From Candidatus Multivorans sp. (GTDB taxonomy: Bacteria; Acidobacteriota; Thermoanaerobaculia; Multivoradales; Multivoraceae), in contig OZ251997.1 in the NCBI GenBank assembly GCA_965247095.1, forward strand, positions 864,001-928,000: 64,000 bases of DNA, given 5' to 3'. Each line of letters opens with the position of its first letter. The stretch's first letter is position 1. Under the pieces are notes generated by a model, which made no database searches, was not told the DNA's origin, and worked only from the letters and a program-made list of their open reading frames with translations. Shown one piece after another: positions 1 through 64,000 of the stretch. A program made the position numbers and the translations under genes.

Positions 1-369
1 GTCGTAGGCGCCGGAGAGCGGGCCGTGCTTCCAGAAGCGGCCGTCCGCCGGCACCACGTCCGTGTGGTGGAGCAGGATGATGCCCGGCGCCGAACCGCCC
101 GTAAGACGCGCCCAGATGCTGCCCCGGCCGGGCGCCGGCTCGACGGTCTCGTAGGCGATCCCCTCGCGCTCGAAGATGTCCTCGAAGAAGGCGACGGCGC
201 GACTCTCGTTGCCGGGCGGGTTGGTCGTGTCGATCCGCAGGTACTGCTGCAGCCGTTCGGATGCCCGCGGCAGAGCCGGATCGTCGGTCTGGTCCTCCAG
301 GGGCGAACCGGCGGCGCCCATGGCCGCGAGAACTGCCATGGCCAGCGCGATCGTGGCCGGCGTGAGCAT
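1..369 (-). CDS. M20/M25/M40 family metallopeptidase (5' part; runs off the window)
   Basis: Hand translation from ATG 369: MLTPATIALAMAVLAA (signal)...YLRIDTTNPPGNE...GRGSIWARL...ILLHHTDVVPAD, the typical M20 N-terminal motifs. Confidence 0.9.
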   Translation of the reverse strand, partial: MLTPATIALAMAVLAAMGAAGSPLEDQTDDPALPRASERLQQYLRIDTTNPPGNESRAVAFFEDIFEREGIAYETVEPAPGRGSIWARLTGGSAPGIILLHHTDVVPADGRFWKHGPLSGAYD

Positions 370-615
370 TCTTGATTGTCGGGGTCGGAAGGGAATGCGA
401 ATCTACACCCGGGACGTCTGGCTGTTGCCTGCGACAGACGACCCGTGGGTCGCGGATCGTGTGGTTGGGAAGAGGAGGGCAAGCATATGGCAACTGGGAG
501 CGGATTCGCGGTGCGTCGTGTGGCGGAGAAGGAAGCTCAGGCGCCGAAGCGCCGTATCCCGCCTTGCCGCCGGTATGATCGCGCGGCCGCGCACCCACTT
601 GGAGGAGAAACCGCA

Positions 616-2577
616 TTGACCAGACCAAACGGAGCACTCAGGCCGTCGATCATCCTTGCCGCGCTGGTGCTGGCGGCGCCCGCATCCCGGGCACAGCACG
701 GCGTCGGCGCCGGCGACTGGCCGTCCTACGGCGGCGACTACGGCAGCACGAAGTACACCGCGCTCGATCAGATCGACCGCGACAACGTCGCCGACCTCGA
801 GGTGGCTTGGCGCTGGGCGTCTCCCGACAACGCCGAGGCCGAGACCAGGCACGCGATGCTCAAGCCGGGGCCCTACAAGGTGACGCCGCTGATGGTCGAC
901 GGCGTGCTCTACGTATCGACGTCATATGGCCAGGTGGCCGCGATCGACGGCGAGACCGGGGAGTCGAAGTGGGTCTTCGACACCGAGGACTGGCGCACGA
1001 GTCGGCCGACGAACCTGGGTTACAACCACCGCGGCGTCGGCTACTGGACGGACGGTGAGCAGGCGCGGATCCTGATGCCGACGAACCAGGCCTACCTGTG
1101 GGCGATCGACGCCCATACCGGCGAACCGGTCGGCGGCTTCGGGACGGAGGGCAAGGTCGATCTGACTGAGGGACTCGGCCGGACGGTGCCGCGCCGCGTG
1201 TACTCGGTGATCTCGGCGCCGATGGTCATCGGCGACACGGTGGTCGTCGGGTCGTCGATCTTCGACGGTCCGATCCGCAAGGAGATGCCCCCCGGCCATG
1301 TGCGCGGATTCGACGTGCGCACCGGCGAGCAGAAGTGGATCTTCCACACCATTCCCCAGGGCGACGAACCGGGAGTCGAGACCTGGGAGAACGAGTCGTG
1401 GACCTACAGCGGCAACACGAACGTCTGGTCCGTGATGAGCGGCGACCCGGAGCTGGGCTACGTCTACCTGCCCATCAGCACGCCGACGAACGACTGGTAT
1501 GGCGGCCACCGCCTGGGCGACAACCTCTACGCCGAGAGCCTGGTCTGCGTCGACGCGGACACCGGCGAAAAGGTGTGGCACTTCCAGTTCGTCCACCACG
1601 GCCTGTGGGACTACGACGTGCCGGCGGCGCCGAACCTGGTCGACATCGTGGTAGACGGCAAGGAGATCAAGGCCGTCGCCCAGATCACGAAGCAGGGCTT
1701 CATCTACGTCTTCGATCGCGAGACCGGCGAACCCGTGTGGCCGATCGAGGAGCGGCCGGTGCCGCAGACCGACGTGCCCGGCGAGCGCACATCGGAGACC
1801 CAGCCTTTCCCGACCAAGCCGGCGCCCTACGAGCACCAGGGGTTCGTCGGCGACGACATGCTGATTGCGTTCACTCCCGAACTGCACAAGGCGGCGAAGA
1901 AGATCCGGGACAAGTGGGTCTACGGGCCGCTGTTCACGCCGCCTTCGCTTCAGGGCACCGTGCTGCTCCCGGGTTGGGGCGGCGGCGCGAACTGGTACGG
2001 CGCGGCGGTCGATCCCGAGACCTCGACGATCTACATCCCGTCGTTCACCATGCCGATGGTCGTCAAGCTGACCGAGCCGGACGGCGCCCGCTCGAACTTC
2101 CGTTACATCCGCGGCATGAGCGGCATCGAGAGCTTCTTCCTCCCGGGTCCGATGGGCCTGCCCCTGACCAGGCCGCCCTATGGCCGGATGACTGCGATCG
2201 ATCTGAACACGGGCGAGCACGCCTGGATGAAGCCTCTCGGTGACGGCCCGCGAGCGCAGATCGAGCGGATTACCGGTGAGGATCCAGGTCCGCTTGGCGG
2301 ACCGCCCGCCGCCGGGCCGCTGCTGACCACCACCCTGCTGTTCCAGGCTCAGGGCGGCGCGCCGGGCATGGGCGGCGGTGGCGGTGGCGACGAGGTGTCC
2401 GTGCTGCGAGCATTCGACAAGAGGACCGGCGACGTGATCCACGAAGTGAACCTCGATCTGGCGCCGAGCGGTACGCCGATGTCCTACGAGATCGGCGGCC
2501 GTCAGTACATCGCCCTAGCGGCCGGCGGCGAGGGCCAGGCGGAGATCATTGCCCTGGCGTTGCCGGAAGCAGAGTAG
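616..2577 (+). CDS. PQQ-dependent (quinoprotein glucose-type) dehydrogenase
   Basis: GDWPSYGGD, TPLMVDGVLY, PGHVRGFDVRTG, WHFQFVHHGLWDYD, PMSYEIGGRQYI motifs; TTG 616 chosen after GGAGGAG RBS and before a signal peptide. Confidence 0.92.
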   Translation: MTRPNGALRPSIILAALVLAAPASRAQHGVGAGDWPSYGGDYGSTKYTALDQIDRDNVADLEVAWRWASPDNAEAETRHAMLKPGPYKVTPLMVDGVLYVSTSYGQVAAIDGETGESKWVFDTEDWRTSRPTNLGYNHRGVGYWTDGEQARILMPTNQAYLWAIDAHTGEPVGGFGTEGKVDLTEGLGRTVPRRVYSVISAPMVIGDTVVVGSSIFDGPIRKEMPPGHVRGFDVRTGEQKWIFHTIPQGDEPGVETWENESWTYSGNTNVWSVMSGDPELGYVYLPISTPTNDWYGGHRLGDNLYAESLVCVDADTGEKVWHFQFVHHGLWDYDVPAAPNLVDIVVDGKEIKAVAQITKQGFIYVFDRETGEPVWPIEERPVPQTDVPGERTSETQPFPTKPAPYEHQGFVGDDMLIAFTPELHKAAKKIRDKWVYGPLFTPPSLQGTVLLPGWGGGANWYGAAVDPETSTIYIPSFTMPMVVKLTEPDGARSNFRYIRGMSGIESFFLPGPMGLPLTRPPYGRMTAIDLNTGEHAWMKPLGDGPRAQIERITGEDPGPLGGPPAAGPLLTTTLLFQAQGGAPGMGGGGGGDEVSVLRAFDKRTGDVIHEVNLDLAPSGTPMSYEIGGRQYIALAAGGEGQAEIIALALPEAE

Positions 2578-2590
2578 GGAGAACGGACGA

Positions 2591-3451
2591 ATGAAACTCC
2601 TTTCCCTGGTGCGAGACGGCCGATCCGCGATCGGCGTGCTGGCGGACGAGCAGACCGTCGTCGACCTGAGCATTGCTTTGCCGGACCTGCCGCGCGGCAT
2701 GTGCCGGTTCCTGGCTGCCGGCGAGGGAGCGATGGAGGCGGCTCGTCGCGCCCTGGACTCGGGCGCCGGCCGCGCGTCCCTGGCCGATCAGAAACTGCTG
2801 GCCCCGGTGCCGCGGCCGCGGAAGTTCCTCGCCATCGGCCTGAACTACGCCGACCACGCGGCCGAGACCGGGCAGAAGCCGCCGTCGTTCCCGACGGTCT
2901 TTAACAAGCAGGTCACCTGCATCAACAGGCCGGGTGGCGACATCCACATCCCGCGGGCATCCTCCGCGGTCGACTACGAAGGCGAGTTCGCCTTCGTCAT
3001 CGGCCGCCGTTGCCGTGGCGTGGCGGCAGCCGACGCCGACTCGGTCATCGCCGGTTACACGATCGTCAACGACGTCTCCGTCCGCGACTGGCAGCGACGG
3101 TCTCCGACGATGATCCTGGGCAAGGGCTGGGACACCCACGGTCCGATGGGGCCGTTCCTGGTTACGGCCGACGAGGTCGAGGATCCGCACTCGCTCGGCA
3201 TCCGCACCTGGGTCAACGGCGAGCTGCGGCAGGACTCGAACACGCGCGAGCTGGTCTTCGACTGTCCGAAGCTGGTCGAGACGATCTCGACGATGTGTAC
3301 GCTCGAGCCCGGTGACGTGGTGACCACGGGCACGCCGGCGGGCGTCGGTTTGGGCCACAAACCGCCGAAGTTCCTGGTTCCCGGCGATGTGGTGCGGATC
3401 GAGATCGACGGCCTCGGGGCGCTGGAGAACCCCGTAATCGCCGAGCCGTAG
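2591..3451 (+). CDS. Fumarylacetoacetate hydrolase family protein
   Basis: IGLNYADH, DYEGE, GYTIVNDVSVRDWQ, GKGWDT, TLEPGDVVTTGTPAGVG. Confidence 0.93.
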   Translation: MKLLSLVRDGRSAIGVLADEQTVVDLSIALPDLPRGMCRFLAAGEGAMEAARRALDSGAGRASLADQKLLAPVPRPRKFLAIGLNYADHAAETGQKPPSFPTVFNKQVTCINRPGGDIHIPRASSAVDYEGEFAFVIGRRCRGVAAADADSVIAGYTIVNDVSVRDWQRRSPTMILGKGWDTHGPMGPFLVTADEVEDPHSLGIRTWVNGELRQDSNTRELVFDCPKLVETISTMCTLEPGDVVTTGTPAGVGLGHKPPKFLVPGDVVRIEIDGLGALENPVIAEP

Positions 3452-3478
3452 CGGCTAGCGCGGCAGAACTCCCAGAGG

Positions 3479-3592
3479 CCGGCGCTTCGCGCCGGATGCG
3501 GGCAGGATGCCCGCGTGCCATCCGTGCGCCCGATGACGGGCGCACGGAGTGGTTCGCGTGTGGCGCGGGTCGCGCCACACGGGTTCCCAGGT
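3479..3592. repeat. Composite REP-like palindromic element between convergent genes
   Basis: CCGGCGC-TTC-GCGCCGG hairpin, ATGCGGGCAGGATGCCCGCG palindrome, then a 72-nt two-hairpin module (3516-3587) that recurs inverted at 25303-25374. Confidence 0.8.
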
Positions 3593-3617
3593 CAGATCGT
3601 TCTGCCGCGCACGCCCG

Positions 3618-6600
3618 CTAGCCGCGTCCGCGGCCGACCGCCATGCGCACTTCGCGATCGGGCTGTTTGGACTTCAGCTCGACCTTGATCGACTGGACTT
3701 CACTCGAAGTCAGGGGCGCGCTCGTCGAGTACCCGAGCATGTACTGGCTGCGGAGTTCAGTGCCGATGTGCTCGTAGGCCCCGAGCACGGCGTCCATGCT
3801 GCCGACGTAGTAGACCCGGCCGCCGCTGGCCTTGGAGATCGCCTCCATGTCGAGCTTGCGGGGGCCGCGTCCCCGCGGGTCTTCACCCTGGATCATGTTG
3901 ATCACGTAGATCGGCACGCCCGTGTTGCCGGCGGTCCTGAACGTCCTGCGGTAGCTGCTCTGGCTGCCGAAGTCGTCGCCGTCCGTGAGCAGGACCAGGG
4001 CCCGTCGGCCCTGGTCCCGGGCGAGGTGGACGAGGCTGAACTCCATCGCGTCGTACAGCGCGGTCTGACCGTCGGCCCGCAGGTCCTTCAGACTGCCGAT
4101 CAGGTCCCTCACGTCGGCCGTCGTGTCGGAGATCAGCCGGGGGCGGGTATCGAAGTCGACGAGGAAGGCCTGATCGATCCTGGTCAGGGTGTTGCCGAGG
4201 AAGCGGGCGGCCGCCTTGCGGACGTCCGCCATCAGGAAATCCATGCTCCGGGAGCTGTCGACCGCGAGTCCCAGCACCAGGGGCACGTCCTCGGCGACCG
4301 CGAAGCGCTCGATCGGGATCTGGTCGCGGCCGCCGAGCAGGACGAAGTCCTCCTGGCCCAGCGTGGTGATCGGCTTGCCCTCCTCGTCGTTGACGACGAC
4401 GTACACCTCGACCAGGTTGACGATCGTCGCGGCCACGGGTGCGTCGGAGGACAGGAACTCCACGTCCTCGATCATCGTGCCGTCGTCGAGGTAAACCGCG
4501 ATGCGGGCGAAGTCGACGCCCGGCATGGCGGGCCCCGGCAGGACGGTGCGGAAGGGTGGCCGGGTCATGGTCACCGCGAGCCGGCCGTTGCGGTAGAACT
4601 CGACCCGGTCGAGCCTCCGTCCAGCGACCAGTTCGACCTGCGCTTCGATGGCGTAGTTTCCTCCCGCCTGCGCCTCGACCGAGGCGATGCCGATCTCGGT
4701 GTTCCTCCGCGGCTGGTTGATCGGCAGTTCGTCGTCGTCCAGCCGCCGGTCCGCGCGGTCGTAGCCGACGATGCGGATGACGTGGGGAACCGCCTCCGGT
4801 CCGAGGTCGATCCGGGTTTCGAAGGGCTTCCGCTTGTCGTCGAAGACCAGTTCGCCGTCGAGGTAGAACTCGACCCGGCGCACGATGTCGCTCGTCGTCA
4901 CCGTGCCAAAGGACTTCTTGCCTCGCAGTCCCGAGCGCTCGCCGCGGGGGGGCAGCAGGCGCACCCAGTTCCGCTGCGGTGCGGCATCCGGTTCGCCGGG
5001 AGCGGCGCCGCCGCGCCAGCCGGCGCGCCGGGCGACGGACCGCGCCGCCGCAAGGAGGCCGGCTTCGGTGGTCTCGGCCGGATCGCCTCCACCGGCGCCG
5101 TCCGGAGTCAGCAACTCGACGTCGCTCCGCTTGTCGAGGGGGTTGGAACCCTGTTCGAGGAAGATGGCATGCCACCGGTCGTTTCGCAGATCCTCGACCA
5201 TCAGGACCAGCTCGTCGATCGCCGTCGGCAGATCGAACAGGGTTCGGAACCGAAAGATCCCGCGGTCGAGTTCGGCCCCCGAGCCGGTGCGGTGGATCAG
5301 CAGGGGAGGGGCGTCCAGACCGCGGCCGTAGATCGTGATCCGCAGGGCTTCGCTGGACGTTGGCGGCAGGCTGCCGACGGTGGCGAGGCCGTCGATCGTG
5401 GCCAGTTCGGCGGGCGCTCCGTCGGCGATCGACTCGATGCCCTGCGGCAGCAGGACGCCGCGGAGGGCGAGTTCGGCGTTGCCGGCGATTGCGGCATCGC
5501 CACCGCCCCGGGTCATGCTCTCCAGCGCCCGGTTCGCGCGCAGGGCGACCAGGTCCGTCGGCGCCGCGACCGTGGCCCAGCGGCGAGCGGCGAGGTCCGG
5601 CGGCGGGCCGCCGGAGGAGGACGCGACGCGCACGTCGACCGGGTGTGGCGCCCCGTCACGATGGCCGGCCGAGCCGTAGCGCACGCGCCACGATTCGCCG
5701 AGCTGAAGGGTCGCGGCGGTGACCTCCTCGGAACTGGTCAGCACTTGACCGCCGCTGGCCTGAGCGAACTCCTCCGAGTGCTGCCGGCGTCCGGGCAGGA
5801 GGTCGTCGATCGCCTCTGCCGGAGGCGCCACATGAAGCGGGTAGACACGCCAGCCCAGGGCGGCAACGGCCCGCGCCAGACTCCGTTGCCGGCGCCGTTC
5901 ACTGACTGCCGCACGCTCGAAGGCCGGAGTCGGTGCGCCGAGCAGCCGCTGCGCGAAGGCGTCGGCGTTCAGGTCCATGCCGTCGCGCACCAGGAGCAGG
6001 GTCCTTGGCGGCCCCCGCGCCCAGGAGGCCGTGCCCAGCGACTCGAGCAGGTTCGCCCGCTGCCGGTTCAGGGTGTCCAGTTCCTGCAGAAAGCCCTCCA
6101 GGAGGTCGGCCGTGCGCAGACCGTCGGCATCCGGGTCGCCGGAGCGCGCGTCGGCCGCGGCCTTCATTTGCCTTCGCAGCGCAAGCACGCCGCCTGCCTC
6201 GTGCGCGTGTCCCGCGACCCCGGCCGCGGCTTCACGCACTTCGTCTGCGTCCGCGGTCGGTTCCAGGACGACCTCGACGATCCGGTCGGCGGTGATCATC
6301 TCCACTTCGCCGAGCGCCACCAGCCGGTCGGCTGCCGCGCCGACCGCGGCCGCCGCGGCCTCGATGCCTGCCGGGGTCGATGCGCGCAGGTCGAAGTAGA
6401 CGACGATGCGCCAGCGGTCGGTGACCCGGTCGACGGTAGACACCTCTCGCGGCTCGCCGTTTTCCAGGATCTCGACCGCCTTGGCGTCCAGCCGCCGGTT
6501 GGGCTGGGAGGGAACCTGAAAGATGAGGTCACTCTCCCGGCTCAGCACCTGCGCGTCCGCCGGAGCGGGATGGATCCCGGCCGGCACCCCGAGTGCGGTC

Positions 6601-6644
6601 AGGACGAGTACCAGCAGCCGACACCGGGAGTGCGAGGCGGTCAT
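3618..6644 (-). CDS. Secreted VWA-domain protein (Acidobacterial VWFA-related) with Ig-like domains
   Basis: Signal peptide; Ig-like RVEFYLDG and RVEFYRNG repeats; C-terminal VNLVEVYVVV...DSSRSM (MIDAS), TALYDA, LLTDGDD, ELRSQYMLGY. Confidence 0.88.
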   Translation of the reverse strand: MTASHSRCRLLVLVLTALGVPAGIHPAPADAQVLSRESDLIFQVPSQPNRRLDAKAVEILENGEPREVSTVDRVTDRWRIVVYFDLRASTPAGIEAAAAAVGAAADRLVALGEVEMITADRIVEVVLEPTADADEVREAAAGVAGHAHEAGGVLALRRQMKAAADARSGDPDADGLRTADLLEGFLQELDTLNRQRANLLESLGTASWARGPPRTLLLVRDGMDLNADAFAQRLLGAPTPAFERAAVSERRRQRSLARAVAALGWRVYPLHVAPPAEAIDDLLPGRRQHSEEFAQASGGQVLTSSEEVTAATLQLGESWRVRYGSAGHRDGAPHPVDVRVASSSGGPPPDLAARRWATVAAPTDLVALRANRALESMTRGGGDAAIAGNAELALRGVLLPQGIESIADGAPAELATIDGLATVGSLPPTSSEALRITIYGRGLDAPPLLIHRTGSGAELDRGIFRFRTLFDLPTAIDELVLMVEDLRNDRWHAIFLEQGSNPLDKRSDVELLTPDGAGGGDPAETTEAGLLAAARSVARRAGWRGGAAPGEPDAAPQRNWVRLLPPRGERSGLRGKKSFGTVTTSDIVRRVEFYLDGELVFDDKRKPFETRIDLGPEAVPHVIRIVGYDRADRRLDDDELPINQPRRNTEIGIASVEAQAGGNYAIEAQVELVAGRRLDRVEFYRNGRLAVTMTRPPFRTVLPGPAMPGVDFARIAVYLDDGTMIEDVEFLSSDAPVAATIVNLVEVYVVVNDEEGKPITTLGQEDFVLLGGRDQIPIERFAVAEDVPLVLGLAVDSSRSMDFLMADVRKAAARFLGNTLTRIDQAFLVDFDTRPRLISDTTADVRDLIGSLKDLRADGQTALYDAMEFSLVHLARDQGRRALVLLTDGDDFGSQSSYRRTFRTAGNTGVPIYVINMIQGEDPRGRGPRKLDMEAISKASGGRVYYVGSMDAVLGAYEHIGTELRSQYMLGYSTSAPLTSSEVQSIKVELKSKQPDREVRMAVGRGRG

Positions 6645-6651
6645 CGCGTTT

Positions 6652-9600
6652 CTACCTGACCTCGCGGCCCTCGATCGTCCTCGCCGTCACTCCACTGCGG
6701 TCGAGCTCCACGTTGACCTGGCGCCAGTTCGGTCCTCCCGGCTCCTCCTTCGGATAGTAGGTGAGCAGGTAGTGGCTCCGGAGCTCGCGACTGATCGCCT
6801 CGAAGATCGGCGCCAAGTCCTGGTTGTGCCGCACGTAGTAGACGCGGCCGCCGCCGGCCTTCGCCATCCGTTCGAGTTTGCTGACGAAGGTGCGGGTACT
6901 GAAGCTGCGCCCGTCCGTGCGCGCCGCCTCGTCGTTCATCAGCACGAGGTAGACGGGAACGCGGGCGTGCCGGGCCTGCTCCAGGCTTTGCCTGAAGGCG
7001 GCGTCGGAGTCCTGGTCGTCTCCGTCGTAGAAGACGACCAGGGCCTTGCGGCCCCGCAGGCCCTCGAGCTGGTCCAGAGCCAGCGAAAGCGCTCCCCACA
7101 CCGCGGTGCGGCCTCGCGGCCGGAGCGAACCGATGCCGCCGCGCACCGCGTTCAGGTTGTACGTGGCGGCGCGAACCAGCCGCGGTTCGGTGCCGAAGCC
7201 GACCAGGAAGGCCCGATCCCGGCTGGTCTCGAGCGAATCGAGGAACGCCGTCGCGGCGCGCTTCACGTCGGGCATGCGCAGAAACAGGCTGCTCGAGGTG
7301 TCGATCGCCAGGCCCAGGGTCAGGGGGAGGTCGAAGGCGACCCGGAACGACTCCAGTTCCTGGGCGCGGTCGTCCTCGAAGACGGAGAAGTCCGCGGCCG
7401 ACAGATCCCGCACGGGTAGTCCGGACCGGTCCGTGGCGACGACGTAGAGCTGCACCAGTTCGACGCCGATACGGGCCGAGAGGCCGGGTCGGCTGAGAAA
7501 GATGACGTCCTCCGCGATGCGGCCGTCCAGCAAATGGGCCTCGACCCGCAGGAAGTTCTCCGGGTCGCCCACCGGCACCAGCACTTCCCGGCGGAACGGC
7601 TCTTCCCGGACCGTCGTCGCCAGCCTGTCCTTGACGAAGAAGCGCATCTCGGCGAGGCGGCTGCCGCGCGGCACCTTGACTTCCGCGGCAACGTCGACGG
7701 GGCCGGCGTGGGGACCGCCCTCCGGTTCGGTGATGCGCACCCAGAACGCGTGCGGCGGCTGGTTGACGAGCAGTTCGTGGCGGTCGAGTTCCCGGTCCTC
7801 GGCGTCGAAGGCCACTGCCTCGACCCGGCCGAGGCGGTCGCCCCGCCCGAGGTCGATGCGAGCACGGTACGGCGCCCGGTTGCGGGCGGCGACGCGCCGG
7901 CCGTTGTAGTAGAAGACGACCCGCTGCACCCGGTCGGTGAAACCTTTCTGGACTTCGGCTACGAAGGCGACCCGACCGCGCCGGTCGGTCGGATCCTCGG
8001 GTCTCAGGTTGATCGCGCGCGAAAGCGTACGGACTTCGGCCTCCGTTCTCAGGTCCGCCACGTCGACGAAGTCGACCAGCGCATAGCCCCAGCGTCCGGA
8101 GGCGAGGTTTTCGGCCAGCACGATCGCGGAGTCGGTGCCGGGCGGGAGTTGGAGCGGCCGCTCGAAGGACAGGTGTTCGGCGCCGGGCGGTGCAAAGGGG
8201 CGGCCGTGACTGGCGACCACGCTGCCGTCCTCGCGGTGGAGTCCGGTGCTGACCCGCCACGATGCGGCCTCGCCTGGTGGCGCGCCCGCGGGCGGCACGA
8301 TGGTGCTGGTCAGACGTCCAACCGTGCGCTCGGGCGACGTGGACTCGATCTGGATCGAGGCGACGACTTCGATACCGCTATTGCCTCCGCCCTCGAACTC
8401 GCTGTCCAGATCGCCCTCGAAGGCGCGCCGCAGCCGCATCTCGGCAACGTCGTCCGGCGAGCCCGCGCCGGCAACCAAGGTCGGCGCACGGAGTTCGTGA
8501 TCTTGGTTTCGTGACCGCAGCTCGAACGGACCGGCGGCGGCCGCACCGTCCGGAAGCTGGAACCTGGCCTCGAAACGGCGGGGAAGCCGCTCGATCCACC
8601 CGGCGATCTCCAGACTGTTCGAGAGCACCTCGCCGCCCGTGGCCGCGGCGGCCACGTCCCAGTCCGATGGCTGGACGAAGAGCCGGAGTTCCTCCTCGAC
8701 GGTTTGCTGCGCACCGGACCGCCGGCGGCCGAAACGGAGCGTGAAGCCGACCGTCACTTCGTTCGAGCTGAGGTCGACGCCGTCGTCCTCGTCCTCGGAT
8801 ACGAAGGCGATCGGCGCCGCGGTCCAGCCGAAGGCCGCCGCGGTGCGGGCCACGGGCCGAAGGCTCGGCATGGCCGCCGACTCCACCGCGAGCGAGCCGG
8901 CGGTCGGTACCAGTTCCAGGTAGTAGCTCAGCGGATCGGTGACCAGGCCATCGCTGAGCAGAACCAGATGCCGCCGTGCGCCTTGCTCTTCCCCTGGATC
9001 GAGGGTGTCGTCATCGAGCGACGCCACGGCCTGCGGCGCCTCACGCCTCAGATCCTCGCGGTCGGCGAGAAACGCGACGAGTCCGTCGATCTGGTTGCGG
9101 CGCATGGCCGCCTCCTCACGGAGCGCGTCGGTCGCCATCTGCTGCAGCAGGGTATCGAGCTCGGTCGCCCACTCGTCCCCGGAAGCGGCCTGGCTTCGTC
9201 GCGCACGGGAGATCTCGATCTGCCGCTCGCTGGCGAACAGGCGCCGCCTTTCGACCAGCGCGCTCGCGGCCTCCTCGCTGGTGGCCAGCCGGCTCAGCGC
9301 GGCTTCGGCCAGCTCGAGGTCCCGGGTCGGCGGCAGGATCGTGCGAGCGGCCGGGTCCGCCACCACGATTTCCAGGCTGCCGAGCGCCAGCAGCGCGTCG
9401 AGCTGTTCGAGCAGCGAGTTCGCCAGTTGATGAACGGAGCTTGGCGTGGTCAGCGCGAAGTCGATGTAGACGAGGGTCTGCCAGCCGTCTTCGGCCGTCG
9501 TGACGCCCTCGATCTCGACCGGCGTTCCGTCGACCCGAAGTTCCAGTTGCCCGTTCAGGTCCGCCTGAGACGCCCCCTCCGCCTCGAACGTGACGGTCTG

Positions 9601-9672
9601 CTGTGCCAGTGCCGCACTCGCCGCGCACACCCACAACAGAGCCGCCGCCGGCCATCTCCTTCGCGTCAACAT
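6652..9672 (-). CDS. Secreted VWA-domain protein with Ig-like domains (paralog of 3618-6644)
   Basis: Start ATG 9672 (MLTRRRWPAAALLW signal); VELVQLYVVATD, DTSSS MIDAS, RKALVVFYDGDD, ELRSHYLLTY. Confidence 0.87.
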   Translation of the reverse strand: MLTRRRWPAAALLWVCAASAALAQQTVTFEAEGASQADLNGQLELRVDGTPVEIEGVTTAEDGWQTLVYIDFALTTPSSVHQLANSLLEQLDALLALGSLEIVVADPAARTILPPTRDLELAEAALSRLATSEEAASALVERRRLFASERQIEISRARRSQAASGDEWATELDTLLQQMATDALREEAAMRRNQIDGLVAFLADREDLRREAPQAVASLDDDTLDPGEEQGARRHLVLLSDGLVTDPLSYYLELVPTAGSLAVESAAMPSLRPVARTAAAFGWTAAPIAFVSEDEDDGVDLSSNEVTVGFTLRFGRRRSGAQQTVEEELRLFVQPSDWDVAAAATGGEVLSNSLEIAGWIERLPRRFEARFQLPDGAAAAGPFELRSRNQDHELRAPTLVAGAGSPDDVAEMRLRRAFEGDLDSEFEGGGNSGIEVVASIQIESTSPERTVGRLTSTIVPPAGAPPGEAASWRVSTGLHREDGSVVASHGRPFAPPGAEHLSFERPLQLPPGTDSAIVLAENLASGRWGYALVDFVDVADLRTEAEVRTLSRAINLRPEDPTDRRGRVAFVAEVQKGFTDRVQRVVFYYNGRRVAARNRAPYRARIDLGRGDRLGRVEAVAFDAEDRELDRHELLVNQPPHAFWVRITEPEGGPHAGPVDVAAEVKVPRGSRLAEMRFFVKDRLATTVREEPFRREVLVPVGDPENFLRVEAHLLDGRIAEDVIFLSRPGLSARIGVELVQLYVVATDRSGLPVRDLSAADFSVFEDDRAQELESFRVAFDLPLTLGLAIDTSSSLFLRMPDVKRAATAFLDSLETSRDRAFLVGFGTEPRLVRAATYNLNAVRGGIGSLRPRGRTAVWGALSLALDQLEGLRGRKALVVFYDGDDQDSDAAFRQSLEQARHARVPVYLVLMNDEAARTDGRSFSTRTFVSKLERMAKAGGGRVYYVRHNQDLAPIFEAISRELRSHYLLTYYPKEEPGGPNWRQVNVELDRSGVTARTIEGREVR

Positions 9673-9719
9673 CGGTCCGGCCTTTATCCTTGCAAGACCG
9701 ACGCCACCGACGCCACAGC

Positions 9720-11198
9720 CTACGCGACGATCTGGTGGATCGGCTTCGCGCCTTCGACGCCGACGAGCTTCTGGTCGAGGCCGGCGTGGAAGTACGACAG
9801 GGCGTTGGGGTCGAGACCGAGTTGCTGCAGGACGGTGGCGTGCAGGTTCTTGACGTGGAAGCGGTCGACCTCGGCCCGGTTGCCGAGTTCGTCCGTCTCG
9901 CCGACGCTGGCGCCGCCCGCAATACCGCCGCCGGCCATCCACATCGTGAAGCCGTAGGCGTTGTGATCGCGGCCGGTGCCCTCGGCGTACTCAGCGGTGG
10001 GCTGACGGCCGAACTCGCCGCCCCAGATAACCAGCGTGCTGTCGAGCAGGCCACGCTGCTTCAGGTCGCGCAGCAGGCCGGCGATCGGCCGGTCGGTCGC
10101 GCCGGCGTGGTACTCGTGGTTCTTGACCAGATCGCCGTGGGCGTCCCAGTTGTTGTCGTTGTGGTTGCCGCCGGAGTAGACCTGCACGAAGCGCACGCCG
10201 CGCTCGACCAGGCGGCGCGCCAGCAGGCAGCGGCTGCCGAAGTCCTTCGTGCGGTCCTGGTCGAGACCGTAGAGGTTCCGGATGTTCTCCGACTCGCCCG
10301 ACAGATCGACTGCTTCGGGCGCGTGCTGCTGCATCCGGTAGGCGAGTTCGTAGCTCGCGATGCGGGCCGCGAGTTCACTGTTCTCGGAGCGCGGCGCGGC
10401 ATGCTCGTCGTTGTACTCGCGCAGGCGGTCGAGCAGCCGGCGCTGCGCCTGGCGCGACATGCCCGGCGGCGGGTCGAGCGCCAGGATCGGCGTGCCGCTC
10501 GAGCGGATCACGGTGCCCTGGTAGCTGGCCGGCATGTAGCCGCTGGACCAGTTCTTGGCGCCGCTGATCGGGCCGCCGGTGGGGTCGAGCATGACGACGA
10601 AGCCGGGCAGGTTCTCGTTCTCGGTGCCGAGGCCGTAGTTCACCCAGGAACCGATGGCGGGGCTGCCGGAGAGGATGCGGCCGCTGTTCATCTGCAGCAT
10701 CGCGGAGCCGTGGAGCGGCGCGTCCGCGGTCATCGAGTGGATGAAGGCTATGTCGTCGACGCAGCCGCCGATGTTCGGGAACAGGTCGGAGACCCACTTG
10801 CCGCACTCCCCGTACTGCTTGAACTTCCACTTCGGGCCGACCACCCGGCCCTGGCTCCGCGAGCCGCCGCGACCCTTGGTGCTGATCTCGATCGTCTTAC
10901 CGTCGAGGGGGTAGAGCTTCGGCTTGTAGTCGAAGGTGTCGACCTGGCTGGGTCCGCCGTACATGAACAGGAAGATCACCGCCTTGGCCGGGCCGTCGAA
11001 GTGGGGCGGCTTGGGGGCCAGGGGGTTCTTCCACTCGGTGGCGCCGTCGGCGGCGACGGTCTGGGCGGCGAGGAAGTTGTCGTTGGACAGCATGCTCGCC
11101 AGAGCCACGGAGGTGAAGGTGCCTCCGGCTTCCCACAGGAACTCCCGCCGGGTCTGACCGCAGAAGGTGTTGCGAGGTCGATCAGCGTCGTGGGTCAT
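9720..11198 (-). CDS. DUF1501 domain protein (Tat-exported)
   Basis: TRREFL Tat-like motif, AKAVIFLFMYGGPSQVDTFDYK, CLLARRLVERGVRFVQ, WGGEFGR, GRDHN. Confidence 0.93.
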   Translation of the reverse strand: MTHDADRPRNTFCGQTRREFLWEAGGTFTSVALASMLSNDNFLAAQTVAADGATEWKNPLAPKPPHFDGPAKAVIFLFMYGGPSQVDTFDYKPKLYPLDGKTIEISTKGRGGSRSQGRVVGPKWKFKQYGECGKWVSDLFPNIGGCVDDIAFIHSMTADAPLHGSAMLQMNSGRILSGSPAIGSWVNYGLGTENENLPGFVVMLDPTGGPISGAKNWSSGYMPASYQGTVIRSSGTPILALDPPPGMSRQAQRRLLDRLREYNDEHAAPRSENSELAARIASYELAYRMQQHAPEAVDLSGESENIRNLYGLDQDRTKDFGSRCLLARRLVERGVRFVQVYSGGNHNDNNWDAHGDLVKNHEYHAGATDRPIAGLLRDLKQRGLLDSTLVIWGGEFGRQPTAEYAEGTGRDHNAYGFTMWMAGGGIAGGASVGETDELGNRAEVDRFHVKNLHATVLQQLGLDPNALSYFHAGLDQKLVGVEGAKPIHQIVA

Positions 11199-11214
11199 CG
11201 TTCTACTCCTCAGC

Positions 11215-14200
11215 TTAGTCGAGGTAGACGAACTCGTTCAGATTCAACAGCAGAAGGGAGAGACTGGCGAACGCGGCAGAGGAGTCGAAACCCTCTTCCC
11301 GCTCGAGCTCCTCGATCAGGCCGACGCCGCGGGCGATCTCCGCGGTCCTCGGCTGGCGTGCGAGCACAACCCGGAGCGCTTCGGCAACCCGGTCCTCGAT
11401 CGATCCGCCGGCGCCGCCTGTGCGATCCGCCAGAGCCGCCGCCTGCTCGCCCATGAAGGCCCCGTTGAGCATCATCAGCGCCTGGGTCGGCTGGGTGGTC
11501 GTGAAGCGGACGGGGCAGGTGGAGTCGGTGTCTGCGAAGTCCAGGCTCTCGAGCAACGGATGCAGCAGGGAACGCTTGACGTGGATGTAGATGCTGCGCC
11601 GCGAGGCCTGTTCGGGCGTCGCGTCGCCCCAGGCCTGGTCGGGCTGCGAAGCGGTGGCGAGAACCGCTGCCGGCATGGGCGGATAGACGCTGGGGCCGCC
11701 GAACTCGAGGTTGAGACGCCCGGTCGCGGCCAGGACGGAGTCCCGGATTTCCTCGGCAGTCAACCGTCTCATGTTGAAGCGGCTGAACAGGTCGTTGCCG
11801 GGATCGGCTTCGAGCGCTCCCTCGGGCGGGCGCGAGGACATCTGGTAGGCCCGGCTGGTCATCATGAAGCGGTGCATCGACTTGAGGCGCCAGTCCCGGG
11901 CCACGAACTCGGTCGCCAGCCAGTCGAGCAGATCGGGGTGGGTTGCCCCTTGCCCGAAGCGGCCGAAGTCGTTCGGGGTCGGCGACAGCCCGCGGCCGAA
12001 GTGGTACTGCCACAGGCGGTTCGCCATCACGCGGGAGGTGCGCAGGTTGCCGTCGTCGGCGATCCAGCGGGCCAGGGAGCGGCGGCGGCCGGTGGTGGGC
12101 GAGTCGGCCGGGCGCTCGGCAAGGCCCGGATCCGCGTTGCCGAGGATGAGCGGGAACCCGGGCTCGACCCGTTCCGCCGGCGCGTGCGGGTTGCCGCGGA
12201 TGAGCACGTGGGTAGGCGGCGCCTCGGGTCCGATCTCCTTGACCCGCAGCACCTCGACGTAGTTGCGCGGGTTGGGGGCATGGTCGGCGAGAGCCTGGAC
12301 CGCGTCGTTGTAGGCGCTTGCCGGCTCTGTTGCTGGGAACGCGGGCGTCTCGCCCGCCCCCGGGACCGCGGGCGTCTCGCCCGCCCCTGGGAACGCGGGC
12401 GTCTCGCCCGCATCCGGCCGCAGGCCGGCAGCCAGGACTAGCGCCGCCCCACCCGTAGCCGGATCGAGGGCCAGACCGAGGATTTCTTGCGGCGACAGCG
12501 CCCGATCGTAGAACCTCACCTCGTCCATCGAACCCGCGAAGTGGTCGCCGGCGCCGCGCCGTCCAAGGTCGAGGAACGGGGCCTGTCCCAGATCGTTCCC
12601 GTCCCCCTTGGCCTCATCGGCCGGCAGACCGTCGACGAAGAGCGCGATGGCGCCGGAGTTCCCATCGCGTGTGAACGCGGCGTGGCGCCAGTGCCCGTCG
12701 TTGTAGCTGGGTCCGGACGAGACGCTCGTCCGCATGGGGAAGCCGTCCGTCTTCTCGGAGACGTAGGCAACGACGTAGCCGTTGCCGACCATCGAAAGGC
12801 CGAAGCCCAGCAGTTGTTCCACGGAATTGACGAGAGCTCTTCCCTTCGCCCATTCGAACTGAACGCCGCCCGGCGCGCCGTCCGTGGTCCTGAACCACAG
12901 ACTGACGGTGAAGTCGTCCGCCACCGGGCGCGGCAAGCGTACCGAGTCGTTCTCGCCGTCGAAGGTGTAGGCGCCGCCGGCGACCCCGTCCGCGCCCACC
13001 TGCGCCTCCTCGACCCGGCCGTGGAAGCGGCCCCTTCGGTCGCCCGCGACCAGGGAAACCTGTTCGTCGAGCGGAAGATGGGCAACCAACCCCGTTTCCG
13101 CGGTCTTCCTGGCCGCTTCGAGTTCTTCGGCCGTGGCGGCGTCGATGAGGGACGCGGCCGACGAGCGTGCTGCCTGGATGAGCTGCCGCCGTTCGGCGCG
13201 CCAGCGCTCTGCCTCTGCTTCGGCCTCGGCGGAGCCGAGATCCTCGGGGATGAGGTCGCGGTAGTTCTCGGGCGTCGGCTGGTTGCCCCCGCCGACCTTG
13301 TAGGGCGCGATGCCCCGGAAGAACGACAGCATCCGGTAGTAGTCGGTCTGGGGAATCGGATCGCCGCGGTGGTTGTGGCAGCGGGCGCAGCCGATCGACA
13401 TGCCGAGCATGACCCGGGACGTCGTATCGAGGACCGAGTCGAGATCGTCGTACTGGGCGAGCGCGGTGTCCGTCGGCTCGTCGTCCCAGATGCCCAGTCG
13501 CAGATAGCCGGTGGCGACGATCGACGCGGCGGTGGGGTGGTCGATCTCGTCGCCGGCGAGCTGGTGGGTCAGAAACTCGTTGTACGGCATGTCCGCGTTC
13601 AGAGCGTCGATCACCCAGTCGCGGTAGCGCCAGGCCGATGGCTTCTTGCGGTCCCGCTCGTAGCCGTCGGTCTCGGCGTAGCGGACGAGATCGAGCCAGT
13701 GCCGGCCCCAGCGCTCGCCGTAGTGGGGCGATGCCAGGAGGCGGTCGATGAGGCGTTCCCAGGCGTCGGGGCGCTCGTCCTGCTCGAAGGCCTCGACCTC
13801 CTCGAGGGTCGGTGGCAGCCCGGTCAGGTCGTAGCTCGCGCGCCGGATCAGGGCCCGGCGGTCGGCGGTCGGCGGCGGCTCGAGGTCGGCCGCCTCGATC
13901 CGGGCGAGCAGGTAGTTGTCGATCGGGTTGAGCGGCCAGTCCGGGTCCGCCACCGCGGGGACGTCGGGGCGCACGAGCGGTCGGACGGACCACCATGCCC
14001 GGTCGGCATCGGTGATCTGGAACTCGTCGCCGGCCGCCGCTACTTCCGCGATGTCGTCCTCGTCGCCGCCGAAGGGCGCACCGAGCTGGACCCATTGCCG
14101 GATCGCCTCGATGTCCGCGTCGGCGAGCCTTCCTGTGGGCGGCATCTGCAACTGCTCGTCGTGGTACCCGACCGCCTGGAGCAACAGGCTCAGGCTGGGC

Positions 14201-14487
14201 TCGGAGGTGGAGATCGCCGGGCCGCGTTCGCCCCCGCGCAGGAGTCCAGCCCTGGTGGTGAGCAGCAGGCCGTTCTCGGCCCGGTCCGGGTCCGAGTGGC
14301 ACATGAAGCAGTTTTGCTCCAGCACCGGCCGCACGTTGTCTTCGAACAGCTTGATGCCGTCCGCCGGGGTTTGCGCGGTCTGGGCGCCGGCTGACGCTGA
14401 AGTCAGGAGGAGCAACACCAGTGCCGAACCCGTGCCGGAGACGGGCCGCATCCGCTGCGCCGATGCATGCATGGTGGCGGTGATCAT
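11215..14487 (-). CDS. Planctomycete-type cytochrome c / DUF1549 (PSCyt2) / LamG / DUF1553 (PSD1) protein
   Basis: CFMCH and CARCHNH heme motifs, HYGERWGRHWLDLVRYAETDG, LamG-like FTVSLWF...WRHAAF...GSMDEVRFYDRAL, ANRLWQYHFGRGL, LLNLNEFVYLD; start could be 14451. Confidence 0.92.
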   Translation of the reverse strand: MITATMHASAQRMRPVSGTGSALVLLLLTSASAGAQTAQTPADGIKLFEDNVRPVLEQNCFMCHSDPDRAENGLLLTTRAGLLRGGERGPAISTSEPSLSLLLQAVGYHDEQLQMPPTGRLADADIEAIRQWVQLGAPFGGDEDDIAEVAAAGDEFQITDADRAWWSVRPLVRPDVPAVADPDWPLNPIDNYLLARIEAADLEPPPTADRRALIRRASYDLTGLPPTLEEVEAFEQDERPDAWERLIDRLLASPHYGERWGRHWLDLVRYAETDGYERDRKKPSAWRYRDWVIDALNADMPYNEFLTHQLAGDEIDHPTAASIVATGYLRLGIWDDEPTDTALAQYDDLDSVLDTTSRVMLGMSIGCARCHNHRGDPIPQTDYYRMLSFFRGIAPYKVGGGNQPTPENYRDLIPEDLGSAEAEAEAERWRAERRQLIQAARSSAASLIDAATAEELEAARKTAETGLVAHLPLDEQVSLVAGDRRGRFHGRVEEAQVGADGVAGGAYTFDGENDSVRLPRPVADDFTVSLWFRTTDGAPGGVQFEWAKGRALVNSVEQLLGFGLSMVGNGYVVAYVSEKTDGFPMRTSVSSGPSYNDGHWRHAAFTRDGNSGAIALFVDGLPADEAKGDGNDLGQAPFLDLGRRGAGDHFAGSMDEVRFYDRALSPQEILGLALDPATGGAALVLAAGLRPDAGETPAFPGAGETPAVPGAGETPAFPATEPASAYNDAVQALADHAPNPRNYVEVLRVKEIGPEAPPTHVLIRGNPHAPAERVEPGFPLILGNADPGLAERPADSPTTGRRRSLARWIADDGNLRTSRVMANRLWQYHFGRGLSPTPNDFGRFGQGATHPDLLDWLATEFVARDWRLKSMHRFMMTSRAYQMSSRPPEGALEADPGNDLFSRFNMRRLTAEEIRDSVLAATGRLNLEFGGPSVYPPMPAAVLATASQPDQAWGDATPEQASRRSIYIHVKRSLLHPLLESLDFADTDSTCPVRFTTTQPTQALMMLNGAFMGEQAAALADRTGGAGGSIEDRVAEALRVVLARQPRTAEIARGVGLIEELEREEGFDSSAAFASLSLLLLNLNEFVYLD
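12333..12428 (-). repeat. Three tandem 27-bp REP-like palindromes plus a hairpin, in frame inside the DUF1553 gene
   Basis: Units at 12333, 12360 and 12387 (GCGGGCGAGACGCCCGCG core on the minus strand) encode AGETPA(F/V)P; same element found intergenically at 25259 and 29130. Confidence 0.9.
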
Positions 14488-14491
14488 ACCG

Positions 14492-14593
14492 CTCCTGGAG
14501 TGCTACCCGAACCGGGTGATCAACATCCACCACTCCTTCCTGCCGGCCTTCCCGGGTGGCAGCCCGGACCGGCAGGCCTACCTGCGCGGCGTC
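14492..14593 (+). pseudogene. purU: Fragment of formyltetrahydrofolate deformylase
   Basis: LLECYPNRVINIHHSFLPAFPGGSPDRQAYLRGV matches the PurU INIHHSFLPxFxGxxPYxQAxxRGV signature; no start codon and no flanking parts of the gene. Confidence 0.8.
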
Positions 14594-16358
14594 AGCGCTC
14601 CGCGCAGACGCTCCGCAGTTGTCGCCGCGCCTGGGCCAACGACGGGTCGCCTCCGGCGAAGCGTCGGCCGTCTTCGAGGAGTGCCAAAGCCTCGCCACAG
14701 CGGTCGGTCTGGGCCAGGATGGACGCGAGGCGGACACGGGCCGCCGTAAGATCCGGACGGACCGCGAGCGCGGCGGCGAATGCCCGGGCGGCTTGTTCGG
14801 GGCGGCGCAGGTCGAGGAGGATCATGCCGAGCACGAAGCTGGTCTGGGGCTCTGCGGGATCGAGCTGCTGGGCGGTCTCAAGCTCCCGCGCCGCCTCCCG
14901 CAGCCGTCCCTGGATGGCGAAGATGCCCCCGAGTTCGGTCCGCAGTCGCACCTCGTCGGGGGCGGCAAACGACGCGGATGCGAGGCCGCGCTCCAGGGCA
15001 GTGCGCGCTTCCGGGAGCCGGTCCTGCTGCCGGAGGACGACGCTCAGGGCGTGCAGGGCCGCGGCGTCCGAGGGGGCCTCGGCGACCCGGGCTTCCAGGA
15101 TCTCCAGAGCCTCGGCGGGGCGGCCGGCGGCGGCGAGGGCGCCGGCGCGCCGGGTCGACGCCTCGGCGTAGCTCGGGTCGAGCGACAGCACCCGGTCGTA
15201 TCGCTCCAGCGCTTCGCGGGGTCGGCCGGCGCGTTCGAGGACCAGGGCGAGCTGGTAGTGGGCCTGTTTGTAGTCGGGCGCCAGTTCAGTTGCCGCGGTC
15301 AGGCGCCGGATCGCCTCCAGCGGACGACCGAGGCCGGCGTGGAGTTGGGCCAACTCGAAGTGGGCCGAAGCCGAGGTGGGATCGAGCGCCAGGAGCTCTT
15401 CGTAGGCGGTCTGGGCCTGGTCGAAGTGGCCGGCGTCCATGTGAGCCAGAGCCAGGTGTTGCCGCGCCTCGAGGTTCGTGGGATCGGCTTCGACGGCGCG
15501 GCCGAAGAGCGTCGCCGCGGCAGCGAACTCTCCCGCCTGGATCGCGATCAAGCCCTGCTGGACCAGGGCGGTGCTGCCGGTGGGCAGGTAGGGGAGTTCG
15601 CGGACGAGGGGATCGTCCAGAGTGAAGTCCATGTGGCTCGCCTGTGCCAGGTGGGTGGCTGCTCGCTCCTCGTCGCCCAAGCCGCGGTACGCCATGCCGA
15701 GCGAGTAGTGACCGCGGCCCGCGGCGGGTTCGGCGGCGAGCGCTCGCTCCAGGAAGCCGGTTGCGGTCTCGGCGTCGCCGCGATCGAGCGCCAGGGCGCC
15801 GAGGCCGTAGAGCGCGGGGGCGAACTCGGACTGGACTTTGAGCGCCCGGTTCCAGAGCGCGGCGGCTGCCTCGGGACGGCCGCGCGCGGTCTCGGTTTCG
15901 GCAAGGCGGTGCAGGGCCGGGATCAGGTCGGGCTCGATCGCGATCGTCGCGCGATAGGCCGAGGCTGCCGCTTCGAGATCGCCGGCGGTCTGGCTGGCGA
16001 AGGCGGTCAGGTACGGCCAGCGATGATCGGTCGGTTCGAGGCGGCTCGCTTCCCGGTAGCAATCTTCGGCGGCCTGCAGCGCGGTGAACGCATGGCTGTC
16101 GAGCAGTTGGAGGCCGTGGTAGAGCTTGCCGAGTTCGCCGACCGCGGCTGCCAGTTCGGTGTCGGTCGCTCCGTTCGTTTCGAGGGTGCGGACGCGCCGC
16201 TCGAGGCTGGCGATCTGGGCGCGGACGGCCGGGTCGTGCGGTTCGTAGCTGGAGGGCAGCGAGAGCTGCTCGCTGCCGTCTGTGCAGGCCAGCAGGGCGA
16301 CGGCGATCGTGGCGAGTGCCCCCCGGAGCGCCCGGTATCGGGTCGGTGCGGCAGTCAT
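14592..16358 (-). CDS. Tetratricopeptide repeat lipoprotein
   Basis: ALLAC lipobox and many TPR-like helical repeats; ATGA overlap with the upstream CRTAC1 gene. Confidence 0.9.
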   Translation of the reverse strand: MTAAPTRYRALRGALATIAVALLACTDGSEQLSLPSSYEPHDPAVRAQIASLERRVRTLETNGATDTELAAAVGELGKLYHGLQLLDSHAFTALQAAEDCYREASRLEPTDHRWPYLTAFASQTAGDLEAAASAYRATIAIEPDLIPALHRLAETETARGRPEAAAALWNRALKVQSEFAPALYGLGALALDRGDAETATGFLERALAAEPAAGRGHYSLGMAYRGLGDEERAATHLAQASHMDFTLDDPLVRELPYLPTGSTALVQQGLIAIQAGEFAAAATLFGRAVEADPTNLEARQHLALAHMDAGHFDQAQTAYEELLALDPTSASAHFELAQLHAGLGRPLEAIRRLTAATELAPDYKQAHYQLALVLERAGRPREALERYDRVLSLDPSYAEASTRRAGALAAAGRPAEALEILEARVAEAPSDAAALHALSVVLRQQDRLPEARTALERGLASASFAAPDEVRLRTELGGIFAIQGRLREAARELETAQQLDPAEPQTSFVLGMILLDLRRPEQAARAFAAALAVRPDLTAARVRLASILAQTDRCGEALALLEDGRRFAGGDPSLAQARRQLRSVCAER

Positions 16359-18109
16359 TGTTCGCCTCGTCCCTGGCGCAGTTCGTGGTAAGTCCGGGGT
16401 GAGAGCGGGCCGAACGACTCCTCGCCGCCGCCGAGCCAGGTCACCCGGACATCCTCGATGGCGGCGGCGCCGAGTCCGACCAGGACTCTCGGGTCGCTGG
16501 AGGAGGCGTAGCTCCACTGCGCGCGGACGCGGCGGGTGATCATCCGGCCGTCATCCAGTGCGACTCTGACCAGGCTGCCGAGAGCGTCCCGCCTACCGTC
16601 CGCGGTGACGAGCCGTAGACCGATCCAGCCGCTGTCCTGGCCGACGACGTTCACCAGCAGCCGGACCGGTCCGTTGTTGTTCGAGATCAGGACGTCCGTA
16701 TCGCCGTCGTTGTCCACATCGCCGAAGGCGGCGCCGCGGGAGACTTCGTAGGTCCCGAAGGAAGCGCCTCCCAACGCTGAGACGTCCTCGAAGCGGCCGT
16801 CCCCGAGGTTGCGAAAGAGTTGATTCGGCTGTCCGAAGCGGCGTTCGTGGTCGGTGGCCGCGGCCGCCCGCGCGGCGGCCTCAGCGCCGGCGCGGGCCCG
16901 GTCGAGGCGACGCACGGCGCCGTTGACGGCCAGCACGTCCAGGTCGCCGTCGTTGTCGAAGTCGAACCAGCCGGTGCCGAAGCCGGTCATTGCCAAGCTG
17001 GGTGTGTCGAGTCCCGCGACCATGCCGGCGTCCGAGAACAGACCGCTGCCGTCGTTCAGGTAGAGAGTGCTCGTCTCGCCGGTGATGTGGGTCACGTAGA
17101 GGTCCTCGTCGCCGTCGCCGTCCAGGTCGCCGGCATCGACGCCCATCCCGGCTTCGGCTTCGCCCCTGCCGTTGACCGCCGAGCCTGCGAACAGAGCCCG
17201 GTTCTCGAAGCGGCCGCCGCCAAGGTTCATCCACATCTGGTTCGGCGTGCCGTCGTTGGCGACGTAGAGGTCGAGCCGGCCGTCGAGATCGAGATCGGCG
17301 GGCACGGCGCCGAGGCCGTTGCCGTACTCGGATGCGATGCCAGCCCGTTTCGTTGCGTCCTGGAAGCTCCCGTCGCCGAGGTTGCGGAGCAGGCGGTCCG
17401 GTTCAGCCCGGTACGTCTTCGGGCTGCAGTAGTCCGGTTCGCCGCTGCCGAAGGTGCACACCGTGTGGCTGCCGAGATTGAAGTCCACGTAGTTGGCGAA
17501 GAACAGGTCCAGCGCGCCGTCGCCGTCGTAGTCGAAGAAGGCCGCGGGGACGCTCCACCTGGGATCGTCGGCGCCGGCCGCCTGCGTTGCGTCCTCGAAC
17601 CGCCCTCCGCCCAGGTTGCGCCAGAGGCGGTTTGGCCCGAAGTTCGTCACGTACAGGTCGGCCTGGCCGTCGCCGTCGTAGTCCGCGGCGGCCACGCCCA
17701 TGCCGTAGCCGGTGGAGTTGAGGCCCGAGTCCGCGGTGACGTCGATGAAGCGGAGTTCGCCGCTTTCCGCCAGTTCGTTCCGGAACAGGCGGTCGCGGGC
17801 GGGGGCGCCGTCGGTAGGGGCCGCGGCGCCCGGCTCCAGGTCGGAGCCCTGCACCAGGTACGCGTCCAGATCGCCGTCGCCATCGAAGTCGAAGAGCGCC
17901 GCGCCGGAGCCCATGATCTCGGGCAGCAGGAACCGTCCCGCGCCGCCGTTCCGGTGCTGGAAGGCGAGGCCGACCTCAGCGGCGCGCTCTTCGAAGGCGG
18001 GGGGAAAAGGATGGTCCGCCGGCGGCGGTTCGGGGTTGGGTTCCACCCCGGGGCCTTCCGCGCAGCTCGCGGCGGCGAGCGACAACAGGGCGATGCGTGC
18101 ACCGACCAT
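16355..18109 (-). CDS. CRTAC1 family (FG-GAP plus ASPIC/UnbV) lipoprotein
   Basis: Repeated DFDGDGDLD / DYDGDG motifs, SRGAAFGDVDNDGD, SYASSSDPRVLVGLG; start ATG 18109 with AAASC lipobox. Confidence 0.92.
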   Translation of the reverse strand: MVGARIALLSLAAASCAEGPGVEPNPEPPPADHPFPPAFEERAAEVGLAFQHRNGGAGRFLLPEIMGSGAALFDFDGDGDLDAYLVQGSDLEPGAAAPTDGAPARDRLFRNELAESGELRFIDVTADSGLNSTGYGMGVAAADYDGDGQADLYVTNFGPNRLWRNLGGGRFEDATQAAGADDPRWSVPAAFFDYDGDGALDLFFANYVDFNLGSHTVCTFGSGEPDYCSPKTYRAEPDRLLRNLGDGSFQDATKRAGIASEYGNGLGAVPADLDLDGRLDLYVANDGTPNQMWMNLGGGRFENRALFAGSAVNGRGEAEAGMGVDAGDLDGDGDEDLYVTHITGETSTLYLNDGSGLFSDAGMVAGLDTPSLAMTGFGTGWFDFDNDGDLDVLAVNGAVRRLDRARAGAEAAARAAAATDHERRFGQPNQLFRNLGDGRFEDVSALGGASFGTYEVSRGAAFGDVDNDGDTDVLISNNNGPVRLLVNVVGQDSGWIGLRLVTADGRRDALGSLVRVALDDGRMITRRVRAQWSYASSSDPRVLVGLGAAAIEDVRVTWLGGGEESFGPLSPRTYHELRQGRGEQ

Positions 18110-18198
18110 CGCTCGGTGAAGAGCTAGGCCGACAGTTCGTGGTGGGGCCAGTTCTCGAACCACCCAGACCTCAGGGGAAGCGATCCGTTCAGCCAGCC

Positions 18199-19194
18199 TT
18201 ACCGGCGTGTGAACGCTGCACAGAGCTCCAAGAACGCCGCCTCGCTCTCGCACCTGAGCGCGGCGCGGATCAAATCGGCTTCGGGTATCTCGCCGAGTTC
18301 CGCAAGTCGCGTTTCCAAGGCCGGCGTGATCGGGAGGCCACGTTGCTCAAGGAGCGCAACCACCGCCGCGGCTCGACCTTGCGCCAAACCCTGGGCTCGG
18401 CCCTCGGCTCTGCCCTCGTCGCGGTGGTGGCGCAACCAGGAATCGTCGTCCGGCCCGGTGCCTTGGGCTGCGCCCAGCGCGATTCCGATGCGGTGCAGCG
18501 CCGCCTCGGTCCCGGCCGAAATGACGCTCTCGTTCAGTGCTCCGTGGATCTGCTCCGCAGTCCAGCCGCGGAAGGCGCGGCTGCTCCCCGCCTCTCTGAA
18601 ACGGCCGCCTTCCAGGACGTGGATCGTCAGCCCCGAGATCCGGGACTTGGGGCGGCTCGGGGAGCGTGCGTCCGGCACGTCGACCCAGACCTCGGGGAAG
18701 CCCCAGGACTCGTAGAGCGGCAGCTTGCGCACCCGGACATCGGTCGAGTAGTCGACCTCGAGGACGACATCGGGGAGGGCGCCGCCGTCCACGTCGACCC
18801 TCGGCGTCAGTTCATCAGCGGGTGACGGATGGAGGTAGAGGATCTGGTCCGCCTGCATCAACACGCGTGGCCTGGGACCGCTGCTGAACCGCACCAGGTC
18901 GGCCGCCCCGAAGGTTTCGATCGGCGACCCCCTGGAAGCTGCAATCCGTTCAGCCAGCCTTGCCAGCCGTTGTGAGGGCTGCTCGTGATGGGTCGTGGTC
19001 GGCTCGCAGACAACCATCGCGGTCGCGGTGCGTGCCTCCCAATATTCGACGCGGCCGTCGTAGTCCTCTATTTCGTGGAGCGGTATGTGAACCGCCTTGC
19101 AGCCGGGGAAGTCGACCGGGTCTAGTGGAGCTTTCTCCGGGTCGCGCCGCTCGTTCCGAGAGGACCATTCCGGTGCGTGAGCAGGCTCGACCAT
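18199..19194 (-). CDS. Uma2 family (PD-(D/E)XK) endonuclease-like protein with repeat tail
   Basis: EPTTTHHEQPS, QADQILY, PDVVLEVD, KLPLYESWGFPEVWV, C-terminal EGRAEGRAQGLAQGRA. Confidence 0.85.
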   Translation of the reverse strand: MVEPAHAPEWSSRNERRDPEKAPLDPVDFPGCKAVHIPLHEIEDYDGRVEYWEARTATAMVVCEPTTTHHEQPSQRLARLAERIAASRGSPIETFGAADLVRFSSGPRPRVLMQADQILYLHPSPADELTPRVDVDGGALPDVVLEVDYSTDVRVRKLPLYESWGFPEVWVDVPDARSPSRPKSRISGLTIHVLEGGRFREAGSSRAFRGWTAEQIHGALNESVISAGTEAALHRIGIALGAAQGTGPDDDSWLRHHRDEGRAEGRAQGLAQGRAAAVVALLEQRGLPITPALETRLAELGEIPEADLIRAALRCESEAAFLELCAAFTRR

Positions 19195-19274
19195 GGCGCG
19201 GATCCTACATCGGCGAAGAGCTGCGATGCCTCTAGCCGGTTCGGCGCCGCGATGCGCCGCGGTTCGAGTAGCCC

Positions 19275-19700
19275 TTGTATCTCCTCGACACGAACGTCGT
19301 TTCCGAGTTGCGCCGCCCGCGACCGCACCAGTCGGTTCTGCGCTGGTTTCGGGGCGTACCGGCTGAACGGCTCCACGTGTCCGCCGTCACGATCGGCGAG
19401 ATTCAGGCAGGCATCGAGATCACCAGGGAGCAGGATCCGGTCAAGGCGACCGAACTTGAGAGGTGGCTCGACAGTGTGCTCGGCGCGTACAGCGTCCTGC
19501 CGGTGGACGCCGACGTGTTCCGCGAGTGGGCCAAGCTGATGCACAAGCGATCGGACACGCTGATGCAGGACGGCATGATCGCGGCCGTCGCCGTTGTCCA
19601 CCGGTTGACGGTAGCGACCCGCAACGTCCGCGACTTCGAGGTGTTCGGCGTGGACACGGTCGATCCGTTCGCCAAGTCGGTTGGGGACGGTTTGCGCTGA
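19275..19700 (+). CDS. vapC: VapC PIN-domain toxin
   Basis: MYLLDTNVVSELRRP, SAVTIGEIQAG, DGMIAAVA, VATRNVRDF. Confidence 0.93.
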   Translation: MYLLDTNVVSELRRPRPHQSVLRWFRGVPAERLHVSAVTIGEIQAGIEITREQDPVKATELERWLDSVLGAYSVLPVDADVFREWAKLMHKRSDTLMQDGMIAAVAVVHRLTVATRNVRDFEVFGVDTVDPFAKSVGDGLR

Positions 19701-19758
19701 TCTCCGTCTGCGCGCGAGTCCTCGACTCGCAGTCTCCTGTACTGAGCCACACAGAGTG

Positions 19759-19787
19759 TTGCTGCATTGGTGCGGCAGCGTTATGCT
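19759..19787 (+). promoter_or_regulatory. Putative sigma70 promoter with overlapping inverted repeat for the antitoxin gene
   Basis: TTGCTG-N17-TATGCT ending 9 nt before ATG 19797; GCTGC...GCAGC inverted repeat in the spacer, consistent with a TA operator. Confidence 0.45.
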
Positions 19788-19796
19788 CTTCACACC

Positions 19797-20045
19797 ATGA
19801 GAACGACGATCTCGCTTGAAGACAGGCTAGCCATGCAGGTACGGCACGAAGCTGCGGCCCGGGGACTCAGCGTGAGCCGCTTCATTACCAAGACCCTGGA
19901 CGATGCGATCAAACGGCCTGAACCCGCGGCGTCGCGTCCGTTCCGGCTGCTGACCGTCGGCGGCGGTGGTCCCCGCTCGGGGGTTGACCTCGACCGGCCC
20001 CGCGCACTTGAAGTGGCCGAGGACGAGGTCCGTCTGCGGAACTGA
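19797..20045 (+). CDS. Ribbon-helix-helix (VapB/CopG-like) antitoxin
   Basis: MRTTISLEDRL...AAARGLSVSRFI...PFRLLTVGGGGPRSGVDLD. Confidence 0.8.
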   Translation: MRTTISLEDRLAMQVRHEAAARGLSVSRFITKTLDDAIKRPEPAASRPFRLLTVGGGGPRSGVDLDRPRALEVAEDEVRLRN

Positions 20046-20050
20046 CGGAG

Positions 20051-20275
20051 TGTCCGAACGCGCGGGTTGTCGGTCCCGGTCCCGATCACCTTGCCGTTAT
20101 CGAGCGGGTCTGCCGAGGGTCCGCCGCCACTGGGAAGCTGGTGGCGGACGCCCAGCATGCGGCGGTAGCCATCGAGCATGGCTGCACGCTCGTCTCCACA
20201 GATGCCGATTTCGATCGGTTCCCAGACCTGCGCTGGCTACATCCGTTGCGGCCCGCCGCCGCCCGCGGTCGCTGA
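20051..20275 (+). pseudogene. vapC: 5'-truncated VapC toxin
   Basis: Hand translation PNARVVGPGPDHLAVIERVCRGSAATGKLVADAQHAAVAIEHGCTLVSTDADFDRFPDLRWLHPL; the N-terminal half with the DxN motif is absent. Confidence 0.85.
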
Positions 20276-20368
20276 ACGTAGCTACGCCGCTCAGACACCA
20301 AGCTCGCTAGAGGCGCCGAGGGCCCGTGCAGGTCGAAGTCGAAAACGCCGGCCTGAACCGCGTTCTGC

Positions 20369-20875
20369 CTAGCCTTGGCCCAAGCGAAGGGCGATACCGA
20401 TGATGCCGCCGACCGTCGGGACCATCAGGGCGAAGATTCCACCAACAATCCACTTGATCGTTCGCATTTCGCCCCGCAGGCCTTCCATCTGGGCTGCAAT
20501 CTCCTGCCGGAAGCTCTCGAAGCGATCCCTGACCTCCTGACGTAGAGCTTCCATGGCCCGTTCCAGGCCCTCGATCCGAGTCGTGTTCGTCGCCACGGTG
20601 GTCGCGAGCTGGTTCAAATCCACCCGGACCTCCGCGATGTCCTGCTTGACCTCAGTTCGGAGTTCCGCGATGTCCTGCTTCAGTTCGGTTCGGACGTCCG
20701 CGATGTCCTGCTTCAGAACGCATTGGGCATGGGCGAGATCTTCCTTCGTCGCGAGCCTCTCTTCCATGCCGACCATCATCTCGACCAGTGCCTCCATCTG
20801 GAGTCCCTTGAAACCAGCGTCCTCGAGCCGACGCCTTGTTTCGCGCACCACTGAGTGTACCGGATAGCTTCCCAT
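20369..20875 (-). CDS. DUF1640/CCDC90-like coiled-coil protein with C-terminal TM helix
   Basis: LEDAGF...LATKEDL, 11-aa repeats KQDIA(D/E)(V/L)R, C-terminal WIVGGIFALMV; AAGGAGG/AGGAG RBS. Confidence 0.75.
   Translation of the reverse strand: MGSYPVHSVVRETRRRLEDAGFKGLQMEALVEMMVGMEERLATKEDLAHAQCVLKQDIADVRTELKQDIAELRTEVKQDIAEVRVDLNQLATTVATNTTRIEGLERAMEALRQEVRDRFESFRQEIAAQMEGLRGEMRTIKWIVGGIFALMVPTVGGIIGIALRLGQG
20625..20716 (-). repeat. 33-bp coding tandem repeat (x3)
   Basis: TCCGCGATGTCCTGCTT at 20631, 20664 and 20697. Confidence 0.85.
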
Positions 20876-21246
20876 CTCCTGATCCTCCTTGCCACCGTGC
20901 AGCCGCCGTGAACATCTGGTACATGCCTTCCCTCGCCAACTCGCACAGCGGCAATCGACGGACCGCGACCGGCGTACTTTCCGCTCGCCGGCCGCCTGAT
21001 GCGCGTAGAAGGCCGCCACTGACTAAGACGGATTGCGTGGCGTGAGTTGGGGCGCAGCCGCCTTCGCGAGCCTTGGCGCTTCCACGGCGCCGGCGTCATC
21101 GACCGGGTGTTTGGCAGCGACAGGCCGGAGGTGCGCGTTGAGCCTCGTGCCGGCACGGAGCTCGGCGGTTTCGCGAGCCGAGGGTGGCTCACTTTCTGCG
21201 CGTTGGGCGGCTCAGTTTCCGGGTTGCCTCCAGCTCGAGACAGTAG

Positions 21247-21278
21247 AAGGGGGAGAGAGCCGAAGCCCTCTCCCCCTT
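21247..21278 (-). terminator. Intrinsic terminator-like hairpin after the TonB receptor
   Basis: AAGGGGGAGAG...CTCTCCCCCTT stem with T runs; near-identical hairpin at 25434-25463. Confidence 0.7.
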
Positions 21279-21328
21279 TGATTCCTGCGAATCCGGAGCC
21301 GAAGCCCCTGGGTTCTTCTTGATCCGGT

Positions 21329-24300
21329 CTAGAACCGGAACTTGATCGAGGCTCGCATCTGCCGCGGGCGCTGGAAGTACCGGCGTACGGGGTAGACCTC
21401 GCCCTGACCGTCCCAACGGCGGCGGCGCTGCTGGTTGGTCGCGTTGAGCACCTCGACGCGGAACTCGCCACGAACGTCCCGGTAGCCCATGGGGAAGCCC
21501 CAGGCGCCACTCAGGTTGATCGTGTACTCGTCCGAGGTCCGGCGCCCCTCCGCTCCCAGGGGGTGGAGGCGGACGCCGATGCCGGCGTTCGCCGTGCTGG
21601 GCCGCGCGTCGCTCGTCGGGTCGGAGGGAGTGATCGGCGGACAGGTGGCGAGACCATCCGGCCGCGCGCCCGGCGCGCAGGTCTTCGCGGCGCTGATGCC
21701 CGCGCCTTCACTCCGGGCCCAGGGGGTTCCGGTCTGGAAGGTGAGGTGGCCGCCGACGGTCAGGTCCTGCTTGCCGATGCGCCAGGTCTTGAACCCGAAG
21801 GAGTTGTAGATCCACGTGCGGTCGGCCACGCCGTTCGCGCCGCGCTGGTTGATCATGCTCCCCGGCTGGCCGATGAACTCAGTCAGACGCGCTGCGCAGT
21901 CTTCCGGATAGAGCCGGGTCCTGCCGGTCCGGCGGTCCGGATTGGTCTGGCTCGCCTGACAGGATGAAATGTGGCCCTCATCGAGGTTCACATGAACGAG
22001 TTCCAGGTACCCGCTGTCGGTGTTGTTCCACCAGACGCCTCCTCCCGTCGTGTCCGTCTCCGACCAGGCCACGTTGTTGTAGAGCGCCCAGCCGTCGGCG
22101 AAGCGACGGTTCAACTGGATCTGGAGGCCGCGGTAGGAGTTCATCGCCGGATCGGCGTTGGCCAGGGCCTCGCGATTCACCGTGCTGGGCCTGTCCGCCG
22201 GATCGAAGCCGGCCTCCGCCCACCTCTGCGCGCGCGCGTCATCGAACGCGAGCACGATCTTCTCCAGGTCGTGGTAGTTCTCGGTGACGCCGATCGCGCG
22301 GCCCCGATGATCGATCTGGTAGTTGGAGAACATCATGTCCTGCAGCTTCCAGTCGATGTACTTCACATCCAGGGCCCAATCCGGACGGAACTGCCACTCC
22401 AGGCCGAGGATCGCCTCCTGCTTGTAGTAGGTCTGGATGTCAAAGTCGTAGAGGCCTGCCTGGACGGCATCCCACATGAGGCCGGGTTGCGCCAGCTCCC
22501 AGGAGACGTTGTAGCCCGGAATGGCTGCCCCCACCGTGCCGTTGCGGATCGTGTCGCGCCGCGACGGGTGCCGGCAGTCGTAGCTGACGAAGCCTACCGA
22601 CCTCAGATAGTCCATGCCGGCGATGTCTCCCGGGTCGCAGAACAGGAAGACTTCCCTTCCCTCGTACCCGTTCCACAGGTCGTGCATGCTGGGCCGTGCC
22701 ACGTCGCCGCCGGAGATCCAGGCCTGGTTCAGCATCGCGTGGTACAGCCCCCAGGTGGCGTTGAACAGGAAGGCGCCGTCGCCCTTCACGTCGTAGGTGA
22801 TGTTGATCCGGGGATCGACGTAGGTGTCGTCGACGACCCGGCGCCGGACATCGTTCCATGCCTCCTGGTTCTCCGCTCGGAGCCCCAGGTTGATCGTCCA
22901 GTGATCACCGATCGTGAAGCGGTCGCGGATGTAGAAGCCGACGTCCCGAACCTCGGTGTCGCCGGTACCCGCGCCGACGCATGTGCCGGGCGTACGGACG
23001 ATCTCTCCGTTCACCCGTTCGATCTGTGTCGGACGGTGGGGCAAGCCGTCAGTGTGGAGCCCCTCGCAGGTGAGAAGCGGCGAGTTGTAGTCGACGAAGT
23101 AGCAGCTGCGGCCGCGCGTTGTACCACCGACGAACGTTGGGTTCGTTGGCGACGTGTCGTTGCCGCGGAGAAGGGAACACGTGTCGTGGCCGAGCGACCC
23201 GGCGCCGGCGTAGCCGAAGGGACTTGAGGCGTCGAAGCCCCAGCCGTTGAACAGCGGCACGCGGGCGTTCTCGCCTTCCCACTTCGTATCTTGGTAGTCG
23301 AGGCCGTACTTCAACTCGTGGTTGGCGCCCACGAACTGGGTCAGGCCAAGGTTCGCCTGCTCGCGCGGGAAGGCGTTGAAGCCGAAGCCGTCGGAGAGGA
23401 TCCAGCCGTTGTGCCAGGCCTGCAGGTTCTCGTTGTCGCGGTACACGTTGTAATTGTTGCCCGGGTAGAAGATGCCCAAGCTGGGGTTGAACGGGAACCG
23501 CAGCGGATAGCTCGTGTCGCCGCCCGAGGTGTTCGTCGCGCTATGGCCGGCGATCGGTCCGCGGTCGAGCGACTTCGCCTGCAGGCAGGTCTCCACCATG
23601 CGCGCAGGCGCATCGGGGAAGTTGTCCTGGGCCAGCCACTCGAGAAGGGGAATGCCGTCCGGGTTCAGAACCTCCGGGTTCTCCTGCTCCAGCGTGTCGT
23701 AGCAGGCGAGGTACTTGTTCTCCTGCGTTTCCTGCTGGGCGACCTTGGCTTCCAGGAACCAGTTGCCGGAAACCGCGTAGTTCCAGTTGATCGTCGACAG
23801 CACGCTGTCGTTTTCGTGCGGAGTCGGCGTCCAATAGTCGGACGACTGGTCGTTGAAGTAGTTACGGAACGCCGGCGTGTCGATTGCCGAAGCCGCAAGC
23901 GAATGGGAGGCCGTCGGCTGCATGTTCAGCTTGAAGATGCGCGCGTCGTTGAACAGGCTGACGTCGTACGGGTCACCGCCAAGCAGCCGCTCCGAGAAGG
24001 CATCGTCGAACTCACTCAGGCCCACGAAGAACCAGAACTTGTCCCGCCTGAGCGGACCGCCTGCCGAGAACTCGTAGCCATTCGAGGCGCCGGCCCATTC
24101 GTCACTGCCGGGCAGGCACGGTTCGCGGTTCGTGGTGAACACCTCCGAGGTGTCCGTGCCGCCGGGGATCAGGCCGCGCCCCGCGTCCCGGTCGTCGCCG
24201 TGGCAACGCCTGAACCAATCCGCGGGATACGGCTTGTTCTGGCGCTCGGTCAGAGACGGCTGGTCCTGGTAGTCGGAGCTCCACTTGAGTGCCTGACGCT

Positions 24301-25036
24301 GCCAGAGGACGTCGGTGTGCCACCGGTTGGTGCCCGACTTGACGATCACGTTGGTCGAGGAGCCGATGTAGCGGCCGTACTCGGCGGAGGATCCGCCGGC
24401 CTCCATGGAGACCTCGGTCACCGCCGTGGTGGGCAGGAAGACGCGGCTGCCGCCGAACTTGGCGAAGGTCGTGTCGACGCCGTCGATGTAGACACCCTGG
24501 TCGGCGAAGTGGGTTCCGTTGACCGATGGCCGCGTCTGCTGGATGTCGTCGTTCCGTGCGTCGGAGGTGACACCGGGCAGAGCGTTGATCACGCCGTAGT
24601 AGGTGCGCGTCGTGCCGGCGGTCTGTTCGCCGATCTCGGACGTCACGGTGGTGCCCGCGGTGACGTTGAACTTGTCGACCATGGGCGTGTCGGCCGTGAT
24701 CGTCAGCTCTTCGCCTTCGATGGCTGCGTGGAGCGTCAGGTCGACCGACTGGCGGTCACCTGCCGCGGCGTGGAAGGAGGTATTGGCTTCGCCAAGGCCC
24801 TGCAACTCCGTCTTCAGGCTGTAGTCGTCGGGGACGATGCCGACAAAGCGGAAATTGCCGTTGTCGTCGGTGATCGTGAATTTATCGCCACGGTCACTGG
24901 ACAGGGTCACGCTGACGCCCGGCAGGGGGGAGCCCCCAGGATCAACGATGGTGCCACTGACGGTGGCGGTCTCCGGGGCATCGGCGAAAAGGCCGACCGG
25001 AATGAGCAGTATCAGGGCCACTGCGAGTCGCTTCAC
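21329..25036 (-). CDS. TonB-dependent receptor (Oar-like, CarboxypepD_reg N-domain), Cys-rich
   Basis: Signal peptide; SGTIVDPGGSPLPGVSV; plug INALPGV...IDGVD...SAEYGR; FYIRDRFTIG..WTINLGLRAE; C-terminal PRQMRASIKFRF. Confidence 0.93.
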   Translation of the reverse strand: MKRLAVALILLIPVGLFADAPETATVSGTIVDPGGSPLPGVSVTLSSDRGDKFTITDDNGNFRFVGIVPDDYSLKTELQGLGEANTSFHAAAGDRQSVDLTLHAAIEGEELTITADTPMVDKFNVTAGTTVTSEIGEQTAGTTRTYYGVINALPGVTSDARNDDIQQTRPSVNGTHFADQGVYIDGVDTTFAKFGGSRVFLPTTAVTEVSMEAGGSSAEYGRYIGSSTNVIVKSGTNRWHTDVLWQRQALKWSSDYQDQPSLTERQNKPYPADWFRRCHGDDRDAGRGLIPGGTDTSEVFTTNREPCLPGSDEWAGASNGYEFSAGGPLRRDKFWFFVGLSEFDDAFSERLLGGDPYDVSLFNDARIFKLNMQPTASHSLAASAIDTPAFRNYFNDQSSDYWTPTPHENDSVLSTINWNYAVSGNWFLEAKVAQQETQENKYLACYDTLEQENPEVLNPDGIPLLEWLAQDNFPDAPARMVETCLQAKSLDRGPIAGHSATNTSGGDTSYPLRFPFNPSLGIFYPGNNYNVYRDNENLQAWHNGWILSDGFGFNAFPREQANLGLTQFVGANHELKYGLDYQDTKWEGENARVPLFNGWGFDASSPFGYAGAGSLGHDTCSLLRGNDTSPTNPTFVGGTTRGRSCYFVDYNSPLLTCEGLHTDGLPHRPTQIERVNGEIVRTPGTCVGAGTGDTEVRDVGFYIRDRFTIGDHWTINLGLRAENQEAWNDVRRRVVDDTYVDPRINITYDVKGDGAFLFNATWGLYHAMLNQAWISGGDVARPSMHDLWNGYEGREVFLFCDPGDIAGMDYLRSVGFVSYDCRHPSRRDTIRNGTVGAAIPGYNVSWELAQPGLMWDAVQAGLYDFDIQTYYKQEAILGLEWQFRPDWALDVKYIDWKLQDMMFSNYQIDHRGRAIGVTENYHDLEKIVLAFDDARAQRWAEAGFDPADRPSTVNREALANADPAMNSYRGLQIQLNRRFADGWALYNNVAWSETDTTGGGVWWNNTDSGYLELVHVNLDEGHISSCQASQTNPDRRTGRTRLYPEDCAARLTEFIGQPGSMINQRGANGVADRTWIYNSFGFKTWRIGKQDLTVGGHLTFQTGTPWARSEGAGISAAKTCAPGARPDGLATCPPITPSDPTSDARPSTANAGIGVRLHPLGAEGRRTSDEYTINLSGAWGFPMGYRDVRGEFRVEVLNATNQQRRRRWDGQGEVYPVRRYFQRPRQMRASIKFRF

Positions 25037-25080
25037 AAGCTCCTCCTCAGGATCAAGTTGTAGGGAATACGTTGAGAGGG

Positions 25081-25108
25081 ACTATATGACCGGCTAACCG
25101 GATGTCAA
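25081..25108 (-). promoter_or_regulatory. Near-consensus sigma70 promoter of the TonB receptor
   Basis: Minus strand TTGACA-N16-TATAGT, about 45 nt upstream of the GTG start, with GAGGAGGAG RBS. Confidence 0.7.
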
Positions 25109-25225
25109 GAAGCGGTCGATTTGGGCTTGTGGGGTATTGGGGATCCGGGATTCTGGATCGAACGGGCGCTTGGCGGCGTTGTTCGGCGTGCGGACGTACG
25201 CCGCGTCGTTCTGGCATCGCGCCTG

Positions 25226-25374
25226 ATGCAGGCGAGGCGCCCGTGCTGCCTGGAACCAGATGCGGGCGAGACGCCCGCGTTCCCAGGGGCCGGATGCCGG
25301 CCGGAACCCGGGTGGCGCGATCCGCGCCACCCGTGAACCAGTCCGTGCGCCCGTCGTCGGGCGCACGGATGGCA
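25226..25374 (+). repeat. Composite REP-like element (two REP copies plus the 72-nt two-hairpin module)
   Basis: GATGCGGGCGAGACGCCCGCGTTCCCAGG at 25259-25287, a degenerate copy at ~25226, and a module matching the reverse complement of 3516-3587 with 6 mismatches. Confidence 0.82.
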
Positions 25375-25433
25375 GGCCGGCGTACCCAGTGTGCGACGGA
25401 GGTCGGAGGGGCGGCGCATGCTCGCCAAAAGGA

Positions 25434-25463
25434 AAGGGGAGAGAGCCTAAGCCCTCTCCCCTT
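25434..25463 (-). terminator. Intrinsic terminator-like hairpin after the TonB receptor stump
   Basis: AAGGGGAGAG...CTCTCCCCTT followed on the minus strand by TCCTTTT. Confidence 0.7.
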
Positions 25464-25515
25464 CTGATCCTGTGAACGCCTGAGCCGAAGCCCGGCGGTC
25501 TGTGCGGTCCGGCGC

Positions 25516-25986
25516 CTAGAAGCGGAACTTCATCGAGGCGCGCACCTGGCGCGGGCGCTGGAAGAAGCGCCGCACCGGGTAGACTTGGCCGTCGCCGCCC
25601 CAGGAGCGTCGCCGCTGCTGGTTGGTGACGTTCAGCACGTCGACCCGGAGTTCACGCCGCACGTCCCGGACGCCCATGGGGAAGCCCCAGGCGCCGTTCA
25701 GGTTGAGGGTGTACTCGTCCGAGGTGAAGCGCCCCTGCGTGCCCGGTGCATGCAGGTTGAAGCTGACACCGTCGTTCGGCGTGCCCGGCTTCGGGTCCTC
25801 CGGATTGCGCTGGACCCTTTCAAGGTCATCGAAGTCGATCGGCGTTCCTTCCGAGCGGACCCACGGTGTTCCGGTCTGGAAACTCAGGTGGCCGGAGAGG
25901 GTCAGGTCCTGGTTCCCCAGACGCCAGGTCTTGAACCCGAACGAGTTGTAGATCCACGTCCGGTCGTAGGCGCCGTTCAGACCGCG
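25516..25986 (-). pseudogene. C-terminal stump (~155 aa) of a paralogous TonB receptor
   Basis: RGLNGAYDRTWIYNSFGFKTWRLG...SDEYTLNLNGAWGFPMG...RPRQVRASMKFRF*, clearly homologous to the end of 21329-25036; no 5' part. Confidence 0.9.
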
Positions 25987-25988
25987 CC

Positions 25989-26627
25989 GACCGCTTCCCC
26001 GACCTCTACGTTTCGGTGCTGGGCGGGGCGAACCGTCTCTACCGGAACCGCGGGGACGGCAGCTTCGAGGACGTGGCGGCGGAACTCGACGTCACGGGGC
26101 CTAGCCAGAGCTTCGCGGCGTGGTTCTGGGACTTCGACAACGACGGCAACCTGGACCTGTTCGTGTCCAGCTATACCGGTGACCGGGGAGGCCTGGGCTT
26201 CGTGGCCGCGAGCTACCAGGGCTTCCCGGGTCCCTGGGAGTTGGCGCGGCTCTACCGGGGCACGGGCGGCGGGCGGTTCGAGGATGTCGCGGCCCGCGCC
26301 GGCCTGACCCGGCTCCATCTGCCGATGGGATCGAACTTCGGCGACCTGGACGCGGACGGTTTCCTCGACTTCTACCTCGGCACCGGCTACCCGGACTACG
26401 AGGCGGTGATGCCCAACGTCCTCTACCGCAGCCTGGGCGGCGAGCGGTTCGTCGACGTGAGCCTCGCCGCCGGCTTCGGCCACCTGCAGAAGGGACACGC
26501 GGTGGTGTTCGCCGAGGTCGAGGTCTACTGGCCGACCACGGACAGCACCCAGACGTTCACGGACGTCGGGATGGACCGGTTGTACCGGGTCGTCGAGGGT
26601 GTGGAGGCTTTGGAGGTGGTCGACTAG
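25989..26627 (+). pseudogene. Truncated and internally deleted CRTAC1/FG-GAP gene
   Basis: FPDLYVS...WDFDNDGNLDLFV...GDLDADGFLDFY...GHLQKGHAVVFA jumps straight to EVEVYWP (ASPIC tail) at ~26513; no N-terminus. Confidence 0.8.
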
Positions 26628-29077
26628 CGGACCGGCGCCGTGCCGATGACGTGGTCGGCCTCCAGCGCGTCGAGTTCCGCCTCGCTCAGGCCAAGCAACC
26701 GCGTCAGCACGTCGCGGTTGTGCTCCCCGAGCGTCGGCGCGGGCCACTCGACGGCGTACGGGCGGTTCTTGCCGTCGCCGCCCACCGGCCGGTAGGGCGC
26801 GGAGGCGTTCGGCTGGTCGCCGACGAAGGCGCGTTCGCGCCACTGCCAGTAGCGGCGGGCTTCGAGATGCGGGTCGTAGAGCACGTCCAACGTGTTGCGC
26901 ACGACCGCCGACGGCGCCTCGGCAGCGGCCAGACGACGCTCCAGCGCCAGGCCGTCGTAGAGCCGGGTGCGGGCCGCGAGCTCGCGGTCGAGCTCGTCCT
27001 CGTGGCCCTTGCGGGCGGAGGCGGCGGCGAAGCGGGGGTGGGTGGCGTCCATTCCCACGGTGTCGCACAGCCGCTGCCACTGCTCGTCCGTCTCCACCGT
27101 GATCGTGATCCACGGTTCCGCGCCGATGCACGGGTAGACGCCCCAGGGCGCGTGCAGCGGGTGGCGTCCGCCGCAACGAGCAGGCGGCTTTCCGCGCATC
27201 GCTTGCTCGACGAGTCCGTGAGCCGCGAGCGGGAACATCGATTGGACGTGGGAGAGATCGACGTACTGGCCCTCACCCGTCCGCCGGCGGTGCCTGAGAG
27301 CAGTCAAGAGCGCGGCGGCGGCGTTGATCCCGGCGATCGGATCGCCGAAGGCGACGTGCTGCATGGTCGGCGGATCCTCCGCGCGGCCGTTCAGGTGAGG
27401 CAGGCCGGACGCCTGCTCGACGGTCGAGCCATAGGCGCGGTGGTTCATCCACTGACCGCTGGCGCCGAAGGGCGGCATGGACACCATGACCAGTTCGGGG
27501 TTCACCTCGCGCAGCCGCTCGTAGGCGAGCCCCAGCTTGGGCAGGACGCTGGCGGTGTAGTTCTCGATCACCGCGTCCGAGATCGCGACGAGTCGGAGGA
27601 GCAGATCGACGCCGCGGGGAATGGTCAAGTCGAGTGTGATCCCGAACTTGTTGCGGTTCGCGCTGTTGAAGGCGGTGGACTGCTCGTAGAGCTTCTGTTC
27701 GATCGACTCCGGGGTCGACTCCCAGCCCCGCCACCAGTCGAAGTACTGGCAGGACTCGACCTTGATCACTTCGGCGCCCATGTCGGCGAGTTGACGGGTG
27801 GCGAGCGGACCTGCCCAGCCCATGGTCAGGTCGACGATGCGGATGGCCCGGAGGAGGCCGGGGCGGCGAGGGGCGGCGCTGGCCGGCAATTCCGGCGCTC
27901 TGGCCAATCGCCGGCGAACGACCGGCGTTTCGGGGACGTGGCCACCGTGCTCGCCGAGCCGTGGCGCCCGGCCGCCCGCGACGGCCGGCGTGCGGTGGAG
28001 CCGAAACGGCGTGCCGGCGGTAAGGAAGCGCCCCTGGTCCGGGTGCTCGGCTTCCACCCAGGCGCCGCGGTCGCGGAACTGGTCGAGTTCGAACAGCTCG
28101 GCCGGCGTCGGCGCCAGCGCCAGGGGAACGCGGGCCGCTTGACCGGCCTCCACCCACTCCAGAGCGGTTCGTTCGAGGAAGCGGGGCCCGAGGGCTGCGT
28201 CGATTGCGTCGGCGTCTTCCAGGCGGTTGACCGATACCTGGTAGCGGGGGTCGGCGCCCAGCTCGGGAAGTCCCAGCAGCGAGCACAGGCTCCGCCACTG
28301 CGACGGGGTCACGGTGGTGACGCCGAGCCAGCCGTCACGGCAGGGGTAGATGCCGGTCGGGTAGGTGGGCCAGAAGCGGTTGATCCCTACGCGGGGCCGG
28401 ATCTCACCGGTCGCGAGGGTGCCGGGAGGGCCGGGCTCGGTGATGCACATCGCCGCTTCGAAGATGGACACGTCGATATGGCTCGTGGCGCCGAGGTTGC
28501 CGGATTCCCGCGCCAGCAGATGGCCGACACCGGCAACGTAGGCGAGCGTGCCGGCGACGATTTGCGGTGTGTGGCCCGTGGTCAGCATCGGCGGGCCCTC
28601 GGCCGGGCCCACGGCTCGGACTGCCCCGATGTGCGTGCTGATCACCTGATCGGTGGCGGCGCGACCGGCGTAGGGGCCCGCGGCGCCGAACCACGAGATC
28701 GAGAGCCGGATCTGATCGGCCTCGAGTGGCCGGTTGGGACCGGGGTCGGCGTCGAGGATGACGTCGGCGGCACGGAGGAACGCCCGGCTCGTTGCGTCGT
28801 CCGGGTTGGCGGCGACACTCCGTTTGCCGAGCGACAGGTAGGTGGCCAGCCCGCTCGCTTCAGGCGCAGGGGCTCCGGGATGGAACGGCGGCAGGCGCCG
28901 GATCGGGTGCCCTTCGCCGGGCGGCTCGAGGTTTGTGACCTCGCCGCCGAGGTCGCGGAAGAGCTTGCCGCAGTAGGCGGTGGCGACGGTGCCGGCGAGG
29001 TCGATGACGTGGATGCCGGCGAGGGCGCCGCCTCTTCGGGGTTCCGCGCCGCCGGGTGCTGCTTCGTGGTCGTTCAT
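26624..29077 (-). CDS. Fused two-domain CaiB/BaiF class III CoA-transferase
   Basis: LAGIHVIDLA...CGKLFRDLGGEV and IRIVDLTMGWAGP...LADMGAEVIKVES, NRNKFGITLDL, two AP(R/T)LGEH ends. Confidence 0.92.
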   Translation of the reverse strand: MNDHEAAPGGAEPRRGGALAGIHVIDLAGTVATAYCGKLFRDLGGEVTNLEPPGEGHPIRRLPPFHPGAPAPEASGLATYLSLGKRSVAANPDDATSRAFLRAADVILDADPGPNRPLEADQIRLSISWFGAAGPYAGRAATDQVISTHIGAVRAVGPAEGPPMLTTGHTPQIVAGTLAYVAGVGHLLARESGNLGATSHIDVSIFEAAMCITEPGPPGTLATGEIRPRVGINRFWPTYPTGIYPCRDGWLGVTTVTPSQWRSLCSLLGLPELGADPRYQVSVNRLEDADAIDAALGPRFLERTALEWVEAGQAARVPLALAPTPAELFELDQFRDRGAWVEAEHPDQGRFLTAGTPFRLHRTPAVAGGRAPRLGEHGGHVPETPVVRRRLARAPELPASAAPRRPGLLRAIRIVDLTMGWAGPLATRQLADMGAEVIKVESCQYFDWWRGWESTPESIEQKLYEQSTAFNSANRNKFGITLDLTIPRGVDLLLRLVAISDAVIENYTASVLPKLGLAYERLREVNPELVMVSMPPFGASGQWMNHRAYGSTVEQASGLPHLNGRAEDPPTMQHVAFGDPIAGINAAAALLTALRHRRRTGEGQYVDLSHVQSMFPLAAHGLVEQAMRGKPPARCGGRHPLHAPWGVYPCIGAEPWITITVETDEQWQRLCDTVGMDATHPRFAAASARKGHEDELDRELAARTRLYDGLALERRLAAAEAPSAVVRNTLDVLYDPHLEARRYWQWRERAFVGDQPNASAPYRPVGGDGKNRPYAVEWPAPTLGEHNRDVLTRLLGLSEAELDALEADHVIGTAPVR

Positions 29078-29117
29078 TGGACTGAGGTGGACGCGGGATT
29101 GTAGATCGTTCCAGGTT

Positions 29118-29158
29118 CCGCCTGCGGCGGATGCGGGCGAGACGCCCGGTGTGCCAGG
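29118..29158 (+). repeat. REP-like palindrome between divergent genes
   Basis: CCGCCTGCGGCGG-ATGCGGGCGAGACGCCCG..CCAGG. Confidence 0.75.
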
Positions 29159-29178
29159 CGTCGGCGTAGGATTCCCGC

Positions 29179-30453
29179 GTGAAACGACAGACATACCTGC
29201 GGCTCTCCGTGATGATGCTCCTGCAGTACGGGGTATGGGGCGTCTGGTTGCCGGTGCTGGCGCGCTACCTCCAGGCGGCGCCTTCGGAGGGGGGGCTCGG
29301 CTTCACTCCGGGCCAGATCGGATGGATCCTGGGGCTTGCGAGTTCGATCGGGGCCGTCACGGCGCCCTTCGTCGCCGGTCAGCTCGCGGACCGCGCGTTC
29401 TCCACCCAGCGTGTGCTGGCGGTGCTGTTGGTCGCCGGCGGCGTGGTCAAGATCATCACCGCCTACCAGACCAGCTTCGGCGCCTGGTTGTGGCTGTCGG
29501 TTCTCTATTCGGTGCTCTTCACGCCGACCCTGGCCCTCTCGAACTCGCTCGCCTTCGCCCACATTGACGACGGCGATCGGGAGTTCCCGCGGGTGCGGGT
29601 GTGGGGCACGATCGGCTGGATCGCTGCCAGTTGGGCGTTCCCGCTGTTCTGGCTGCTCTCGGACGTGCGGCTTTCCTGGCTGCCGCCGTTCTACGCCGGT
29701 GTGGAGGCCCCGGACGCGACGGCCCGCCTCGTGGATTCCCTGGTCTGGAGCGGCGTTCTCGCCTTCGGCTACGCGCTCTTCTGCCTCTTCCTGCCGTCGA
29801 CACCGCCGCGACGCGACGCCAAGGAGAAGCTGGCCTTCGCCAAGGCGTTCGGGCTCTTCCGGCATCGGTCCTTCGCGGTCCTGGTGGCGGCGAGCCTGCC
29901 GGTCGCGGTGATCCACCAGATCTACTTCATGCAGACGGCGCCGTTCATGAGCCAGGTGCTCGGTCTGCCGGACAGCCGCATCGGCCCGGCGATGAGCATT
30001 GGCCAGTTCGCGGAGATCGCGGTCATGGTGGCCGCGGGCTGGCTCCTGGCGCGGTTCGGTTTCCGCGGTGTGATCACGATCGGCGTGCTCGCCTACGCCG
30101 TCCGCTACGCGATCTTCGGCAGCGTGTTCCTGCCGTCACAGGTCATCATCGCGAGCCAGGCGCTGCACGGCCTGTGCTACGCGTGCTTCTTTGCCGCCGC
30201 CTTCATCTATGTCGACCGCATCGCGGAGGCTGATGTCCGTCACTCGGCGCAGACCGTGTTCGGCATCGTGATTCTGGGCCTGGGGCCGGTGCTGGCCGCA
30301 CCCGTGCTGCAGGTGCTGTCGATGCTCTTCACCAACGAGGCGGGCGTGCTCGACTACTCGGCGCTGTGGTACTCGCTTTCCGTCCTGGCGATGCTGACGA
30401 TGGTCGGGTTCGCGGCCCTGTTCCGGGACGAGACGCAGGCCGAGCGGAGCTAG
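29179..30453 (+). CDS. MFS transporter (NupG/nucleoside:H+ symporter-like)
   Basis: RLSVMMLLQYGVWG, GQLADRAFS, FPRVRVWGTIGWI, SIGQFAEI, about 12 TM segments. Confidence 0.9.
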   Translation: MKRQTYLRLSVMMLLQYGVWGVWLPVLARYLQAAPSEGGLGFTPGQIGWILGLASSIGAVTAPFVAGQLADRAFSTQRVLAVLLVAGGVVKIITAYQTSFGAWLWLSVLYSVLFTPTLALSNSLAFAHIDDGDREFPRVRVWGTIGWIAASWAFPLFWLLSDVRLSWLPPFYAGVEAPDATARLVDSLVWSGVLAFGYALFCLFLPSTPPRRDAKEKLAFAKAFGLFRHRSFAVLVAASLPVAVIHQIYFMQTAPFMSQVLGLPDSRIGPAMSIGQFAEIAVMVAAGWLLARFGFRGVITIGVLAYAVRYAIFGSVFLPSQVIIASQALHGLCYACFFAAAFIYVDRIAEADVRHSAQTVFGIVILGLGPVLAAPVLQVLSMLFTNEAGVLDYSALWYSLSVLAMLTMVGFAALFRDETQAERS

Positions 30454-30459
30454 AGCCCG

Positions 30460-31326
30460 TCAGACGTCGCAGACCTGCACGCCGTGGGCCAGGGCAGCGA
30501 GCTTGTCCTCGCCCTTGGGGATAAATTCTTGCCCCACGATCCCCGTGTAACCGGTCTCGAGGATCGCGCGCATGATTGCCGGGTAGTAGAGCTCCTGGTT
30601 GTCATCGAGCTCGTTGCGGCCCGGGTTGCCGGCCGTGTGGTAGTGGCCGATGTGCTGGTGATGGTCGCGGATCGTGCGGATGACGTCGCCTTCCATGATC
30701 TGCGCGTGGTAGATGTCGTAGAGGATCCTGAAGCGGTCGGAGCCGACCCGGTCAACGAGTTCGACCAGCCAGGGCACGTTGTCGGCCATGTAGTCGGCGT
30801 GGTTGACCTTGGAGTTGAGCAACTCCATGCAGATCGTGACCCCCTTGTTCTCGGCGTGGCCCACGATCTGCTTCAGCGCCTGCGCGCAGTTGTCGAGACC
30901 CTCGCTGTCGGCCATGCCGTTTCGGTTGCCGGAGAACGTGATCACGTTGGGGAAGCCGGCTTCGGCCGCGGCGTCGATGCTGGCGCGAATCGCTCCCAGG
31001 CAGGCTTCATGGTTGGCCGGGTCGTTAACCCCCTCGGTGATGCCATGGCTGTTCGTCATCGCGCAGCTCAAGCCGTACTTCTGGATGGTGGGGAAGTCGT
31101 CGGCGCCGATGATCTCGACCGACTCGAGGCCCATCGCCTTCGAGGCCGCCGCAAGCTCGTCGAGCGGCATGCGGCCATAGCACCAGCGGCACACCGACTG
31201 GCGGATCCGCCCGTTCCTGATCACCCGTTCCTGCTGGGCCGCGATTCCGGACGGTGCGGCCGAGGCCGCCGCGACCGCTGCGGCGCCTGCGATCAGGGTC
31301 CTGCGGGACAGAGGTTCTGCGTTCAT
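30460..31326 (-). CDS. Tat-exported hydroxypyruvate isomerase-like TIM-barrel protein
   Basis: SRRTL Tat motif, RQSVCRWC, MELLNSKVNH.DY, LYDIYHAQIMEGD, HYHTAGNPGRNE, GQEF. Confidence 0.9.
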   Translation of the reverse strand: MNAEPLSRRTLIAGAAAVAAASAAPSGIAAQQERVIRNGRIRQSVCRWCYGRMPLDELAAASKAMGLESVEIIGADDFPTIQKYGLSCAMTNSHGITEGVNDPANHEACLGAIRASIDAAAEAGFPNVITFSGNRNGMADSEGLDNCAQALKQIVGHAENKGVTICMELLNSKVNHADYMADNVPWLVELVDRVGSDRFRILYDIYHAQIMEGDVIRTIRDHHQHIGHYHTAGNPGRNELDDNQELYYPAIMRAILETGYTGIVGQEFIPKGEDKLAALAHGVQVCDV

Positions 31327-31411
31327 GGGACGGTCCTCCGCTAGACGTTTGCGAGCCTGGGGGTTGAGGGGTCCGGCCATCTTAGCGCTCGCCACGCGCT
31401 ACGATCGCGGC

Positions 31412-32254
31412 ATGGAGACCAGGGTGGGGCGCAAACCGAGGTGGCGGCTGGCGGCGGTTCTGGCCGCGTCGACTCTGCTCCTGGCCTCCCTGCTGCCGGC
31501 CCAGTGGTGGCGCCGGGCGCCGGCGCGCTACCCGGAGGAGGGCCGCCAGTACCTGGAGGGGTTCGTCTTCTGCCGCGGCCAGTACCGGCAGGTGGTCGAC
31601 GAGTGGCTGGGACAGGGCTGGTTCACCGACTACCCCGACTCCGAGTACAACTTCATGACCCGGCTGTCCCAGTTGACGACGGTCGAGATCCAGCGCACGG
31701 CCTACGGCGATCCGGAACACCTGGTGCTGACCCTGGACGATCCCCGGCTGTTCGAGTTTCCCTTTCTCTTCATGTCGGACGTGGGCACGATCGGGCTCAA
31801 CGACGTCGAGGCGGGGAATCTGAGACGGTACCTGTTGGCCGGAGGCTTCCTGTACGTCGACGACTTCTGGGGGCCACGGGCCTGGGAGCACTGGTCGCGG
31901 CAGATCGGCCGGGTCTTGCCGCCGAGCGACTACCCGATCGTTGACATCCCGGTAACCCACCCGATCTTCAGGACCTTCTTTACTGTGGACGAGGTTCCCC
32001 AGATCCCGTCGATCCAGTACTGGAACATGACCGGACGCGCCGATACGTCGGAGCGCGGCGGGGATTCCGCCCAGGCCCACTTCCGAGGCATCTTCGACGA
32101 GAATGGCCGGCTCCTGGTCGCGATGACCCACAACACGGACATCGCCGACGGCTGGGAGCGGGAGGGCGAGTCCCGCGAGTTCTTCGAGCGCTTTTCGCTG
32201 ACCAAGTCGTACCCGTTCGGCGTCAACCTGGTGCTGTACGCGCTGGCGCACTGA
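31412..32254 (+). CDS. DUF4159 domain protein
   Basis: WFTDYPDSE, FPFLFMSD, LRRYLLAGGFLYVDDFWG, HNTDIADGWE, GVNLVLYALAH. Confidence 0.88.
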   Translation: METRVGRKPRWRLAAVLAASTLLLASLLPAQWWRRAPARYPEEGRQYLEGFVFCRGQYRQVVDEWLGQGWFTDYPDSEYNFMTRLSQLTTVEIQRTAYGDPEHLVLTLDDPRLFEFPFLFMSDVGTIGLNDVEAGNLRRYLLAGGFLYVDDFWGPRAWEHWSRQIGRVLPPSDYPIVDIPVTHPIFRTFFTVDEVPQIPSIQYWNMTGRADTSERGGDSAQAHFRGIFDENGRLLVAMTHNTDIADGWEREGESREFFERFSLTKSYPFGVNLVLYALAH

Positions 32255-32264
32255 GGACGGTCAC

Positions 32265-33317
32265 ATGGCTCGTGCGACGCTTCGTCCCCGGTTCTTGGCG
32301 GCCTATGCAGGAGTGGCTGCGACGGTTGCGCTCGCCGCTCCCGCCGCGGCGCAACCGGATTCCTCAGAGTCCCAGGCTACGGTCGAACACGTCTCCGGCA
32401 CGGTCTACGTGCTGACCGGCGCGGGCGCCAACATCGGCGTCTCGGCAGGAAACGATGGCATCCTGCTCGTAGACCGCGGGTTCGCTCCTTGGGCTGAACA
32501 GGCCCGCGCGGCGCTCAAGGCGATCGCACCGGGAGACCCCAAGTTCATCGTGAACACACACTTCCACCGCACAGGCGGGAACGCGATCTTCGGCAAGGAG
32601 GCGCGGATCGTGGCGCACACGAACGTGCGTGACCGTATGACCGGCAAACGCAAGCCCGGCAAGCGCAGGGTTGAAGCTTTTGTCAGCCATCTCCCACACG
32701 TAGACCGCCACTACCTGGACTTCGAGTTCGTGGACCGCGGCACTCCGGGCACCAATAGCGGCGACTGGGTCTATGAGCCAGTGGCCGTGCCGCGGCTTCG
32801 CAGACGGCGGCCTGCATGGGTGAGCACGGGTACACGCTCGGAGGAGGCCATGCCGGTCATGACCTTCGACGACGGCATGTCGATCCACTTCAACGGCGAA
32901 GAGATCTTGATCGGCCACCTTACCGCCGGGCACACGGACGGCGACAGCTTCGTCTTTTTCACCGGTTCGAACGTGGTCCATGTTGGCTACCAGTTCCAGC
33001 CCGGCCGCTTTCCATACATCGACATTGCGTACGGCGGCAACGCGGTCGGGCTCAGAGACAGCATTGGGTGGATGCTCGAGTACTTCCCGGCCGATGCGAA
33101 GGTGATCCCCAGCTCTGGCCCGCTGTCTTCGGTCGACGATCTGAAGACATACCATCGGATGCTCACGGAGTGTGTGGCCGTGGTGAAAGCGGCCAAGGAT
33201 GCCGGGAAGCGGCTGAAGAAAATCCGTGCCGCCGGACTGCCGGACGAGTGGAGCGGCTGGGCTTTCACCGGCATCAGCGAGTCGGTCTTCATTGGTTTCA
33301 TCTACGACAGCCTGTAG
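32265..33317 (+). CDS. MBL-fold protein with degenerate metal site and ~50-aa insertion
   Basis: Paralog of the downstream gene, but HFHRTGGN, HVGYQ and PSSG replace HFHGDHTGGN, HLGDQ and PGHG. Confidence 0.85.
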   Translation: MARATLRPRFLAAYAGVAATVALAAPAAAQPDSSESQATVEHVSGTVYVLTGAGANIGVSAGNDGILLVDRGFAPWAEQARAALKAIAPGDPKFIVNTHFHRTGGNAIFGKEARIVAHTNVRDRMTGKRKPGKRRVEAFVSHLPHVDRHYLDFEFVDRGTPGTNSGDWVYEPVAVPRLRRRRPAWVSTGTRSEEAMPVMTFDDGMSIHFNGEEILIGHLTAGHTDGDSFVFFTGSNVVHVGYQFQPGRFPYIDIAYGGNAVGLRDSIGWMLEYFPADAKVIPSSGPLSSVDDLKTYHRMLTECVAVVKAAKDAGKRLKKIRAAGLPDEWSGWAFTGISESVFIGFIYDSL

Positions 33318-33429
33318 GACGACCGGGAGCGGACCTTCCCGCTGACGGTCACCGACTGCTATAGGGTCCGGCGACGCGCCCGGTGATGTTGCCGGGCGCC
33401 GCCTCACGACTCCCAACGAGGACAGATAC

Positions 33430-34332
33430 ATGACCCGCCTGACGATTCGTTCCCGTTGCCTGGCGCTTCCCGCCGCCGTGGCCGCGTCCACGCTCCTCGC
33501 CGCGCCCACCGCGGCGCAGCAGGACTTCTCGGCCGTCGAGGTCACCGCCCAGCATGTCGCGGGCTCGGTCCACATGCTGACCGGCGCGGGCGGCAACATC
33601 GGCGTCTCGGCCGGCGAGGACGGCATCCTGATCATCGACGATCAGTTCGGCCCCCTGGCCGACAAGATCCGGGCTGCGATTGCGGGGATCTCGGCGGGCG
33701 ACCTGGAGTTCGTGGTGAACACGCACTTCCACGGCGACCACACCGGCGGCAATATCGTGTTCGGCGAAGAGGCGCTGATCGTGGCGCACACGAACGTGCG
33801 CAAGCGCCTGGCGGAGGGCGCCGGCGCGCGCGGCCAGTCGGTGGCGCCGGCGCCGAAGGTGGCGCTGCCGGTCGTTACCTACGACATCGGCGTGTCGATC
33901 CACTTCAACGACGAGCAGATCATGATCGGCCATCTGGCCGGAGGGCACACGGACGGGGACAGCTTCGTCTACTTCATGGACTCGAACGTGATCCATCTGG
34001 GGGATCAGTTCTTCGCGGGACGTTTCCCGTTCGTCGACGTTGCGAGCGGCGGCAACGCGGTGGGGCTGCGGGACAGCATCGGCAACGTGCTCGACCGTTT
34101 GCCGGAGGACGCGAAGGTGATCCCGGGCCACGGTCTGCTGTCCTCGGTCGACGATCTGAAGACGTACCACCGGATGCTCGAGGAGTCCGTCGCCACGGTG
34201 AAGGCGGCGAAGGACGCCGGCAAGTCGGTGGAGGAGATCCAGGCCGCCGGCCTCTCCGACGAATGGGAGGGCTGGGGTTCCGGCTTCATCAACGAGTCGG
34301 TGTTCATCGGTTTCATCTTCGAGAGCCTGTAG
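33430..34332 (+). CDS. MBL-fold metallo-hydrolase (cyclase-like), secreted
   Basis: NTHFHGDHTGGN, GHTDGD, HLGD, IPGHG all intact; signal peptide. Confidence 0.93.
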   Translation: MTRLTIRSRCLALPAAVAASTLLAAPTAAQQDFSAVEVTAQHVAGSVHMLTGAGGNIGVSAGEDGILIIDDQFGPLADKIRAAIAGISAGDLEFVVNTHFHGDHTGGNIVFGEEALIVAHTNVRKRLAEGAGARGQSVAPAPKVALPVVTYDIGVSIHFNDEQIMIGHLAGGHTDGDSFVYFMDSNVIHLGDQFFAGRFPFVDVASGGNAVGLRDSIGNVLDRLPEDAKVIPGHGLLSSVDDLKTYHRMLEESVATVKAAKDAGKSVEEIQAAGLSDEWEGWGSGFINESVFIGFIFESL

Positions 34333-34341
34333 GGGCGCGTC

Positions 34342-35651
34342 ATGGAAGCCAGTGTTCTGCTGCTCGCCACGATTCTGGCGGCGGCGCCTCCGGCCTCGGA
34401 TCCCGTCCCGGATGTCGAAGGTGGCTGGCCGGCTTGGCGGGGGCCGAACCGCAACGGGTCGGCGCCGGCCGGAAACCCGCCGATCAAGTGGTCCGAAGAC
34501 AGCAACGTGCGCTGGAAGAAGGCCGTGCCGGGCCTCGGCCTGTCGTCGCCGATCGTCTGGGGCGATCGGCTCTTCCTGACCACGGCCGTCAGCACCGGCG
34601 AACGGGTCGAGAACGCCCCGCCGGAGGGGCGGGGAGACGGCATCGCTCCGGACCAGGTACTGAGCTACGAGGTCCACGCGCTGAACCGGAAGGACGGCTC
34701 GACGGTATGGAAGCGATCCGTGCTCACGGAGGCGCCGCACGAGGGGACACATCCCGACGGCACCTGGGCCTCCGGGTCGCCGGTCACCGACGGCGAGGTG
34801 CTGATCGTCTTCTTCGGTTCTCGCGGTCTCTACGCCTTCGACCTGGACGGCCGGGAACTCTGGCGCCGCGACTTCGGCGACATGAGGACGCGCCTCGGCT
34901 TCGGCGAGGGGAGTTCCCCGGCGCTCTATCGCGACCGGGTTCTGGTCATCTGGGACCACGAGGGCGACTCGTTCATCACCGCCCTCGACAAGAAGTCGGG
35001 CGAGGAGATCTGGCGGCGGGACCGCGATGAGATCACGTCGTGGACGACGCCCCTGGTGGTCGAGCACGGCGGCCGGACGCAAGTCATCACCAGCGCGACG
35101 AGCCGGGTCCGCTCCTACGATGCCGAGACCGGCGAACCGATCTGGCAAGCGACGGGAATGACCCTGAACGCGATCCCCTCACCGGTGTACGCCGACGGCG
35201 TCGTCTACCTGACCAGCGGCTTCCGCGGCAGCAAACTGCTGGCAGTGCGCCTGGACGGGGCCTCCGGCGACGTGACGGGCACCGATCAGGTGGTGTGGTC
35301 CGTCGACCGGGACACGCCCTACGTGCCCTCGCCCCTGCTGCACGACGGCGTCATCTACGTCACGAAGGTGAACCGGGGCATTCTCTCGGCCTATGATGCC
35401 AGGACCGGGGAGGCCCTCTACGCCAACCAGCGCCTGGGGGCTGTGCGCAACGTCTACGCCTCACCGGTGGCGGTCGGCGACCGGGTCTACTTCGCCAGCC
35501 GCGACGGGGAGTTCCTGGTGGCCAAGGCTGGGCCTGTGTTCGAGGTCCTCGCCGAGAGCGAGCTGGACGACCGCTTCGACGCTTCGCCGGCGATCGTCGG
35601 CGACGAGATCTACCTGCGCGGCCGCAGCAACCTGTACTGCATCGCGGCGCC

Positions 35652-35655
<4 letters not shown>
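34342..35655 (+). CDS. PQQ-like beta-propeller (BamB-like) repeat protein
   Basis: [17 protein letters not shown], repeated SP-x-x-x-DG blades, YASPV, ASPAI. Confidence 0.88.
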
Positions 35656-38132
<2,477 letters not shown>

Positions 38133-38174
38133 AACGCTGAGGATAGCGCCGCGCTCGTTGCTACCCTCGCCCGG

Positions 38175-38346
38175 ATGGCGGAACTGTCGCCCCCGCCCGC
38201 GGGTCGGAAGCTGATTCTGGAACTGCGGCGCGAGTTGGCGGAGGCCGGCGACTCCTTCCGCGCGCAGGGCCAGCAGGCGTACATGCGGTCGGAGATGCCC
38301 TTCTGGTGAAGCGCTGAAGAATATCGGCGGCGGCGGCCTCACTTAG
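38175..38346 (+). pseudogene. Hollowed DNA alkylation repair (AlkD-like) gene remnant
   Basis: N-terminal [23 protein letters not shown] joined out of frame to C-terminal-like [12 protein letters not shown]. Confidence 0.65.
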
Positions 38347-38376
38347 GAAGCAGGGCTTCCGTCGGGACCGGGACCC

Positions 38377-38913
38377 TCAGGTCTCCAGAGCCTCGGCATC
38401 CTTGAAAGGCTGTTCCTCACCAGCGTCGGGTTCCATTCCCGGCAGCGCTTTCGCGAGCGCTATCGGCAGCGATGTCGTGCGCTTGACTTCGTTGAGCACG
38501 ATGCTGGTCAGCAGTCGATCGACGGACGAGCACGTCAGGTCCTTCAGGAGCCGCTCCAGATCCTGGTAGTCGCGGACCACCACCTTGAGCAGGTAGTCCT
38601 GTTGGCCGGTCAGGAAATGGCACTCCATGACCTCGTCCAGAGCCTGAATCACTTCCTTGAACTCCCGGTCGGCGTCCTGCCGATGGTGAACCAGTGAGAC
38701 CTGCACGAAGCACTGAAGGGCCAAGCCAAGGGAGTTCCTGTCCACAAGCGCCACCTTCCTTTCGATGATTCCCTCGCGCTCAAGCCTCAGGCGGCGCTTC
38801 TTCAGGCCCGAAGTGGAGAGATCGACTCTGCGGGCCAGTTCGGCGTCGCTCCGACTGCCGTCCTCCTGCAGGAGTTCGAGAATCGTGTAGTCCTTGTCGT
38901 CTAGAAGCCGCAT
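38377..38913 (-). CDS. Lrp/AsnC family transcriptional regulator
   Basis: LDDKDYTILELLQEDG..SDAELAR HTH, ECHFLTGQQDYLLKVV, TSIVLNEVK. Confidence 0.93.
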   Translation of the reverse strand: MRLLDDKDYTILELLQEDGSRSDAELARRVDLSTSGLKKRRLRLEREGIIERKVALVDRNSLGLALQCFVQVSLVHHRQDADREFKEVIQALDEVMECHFLTGQQDYLLKVVVRDYQDLERLLKDLTCSSVDRLLTSIVLNEVKRTTSLPIALAKALPGMEPDAGEEQPFKDAEALET

Positions 38914-39269
38914 GCCTCCCCTTTTCTGGTCGCGAGCTCGGTGATCGGGCGCCGCCTTGCAGCGGGAGTTTAGGACAAGCGCATAGCGCCGAATCACTTG
39001 GGCCGAATCCTTGACCCAGGCGGCCCATCAAAGTGGGCGGCCCCAAACGAGAGCGGCCAAATGACTCTAATATCTCTAGTTTGAGGTGATACGGTCCTCC
39101 AAAGCATGGATTGGAGGTCCAAAAATGTGCTGTTGGTTGATAGGGCGGTCCCGTTGTGTCTCTGCCCGCGTTTCTGGGGCGGCACGGCCTGACCCCCTGA
39201 TTTCACCGGGGGACGGTGGTGTGCCGCTGTCCCCTTCTCCCAACCCCCCAAGAAGGAGGACTAGCTGAA

Positions 39270-39866
39270 ATGGTCAAGACGCAGCGAAGAGGCCTATGGT
39301 CCACTCCAGCCTTGGTGCTGGTGGCGAGTTGGCCGCTCATGGCCCAAGAGGAAGAGGGTGTCGCGTCGACTGTGCGGGCAGCCGAGAGCTTGAGCACCCG
39401 CGAGGCGGCTGTCGCCGTCACTGTAGACGAATCCCAGAGGGTCTCATATCGGCAGGGCGCTCAAGTCGTCAACATGGCGCGTGTGACGGATCGGGCCCTG
39501 TTAGAAGGAAAGCAGGGCTACCAGGTCGTTCGGGTGGACCCGGACAGAACCCCGCGGGTGGTGGCTCAAGCGGCTCGTACAGAAGGCGAAATCCCCATCT
39601 TCGTCACCGATACCGGTGAGCTGCAGGCGCCGGTCGGCGGCGTCATTCTGATTCTGTCGGAGTCGTGGGGTCTTGGCGAAGTCGAAGCGTTCCTCGTCGA
39701 GCACGGACTCGACGAGTCGACTACACCGGTGCAATGGCGCAAGAACGGGTATGTCGTGAGCACGGTGCCCGGAACGTTCGCTGTCGAACTGGCCAACCGA
39801 TTGGCGGGTTTGGCCGGCGTCGATCTGGCGGTGCCGAACTTCTGGAGAGAGACGGTGCCACGATGA
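39270..39866 (+). CDS. Secreted hypothetical protein; possible external chaperone/prodomain of a subtilisin-kexin protease
   Basis: AAGGAGG RBS and signal peptide; PIF...GGVIL...AFLVEHGL...AVELANRLAGLAGVDLAVPNF resembles S8 prodomain-type segments; ATGA-coupled to the next gene. Confidence 0.55.
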   Translation: MVKTQRRGLWSTPALVLVASWPLMAQEEEGVASTVRAAESLSTREAAVAVTVDESQRVSYRQGAQVVNMARVTDRALLEGKQGYQVVRVDPDRTPRVVAQAARTEGEIPIFVTDTGELQAPVGGVILILSESWGLGEVEAFLVEHGLDESTTPVQWRKNGYVVSTVPGTFAVELANRLAGLAGVDLAVPNFWRETVPR

Positions 39867-40202
39867 AGCGGCTTCCGGCCATCGCAGCTCTCTTCCTCTT
39901 GCCCGGCGTCGCTTTCGGGCAGGTTACCGCCCCCAGCGGCGCCGTCACCGCGGGTGACCAGACGCTCACGGTCGCGTGGGATGAGCCAAGCGGCGCCACG
40001 ATCGGTTCGGCATACGATCTCTGGTACATCCTGTCGTCGGAACTGTCCGGCAGCCGGGGTGTCTCGCGTGGCGATCTCGGCCCTGGCGCCGGTTTTCGCG
40101 ACCAACCGGCCATGCCGGTCTGGACCCAACTGTCGGACGTTGCTTCCGGCAAGGGTGACCACTACGTCATCCTGCCCCGGAGTCTCACGAACGGTTCGGC
40201 CT
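39863..40202 (+). pseudogene. 5' part (signal peptide plus Fn3-like domain) of an IS-disrupted surface protein
   Basis: MKRLPAIAALFLLPGVAFG...AGDQTLTVAWDEP...YDLWYI...WT...SLTNGS (Fn3-like), cut by the IS left end. Confidence 0.75.
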
Positions 40203-41478
40203 CAGTGCTGTCCCACAAACGGGGAGGAAGGATGGGTCTGAACCGTGCCTTGTCGTATGATTGGTGTTCAAGCAAAGCCAATGACGGCAAGGAGATCCAG
40301 ACCCATGGCGCACAATAGTACCGTACTTGGCCAGTTCCTCAAGCTGGTGTCGAGACATGAGTTCGAGCGGGAGGCCCGGCGGCATCACAGGGGACGCAAG
40401 CTGCGCTCGATGAGCCGCTGGGGCCAGTTCGTAGCGATGGCGATGGCGCAGCTTTCCGGGCGGCGCAGTCTGCGAGACATCGTGTCGAACCTGGATGCGC
40501 AGGCTCACAAGCTGTACCATCTCGGCGTTGGCCGGGTAGCCCGATCTTCGCTGGCGCGGGTGAACAGAGAGCAGCCTCACGAACTGTACGAGGCGCTGTT
40601 CGGTCGCCTTCTGAGCCGTTGTCAGGCGGCGTCGCCGGGGCATGGGTTCCGTTTCCGGAACAAGCTGTTGTCGCTCGACGCCACATACGTGGACCTGTGC
40701 CTGAAGGTGTTTCCCTGGGCGCGGTACCGCAAGACCAAGGGGGCGTTGAAGCTGCACGTGGGTCTCGACCACGAGGGCTGTCTGCCGTCGTTCCTGCACG
40801 TCACCGACGGCAAGGGCTCGGACCTCGAGGTGGCCCGGTCGCTTCGTCTTCCGAAGGGGAGCATCGTGGCGGCGGACCGTCTGTACCTCGACTTCGGATG
40901 GCTAAAGGACCTTGATGCACAAGGGGTTTTCCTGGTCACCCGCCTGAAGCGCAAGGTCAAGTACGCGGTTCGGGAGCGGCGCTCGTTCGCTCGCGGCCGG
41001 GGCGTGACGTCGGACCAGACCATCGAGCTGACCAGCGTCAAGGGGCGCAAGCGGTGCCCGATTCCGTTGCGTCGGGTCGGCTATCGCGACCCGGAGACGG
41101 GCCGGCACTACAAGTTCCTGACCAACAACTTCAGCCTCGCCCCGAAGACCATCGCGGACATCTACAAGGCGCGCTGGCAGGTCGAGCTCTTCTTCAAGTG
41201 GATCAAACAGAACCTGCGCATCAAGAGTTTCGTCGGCGCCTCGCCCAACGCGGTCATGACGCAGATCTGGATCGCCGTGTGCGTCCATCTCCTGCTCGCC
41301 TACCTGAAGTTCGTCAACAAGATGTCCTGGAGCATGAGCCGGATCCTGCGCCTTCTGCAACTCAACCTGTTCGACCGAAGATCGCTGCTGGACCTCTTCG
41401 AACCTCCGAGCGGACCACCCGACCCGAACAACACGCGAACTCAACTCGCTCTACTCTGAAGTTTGTGGGACAGCAATG
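40203..41478 (+). mobile_element. IS4 family insertion sequence (1276 bp)
   Basis: 18-bp terminal inverted repeats CAGTGCTGTCCCACAAAC / GTTTGTGGGACAGCAATG (1 mismatch); no target-site duplication. Confidence 0.92.
40305..41459 (+). CDS. IS4 family transposase (DUF4372 plus DDE)
   Basis: SLRDI, LDAT, KLHVGLD, ADRLYLDF, YKARWQVELFFKWIKQNL (YREK motif). Confidence 0.95.
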   Translation: MAHNSTVLGQFLKLVSRHEFEREARRHHRGRKLRSMSRWGQFVAMAMAQLSGRRSLRDIVSNLDAQAHKLYHLGVGRVARSSLARVNREQPHELYEALFGRLLSRCQAASPGHGFRFRNKLLSLDATYVDLCLKVFPWARYRKTKGALKLHVGLDHEGCLPSFLHVTDGKGSDLEVARSLRLPKGSIVAADRLYLDFGWLKDLDAQGVFLVTRLKRKVKYAVRERRSFARGRGVTSDQTIELTSVKGRKRCPIPLRRVGYRDPETGRHYKFLTNNFSLAPKTIADIYKARWQVELFFKWIKQNLRIKSFVGASPNAVMTQIWIAVCVHLLLAYLKFVNKMSWSMSRILRLLQLNLFDRRSLLDLFEPPSGPPDPNNTRTQLALL

Positions 41479-41479
41479 G

Positions 41480-43540
41480 TCGTCGACGGGCGCCAGCCCC
41501 AACGTTCCGCTACTCAGTTCGTACAAGCGAGACGAGCTGGCGATCGCGAACAGCGGCATCGGTTTCATCGAGTATGTCGAGTTCATCTTCGACATCGAGA
41601 CCAGGGAGCACGGGCCTTTTCAGCTTTGGGTCGGCGGTCCTGAGAACGTGGCGGGCGAGGCCAGCGACGACTGGGTCGAAATCCTCAACCCGCACGTCTA
41701 CTCTTCCGGCGGTATCGACGGAGAGTATCTGGTCGCCACGAATCAGTTTGTCGGGAAGTCTGCAGACGGCACGTGGAAACTGGCCGTCAGGAACAACAGT
41801 TTTCACGCTGTCAAGCTGCACTCGTGGGCGGTGCGCATCTACGGGCACGACTCGGACGGCAACCGCGTCGTGGCTACGCACAACGGCACCGAATTGGTCG
41901 ACTACGTGACGCCGACGCCGTGCTCAAGGGCTGGCGTCGCCGTCAGGCGACTCACTCTGGACCCGATCTCCGCGACGGTTGCAGAAAACACCGCGTGGAG
42001 GTCGGATGCACCGACGCTCGGTGGAGTCACGAACGTGGCAGTGACCTGGACGTTGTCGGGCAACGATGCGGATCTCTTCACCGTCGCGGCCGACACTGGA
42101 GTCGTGACTCTTCCAGCTCAAGACTTCGAGAATCCGGCGGATGCCGACGCGGACAACGTCTACGAGGGGTCCTTGACGGCTACCGACGAAGACTCCCGGA
42201 CCGGATCCGCTTCGGTCGAAATCACGGTGACGGATGACGAGACCGACCTCGAACTCGAGGCGATCAGCGGCACGGTCGCCGAGAACGCTGTGTGGACCTC
42301 TCCGACTCCGACCGTCACCGGTGCGAGTACCGGTCCGCTGACCTGGACGTTGGGCGGCGACGACGCGGCGTACTTCACCGTCGCTGCGAGTACGGGGGTC
42401 CTGACGCTGTCGGCCCGGGACTTCGAGGCGCCGCTCGACGCGAACGCGGACAACGTCTACGAAGCGACATTGACGGTCACCGACGGGGCTGGAGCAGCGG
42501 CGTCGGCCGCAGTGGCCGTGACTGTAACGGACGACGCGAATGAGCCGACCACAACGCTCTCGCTCCAGAACGGCCGCTTCGAGGCTCAGGTCTCGTGGAA
42601 GACGGATGTCGGCGATGCGCCAAGTCGGGCCTTCGTCGAAGTCAGTCGCCAAGGCTCGGGCATCTTCTCCTTCCGGCAGATCGGAGACTGGTCGCTGTTG
42701 CTCAGCGTTCAGGACGGCTGTGACTTCACGGGAGGCATCTGGGTGATCGCGTCCGATGTGCCGTCGCAGCCGACCGCTTCGGACTACGACCTGAGCCTGC
42801 GGAGCAGGTTCCAAGACCGTCTTCTGAACAAGGCCGAGTACCCGCTGTGGACGGTCACTGTCCGTGACACGGAAACGGGCAACACGGTCGAACTGACCAA
42901 CCACCCCGAGGACGTGTTCAATCCCTATGCTCGTCGGTCAGCCGTACCCGTCCGTATCACTGCGACTCGTCGGGCCTTCCCCGATGTGTGTACGACGTCG
43001 AGTGGCGCGTCGTCCTCTCTGCCGGTGAAGGTTCCGACGCATCTTGGCCGCGGGCCGGCGCCCGTTGCGCAAGCCGCGGTGGCCGACGCTTCCGCTTCAA
43101 CCAGTTGCGGCCTGGAGGGGAGGTCCGCCTGCCTTCACAACAAGTTCGATGTGCTCGTGGACTGGAGGTCGTGGGACAGCGCCTCCAATCGCGAACCCAC
43201 GACTCTGGTCGAAGCGAACGGCTCGGCAGCGGCGTTTTCGTTCCACCACCCCGAGGTCATCGACGCCGTCGTCAAGATCTCGGAGCAGTGCGCGAACGTG
43301 AACGCACCGCTGGACGATCGCCGGGGCTACTTCGTCAGCGTTGGCTCCACCGTGATCCACGACGGCCTGCAGGCCCGCGTCGTGGATACTCGTATTTCCG
43401 GCAATGCAGGGTTCCTGCGCTGGTGGGATCTCATGGGCACCCCCTTCGACCCGAGCAGGATCCGGGTCGGAAGGGGAGATGTGTTCGAGCGCCCGATGCA
43501 CGCGAACGAAGCCAAGAACCGGATCGCCTGCATCAGGTAG
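41480..43540 (+). pseudogene. 3' part of the disrupted surface protein: proprotein convertase P-domain, two cadherin-like repeats, two Acidobacterial C-terminal domains
   Basis: FIEYVE...FVGKSADGTWKLAV...LHSWAVRIYGH; two DFE.P.DA.ADNVYE repeats; LQNGRFEAQVSW / LHNKFDVLVDW modules; no start codon outside the IS. Confidence 0.78.
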
Positions 43541-43690
43541 TTCGGTCCTGCAACGTCGGGAGGGCGGTGCTGCTGCCGCCCTCCCGTCACCTTCCATCAC
43601 GCCGCAGTCCGGCAGGGCGATCGCATCGCGGAGACCGGCTGGCTTCGTCTCCAGGAAGGTGAGTCGCCCCGTGCTGCTACATTCCGAGCG

Positions 43691-45997
43691 ATGCATTGGC
43701 GGAGAGCGTTTGCCGTCGCGCTGATTCTGGCGCTCCCCGCCTGCGCGCGCATCGACGATGCTCCGCTCCGGTGGGTCGACTGGGCAGGCGAGACCCATCG
43801 CCAGGTCGTGGTTGACCGGGAGCAGGGGCAGTACCTCGGCCACACGACGACGGTTCTGCTCTCGGATCAACGCTCGATCCTGACCGTGTACCCGAAGGGC
43901 CACGGCGCCGGCCCGATCGTGATGAAGCGCAGCGACGACGGCGGCCTGACCTGGAGTGAGCGGCTGCCGACGCCGGCGAGCTGGGCGACCTCGATGGAGA
44001 CGCCCACCGTCTTCCCGGTCGACCTGCCGGACGGTCGGCGGCGGTTGATCATGTTCTCGGGGCTCTACCCGGTGCGTATGGCCCGCTCCGACGACGAAGG
44101 CGAGGCCTGGACCGAACTCGAACCGATCGGCCACTTCGGCGGCGTTGTCGCGATGTCGTCGGTCGAGCGGCTCCGAAGCGTCGACGGCGAGCTGATGGCC
44201 CTGTTTCACGACGACGGCCGCTTCCTGCGCCGGCCGACTTCGCGCTACGAGCGAATCCCGGACTTCGAGCCCCGTTTCGAGGTCTACAAGACGATCTCGC
44301 TCGACGACGGATTGACCTGGTCGGAGCCGGAGGTCATCGCGGCGCACCCCGAGGCGCACCTGTGCGAGCCGGGACTGATCCGTTCGCCCGACGGCCGCGA
44401 GATCGCCGTCCTGCTGCGTGAGAACAGCCGCCGGTTCAACTCCTTCGTCGTCTTCTCGCGCGACGAGGGGCGCACCTGGAGCCGGCCGGTGGAACTGCCG
44501 TCGTCCTTAACCGGGGATCGGCACGTCGGCCGGTACACGCCGGACGGGCGGCTGTTCGTGACCTTCCGTGACCAGGAGCCGTCCAGCCCGTGGCGCGGCG
44601 ACTGGGTGGGCTGGCTCGGGCGCTACGAGGATCTCAGCCGCGGCAAGCGGGAACCTTGGGCCGGCGAGGTGCGCGTGCGGCTGATGGACAACACCTACGC
44701 CGCGGACACCGCCTATCCCGGCCTGGAGTTGCTGCCCGACGGCACCTTCGTGACCACGACCTACGGTCACTTCACCGCGGGTGAGGAGCCGTGGGTTGCC
44801 GCGGTTCGCTTCACGGCGGCAGAACTCGACGCGTCCGCCCTGGAGGCGCCGGTCGAGGCGCCGTCGAGGCCGGTGCTCCGGGTGGGGACGAGTGGCGACT
44901 ACCCTCCGTTCTCGCTGCTGTCGGAGGATGACGGTGGCGAGGCCGCGCACGATCCGCCCGGGCGCAGGGGCTTCGATATCGAGGTAGCGAACCGGTTGGC
45001 CTCGGATCTGGGCTTCGACGTGGAGTTCCAGTCCTTTGACTGGCCGGACCTGACCGCCGCGGTGGCTGGGGGCGACTTCGACCTCGCGATGAGCGGCGTC
45101 ACCTGGAGGCCGGGCCGGGCCGCGGTGGGGTGGATGAGCCGGGCGGTGGCCGCGGGTGGGCCATGCGTCGTGTCAGCCGCGGGCGGCCCTGACTCGCCGC
45201 GCCGGGTGGCCGTCAACCGCGGCGGCATCCTCGAGCGCTGGACCCGGCAGCGCTTCGGGGGCGGGGCGAGAGAGGTGATCGCCGTCGACGACAACCTGTC
45301 GCTACCCGGCCGCCTGGAACGTGGCGAGGTGGACGCCTTCGTCACCGATTCGTTCGAGGTCGAACACTTCGGCCGCGATGGTTGGCGGCGGGACTGCGAG
45401 CCCTCGCTCGACCGCAAGGTGTTCTGGGTCGCTCCGCAGCGGGCGGACGACCTGGGCCCCGCGGTCGACCTCTGGATCCGGCGCAACGCGGGCTGGCTGG
45501 AGGGCAGCAGCGAGGAGTGGTTCGGCCGCGGGCAGCGCCGCGACGAACTGGACCATCTGCTCGACCTGACGGCTCGCCGGCTCGCCTTCATGCCGGCGGT
45601 CGCGGCCTGGAAGGCGGCGCGCGGCGCGCCGATCGAGGATCTCGAACGGGAACGGCTGGTGCTGGATGCGGCCGAGTCGACGGCGGTGGAGTTCGGGCTC
45701 GATCCACAGCCGGTGCGGGAGTGGTTCGCGCTCCAGATCGACCTGGCCAAGGCGGTGCAGCGCCGGAGCGTCGCGTCGGAGCCGACGCTGGATCTGGAGG
45801 AGGTCCGTCCTGTCCTGATTCGCCTCGGCGAACGTCAGGTGCGGTCCCTGCGGGCGCTGGCTGCGGGTTCGGTGGAAGAAGCGGAGCCTTCGTCGTTTGG
45901 TGTCCTCACGCCGTATCTCGACGTTGGGGAGGTCCCTCGGGTCCGTGTGGCGGCGGCCAAGGTCCTGGCCGATCTGACAATCCGCCGGAGGGACTGA
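43691..45997 (+). CDS. Lipoprotein fusion: Asp-box (sialidase-like) propeller, SBP_3/cyclohexadienyl dehydratase-like domain, and AroQ chorismate mutase
   Basis: ALPAC lipobox; four S-x-D-x-G-x-x-W boxes; LRVGTSGDYPPFS...GFDIEVA...FVTDSFE; RRLAFMPAVAAWK...IEDLERE...QIDLAKAVQ. Confidence 0.85.
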   Translation: MHWRRAFAVALILALPACARIDDAPLRWVDWAGETHRQVVVDREQGQYLGHTTTVLLSDQRSILTVYPKGHGAGPIVMKRSDDGGLTWSERLPTPASWATSMETPTVFPVDLPDGRRRLIMFSGLYPVRMARSDDEGEAWTELEPIGHFGGVVAMSSVERLRSVDGELMALFHDDGRFLRRPTSRYERIPDFEPRFEVYKTISLDDGLTWSEPEVIAAHPEAHLCEPGLIRSPDGREIAVLLRENSRRFNSFVVFSRDEGRTWSRPVELPSSLTGDRHVGRYTPDGRLFVTFRDQEPSSPWRGDWVGWLGRYEDLSRGKREPWAGEVRVRLMDNTYAADTAYPGLELLPDGTFVTTTYGHFTAGEEPWVAAVRFTAAELDASALEAPVEAPSRPVLRVGTSGDYPPFSLLSEDDGGEAAHDPPGRRGFDIEVANRLASDLGFDVEFQSFDWPDLTAAVAGGDFDLAMSGVTWRPGRAAVGWMSRAVAAGGPCVVSAAGGPDSPRRVAVNRGGILERWTRQRFGGGAREVIAVDDNLSLPGRLERGEVDAFVTDSFEVEHFGRDGWRRDCEPSLDRKVFWVAPQRADDLGPAVDLWIRRNAGWLEGSSEEWFGRGQRRDELDHLLDLTARRLAFMPAVAAWKAARGAPIEDLERERLVLDAAESTAVEFGLDPQPVREWFALQIDLAKAVQRRSVASEPTLDLEEVRPVLIRLGERQVRSLRALAAGSVEEAEPSSFGVLTPYLDVGEVPRVRVAAAKVLADLTIRRRD

Positions 45998-46301
45998 CCT
46001 CTCGGGCTAGAGGACCCTTTCTGGTGCCCCCCAAACCATCTCGTACGTTCAGGGAGCTCCAAATCGAGTAGCGGCTGTTTGCTCCCATTTTCTGCGGGAG
46101 CTCTCGGACCGTAAGCCGCTCGCCGGCAGTGCCCTCGTGTTCCGAGGGAACTGCCGGTCGCCCCTTGGGCGGAAACGCTTCCCCCGCGAAGAGGAAGCGG
46201 CCTCCTTACGTCTTAGCCGAAGGAGGCAGTTCGGTTTCGGTGCCCCTTGAACAGCGGCTCGAGGCCGGGACTGCGCGTCCCGTCTTTGAGGTGGTGATCA
46301 G

Positions 46302-49300
46302 GTGAGGCTCTTCCGGCGGATTGGTACGGCTGTGGCGGCCGATTGGATCGATCGGCGCCAGCGCGGACGGCTGCGTCTCGTGCCCTCGTGCAACGTCTTC
46401 CGGTTGGGGCGTCTGGCGCGCTCCGGGGTTCTGGCTGCGTTGGGAGGGCTGTTCCTGAGTGCTGCCGCGCCGGGCCAGGAAAAGTCCACGGTGACGGTCA
46501 GTGCGGACGCGGAGTCCATCGAAGAAGGCGAGACCGCCTCGTTCACCCTGACCCGCACAGCGCCGCACGAGGCCGCACTGACCGTGATGATCGGGGTGGA
46601 TGCGTCGGACAGAACGGTCTCGCCGAGTCGGATCGGACGCGCGACTGTGGACTTCGCGGTCGGAGACGAGACCGCTTCGTACTCGGTGTCGACCATTGAG
46701 AACAATGCGTTCCAGGAGGAGCCCGGTTCGACCGAGGTTTCCCAGTCCGTCAGCCTGGAGGTCTTGGCGGAGTCGCTTGTCGACCCGACCTACATGGTTG
46801 GCGATCTTCGCAGAGCGACCGTCATGGTGACCGACAACGACGAGCGCGTCGAGTTTTCCCTGGTCGTCCCGGAGGGAGGGTTCAGGATCGCGGAAAACGC
46901 CGGGACCGTGGAGCTATCGGTACGCGCCACCACCGTGACGGCCGGATCTCCGACGGACAACGTCTACGGCGTGATCTTGACAACTGAAACAACCGCATCG
47001 GCGGCGTCGGGCGTGGACTATGACCTGCTGAGTGAGAACTTCTCCCTTGGAAGCCTACAGGCATGGAGCTCCATCACGGTCGAAGGCGAACCCCGCTACA
47101 CGACGACGGTGACCTACAGCTTGGACGTCTATGACGACGCGGTCGACGAAGGCGACGAGACATTCGAGCTTCAACTGCAGCACCCTCCGGGGCGTGAGCG
47201 GACGCCGTTCGGCGTCGGATCGGCGATCGTCACGATTCTCGACGACGATACGGCCGGTGTGACCGTTGAGCCCACCGAGTTGACGGTCACCTAGGGAGAC
47301 TCGACCGGCGCGTCCTACACGGTCGTGCTGGAGAGCTGGCCAACAGCCAACGTGACAATGAGTGTGACGGTGCCGCCGGGTGCGGGCGTGTCGGTGGACG
47401 AGACGTCGCTGACCTTTACGGACGCTGATTGGGACGAGCCTCAGACGGTGACCGTGACGGCCGTGCAGGACGCGGATCGGGTGGGTGGAACGGTGACCCT
47501 CGCCCACTCGGCCGCGGGCGGCGGCTACCACGCGGTGTCGGTCGCCGGTGTCGAGGTGACCGTAGTCGACGACGACCTCACCGCCTCGTTGACCGGCGCC
47601 TCGACGGTGGCGGAAGGTTCGACGGCGAGCTTCACCGTGACGCTCGCGGGCGGCACGAGCACGGCGGATGTCGTGGTGACGTACACGGTGGAGGGTACTG
47701 CGACCTCGGGAGACGACTACACGGCGCCGGCGGGGAGCCTGACGGTCACCTCGGCCGGGACCTCGGGCACGATCACGATCGAGACCCTGTCGGACGACGT
47801 GCTGGAGCCTGACGAAACGCTGATCGTGACCCTGACGGATGTGACCACGGCGAAGGGGTCGGCCGAAGTCAGCGAGACGTCCAATTCGGCAACGACGACG
47901 ATCACGGATTCGGGGACGGTCACGGTGTCGGTCGGCGCGGCTTCGGCCTCGGAGGGCGCCACGGTGTCGTTCCCGGTGACGCTGACGGGCGCGGTGGCAT
48001 CAAACGTCGTGCTGGGCTGGAGCACGACGGCGGGGACGGCTGTCTCGGGCACGGACTACACGGCGGTGACGTCCGGGAGCCTCACGATCAAGGCCGGCGA
48101 CACATCGGGGGTGTTGTCGGTATCGACGAAGGAGGACTCGCTGACCGAGGCGGACGAGACGTTCACGGTGACCATGACGGGCACGACCCTGCCCACCGGT
48201 ACAGTCTTGGGCGTTGCGACGGCGGCGGGAACGATCGAGGACGACGACACGCTGGGCGCCGTGGTGACGGGCGCCGCGTCGGCGCCGGAGGGTTCCATGG
48301 TGACCTTCACGGTGTCATTGACCGGCGGGGCGAGCACGGCGGCGGTGGTCGTGACATACGTAGTCGAAGGCACCGCGACCCCGGGCGAGGACTACACGGC
48401 ACCGTCCGGGATCCTGACGATCGCCCCGGGGGACAACGAGGGCGCGATCGCGATCGCGACGAAGTCGGACGACGTGCTGGAGGGCGACGAGACCCTGATC
48501 TTGACGCTGACGAGCATCAGGACGGTTATGGGGAAGGCGTCGGCGAGCGTGCCGACGGCGACGACGACGTTGGTCGAAGGCACCTCGCCCAGCGGCCCGG
48601 TCGCCACCGGCAGTGTCCGCGCCGTCGGAACGCCGGTCGTGGGCGCCACCTTGACCGCCGTGCTCTCGAACGTGACCGATCCGGACGGTGTAGGTGAGTT
48701 TCGCTTTCGGTGGATCGCGGGGGACGCGGAGGTGCCGGATGAGACCGACGAGACCTGCCTGCTGAGGGAAGAGGAACTTGGCAACGTGATGCGAGTCGAG
48801 GTGGCCTACACCGATGACCTGGGTAAGGTGAAGACGCTGGTGTCCGACCCGGTCGGACCGGTACGCGCGGCGCCCACGCCTCCACCGGAAACCCCGCCGA
48901 CATTGACCATCTCGCCGGGTCCGAGTCCGGTGGTGGAGGGTTCGGCCGTGGAGTTCACCGTGAGGCGGTCCCATGCGAAGATGGACTTGGGAGCGCTCGA
49001 GGTCACCATCTCCGAAACGGGTTCCATGCTCACCGGCGTGCCGCCAAGGGCATTCCGCTTTGCCGTTGGTGAGACGACCGCTCGCCTTCGGCTGGACACG
49101 GACAACGACGAAGTGAACGAGGCGGGCAGCGAGGTGCGGGCGACTCTCGCTGCCGGAGCCGACTAGAGCTTGGGACACCGCGAGCTGCAACCGTGCTGGT
49201 GCTGGACGATGATGCTTCGCCAGGGCTGATCGTCGAACCAGGGGCGGCCTCGGAAGATGCGGGAATGGTGGAGCTGGTGGCGCGACTGACGGCCCCGACC

Positions 49301-51511
49301 GGAGAGTCGCTTTAGGTCGCCTGGTCGACATCGGATGCTACGGCCATGGCCGGAGTGGACTACGTGGAATCGTCCGGAATGCTGACCTTCCCTGTCGGCG
49401 CCACCGAAGAGCGTTTCTCTGTGGGACTGATCGACGACCGGATCGCCGAGGGGAACGAGTACCTCCTGATCATGCTGCGAGATGCCTGGACTGAGGTCGA
49501 CGAGTCTCCGATTGCCGCGACGATTCTCGACGACGACCCGGCGTCCGCGAATGTCGAGCTCACCTTGGATCGGGAGCGGGTCTCCGAGGGCGAGGGACCG
49601 GTTGCGTTGACGGTCACAGCCGCACTCGATAGGAGCGCACGCGGTGTGGACACTGCGGTGGAGGTCGCCTTGTCGAGTAGCGGCGCCTCGGGCACAGTGG
49701 GTTACACCGCCGCGGAGGATTTCGTGCTGACGATCCCCGAAGGGGCGCTTAGCGGCTCCGCGTCGTTCACGCTGAGACCCGAAAACGACCGGGTGGATGA
49801 GTTGGACGAAACGATCGAGGTTTCGGGGACTTCGGTTCTGCCGGTGATTCCGACTTCGCTGCTTCTCGAGGACGACGACGAGCCGTCCAAGTCGATCGTC
49901 CTGGCGGCGTCCCCCGAAGTCATTGCGGAGGACGCGGGGGTACCCCATCCTCGGCGGGCGCGGTCCGGGGAGGCAGGCCGGCGCCGGCCCTGGAACGCCG
50001 ATGCTTCAGGGAGGCGGCTGGTTCGGCGCCTCGGCGCCTGGTGCCCCAATGCCGGCCGGCGTCAGCTCGATGCGCGGAAACGAGCTGGGGGGCATGGCTC
50101 CTTCGGCTTGTCGGGCTACGGTGGCGGACCGTCACCGATGAGCCGGATGTTCGGCGGTAGCGCCCTGAGCAGTTTGGCGAGCCCCAGCCGGCTTCCGGGC
50201 TGGGGCGGCCCGGGGCGGAGTTCCTCGCTCAGCCGCTACCAGGGGGACCAGAGATGGGATCTGTTGGCGCGGAGTTCCTTCAGCCTGTCTTCGTCGGCCG
50301 GCCCGAGGGAGGGCGGCGATGGTGTTGCCGCCGGCAACTTGACCGCCTGGGGCCGGGGTGCGGTGACGGACTTCCGGGGCGACGAAAACGACCTGTCGGT
50401 AAGGGGCGAGGTCGTGACGGGCACGGTCGGTGTCGACTACGAACGCGGAAGGTGGCTGACCGGGCTCGCGATGGGTCTCAGCCGCGGCCGGGGCGGTGTC
50501 GGCGGCAACAGCGACTCCGGGCTCGAGGCTTCCCTGACGACTGCCAATCCTTACGCGAGAATCCGGATCGGAGAGAACCTGATGCTGTGGGGCGTCCTGG
50601 GCTATGGCCGCGGCGAGTTCTCGATGACCGAGGACGGTACGACCACCCGGACGGACCTTTCGCTGACCATGGGCGCCCTTGGATTCCGCCGTGACCTGGT
50701 GTCGTCGGCTCGCGGCTTCGGTCTGGGCCTCAAATCCGACGTGTTCCTGGCCCAGATCGATGCGGACGCGGCGCCGGGCTTGGCGGCTGTAAGCCAGGAC
50801 GTGAACCGCGTGCGTCTGGCCCTGGAGACCTCGTACAGCCGGTCGTTCGGCGGTGGCGGGGTGCTGACGCCGTCGTTCGAGATTGGGGTTCGCCATGACG
50901 GCGGTGACGCGGACCAGGGGCGTGGGGTCGAGATGGGCGTCGGCCTTCGCTACACGGACTCCGATCGGGGCCTCAGGATCGAGTTCGCCGGTCGATCCCT
51001 GCTGACCCACCAGGCGAGCGGTTTCGAGGAATGGGGCGGATCAGGTGCCGTGACTCTCGATCCGGGCAAGTCGGGTCGCGGGTTCGCGCTTGGTCTTCGT
51101 TCCTCGTGGGGCGCGTTCCACGGCGGGGTCCAGCAGCTCTTGTCGCAGGGGCGGATGGTCGACCCTGGCGGGCGCTTCGGGCTGCACCAGGGTGGCCGGG
51201 TGGAAGCCGAGGCGGGCTACGGCTTGGGCCGGGCGGCTGGGCGCGTTCTCGTGAGCCCGTTCGGGGTTGTGATGCTGGCCGAAGAAGGTGAACGCGGGTT
51301 CGGCGCCGGCGCGAGCCTCGACTTCGCCCGGATGCTCAGCCTGAGCGTGGAGGTTTCCCGCCGCCGTTCGGTCCGCGAAGAGCCGGAGGACGCGGTGCTG
51401 CTGCTGGGCACGCTGCGGCTTGGGCCCAGGTCGGAGCCAGTGAAACCGGTCCGGGCCAATGCGGCCGAGGCTAGCTCTGCCTCGTTGCCGGCTACGCCAT
51501 CGCGGCGATGA
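46302..51511 (+). pseudogene. Calx-beta repeat autotransporter/adhesin, multiply disrupted
   Basis: Calx-beta repeats (A..G.DY, DD.V.E.DET) and a C-terminal autotransporter barrel (AWGRGA, GVDYERG, LTPSFEIGVRHDGGDA); in-frame TAG at 47292 and 49313, 1-bp deletion at ~49165, rearranged junction at ~49940. Confidence 0.85.
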
Positions 51512-52538
51512 TGCTGCGCGCCATCTGCCAGGTCGAGGATCGGCCTCCCAGATCGGGGGTCAGACTACTGCGCGCCTCGAGGACGGTGGTCACCGCCTGG
51601 TCGATCCGGTCGGCCTCGTCGTCGAGGTCGAAGTGCCTGAGCAGCGCGGTGGCCGGCGTCAGGAGCGGCAGGAGGTTCGCCTGACCGGTGCCGATCAGGT
51701 GCGGTGCGTCGCCGTGAACGGCCTCGAAGACGTGGCAGTCGTCGCCGACGTTGATCGCGTGGCCGGCTGAGATGCCGCCCGCCAGTCCGGTGCCGAGGTT
51801 GCTGATGATGTCGCCGTAGAGATTGTCGGTCAGCAGCACGTCGAACGCGTACGGGTCGAGCACCAGGCGCATGCACGCCGCGTCGACGATGCAGTCGTCG
51901 ATTTCGATGTCGGAGTAGCCGGCGGCGACGGAGCGTACGGTGTCCAGGAAGAGACCGTCGCTCTGTTTCATGATGTTCGCCTTGTGGATGGCCGTGATCC
52001 TCTTGCGGCTGTGGCGCCGGGCGATGCGGAAGGCGTAGTCGGCGATCCGCTGGCAGGCGGCGCGGCTCACGACCTTTATGCTCTCGACCACGCCGTCGAC
52101 GATCTCGTGCTCGATGCCGCGATAGACGCCCTCGGTGATCTCGCGGATCAGCAGTACGTCGAGGTCCGGGTAGCGCGTCGGCAATCCCGGGATCGAGCGG
52201 ATCGGCCTTACGCTCGCCCACAGTCCCAGCATCTGTCTGAGCGCGACGTTCGGGTTTTGGGGCCCTGGTCCGACGCGCACCGCGTCCGGACCGGGGCCGA
52301 TGAGGCGGGTCTTGAGCGCCACCCGGCAGTCGCGGATCATGTCGGCTGCCTCGCGGAGCACCGTTTCCGTGTTCCGGCGCACCGCGGTGGGAACGTCCAC
52401 CCGAACGAAGTCGAAGTCGGTTCCCGCCGCCTCCAGGATCGCGAGCACCGGCGGCGCGGTTTCAGCGCCGATGCCGCTGGCGCCGACGATCAGCGCGACG
52501 CGCGGCGGACCGCCGTTCCGTTCGTCCTTGCCGCTCAT
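51492..52538 (-). CDS. Isocitrate dehydrogenase (NAD-IDH3-like) divergent subunit B
   Basis: NVALRQ, VRPI, REITEGVY, HKANIMK, IVDA, NLYGDIISNL, FEAVHGDAP. Confidence 0.88.
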   Translation of the reverse strand: MSGKDERNGGPPRVALIVGASGIGAETAPPVLAILEAAGTDFDFVRVDVPTAVRRNTETVLREAADMIRDCRVALKTRLIGPGPDAVRVGPGPQNPNVALRQMLGLWASVRPIRSIPGLPTRYPDLDVLLIREITEGVYRGIEHEIVDGVVESIKVVSRAACQRIADYAFRIARRHSRKRITAIHKANIMKQSDGLFLDTVRSVAAGYSDIEIDDCIVDAACMRLVLDPYAFDVLLTDNLYGDIISNLGTGLAGGISAGHAINVGDDCHVFEAVHGDAPHLIGTGQANLLPLLTPATALLRHFDLDDEADRIDQAVTTVLEARSSLTPDLGGRSSTWQMARSIIAAMA

Positions 52539-53572
52539 GGCGTGGCCTCACGCTCCATGGCCACGGCCTCGAGTTCGGCCAGCAGGGCGTCGGTCAGCTC
52601 CGACGTGCTAGCGGTGCCGCCCAAGTCACGGGTGAGCGCCTTGCCCGCGATCAGGAGCCGTTCGACGCCGGCGCGCAGGTGGGCCGCCGCCTCCGCCTCA
52701 CCGACGTAGCGGAGCAGCAGTTCGGCGGAGAGGATCAGGGCGATCGGATTCGCCAGGTCGCGGCCGGCGATGTCGGGCGCCGTTCCGTGGACCGCCTCGA
52801 ACACCCCGCAGCCGTTGCCGTAGTTCGCGCCGGGCACGACGCCCAGGCCGCCGACCAATCCGGCGCAGAGGTCGCTCATCAGGTCGCCGTCCAGGTTGCC
52901 CATGACCAGCACGTCGAAACGGGTCGGGTCTATGGCCAGCTCGAGCGCGAGGTTGTCGAGAGGCAGATAGTCGACCTGGAGGAAGGGGTAGTTCTGCTCG
53001 CACTCCCGGGCGCAGTCCAGGAAGAGGTTGTCCGAGAGCGGGGTGATCGATGCCTTGTGCACGATCGTCAGCTTCTTGCGGCCGTGACTGCGCGCATACT
53101 CGAAGGCGAACTGCATGATCCGCCGGGAGGCGTCCCGGGTGACGATCTTGAGAGCCTCGACCACGCCGTCGACGACCTCGTGTTCGCGGCCGCTGTAGAG
53201 GCCCTCGGTGTTCTCGCGGACGATGATCAGGTCGACGCCTTCGTAGCGGGCGCGGTTGTTGCCGGGCATCGAACGCACCGGCCGCACGCAGGCGAACAGC
53301 TCCAGTGACTGCCGCAACAGGACATTCACGCTGCGCCAGCCGCCGGCCACCGGCGTCTGAAGAGGGCCCTTGATGGCGATCCGGTTGCGCCGGATCGACT
53401 CGATCGCCTCGTCCGGAAGCGGCGAAAGACCCTGGTCGACCGCCGTGCTGCCGGCGATGACCGGTTCCCATTCGATCCGGCCGCCGGTGACGAAGTCGAC
53501 CGCGCGCACCATCGCCTTGCTGACCTCGGGACCGATGCCGTCCCCGGGCAGGAGTGTGACCGAGTACTTCAA
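52535..53572 (-). CDS. Isocitrate dehydrogenase (NAD-IDH3-like) subunit A
   Basis: PGDGIGPEV, KGPLQTP, RSVNVLLRQ (isocitrate-type SxN), RENTEGLY, GDLMSDL, FEAVHGTAPDIAG. Confidence 0.9.
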   Translation of the reverse strand: MKYSVTLLPGDGIGPEVSKAMVRAVDFVTGGRIEWEPVIAGSTAVDQGLSPLPDEAIESIRRNRIAIKGPLQTPVAGGWRSVNVLLRQSLELFACVRPVRSMPGNNRARYEGVDLIIVRENTEGLYSGREHEVVDGVVEALKIVTRDASRRIMQFAFEYARSHGRKKLTIVHKASITPLSDNLFLDCARECEQNYPFLQVDYLPLDNLALELAIDPTRFDVLVMGNLDGDLMSDLCAGLVGGLGVVPGANYGNGCGVFEAVHGTAPDIAGRDLANPIALILSAELLLRYVGEAEAAAHLRAGVERLLIAGKALTRDLGGTASTSELTDALLAELEAVAMEREATP

Positions 53573-53579
53573 CGGGCTG

Positions 53580-55136
53580 CTAGAAGCTCGAGTCGCTCAC
53601 CAGCGCCTCGATCAGGCAGGGTCCCGGCTCGGCGAAACCCCGCTCAAGGGCAGCCGTCAGCTCTTCGCCGGTGCGCACCTGCACGGCGGGCATGCCGAAG
53701 CCTCGTGCCAGATCGAGCCACTCGACCCGCGGCGTGCCGAACTCCGTCAGGTTCAGGCTCTGCGGGCCGAACTCCTCGACCCCGGCCCGTTGCAGCTCAA
53801 CCTGAAGGATGCGGTAGGCGTCGTTGGCGAACACCAGGTTGACGACATCGACTCCTTCCCGGACCTGGCTCCAGAGCGCCTGGATCGTGTACAGGCCGCT
53901 GCCGTCGCCCTCGAGCGTCAGCACCTTGCGGTCCGGGCACGCGATGGCGGCGCCGAGCGACGCTGGCAGGCCGAGGCCGATGGCGCCGCCGTTCTCCTGC
54001 AGGTAGGTGTGGGCGGGGCCGTTCATCGTGGCCGGGTAGAAGGCGGCGCCGGCGGTGATTCCCTCGTCCATCACGATCGCGTTCTCGGGCAGGGTGGCCG
54101 CGACCGCCTGGGCCGCGACCCGGGCGCCGATCGGACCGGTTGGCGTCGGTGGCCGCTCGACCGCGCGGGCCGGCGGCTCTTCCTTGGCGTCGAGCGCGGC
54201 GGCCAGTTCGCAGAGCGCGTGGCCGCTGTCCTCGGTCGGATGGCTCAGGATGACGACTTCCACCGACTCCGGAGTCAAGCGGCTCACTCCGCCCTCGTAG
54301 CCGAAGAAGGCGACGGGATCGAGTGCACCGGCCAGGACCACCGTGTCGATTCCGCCCATGAACTCGACTGCCTGCTCGGGAAAGTAGGGCACCCGCGGGA
54401 GCGCCGGAAGCTGGGGACCACGCTCCATGCGCCCCGAGAACGTCTCGGCGACGAGCCGGCAGCCGGTCGCTTGCTGTACCTTGGCGGCTTCGCGCTGCGC
54501 TCTATCCGTATGGCCGGAACTGCCCAGCATCAGCATCGTGCGCGCCCCCCGGGCGACGGCGGTCCGGGCGCGCTCGACCGCGTCAGCACCGACGCGCGCG
54601 CCGGGTGCGGGGTCGGGTTCGACGATCGGACCATAGGCCTCGTTCCACTGGCAGTCGGTCGGCACGATCAGGGTGGCGATCTGCCCCGGATGGTGCAGGG
54701 AAGCCGAGATGGCGGCGGCCATGTCGCGAGAGATGTGATCGGCCGAGGCGACGGTACGCTGCCAGTCGGAAACTCCCTCGACCAGGCTCTCGACCTTGGT
54801 GTTGAGCGGCGGGTCGTAGTTGCGGTGCCAGGTGGGATGGTGGCCGATCACGTTGACGACCGGCGTGCGGCCGCGCCGCGCGTTGTGCAGGTTGGCGATG
54901 CCGTTCGCGAATCCGGGTCCTAGATGGACCAGGGTCAACGCCGGTTTGCGGGCCATGCGGCCGTAGCCGTCGGCGGCGCCGGTGGCGACACCCTCGAACT
55001 GCGCCAGCACGCCGCGAACGCCCGGAATCTCGTCGAGAGCCGCGACGATGTGGATCTCCGACGTGCCGGGATTGGCGAAGCAGACCTCGACGCCCGCGTT
55101 GGCGGCGGTCCGGATCATGGCCTGGGCGCCGTTCAT
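53580..55136 (-). CDS. ThDP-dependent enzyme (acetolactate synthase large subunit-like / 2-oxoacid decarboxylase)
   Basis: CFANPGTSE, FEGVATGAADGYGRM, HLGPG, GDGSGLYTIQALWS, N..Y.IL. Confidence 0.9.
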   Translation of the reverse strand: MNGAQAMIRTAANAGVEVCFANPGTSEIHIVAALDEIPGVRGVLAQFEGVATGAADGYGRMARKPALTLVHLGPGFANGIANLHNARRGRTPVVNVIGHHPTWHRNYDPPLNTKVESLVEGVSDWQRTVASADHISRDMAAAISASLHHPGQIATLIVPTDCQWNEAYGPIVEPDPAPGARVGADAVERARTAVARGARTMLMLGSSGHTDRAQREAAKVQQATGCRLVAETFSGRMERGPQLPALPRVPYFPEQAVEFMGGIDTVVLAGALDPVAFFGYEGGVSRLTPESVEVVILSHPTEDSGHALCELAAALDAKEEPPARAVERPPTPTGPIGARVAAQAVAATLPENAIVMDEGITAGAAFYPATMNGPAHTYLQENGGAIGLGLPASLGAAIACPDRKVLTLEGDGSGLYTIQALWSQVREGVDVVNLVFANDAYRILQVELQRAGVEEFGPQSLNLTEFGTPRVEWLDLARGFGMPAVQVRTGEELTAALERGFAEPGPCLIEALVSDSSF

Positions 55137-55217
55137 CGAAGCGGCAGGCTAGCAAGCCTTGCGAAAGATCGTGCCGCCAGGGCCTCGGACGCGGGACCGA
55201 GGGGGGCTTCGCGACTC

Positions 55218-55760
55218 TCAGGAGACGCTTGCCTGGGCCGCCTGCGGACGTTCGAGCGGCAGGGCCGTCGTGTGCTTGATCTCGTTCAGCACGATGCTGG
55301 TCAGCAACCGGTCGACGCCGGGTATGCTGGCAAGCTGGTCCGCGAGGATGTGTTCGAGGTGGCGATAGTCCCGGGCCACGATCTTCAGCATGTAGTCGTG
55401 TTCGCCGGTGAGGAAGTGGCACTCGAGCACCTCCGGCAGTCTCAGGACCTTGTTGCTGAACTGCTGTCTGGCGTCCGCCTGGTGGTGGGTCAAGTAGACC
55501 TGCACGAAGCACAGCAGACCCAGGTCCACAGCGTTGCGGTCGAGCAGGGTGACTCGCTGCTGGATCACGCCGCGCCGTTCCAGCTTGCGCAGGCGCTTCT
55601 TCAGGCCCGAGGCGGACAGGCTCACCTCGCGCGCGAGGTCCACGTCGGTTCGATTCGAATCCTCTTGCAGGAGCGCCAGGATGGCGTAGTCGGTGGCGTC
55701 AAGGGGCCGGGTCGGGAAGCGGCTTGACTCCGCTGCCCGCCGAGGGTCGGTCTTGTCCAT
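55218..55760 (-). CDS. Lrp/AsnC family regulator (divergent from the Phe/Tyr catabolic genes)
   Basis: LDATDYAILALLQED, ECHFLTGEHDYMLK, TSIVLNEIK. Confidence 0.93.
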   Translation of the reverse strand: MDKTDPRRAAESSRFPTRPLDATDYAILALLQEDSNRTDVDLAREVSLSASGLKKRLRKLERRGVIQQRVTLLDRNAVDLGLLCFVQVYLTHHQADARQQFSNKVLRLPEVLECHFLTGEHDYMLKIVARDYRHLEHILADQLASIPGVDRLLTSIVLNEIKHTTALPLERPQAAQASVS

Positions 55761-55843
55761 GGGGGCGGAGTCTACACGGACGGGGTTGGGGAGTGCGGAA
55801 TCGACGCTTGTTCGGTCGCGTTGGCTCTGTTAGCGTTCCACTG

Positions 55844-57097
55844 ATGGCGATAGAAGCTCATTCCACTACCGCAACCCCAGAAACGGTACGCGTCTCGGTA
55901 TCCCAAAGAGGGGGGCAGCCGCGGTCGAGAACGCTGCCCATCGCGCCGTGGCTGCAGGGTCGCGAGCGTTCGCTGCTGCGTCGGCTGGTCAATCAGGTCG
56001 CGCGGCCCGGCGTGGTTTCGCTCGCCGGTGGGCTGCCTGCCGTGGAGTTGTTTCCGTCGCAAGCCTACGGCGAAGTGGTGCGCCGGCTGCTGGCCGATCC
56101 GCAGTCCATGCAGTACGTCCCGTCATGCGGGGAACTGAAGGAACGGGTGGTGGAGGTCATGCGACGCCGTGGCGTCGATTGCAGATCGGAGGAGATCCTG
56201 ATCACGACGGGCGCGCAGCAGGCGCTCGATGTCGCCGTTCGTGCGTTCGTGAGTGTGGGTGAGAGTGTCGCCGTCGAGCGCTATGCGTACGCGGGCTTCA
56301 GGGAGGTTCTGGCGCCGCTCCGGCCGCGACTCGTCACTCTGCCGAGCAGCCTGGACGACGGGCTCGATGTCGAGGCGCTCCAGCGCTGCCTGCTCGCCGG
56401 CGTCCGGCCGCGACTGGTGTACGTGATCCCGGATGCGCACAACCCGCTCGGCGTCAGCCTGGCCCGTGAGGCCCGGGAGCGGTTGGTGGTCCTGGCTCAC
56501 GACTATGACTTCGTGATCCTGGAGGACGATCCCTACGGTCTGCTGTGCTGCGACGGCGAGTTCGAGCCCCCGCTCGCGGCCCTCGACTCGGAGCGGGTGA
56601 TCTACGCGGGCACCTTCTCCAAGATCCTGGCGCCGGCGCTGCGCCTCGGCTGGCTGCGACTGCCGGCGTCGCTGGTCGAGACCTTCGCGGCGGTCAAGGA
56701 GATCGGGGACCTCGAGTGCTCCAGGCTGACCGTGCTCGCCGTGGCCCGTCTGCTGGGAGACCTTGACTTCGACCGCCACCTCGAACTGCTGCGATCGACC
56801 TACCGGGGCCGTCGGAACGCGATGATCGAGGCACTTGCCGATCATCTCCCGGCGGGCTGCGCCTTCAGTGAGCCCGGCGGCGGCATGTTCGTGTGGGTAG
56901 AACTGCCCGAGGGGACGGACGGGGAGCAACTGCTCCAGCGGACCCTGGCCGAGCGGAAGATCGCCTTCGTTCCCGCGGCGGCGTTCGCGGACGGTGCAGA
57001 CCGCGCCGCGCCCGGGAACGCGGCCCGCTTGAGCTTCTCGCGCCTGGAGCCGGAGGCTCTGCGCGAGGCGGTGGCGAACTTCGCCGCCTGCATTTGA
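55844..57097 (+). CDS. PLP-dependent class I/II aminotransferase (LysN/ARO8-like)
   Basis: SLAGGLPAVELFP, ITTGAQQALD, HNPLG, EDDPY, GTFSKILAPALRLGW, GGMFVW; start uncertain. Confidence 0.9.
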   Translation: MAIEAHSTTATPETVRVSVSQRGGQPRSRTLPIAPWLQGRERSLLRRLVNQVARPGVVSLAGGLPAVELFPSQAYGEVVRRLLADPQSMQYVPSCGELKERVVEVMRRRGVDCRSEEILITTGAQQALDVAVRAFVSVGESVAVERYAYAGFREVLAPLRPRLVTLPSSLDDGLDVEALQRCLLAGVRPRLVYVIPDAHNPLGVSLAREARERLVVLAHDYDFVILEDDPYGLLCCDGEFEPPLAALDSERVIYAGTFSKILAPALRLGWLRLPASLVETFAAVKEIGDLECSRLTVLAVARLLGDLDFDRHLELLRSTYRGRRNAMIEALADHLPAGCAFSEPGGGMFVWVELPEGTDGEQLLQRTLAERKIAFVPAAAFADGADRAAPGNAARLSFSRLEPEALREAVANFAACI

Positions 57098-57140
57098 GAT
57101 CCTGCCCGGGCCGGACAACGACAAGAAAAGGAGAGAAGGA

Positions 57141-58403
57141 ATGAGACCAGGAGATTGCGCCGCAGAACGCAGCGAAGCGAGTTCAGGGACGCAAGGTCAT
57201 GGTGAGGACGGGATGGGCCGAAACACCGAGCCTGCGAGGCGTTTCGGAGCGGGGGTTACCGAACAGACACAGACCGGGTTTCTTGGTCGAAGCACCGCAA
57301 CCGACGACGACTTCTGTCCGATTCTCGGCTTCGATCATCTGGAACTGTACGTCGGCAACGCGAAGCAGTCGGCTGCCTACTACTGCCATGCGTTCGGTTT
57401 CGAGTGCACAGCGGTGCGGGGACTCGAGACCGGCGAGCGGGCGCGCGCGTCGTACCTGGTGGAGCAGGGCGGTATCCGGTTCCTGTTGACCAGTGCGCTG
57501 CACTCCTCGCACGATGCGGCGCGGTCGGTTCGGCGGCACGGCGATTCGGTAGCGGTGATCGCGCTCTCGGTGCCGAGCGCGGACGAGGCGTTCACCGCCG
57601 CGGTATCGCGGGGCGCGGAGGCCGCGGCGCCACCGGCAACGGCCCGGGATCAGCACGGCGAAGTTCGCCACGCCTCGATCCACCTCTACGGCGACTGCTT
57701 GTTGCAGTTCATGGAGCGCCGGGACTACGGCGGGGCCTTCGGTCCCGGTTTCGAACCGGCGCCGGAAGTCCCCGGCGTCGCGGGCCTCAGGGGCTGCGGC
57801 CTGCTCGCGGTCGACCACGTCGTGGCCAACGTCGAGTTGGGGCGGATGAACGAGTGGGCCCGGTTCTTCTCGCGCGTCCTGGGCTTCAACCAGCTCGTCC
57901 ACTTCGATGACGCGGCGATCTCGACCGAGTACTCGGCGCTCATGTCCAAGGTGATGCAGGACGGTTCGGGGGTCATCAAGTTCCCGATCAACGAGCCCGC
58001 CGAGGGCCGCAGGAAGTCGCAGATCGAGGAGTTCCTCGACTTCCACGAAGGACCGGGCGTGCAGCACATTGCCTGCTGCACGGACGACATCCTGGGCACC
58101 GTGTCTCGGCTGCGCGAGAACGGGGTCGAGTTCCTCAACGTGCCGGGGGCCTACTACGACGACCTCGAGCTGCGGGTAGGGAAGATCGACGAGCCGATCG
58201 ATCGCCTGGCCGAACTCGGCATCCTTGCCGACCGCGACGAGGATGGCTACCTGCTTCAGATCTTCACCAAGCCGGTGGAGGACCGACCGACTCTGTTCTA
58301 CGAAATCATCGAGCGCCACGGGGCGCGGGGCTTCGGCGAGGGCAACTTCAAGAGCCTGTTCGTGGCGCTCGAACGGGAGCAGGCGGCGAGGGGCAACCTG
58401 TGA
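57141..58403 (+). CDS. hppD: 4-hydroxyphenylpyruvate dioxygenase
   Basis: DHVVANVELG, EYSALMSKV, KFPINEP, GVQHIA, LLQIFTKP..DRPTLFYEIIER, GFGEGNFKSLF. Confidence 0.97.
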   Translation: MRPGDCAAERSEASSGTQGHGEDGMGRNTEPARRFGAGVTEQTQTGFLGRSTATDDDFCPILGFDHLELYVGNAKQSAAYYCHAFGFECTAVRGLETGERARASYLVEQGGIRFLLTSALHSSHDAARSVRRHGDSVAVIALSVPSADEAFTAAVSRGAEAAAPPATARDQHGEVRHASIHLYGDCLLQFMERRDYGGAFGPGFEPAPEVPGVAGLRGCGLLAVDHVVANVELGRMNEWARFFSRVLGFNQLVHFDDAAISTEYSALMSKVMQDGSGVIKFPINEPAEGRRKSQIEEFLDFHEGPGVQHIACCTDDILGTVSRLRENGVEFLNVPGAYYDDLELRVGKIDEPIDRLAELGILADRDEDGYLLQIFTKPVEDRPTLFYEIIERHGARGFGEGNFKSLFVALEREQAARGNL

Positions 58404-59557
58404 GCCACTACCTGCGCGCGGGCGAGATCCCGCACAAGCGCCACACCCAGTTCCGCAAGCCCGACGGATCGCTTCACCACGAGGAGGTGATGGGGATCCA
58501 CGGCTTCTCGGGCGTCCAGTCGATCCTCTACCATCTGCATCCGCCGACCGCGATCGAGCGGATCGAGGACCGGATCGGGAACGGTCTCAAGCTGGAGTAC
58601 GCGGGGCCCCTGCGGCATCGCCTGATCCGGGCCGCCGAGACGCCTGAGCAGGGAAACGCGGTGAGCGGTCGGGTGGCGCTGCTCACCAACCGCGACCTGG
58701 TGCTGTCCGTGGTCCGGTTTCGCGAAGCGATGGACTACTGGTACCGCTACGCGCACGGTGACGAGCTGCTGTTCGTGCACGAGGGGCACGGCGTGCTCGA
58801 GACCCAGTTCGGCCGGCTGGAATACCGCCCTGGGGACTATCTCGTGCTGCCCACCGGAGTCATCTGGCGACTCCTGCCGCGGGCGGACGAGCCGCAGCGG
58901 ATGCTCTGTGTCGAAGCCGCCGGCCACATCGAGCCGCCACGGCGCTACGTGAACCGCTACGGCCAGTTCCTTGAGAACTCGCCGTACTGCGAGCGCGACA
59001 TCCGCCCGCCGGAGTGGGTCGAGCCGCAGGACGAGGAAGGCGAGTTCGAGGTGCGGGTCAAGGCCCGCGGCGGCACCACCCGTTACCTGTACCGGCGCCA
59101 CCCGATGGACGTGGCCGGTTGGGACGGCCACCTGTGGCCTTACGCCTTCAACATCGAGGACTTCGAGCCGATCACCGGCCGCGTCCACCAGCCGCCGCCG
59201 GTGCACCAGACCTTCGACGGGCCCGGGTTCGTCGTCTGCTCCTTCGTGCCGCGGCTGTTCGACTACCACCCGCAGGCGATTCCCGCTCCCTACAACCACT
59301 CCAACGTCGATTCGGACGAGGTCATCTACTACGTCGAGGGCGATTTCATGTCGAGGCGCGGAGTGGAACGGGGATCCCTGACCGTGCATCCGAACGGCAT
59401 TCCGCACGGGCCCCATCCGGGCGCCTACGAGGGATCGATCGGCAAGGAGCGCACCGACGAACTCGCGGTCATGGTGGACACCTTCCGGCCGCTGCAGATG
59501 ACGGCTGCCGCGGCCGACCTGGAGGACGAGAGCTATGCCTATAGCTGGCGCGGTTGA
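58400..59557 (+). CDS. hmgA: Homogentisate 1,2-dioxygenase
   Basis: G.IPHKRH, HPMDVAGWDG, HQPPPVHQTF, CSFVPR, PYNHSNVDSDEV, HPNGIPHGPHP, ELAVMVDTF. Confidence 0.95.
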   Translation: MSHYLRAGEIPHKRHTQFRKPDGSLHHEEVMGIHGFSGVQSILYHLHPPTAIERIEDRIGNGLKLEYAGPLRHRLIRAAETPEQGNAVSGRVALLTNRDLVLSVVRFREAMDYWYRYAHGDELLFVHEGHGVLETQFGRLEYRPGDYLVLPTGVIWRLLPRADEPQRMLCVEAAGHIEPPRRYVNRYGQFLENSPYCERDIRPPEWVEPQDEEGEFEVRVKARGGTTRYLYRRHPMDVAGWDGHLWPYAFNIEDFEPITGRVHQPPPVHQTFDGPGFVVCSFVPRLFDYHPQAIPAPYNHSNVDSDEVIYYVEGDFMSRRGVERGSLTVHPNGIPHGPHPGAYEGSIGKERTDELAVMVDTFRPLQMTAAAADLEDESYAYSWRG

Positions 59558-60467
59558 ACCGGCGGTTCGCGAAGGGACCGCCGGCCGGGATCTGACTACC
59601 GGCCGGGCCGACTTCATCGAGCGGGCGCAGACGGAGGGCGAGTTGTTCATCGAGCAGCCGTACGAGCTCTACAGCGAGTCGAACCAGCGGACCTGGAGGC
59701 GCCTCTACCGGGCGCTCGCCGGACGCTGGGAGAAGCACGCCCACCCGCGTTTCCTCAATGGCGTGACGCGCCTGGCGCTCGACCCGGACCGCATCCCACG
59801 CCTCGCCGACATCAACGGGTTCCTGGAGCCCCTGAGCGGCTTCAAGGCGCGGGCGGTGAGCGGCTACGTGCCGGCGTACCTGTTCTTCGATTGTCTGAGG
59901 CGGAGGGAGTTTCCGACCACGATCACCGTCCGCGACGGCGAGCGGCTCGGCTATCTTCCCGAGCCGGACATCTTCCACGACCTGGCCGGGCACGTGCCGA
60001 TGCACACGGATCCGGCGTTCGCGGATGTGCTGGCGCGCTTCGGCGAGGCTGCCCGCACGGCCGCACTGCGGGCCCGGGAGGGTAGCTGCCGGCGCGTCGA
60101 GAGCGCGCTCCGGGCGCTGGCCCGGTTCTTCTGGTTCACGATCGAGTTCGGCCTCATGCGACGGCCGGACGGGAGCGGACTGTGCGCATACGGCAGCGGT
60201 CTTCTGAGTTCGGCCGGCGAGATCGAGCACGCGCTGGAATCCCCCGACGTGCAGCGGATCCCGTTCCAGCTCGACTGGGTCGTGAACCAGAGCTTCGAGA
60301 TCGATTCGCTGCAGCCTCTGCTCTTCGTGGTCGACGGTTTCGACCACCTGGAGCGCGAGGTCCGTCGACTGGAGGGTTGGCTCGGCGCTGGGCGCCTGGA
60401 CAACGTGGCCCCGGGCGAGCCGGCGGTCAGCCGCGAGGACCTGCGCTCGTTTCTGGAAGCGGGCTAG
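59535..60467 (+). CDS. phhA: Phenylalanine 4-monooxygenase
   Basis: YLPEPDIFHDLAGHVPM, LARFFWFTIEFGL, AYGSGLLSSAGE, IDSLQPLLFVV. Confidence 0.95.
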   Translation: MPIAGAVEPAVREGTAGRDLTTGRADFIERAQTEGELFIEQPYELYSESNQRTWRRLYRALAGRWEKHAHPRFLNGVTRLALDPDRIPRLADINGFLEPLSGFKARAVSGYVPAYLFFDCLRRREFPTTITVRDGERLGYLPEPDIFHDLAGHVPMHTDPAFADVLARFGEAARTAALRAREGSCRRVESALRALARFFWFTIEFGLMRRPDGSGLCAYGSGLLSSAGEIEHALESPDVQRIPFQLDWVVNQSFEIDSLQPLLFVVDGFDHLEREVRRLEGWLGAGRLDNVAPGEPAVSREDLRSFLEAG

Positions 60468-60477
60468 CAGCTAGCAG

Positions 60478-61965
60478 CTAGTAGCCGGGCGGACGTTCGA
60501 AGCCGCCGATCCGTTCGCTCAGACGGCGGCCGAGGTCGAGGGTCGTCCGGTCCTCCAGGAAGGGGCCGGCGATCTGGAGCCCGACAGGGAGGCCGTCGCT
60601 TGCCGTGCCGGCCGGAATCACGGTCGCGGGCAGGTAGGCGACGCCGGTGAGGCCGACCCAGAGGGTTTGCTCGCCGTAGGCGCGTCGCTCGCCGTTGACG
60701 GTGATGCGCCGCGCTCCCATCGGCTCGCTGTGGTCGTGGGGGATCGCCGTGGTCGGCAGGTTGGGCAGGAGCACGGCGTCCCAATTCTTGAAGAAGTCGT
60801 GCCACTTGCGCCGCATCTGGAGCCGGCGCTCGTTCGCCGACAGCCAGGCGCGGTGCCGCTGGGAGGCCCAGCGGGCGGCGAGGGCGCCCTCCTCGTCGAT
60901 CGACACGCCGCGTTCGGCGAGTTCCTCGATCTCGGCGTGGCTGAAGCCGCCGCACATTGCGGCGCCCAGCAGTTGGCCGAAGACCCCCGTCGCGTAGTCG
61001 AAGGTGAAGTCCGGCCGCGCCCCGCGGTCGACGTTGGCGCCGGCGCTCTCAAGGGCATCCGCCGCCCTTTCGAGCTGCTCGCGGACCACATCGTCGATCG
61101 GACAGGACGGTTCCTCGAACCACACCGCGACCCGGTAGTCGCTCAGGCGCCCGTGCCGGGGCGGCGGCAGCTCCAGGCGAAAGCCGGGGGCGTGCCAGTC
61201 GTCCGGTCCGGCGAGGATGTCGAGGCCGAGTTCAAGGTCCTCGACGGTGCGCGCCATCGGTCCGGCCACCGCAATGTCGGCCTGGGTCAGGGTGCCGGGC
61301 GGCCCCGGGATCTGGCCCAGGGCCGGCACGATGCCATAGCTCGGCTTGTGGCCGCAGATGCCGCAGGTCGAGGCCGGGCCGCGGATCGAACCGCCGATGT
61401 CGCTGCCGAGTTCGAGCGGCGTGAAGCCGGCCGCGAGCGCGGCGGCAGAGCCGCCCGATGACCCGCCCGGCGTGCGCTCCAGATTCCAGGGGTTGTTCGT
61501 CTGATCGAAGACCGCGTTGTAGCTCTGCGTATCGCCGGCGTAGATCGGCAGGTTCGTCTTGCCGAAGATGACCGCGCCGGCGGCGCGCAGCCGGGCCACC
61601 GGCACGGCGTCGACCTCAGGAATGTGTTCGCTGAGTTCGGGCGCGCCGGACGTCGTGCGCATGCCGACGGTCTGGAACGAGTCCTTGATCGTCATCGCCA
61701 CGCCGTGGAGCGGGCCTGGATCCCGGCCCTCGGTCAGCGCCCGGTCGGCGGCGTCCGCTTCGCTCCGCGCCCGCTCGGCGTCGAGCGTGACGACGGTGTT
61801 GAGCGGCGGGTTCAGCCGCTCGACCCGGTCGAGGAGGAGTTCCAGGTAGTCGCGGGAGGAGATGCGGCCGGCGCGGATCGCGGCGGCGGCCTCTGCGGTC
61901 GACCAGTAGGCCGCGTCTTCGGTCGGATTTGTGCCGGCGTTTGAAACCGGAGGCTGAGCGTTCAT
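60478..61965 (-). CDS. Amidase signature family enzyme
   Basis: GPLHGVAMTIKD, GKTNLP, PGGSSGGS, GSDIGGSIR, GLPVGLQ. Confidence 0.93.
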   Translation of the reverse strand: MNAQPPVSNAGTNPTEDAAYWSTAEAAAAIRAGRISSRDYLELLLDRVERLNPPLNTVVTLDAERARSEADAADRALTEGRDPGPLHGVAMTIKDSFQTVGMRTTSGAPELSEHIPEVDAVPVARLRAAGAVIFGKTNLPIYAGDTQSYNAVFDQTNNPWNLERTPGGSSGGSAAALAAGFTPLELGSDIGGSIRGPASTCGICGHKPSYGIVPALGQIPGPPGTLTQADIAVAGPMARTVEDLELGLDILAGPDDWHAPGFRLELPPPRHGRLSDYRVAVWFEEPSCPIDDVVREQLERAADALESAGANVDRGARPDFTFDYATGVFGQLLGAAMCGGFSHAEIEELAERGVSIDEEGALAARWASQRHRAWLSANERRLQMRRKWHDFFKNWDAVLLPNLPTTAIPHDHSEPMGARRITVNGERRAYGEQTLWVGLTGVAYLPATVIPAGTASDGLPVGLQIAGPFLEDRTTLDLGRRLSERIGGFERPPGY

Positions 61966-61992
61966 GGCGCGGAGGGTAGCAGTGCGGCTCGA

Positions 61993-62008
61993 TGGCACCA
62001 TGCTTGCA
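61993..62008 (+). promoter_or_regulatory. Sigma54 (-24/-12) promoter
   Basis: Exact TGGCAC-N5-TTGCA in the intergenic region, facing the VWA genes. Confidence 0.75.
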
Positions 62009-62099
62009 TCCTCCTGCAAGCGAGATCCCCCAACCGTGCTGTCGCTGTGAGCTGAAGATGAGGAAGCGGTACGAATGACCAAGGAAGGGAATCTGTGTC

Positions 62100-62281
62100 C
62101 TCTTCCGAGGTCATTTCCGGCGAGGCAACCTGGAGGTCGTGCTTGAGGACCAGGATGGAAACCGCGGTACCCGTTCCACGCCGAAGTCACGATGCGGCGT
62201 CTACGGCATACACTCGTCGTGATGGTTCACGATCCGTTGTCGCGCCTGACCGCAAGCGCACGCATGGAGGTGGAGCCATGA
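62100..62281 (+). pseudogene. Hollowed remnant of a VWA paralog
   Basis: NLEVVLEDQDGNR (62127-62165) matches the N-terminus and PFHAEVTMRRLRHTLVVMVHDPLSRLTASARMEVEP* matches the C-terminus of the downstream VWA protein. Confidence 0.8.
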
Positions 62282-62394
62282 AAGTGGAACAGACCATTCG
62301 CAGGACGCTGCTCGTTTCGGCGGCGATACATGGAGGTGGAGCCATGAAAGTGGAACAGACCATTCGCAGAACGCTGCTCGTTTCGGCGGCGATA
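62263..62394 (+). repeat. 66-bp tandem duplication of RBS, start codon and signal peptide
   Basis: CATGGAGGTGGAGCCATGAAAGTG...GGCGATA twice, 1 mismatch. Confidence 0.92.
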
Positions 62395-63936
62395 CTGGGC
62401 CTGGGCTGGATGGCGTCGGCAGCGGCGCCGTCGGCGGCTCAGGAGGTGGCGCCGCAGTCTCCGGGCGAACTCGTCTTCGGCGAGGAAGTCGAGGTCCGGG
62501 TGGTCAACCTCGAGGTTGTGGTCGAGGACCGGTCCGGGCAGCGGGTCGGCGGCCTGAGCCGTGACGACTTTCGTATCCTCGTGGACGGCGAGGAGGTCGA
62601 CGTCCAGTACTTCACCGAGGTGTCCCAGAAGCAGGCCGTGGCCGTCACCGGCGCCGAAGCGCCGCCGGCCGTCGCCGAGGGCGAGCCGGTCGCCACGAAC
62701 TACGTGCTCTTCGTCGACGATGACCATACCCATGTGACCTTCCGGCGGCCGGTGCTGCGCGGGTTCAGTAACCGGCTAGAGGAGCTTGCCGCGCACGACC
62801 AGGTAGCCGTGGTGGTGCAGAGCCGGCGCCGGTTGGAGATCCTGAGTCCTTTCACAACGGACCGCGATGCGACCCGGACCGCGCTGGACGCGCTGGACAA
62901 GGGCGGACGTTACGGGGGCTTCCTGCGCGCCAACTCACAGGCCTTTTCTTGGCATCTGCAGCAGCGCGTGACTGACGTACTCGGGGTTGCCGGGCAGCAA
63001 CTCGGGCGTAGCGCGTTCCTGGGGGAGTTCGCGTACGCGGATATCCGGTGGCAGGACCTCCGGTTCTCCATCGACGCGGTCGTTTCCACGATGCGCACAC
63101 TCGCCCCCCCGGCGGGGCGCAAGGTTCTCCTCTTGCTGGCCGGGAACTGGCAAACCGGGAACTTCCGGGTTCGCGACGAAGGCGTCGGCTACACGACGGA
63201 CCTTGATCTCCTCGACGGTTTGATCGACACGGCCAACCTGCTCGGCTACACCGTCTATCCGATGGACCAGCAAACCAACCGGCTGCGTATGCGGTTGTGG
63301 CAGAACTTGCGCTACATGGCCCGGGACACGGGCGGCAAGGCGTTCATGGCCGGAAGCAACGTCAAGGCCCTGGAGATCGTGAACGCCGATACGTCGAACT
63401 ACTACTGGCTGGGCTTCATTCCGGAGTACCGGCGCGACGACCGGGCGCACGACCTCCGGGTCGAGGTCCTGAAGCCGAGACTCCGGGTGCGCTCGCGCAG
63501 GGGCTACCTGGACCTGTCCCGCCGCGCCGAGGCCGACATGGAGGCTCAGCGCGCGCTACTGTTCCCTTCTGAAGGACGGTCCGAGGGCGATCCTCTGCGC
63601 GTCGAGATCGGCGAGGCGGAGAGAGTGAACCGCCGCAAGATGAGCGTGCCGGTCACGGTCTACCTGTCCGTAGGGCGCTTCCCGGCGCTGCCGTACGACG
63701 GCCATTTCGTGCAGCAACTGGAACTGCGCTTCGCCATCGTCGATCGCCTCGGCCGACAGTCGGAGCTTCAGGTCATTCCCCTGTCACTGGGCGGCCGATC
63801 CCAGCCGGCGCCCGGCGATGTCGTCCTCTACCGGACCTTTCTGTCCATGCGCCGGCAGCACCATGACCTGGTGGTCACGGTCCACGATCCACTGTCGCGG
63901 TTGACGGTTGCCGCCCGGCTTCCGGTGGCGCCGTGA
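62278..63936 (+). CDS. Secreted VWA-domain protein (Acidobacterial VWFA-related)
   Basis: FGEEVEVRVVNLEVVVED, GLSRDDF, GRKVLLL, ARDTGG, YYWLGF, VRSRRGY; alternative start at 62344. Confidence 0.87.
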   Translation: MKVEQTIRRTLLVSAAIHGGGAMKVEQTIRRTLLVSAAILGLGWMASAAAPSAAQEVAPQSPGELVFGEEVEVRVVNLEVVVEDRSGQRVGGLSRDDFRILVDGEEVDVQYFTEVSQKQAVAVTGAEAPPAVAEGEPVATNYVLFVDDDHTHVTFRRPVLRGFSNRLEELAAHDQVAVVVQSRRRLEILSPFTTDRDATRTALDALDKGGRYGGFLRANSQAFSWHLQQRVTDVLGVAGQQLGRSAFLGEFAYADIRWQDLRFSIDAVVSTMRTLAPPAGRKVLLLLAGNWQTGNFRVRDEGVGYTTDLDLLDGLIDTANLLGYTVYPMDQQTNRLRMRLWQNLRYMARDTGGKAFMAGSNVKALEIVNADTSNYYWLGFIPEYRRDDRAHDLRVEVLKPRLRVRSRRGYLDLSRRAEADMEAQRALLFPSEGRSEGDPLRVEIGEAERVNRRKMSVPVTVYLSVGRFPALPYDGHFVQQLELRFAIVDRLGRQSELQVIPLSLGGRSQPAPGDVVLYRTFLSMRRQHHDLVVTVHDPLSRLTVAARLPVAP

Positions 63937-63962
63937 GAGGGTTGGCTATGGGTTCTTTCGCA

Positions 63963-64000
63963 GAGGAGTAGCCATGAAACGAGGAGTCGCCATGAAACGA
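63963..64000 (+). repeat. 18-bp tandem duplication of RBS and start codon of the next (truncated) gene
   Basis: GAGGAGT(A/C)GCCATGAAAC twice; in-frame ATGs at 63974 and 63992. Confidence 0.7.

Follow-up and report, generated by a model that had tools for sequence, protein, structure and literature searches.

Overlapping genes for a catalytic-type and a degenerate isocitrate dehydrogenase chain: a candidate heteromeric NAD-isocitrate dehydrogenase in bacteria

Two overlapping genes, A and B, in a 64,000-nt stretch of DNA from Candidatus Multivorans sp. (the window) are likely to encode the two chains of a heteromeric isocitrate dehydrogenase that depends on NAD+ (NAD-IDH) and has one working active site; we put the probability of this reading at about 0.75. 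Binding between the chains, their activity, substrate and stoichiometry are what we infer; residue states, conservation, co-inheritance and purifying selection were observed directly. The genes concerned are as follows.

51492-52538, minus strand: gene B, the degenerate partner chain (348 aa, ATG start; open reading frame, Iso_dh family)
52535-53572, minus strand: gene A, NAD-isocitrate dehydrogenase subunit of the catalytic type (345 aa, TTG start; open reading frame, Iso_dh family, IDH3 alpha match)
52535..52538, minus strand: start/stop overlap of A and B, 4 nt (ATGA), junction ccATGAgc
53580..55136, minus strand: gene for a thiamine-diphosphate (TPP) enzyme of 518 aa (NF005760/PRK07586, 677.8 bits, cut-off 363)

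The ATG of B shares 4 nt with the TGA of A, implying translational coupling of the two genes, which would favour a 1:1 output of the chains. The 4-nt overlap is conserved in 5/5 genomes, those of the window and of four close relatives (L001-L004), as ATGA in L001-L003 and TTGA in L004; A starts with TTG in L001-L003 and with GTG in L004. Both products matched PF00180 (Pfam), the isocitrate/isopropylmalate dehydrogenase superfamily, over nearly the full profile (A 311.5 bits, B 230.4 bits; gathering cut-off 27). TIGR00175 (A 361.8, B 311.6; equivalog cut-off 432.4) and NF006529 (A 375, B 291.9; equivalog cut-off 510) were the top-scoring NCBIfam families for both, though neither protein qualified as an equivalog. 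Human IDH3 alpha was the top solved-structure match of both (A 331.6 bits, B 239.2 bits), and A and B are 42% identical across 298 aa. The sequence-only reading had described two ATGA-coupled IDH3-like genes; the open reading frames, the junction and the structure matches bear this out, and all motifs that it quoted for A and B were found in the translations.

Active sites in this family are two-chained: substrate, metal and cofactor residues are contributed in cis, and one residue each of Lys, Asn and Asp is donated in trans by the partner. We numbered residues as in IDH3 alpha, transferring the positions via HMMER alignments of A and B to that protein, and counted residue states in the A-type (106 proteins) and B-type (105 proteins) clades of a FastTree phylogeny of 254 rows (4 of 240 proteins, shorter than 300 aa, were left out). 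A retains the cis residues T74, S82, N84, R88, R98, R119, Y126, D230 and D234, and each of the nine is conserved in 106/106 A-type proteins, in agreement with the claim that the cis motifs of A are kept. Its NAD determinant is Asp, the equivalent of Asp268 of IDH3 alpha (PMC6827300); of the 106 proteins, 96 have D here and 9 have E. Among the donated residues, Lys173 and Asp206 are retained in A (each in 105/106 of the clade), and N175 is changed to S. At position 175, 99 A-type proteins have S and 3 have A, while T and N occur in 2 each. A further substitution, Y228 to D, recurs in 104 of the 106. Four fixed changes (F79W, S140A, N175S and Y228D) separate A from 20 canonical rows. The proposed loss in the donated segments of A thus applies to Asn175 and flanking residues, but not to the catalytic Lys173 or the metal ligand Asp206.

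B retains N84, R88, R98, R119, Y126, K173, N175, D206 and D230, whereas S82 is replaced with N, D234 with N and the NAD determinant Asp268 with His, position 74 has no Thr, and the motifs GDG and HGT read GAS and HGD. In the B-type clade, K173, N175, D206, N84, R88, R119, Y126, Y228 and D230 are conserved in 105/105 and R98 in 86/105. Position 82 is N in 99 proteins, with Ser retained in 6/105; position 234 holds S (54 proteins), N (50) or E (1), with Asp in 0/105; the GDG Asp is present in 2/105. The beta3-alpha3 loop has exactly 14 residues in all A-type rows (106/106) and in all rows of neither type (43/43), but ranges from 13 to 40 residues in B-type proteins, with little sequence conservation. 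B-type proteins have two conserved motifs of their own: the loop opens with K-T-[RK], and in HGDAPHL, D occurs in 84, H in 67 and L in 94 of the 105 proteins. The mirror pattern read from the single sequence of B, in which HKANIMK and IVDAACM are intact but Ser, the NAD motifs and the second metal Asp are gone, is therefore near-invariant family-wide. Recurrence in 106 A-type and 105 B-type proteins argues that the A/B pattern is not due to chance. The active-site loss is lopsided rather than complementary as first described: both chains are altered, but the Lys and Asp donated by A are intact.

Based on the window and L001-L004 (10 pairwise comparisons per gene), dN/dS spanned 0.10-0.16 in gene B, 0.06-0.105 in gene A and 0.13-0.17 in the TPP gene. 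Purifying selection acts on B, which shows no signs of decay; decay of B in relatives had been named as an outcome that would speak against the heteromer. The evolutionary rate of B is 1.76 times that of A.

In the proposed enzyme, the minimal unit would be an AB dimer, and an A2B2 tetramer is possible. Site 1 would combine the cis residues of A with Lys186, Asn188 and Asp219 of B (numbered as in B itself). As a fully canonical site, it would be expected to oxidatively decarboxylate isocitrate using NAD+. For the human enzyme, the structural account describes an alpha site to which gamma contributes Lys182 and Asp215, and alpha itself T74, S82, R88, R98, R119, Y126 and D230 (PMC5241874); the residue set of NAD-IDH as listed there and in PMC6827300 is found across the two chains here, with the cis residues and Asp268 in A and the trans Lys and Asp in B. 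Site 2 would combine the cis residues of B with Lys173, Ser175 and Asp206 of A. It has no gamma-carboxylate Ser, second metal Asp or NAD motifs, and is probably non-catalytic. The placeable changes of both chains, which do not include Y228D of A, all fall in this site: N175S of A, and S82N, D234N/S, the loss of GDG, HGT to HGD and Asp268 to His of B. Invariance of the trans residues of B, though its own site is degenerate, is sensible only as a service to the site of another chain; the main role of B would be that of a trans-residue donor and dimer partner, and what remains of its pocket might or might not hold a regulator. Because A retains Lys173 and Asp206, an A2 homodimer is compatible with the sequence and, missing only Asn175, might be active. 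Hence, of the obligate A/B heteromer with one working site that had been put forward, the heteromer with one canonical and one degenerate site is backed by the comparisons, but the obligate state is not.

Complex prediction gave A-B a score of 0.92, against 0.00 for the best of 3 controls, a pass that may reflect memory of solved IDH3-like dimers. This mark was reached by 116/157 solved complexes and 2/215 mismatched pairs, which is a rough calibration only, as our own alignments were supplied. The runs agreed in at least 89% of contacts, with partner pLDDT of at least 88. Since like complexes have been solved (human IDH3 alpha-beta and alpha-gamma, yeast IDH1/IDH2), the score indicates likeness, not binding. 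Type-specific fixed changes were not enriched at the predicted interface (A 2/4, Fisher p = 0.23; B 2/8, p = 0.62), and by this comparison there was no sign in the sequences of an interface favouring A-B over A-A.

The pairing of A and B extends well beyond the close relatives. At least 31 A/B pairs, with one member among the 120 A matches listed and one among the 120 B matches listed, have identically sized longest contigs; adjacency in these distant pairs is deduced from equal contig sizes, not from DNA read. The contigs include ones of 2578, 3060 and 3276 bp, with room for little beyond two such genes. Among the loci listed in a genome scan, at least four close relatives (L001-L004) carry the pair and there is at least one other tandem pair, whereas in 75 of the 80 loci the stretch examined contained one close relative of the query and no other. 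The more distant tandem pair L006 is less degenerate. P0241, with 4 member sequences, is a natural A-like/B-like fusion of 712 aa with the domains in gene order and a linker of about 50 aa; its A-like domain (59.6% identity to A) carries HKAS, and its B-like domain carries HKAN and altered GDG and HGT motifs. In an IQ-TREE phylogeny of 97 rows, the A-type (32) and B-type (32) proteins are each monophyletic (support 99) with matching subclades. Patristic distances of A and B were correlated (r = 0.749; reached by 0/2000 permutations); since any two genes that share their genomes would show such a correlation, it is evidence of co-inheritance, not of contact. Source names of the matches listed include Acidobacteriota (Thermoanaerobaculia, Holophagales), Acidimicrobiia and Gemmatimonadales. 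The pair had been called unusual for bacteria. Our literature searches found no bacterial precedent for a two-subunit NAD-IDH, but the pair itself is not rare and occurs in several phyla.

A and B might instead be two separate homo-oligomeric enzymes sharing an operon, A2 being an NAD-IDH and B2 acting on another substrate or in another function. A has the full cis set together with Lys173 and Asp206, B retains the Tyr/Lys pair, three Arg and Asp230, and according to PMC4360740 bacterial relatives form homodimers or homotetramers. However, in a B2 enzyme both sites would be without the second metal Asp (0/105), their substrate loop would be hypervariable and their NAD loop changed (GDG Asp in 2/105), and yet the trans residues of B are invariant. 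Strict pairing, the overlap in 5/5 genomes and the P0241 fusion also better suit one complex, and we regard separate enzymes as improbable. A bifunctional heteromer, in which site 2 is also catalytic with altered chemistry (a substrate without the gamma-carboxylate, or another cofactor), is very improbable. Such a site would retain Tyr139 and Asp243 of B, Lys173 and Asp206 of A and three Arg, and would miss one of three metal Asp residues, no more; but the NAD-binding motifs (GDG, HGT, Asp268) are altered in nearly all B-type proteins, the substrate loop of B is hypervariable and B evolves faster than A.

An extension of the heteromer reading, rather than an opponent of it, holds that the pocket of B is a true allosteric site at which a carboxylate or nucleotide ligand tunes the site of A, as in human gamma (citrate, ADP) and yeast IDH1 (isocitrate, AMP). 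The B-type pocket keeps N84, R88, R119, Y126 and D230 in every protein and R98 in most, and the conserved K-T-[RK] and HGDAPHL motifs are unlike random decay. The two loops remodelled in B correspond to beta3-alpha3 and beta12-alpha8, given as the allosteric-site loops of gamma in PMC6827300. According to PMC5241874, citrate bound to gamma touches Lys173 and Asn175 of alpha, and the equivalent of Asn175 is fixed as Ser in the A-type. On the other side, a loop of 13 to 40 residues in place of the fixed 14 fits a defined ligand site poorly, and human beta, as described in PMC6827300, retains the equivalent Tyr and Lys but binds no activator; conserved pocket residues are therefore no proof of binding. 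With its hypervariable loop, the pocket rather resembles a site that is relaxed or pseudo-allosteric, and we hold the allosteric version only tentatively. Equally doubtful is the broader proposal that bacteria of several phyla evolved a regulated heteromeric NAD-IDH independently of mitochondria, with B as an effector-binding metabolite sensor that switches the site of A; the effector pocket would then consist of Arg, Tyr and Asp residues of B plus Lys173 and Ser175 of A. If true, pseudo-enzyme allosteric control of TCA-cycle entry would be a repeated evolutionary solution and not a eukaryotic invention.

The TPP gene ends 7 nt before the start of A and is probably co-transcribed with A and B; any part of its product in the enzyme would be conjectural. 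Its top solved relative is benzoylformate decarboxylase (109 bits). It lies upstream of A in L001-L004 (4/4), with a TTGA overlap with the start of A in L003, and is not present upstream of the tandem pair in L006. An Lrp-type regulator gene lies upstream on the same strand as the TPP gene, A and B, and genes for an aminotransferase, HPPD, a homogentisate-dioxygenase-like protein and an aromatic hydroxylase adjoin the locus. This setting would suit a substrate other than isocitrate, with A and B in one pathway with the TPP enzyme and the aromatic amino-acid catabolic neighbours, and both proteins score under the IDH equivalog cut-offs. The linkage says little, because the entire region is syntenic in the close relatives L001-L004, and L006, the one more distant tandem pair read, does not share it. 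Furthermore, the isocitrate-specific Thr74, Ser82 and Asn84 are conserved in 106/106 A-type proteins, and the top family and structure matches are all isocitrate dehydrogenases. Another substrate is thus quite improbable.

B-type proteins carry the source name 'NAD-dependent isocitrate dehydrogenase', yet a B-type chain is unlikely to be active alone, so that reconstructed metabolisms of Acidobacteriota and Acidimicrobiia may list two isocitrate dehydrogenases in place of one. A catalytic chain and a degenerate partner that arose independently in bacteria would offer a natural replicate of the passage from a homomer to a heteromer with a pseudo-enzyme subunit, with intermediate stages extant in the less degenerate L006 pair and the fused P0241.

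Hetero-oligomeric NAD-IDH is presented as mitochondrial, and bacterial relatives as homo-oligomers, in the accounts of PMC8333347 and PMC4360740. The bacterial homo-oligomeric NAD-IDHs ('subfamily III' / type I) share with A the family, a length of about 335-345 aa and the NAD motif, and A-type proteins are nested among them in the 97-row tree and in a 59-row tree. Those enzymes are described as single-gene homodimers or homotetramers (PMC4360740), whereas in the present case a degenerate paralog invariably accompanies the first.

The eukaryotic mitochondrial enzyme (human IDH3 alpha/beta/gamma; yeast IDH2/IDH1) likewise consists of two paralogous chains of the same fold. According to PMC5241874, its catalytic chain has all cis residues, its partner, without the metal Asp, gives the trans Lys and Asp, there is one functional composite site per heterodimer, and D230/D234 are substituted in the regulatory subunits. 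Similarly, B-type proteins have no Asp at 234 (0/105) and the donated K173 and D206 in 105/105. The details of the loss differ. Eukaryotic regulatory subunits lose D230, which the B-type retains; presumed eukaryotic regulatory rows have lost R98, D230 and D234 and kept T74 and S82, whereas B-type proteins have lost T74, S82 and D234 and kept D230 and mostly R98. Also unlike the eukaryotic enzyme, the Asn donated by the catalytic chain has become Ser here, and the genes are adjacent and overlapping.

In the 59-row tree, eukaryotic catalytic-type and regulatory-type rows, labelled by their residue states and N-terminal extensions and with reference to 3 named fungal proteins and two PDB look-ups, are sisters in one clade (support 98), and the B-type lies outside the 39-row clade (support 99) containing them. 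Common descent of the B-type with eukaryotic regulatory subunits was rejected: the forced clade, chosen after tree inspection, costs 76.4 lnL (p-AU 0.0009). Because tree and AU test separate the two splits, the resemblance is convergent and not inherited, and by these phylogenies the A/B split is of independent origin. A further parallel is human IDH3 alpha-beta, in which, as PMC6827300 describes it, the pocket of the non-catalytic partner keeps the Tyr/Lys pair and takes no activator as two loops differ; the hypervariable beta3-alpha3 loop suggests a similar, structural-only role for B. Human IDH3 beta, however, arose inside the eukaryotic clade, whereas the B-type has Asp230 and its own KT[RK] and HGDAPHL motifs.

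Two adjacent minus-strand ORFs resembling isocitrate dehydrogenase (IDH) genes, designated A (catalytic type) and B (its degenerate partner), lie downstream of a gene for a thiamine-diphosphate (TPP) enzyme:

53580-55136, minus strand: TPP gene, named 'acetolactate synthase large subunit'; PRK07586 family (NF005760), 677.8 bits
52535-53572, minus strand: gene A, ORF of 345 aa with a TTG start
51492-52538, minus strand: gene B, ORF of 348 aa

At the A/B junction (ccATGAgc), four bases are common to the start codon of B and the stop codon of A, which bears out the ATGA-coupled tandem arrangement noted in the sequence-only reading. Both products are full-length members of Pfam PF00180; their top NCBIfam matches are NAD-isocitrate dehydrogenase models, with scores below the equivalog cut-offs. 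A and B are 42% identical, and human IDH3 alpha was the best solved-structure match of each (331.6 bits for A and 239.2 bits for B). No further IDH was found within the 64-kb window. The closest relatives of the window, among the matches listed, belong to Candidatus Multivorans and Multivoraceae (Acidobacteriota, class Thermoanaerobaculia). G+C content in the window is 62-72%, and a scan of 51000-56200 for promoters and terminators, uninformative at 69% G+C, returned none of either.

Employing HMMER alignments to solved structures, we placed the residues of A and B in IDH3 alpha numbering, with the roles of active-site residues taken from excerpts of PMC5241874 and PMC6827300. In these enzymes, cis residues for substrate, metal and cofactor come from one chain, and a trans Lys, Asn and Asp are donated by the partner. 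A showed all cis residues intact (T74, S82, N84, R88, R98, R119, Y126, D230 and D234) as well as the NAD-determinant Asp268; it retained the trans residues Lys173 and Asp206, and its sole changes were Asn175 to Ser and Tyr228 to Asp. Tyr228 belongs to the NLYGD metal motif, and residue 228 of A is encoded at about 52889-52891. B retained the trans Lys, Asn and Asp together with N84, R88, R98, R119, Y126 and D230, and showed S82 replaced with Asn, D234 with Asn, Asp268 with His, GDG with GAS and HGT with HGD, and no Thr at T74. Every motif previously quoted for A and B was correct; of the 'complementary active-site loss' deduced from them, the loss in B stands, and that in A was overstated, since A keeps Lys173 and Asp206 and has Ser for Asn175.

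To the 120 relatives listed for each protein by homology searches we applied FastTree (254 rows; 4 of the 240 proteins were left out as shorter than 300 aa). Among these relatives, A-type proteins formed one clade (106 rows) and B-type proteins another (105 rows), the counts including the window's own proteins and P0001, a duplicate of B.

Active-site positions in the A-type (106 rows) and B-type (105 rows) clades
Nine cis residues: A-type, all intact, 106/106; B-type, N84, R88, R119, Y126 and D230 105/105, R98 86/105
S82: A-type, S 106; B-type, N 99, S 6
D234: A-type, D 106; B-type, S 54, N 50, E 1 (Asp 0/105)
K173 (trans): A-type 105/106; B-type 105/105
N175 (trans): A-type, S 99, A 3, T 2, N 2; B-type, N 105
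D206 (trans): A-type 105/106; B-type 105/105
Y228: A-type, D 104/106; B-type, Y 105/105

The residue pattern of A and B is a family trait. Only four differences from ordinary enzymes are fixed in the A-type, including Y228D, F79W and S140A. Two proteins, P0044 (288 aa) and P0190 (263 aa), both from small contigs, diverge abruptly in mid-alignment as if frameshifted and were excluded from the counts.

When assigned to composite sites, every placeable change in both chains, with Y228D of A set aside, falls in one, made of the cis residues of B and the trans residues of A; the other, made of the cis residues of A and the trans residues of B, remains canonical. Because the invariant trans residues of B would be pointless in a B2 dimer with dead sites, A and B probably form a heteromer with one working site, a reading well supported by comparative evidence and to which we give a probability of about three in four. 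Its strongest argument is this site-wise partition, together with the invariance of the B trans residues. The heteromer put forward in the sequence-only reading gains support from residue partition and co-inheritance; it may be obligate, as that reading held.

Complex prediction with the A-type and B-type alignments gave a score of 0.92 for A-B versus 0.00 for the best of three controls. Of 157 solved complexes, 116 reach this mark, as do 2 of 215 mismatched pairs; because we supplied our own alignments, these counts are approximate here. Contact agreement between runs was at least 89%, and partner pLDDT was at least 88. The predicted interface (residues 173-180 and 205-207 of chain A, 186-193 and 218-220 of chain B) corresponds to the canonical arrangement, and type-specific fixed changes showed no significant enrichment at it. 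Because human and yeast IDH3 heterodimers have already been solved, the model, which covers the AB pairing alone, shows likeness to solved dimers rather than proof of binding.

Among the matches listed for A and B, the longest contigs were identical in size in 31 A/B pairs, including contigs of 2578, 3060 and 3276 bp, with room for barely two such genes. Judged by the equal sizes, A and B are probably adjacent in these 31 distant pairs. In an IQ-TREE phylogeny of 97 rows, 32 A rows and 32 B rows each formed one clade (support 99 each) with matching subclades; patristic distances of A and B were correlated (r = 0.749; 0 of 2000 permutations as high), and B evolved at 1.76 times the rate of A. 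The TPP-A-B order was conserved in all four close relatives examined (L001-L004), with a 4-nt A/B overlap that reads ATGA in three of them and TTGA in the fourth. Decay of B, named beforehand as evidence against the heteromer, was not seen: dN/dS was 0.10-0.16 for B (0.06-0.105 for A), and B is therefore under purifying selection. We also scanned a genome collection with the B-type alignment and the patterns [IV]HK[AG]NIMK and Y[KR]G[IL]EH[EV][IV]V, which ordinary IDHs fit too. The 80 loci listed included the 4 close relatives and 1 other tandem pair; the remaining 75 each showed a single close relative of the query in the stretch examined. One locus, L043, carries an additional distant match.

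The other tandem pair (L006, positions 6799-9011, from an uncultured Acidobacteriota bacterium) is less degenerate. Its first gene encodes HKAS and all cis residues, Asn175 to Ser being its only change; in its second gene, which encodes HKAN, Ser82 and the two metal Asp residues are intact and the NAD motif is altered (HGNAPHLEG). Judged by these residues, the pair appears to represent an earlier step in the specialisation seen in A and B. A search of longer proteins yielded P0241 (712 aa, 4 member sequences, from outside the window), in which an A-like domain with HKAS and a B-like domain, in the order of the A and B genes, are connected by about 50 aa of low-complexity sequence. Such a fusion would support physical association of A-like and B-like chains in the wider family; alternatively, P0241 may be two neighbouring genes read through as one.

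The altered pocket of B may have become an allosteric site, an idea we regard as rather unlikely. Its residues are invariant in the B-type, which has conserved motifs of its own (KT[RK] and HGDAPHL). However, the beta3-alpha3 loop, which in catalytic chains holds T74 and S82 and in IDH3 gamma is described in an excerpt of PMC6827300 as part of the allosteric site, has anywhere between 13 and 40 residues in the B-type, versus exactly 14 in the 106 A-type and 43 other rows; according to the same excerpt, the pocket of human beta shows that such a site can be silent.

The TPP gene ends 7 nt from the start of A; in L003 the two genes overlap, the TPP stop and the A start sharing TTGA. This linkage is weak evidence, because the entire region is syntenic across the four close relatives and L006 is without the TPP gene. 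2-Oxoglutarate decarboxylase is part of cyanobacterial TCA variants; assignment of the TPP enzyme to this activity was unsupported, its nearest solved, and nearest characterised, relatives being benzoylformate decarboxylases at only 109 bits. The PRK07586 family is poorly characterised. Other features of the window are as follows:

Within 55218-60467, minus strand: Lrp/AsnC regulator, beyond the TPP gene
Within 55218-60467, plus strand: aromatic amino-acid catabolic cluster, divergent from the regulator
46302-51511, plus strand: large Calx-beta repeat protein gene, split into three ORFs
40245-41459, plus strand: DDE transposase (DUF4372 and DDE_Tnp_1)
26624-29194, minus strand: 856-aa protein in which two stretches match family III CoA-transferases
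19275-19700, plus strand: PIN-domain protein
9720-14487, minus strand: PSCyt/PSD1 and DUF1501 gene pair

The aromatic cluster encodes an aminotransferase, 4-hydroxyphenylpyruvate dioxygenase, a biopterin-dependent aromatic hydroxylase and a short cupin of 385 aa that resembles homogentisate dioxygenase but scores only 57.8 bits against TIGR01015. Distant from the cluster, at 2549-3451, is a gene of the fumarylacetoacetate-hydrolase family. An in-frame TAG (47292-47294) and a frameshift in the region of 49140-49180 interrupt the Calx-beta gene. Its homolog is a single 1795-aa ORF in L001 and is missing at the corresponding place in L002-L004; the breaks reflect either pseudogenisation or an error of assembly.

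Hetero-oligomeric NAD-IDHs are described as mitochondrial, and their bacterial relatives as homo-oligomers, in excerpts of PMC8333347 and PMC4360740. No description of a bacterial hetero-oligomeric IDH was found in the full-text literature searched, which excludes most subscription journals. Searches of longer and representative proteins added three named fungal IDH [NAD] subunits to the comparison, along with unnamed representatives with N-terminal extensions, in which R98, D230 and D234 are replaced and T74 and S82 kept, the residue pattern of regulatory subunits. P0271, with human beta as its best match and yeast IDH1 scoring above IDH2, fits the regulatory-type label, and P0252 (531 bits against human alpha) fits the catalytic-type label. 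Against solved structures, the B-type profile showed no special tie to regulatory subunits (alpha 351, yeast IDH1 320, beta 317, gamma 310, yeast IDH2 309).

In a 59-row tree, eukaryotic catalytic-type and regulatory-type rows were sisters (support 98), nested in a clade (support 99) that took in the A-type lineage as well as ordinary bacterial enzymes; the B-type fell outside that clade. For a simple recent tandem duplication, with the A and B lineages as one exclusive clade, the outcome was borderline (dlnL 30.8, p-AU 0.0355) and may be affected by long-branch attraction of the faster-evolving B lineage; A and B may be each other's closest paralogs. A common origin of B with the eukaryotic regulatory subunits was rejected: forcing B-type and regulatory-type rows together cost 76.4 lnL (p-AU 0.0009, in a test run with the tree already known). 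The residues lost also differ between the B-type lineage and the regulatory lineage of eukaryotic IDH3. The tree, the AU test and these differing losses argue that the bacterial A/B split arose independently of the eukaryotic one, and that its likeness to mitochondrial IDH3 is convergent.
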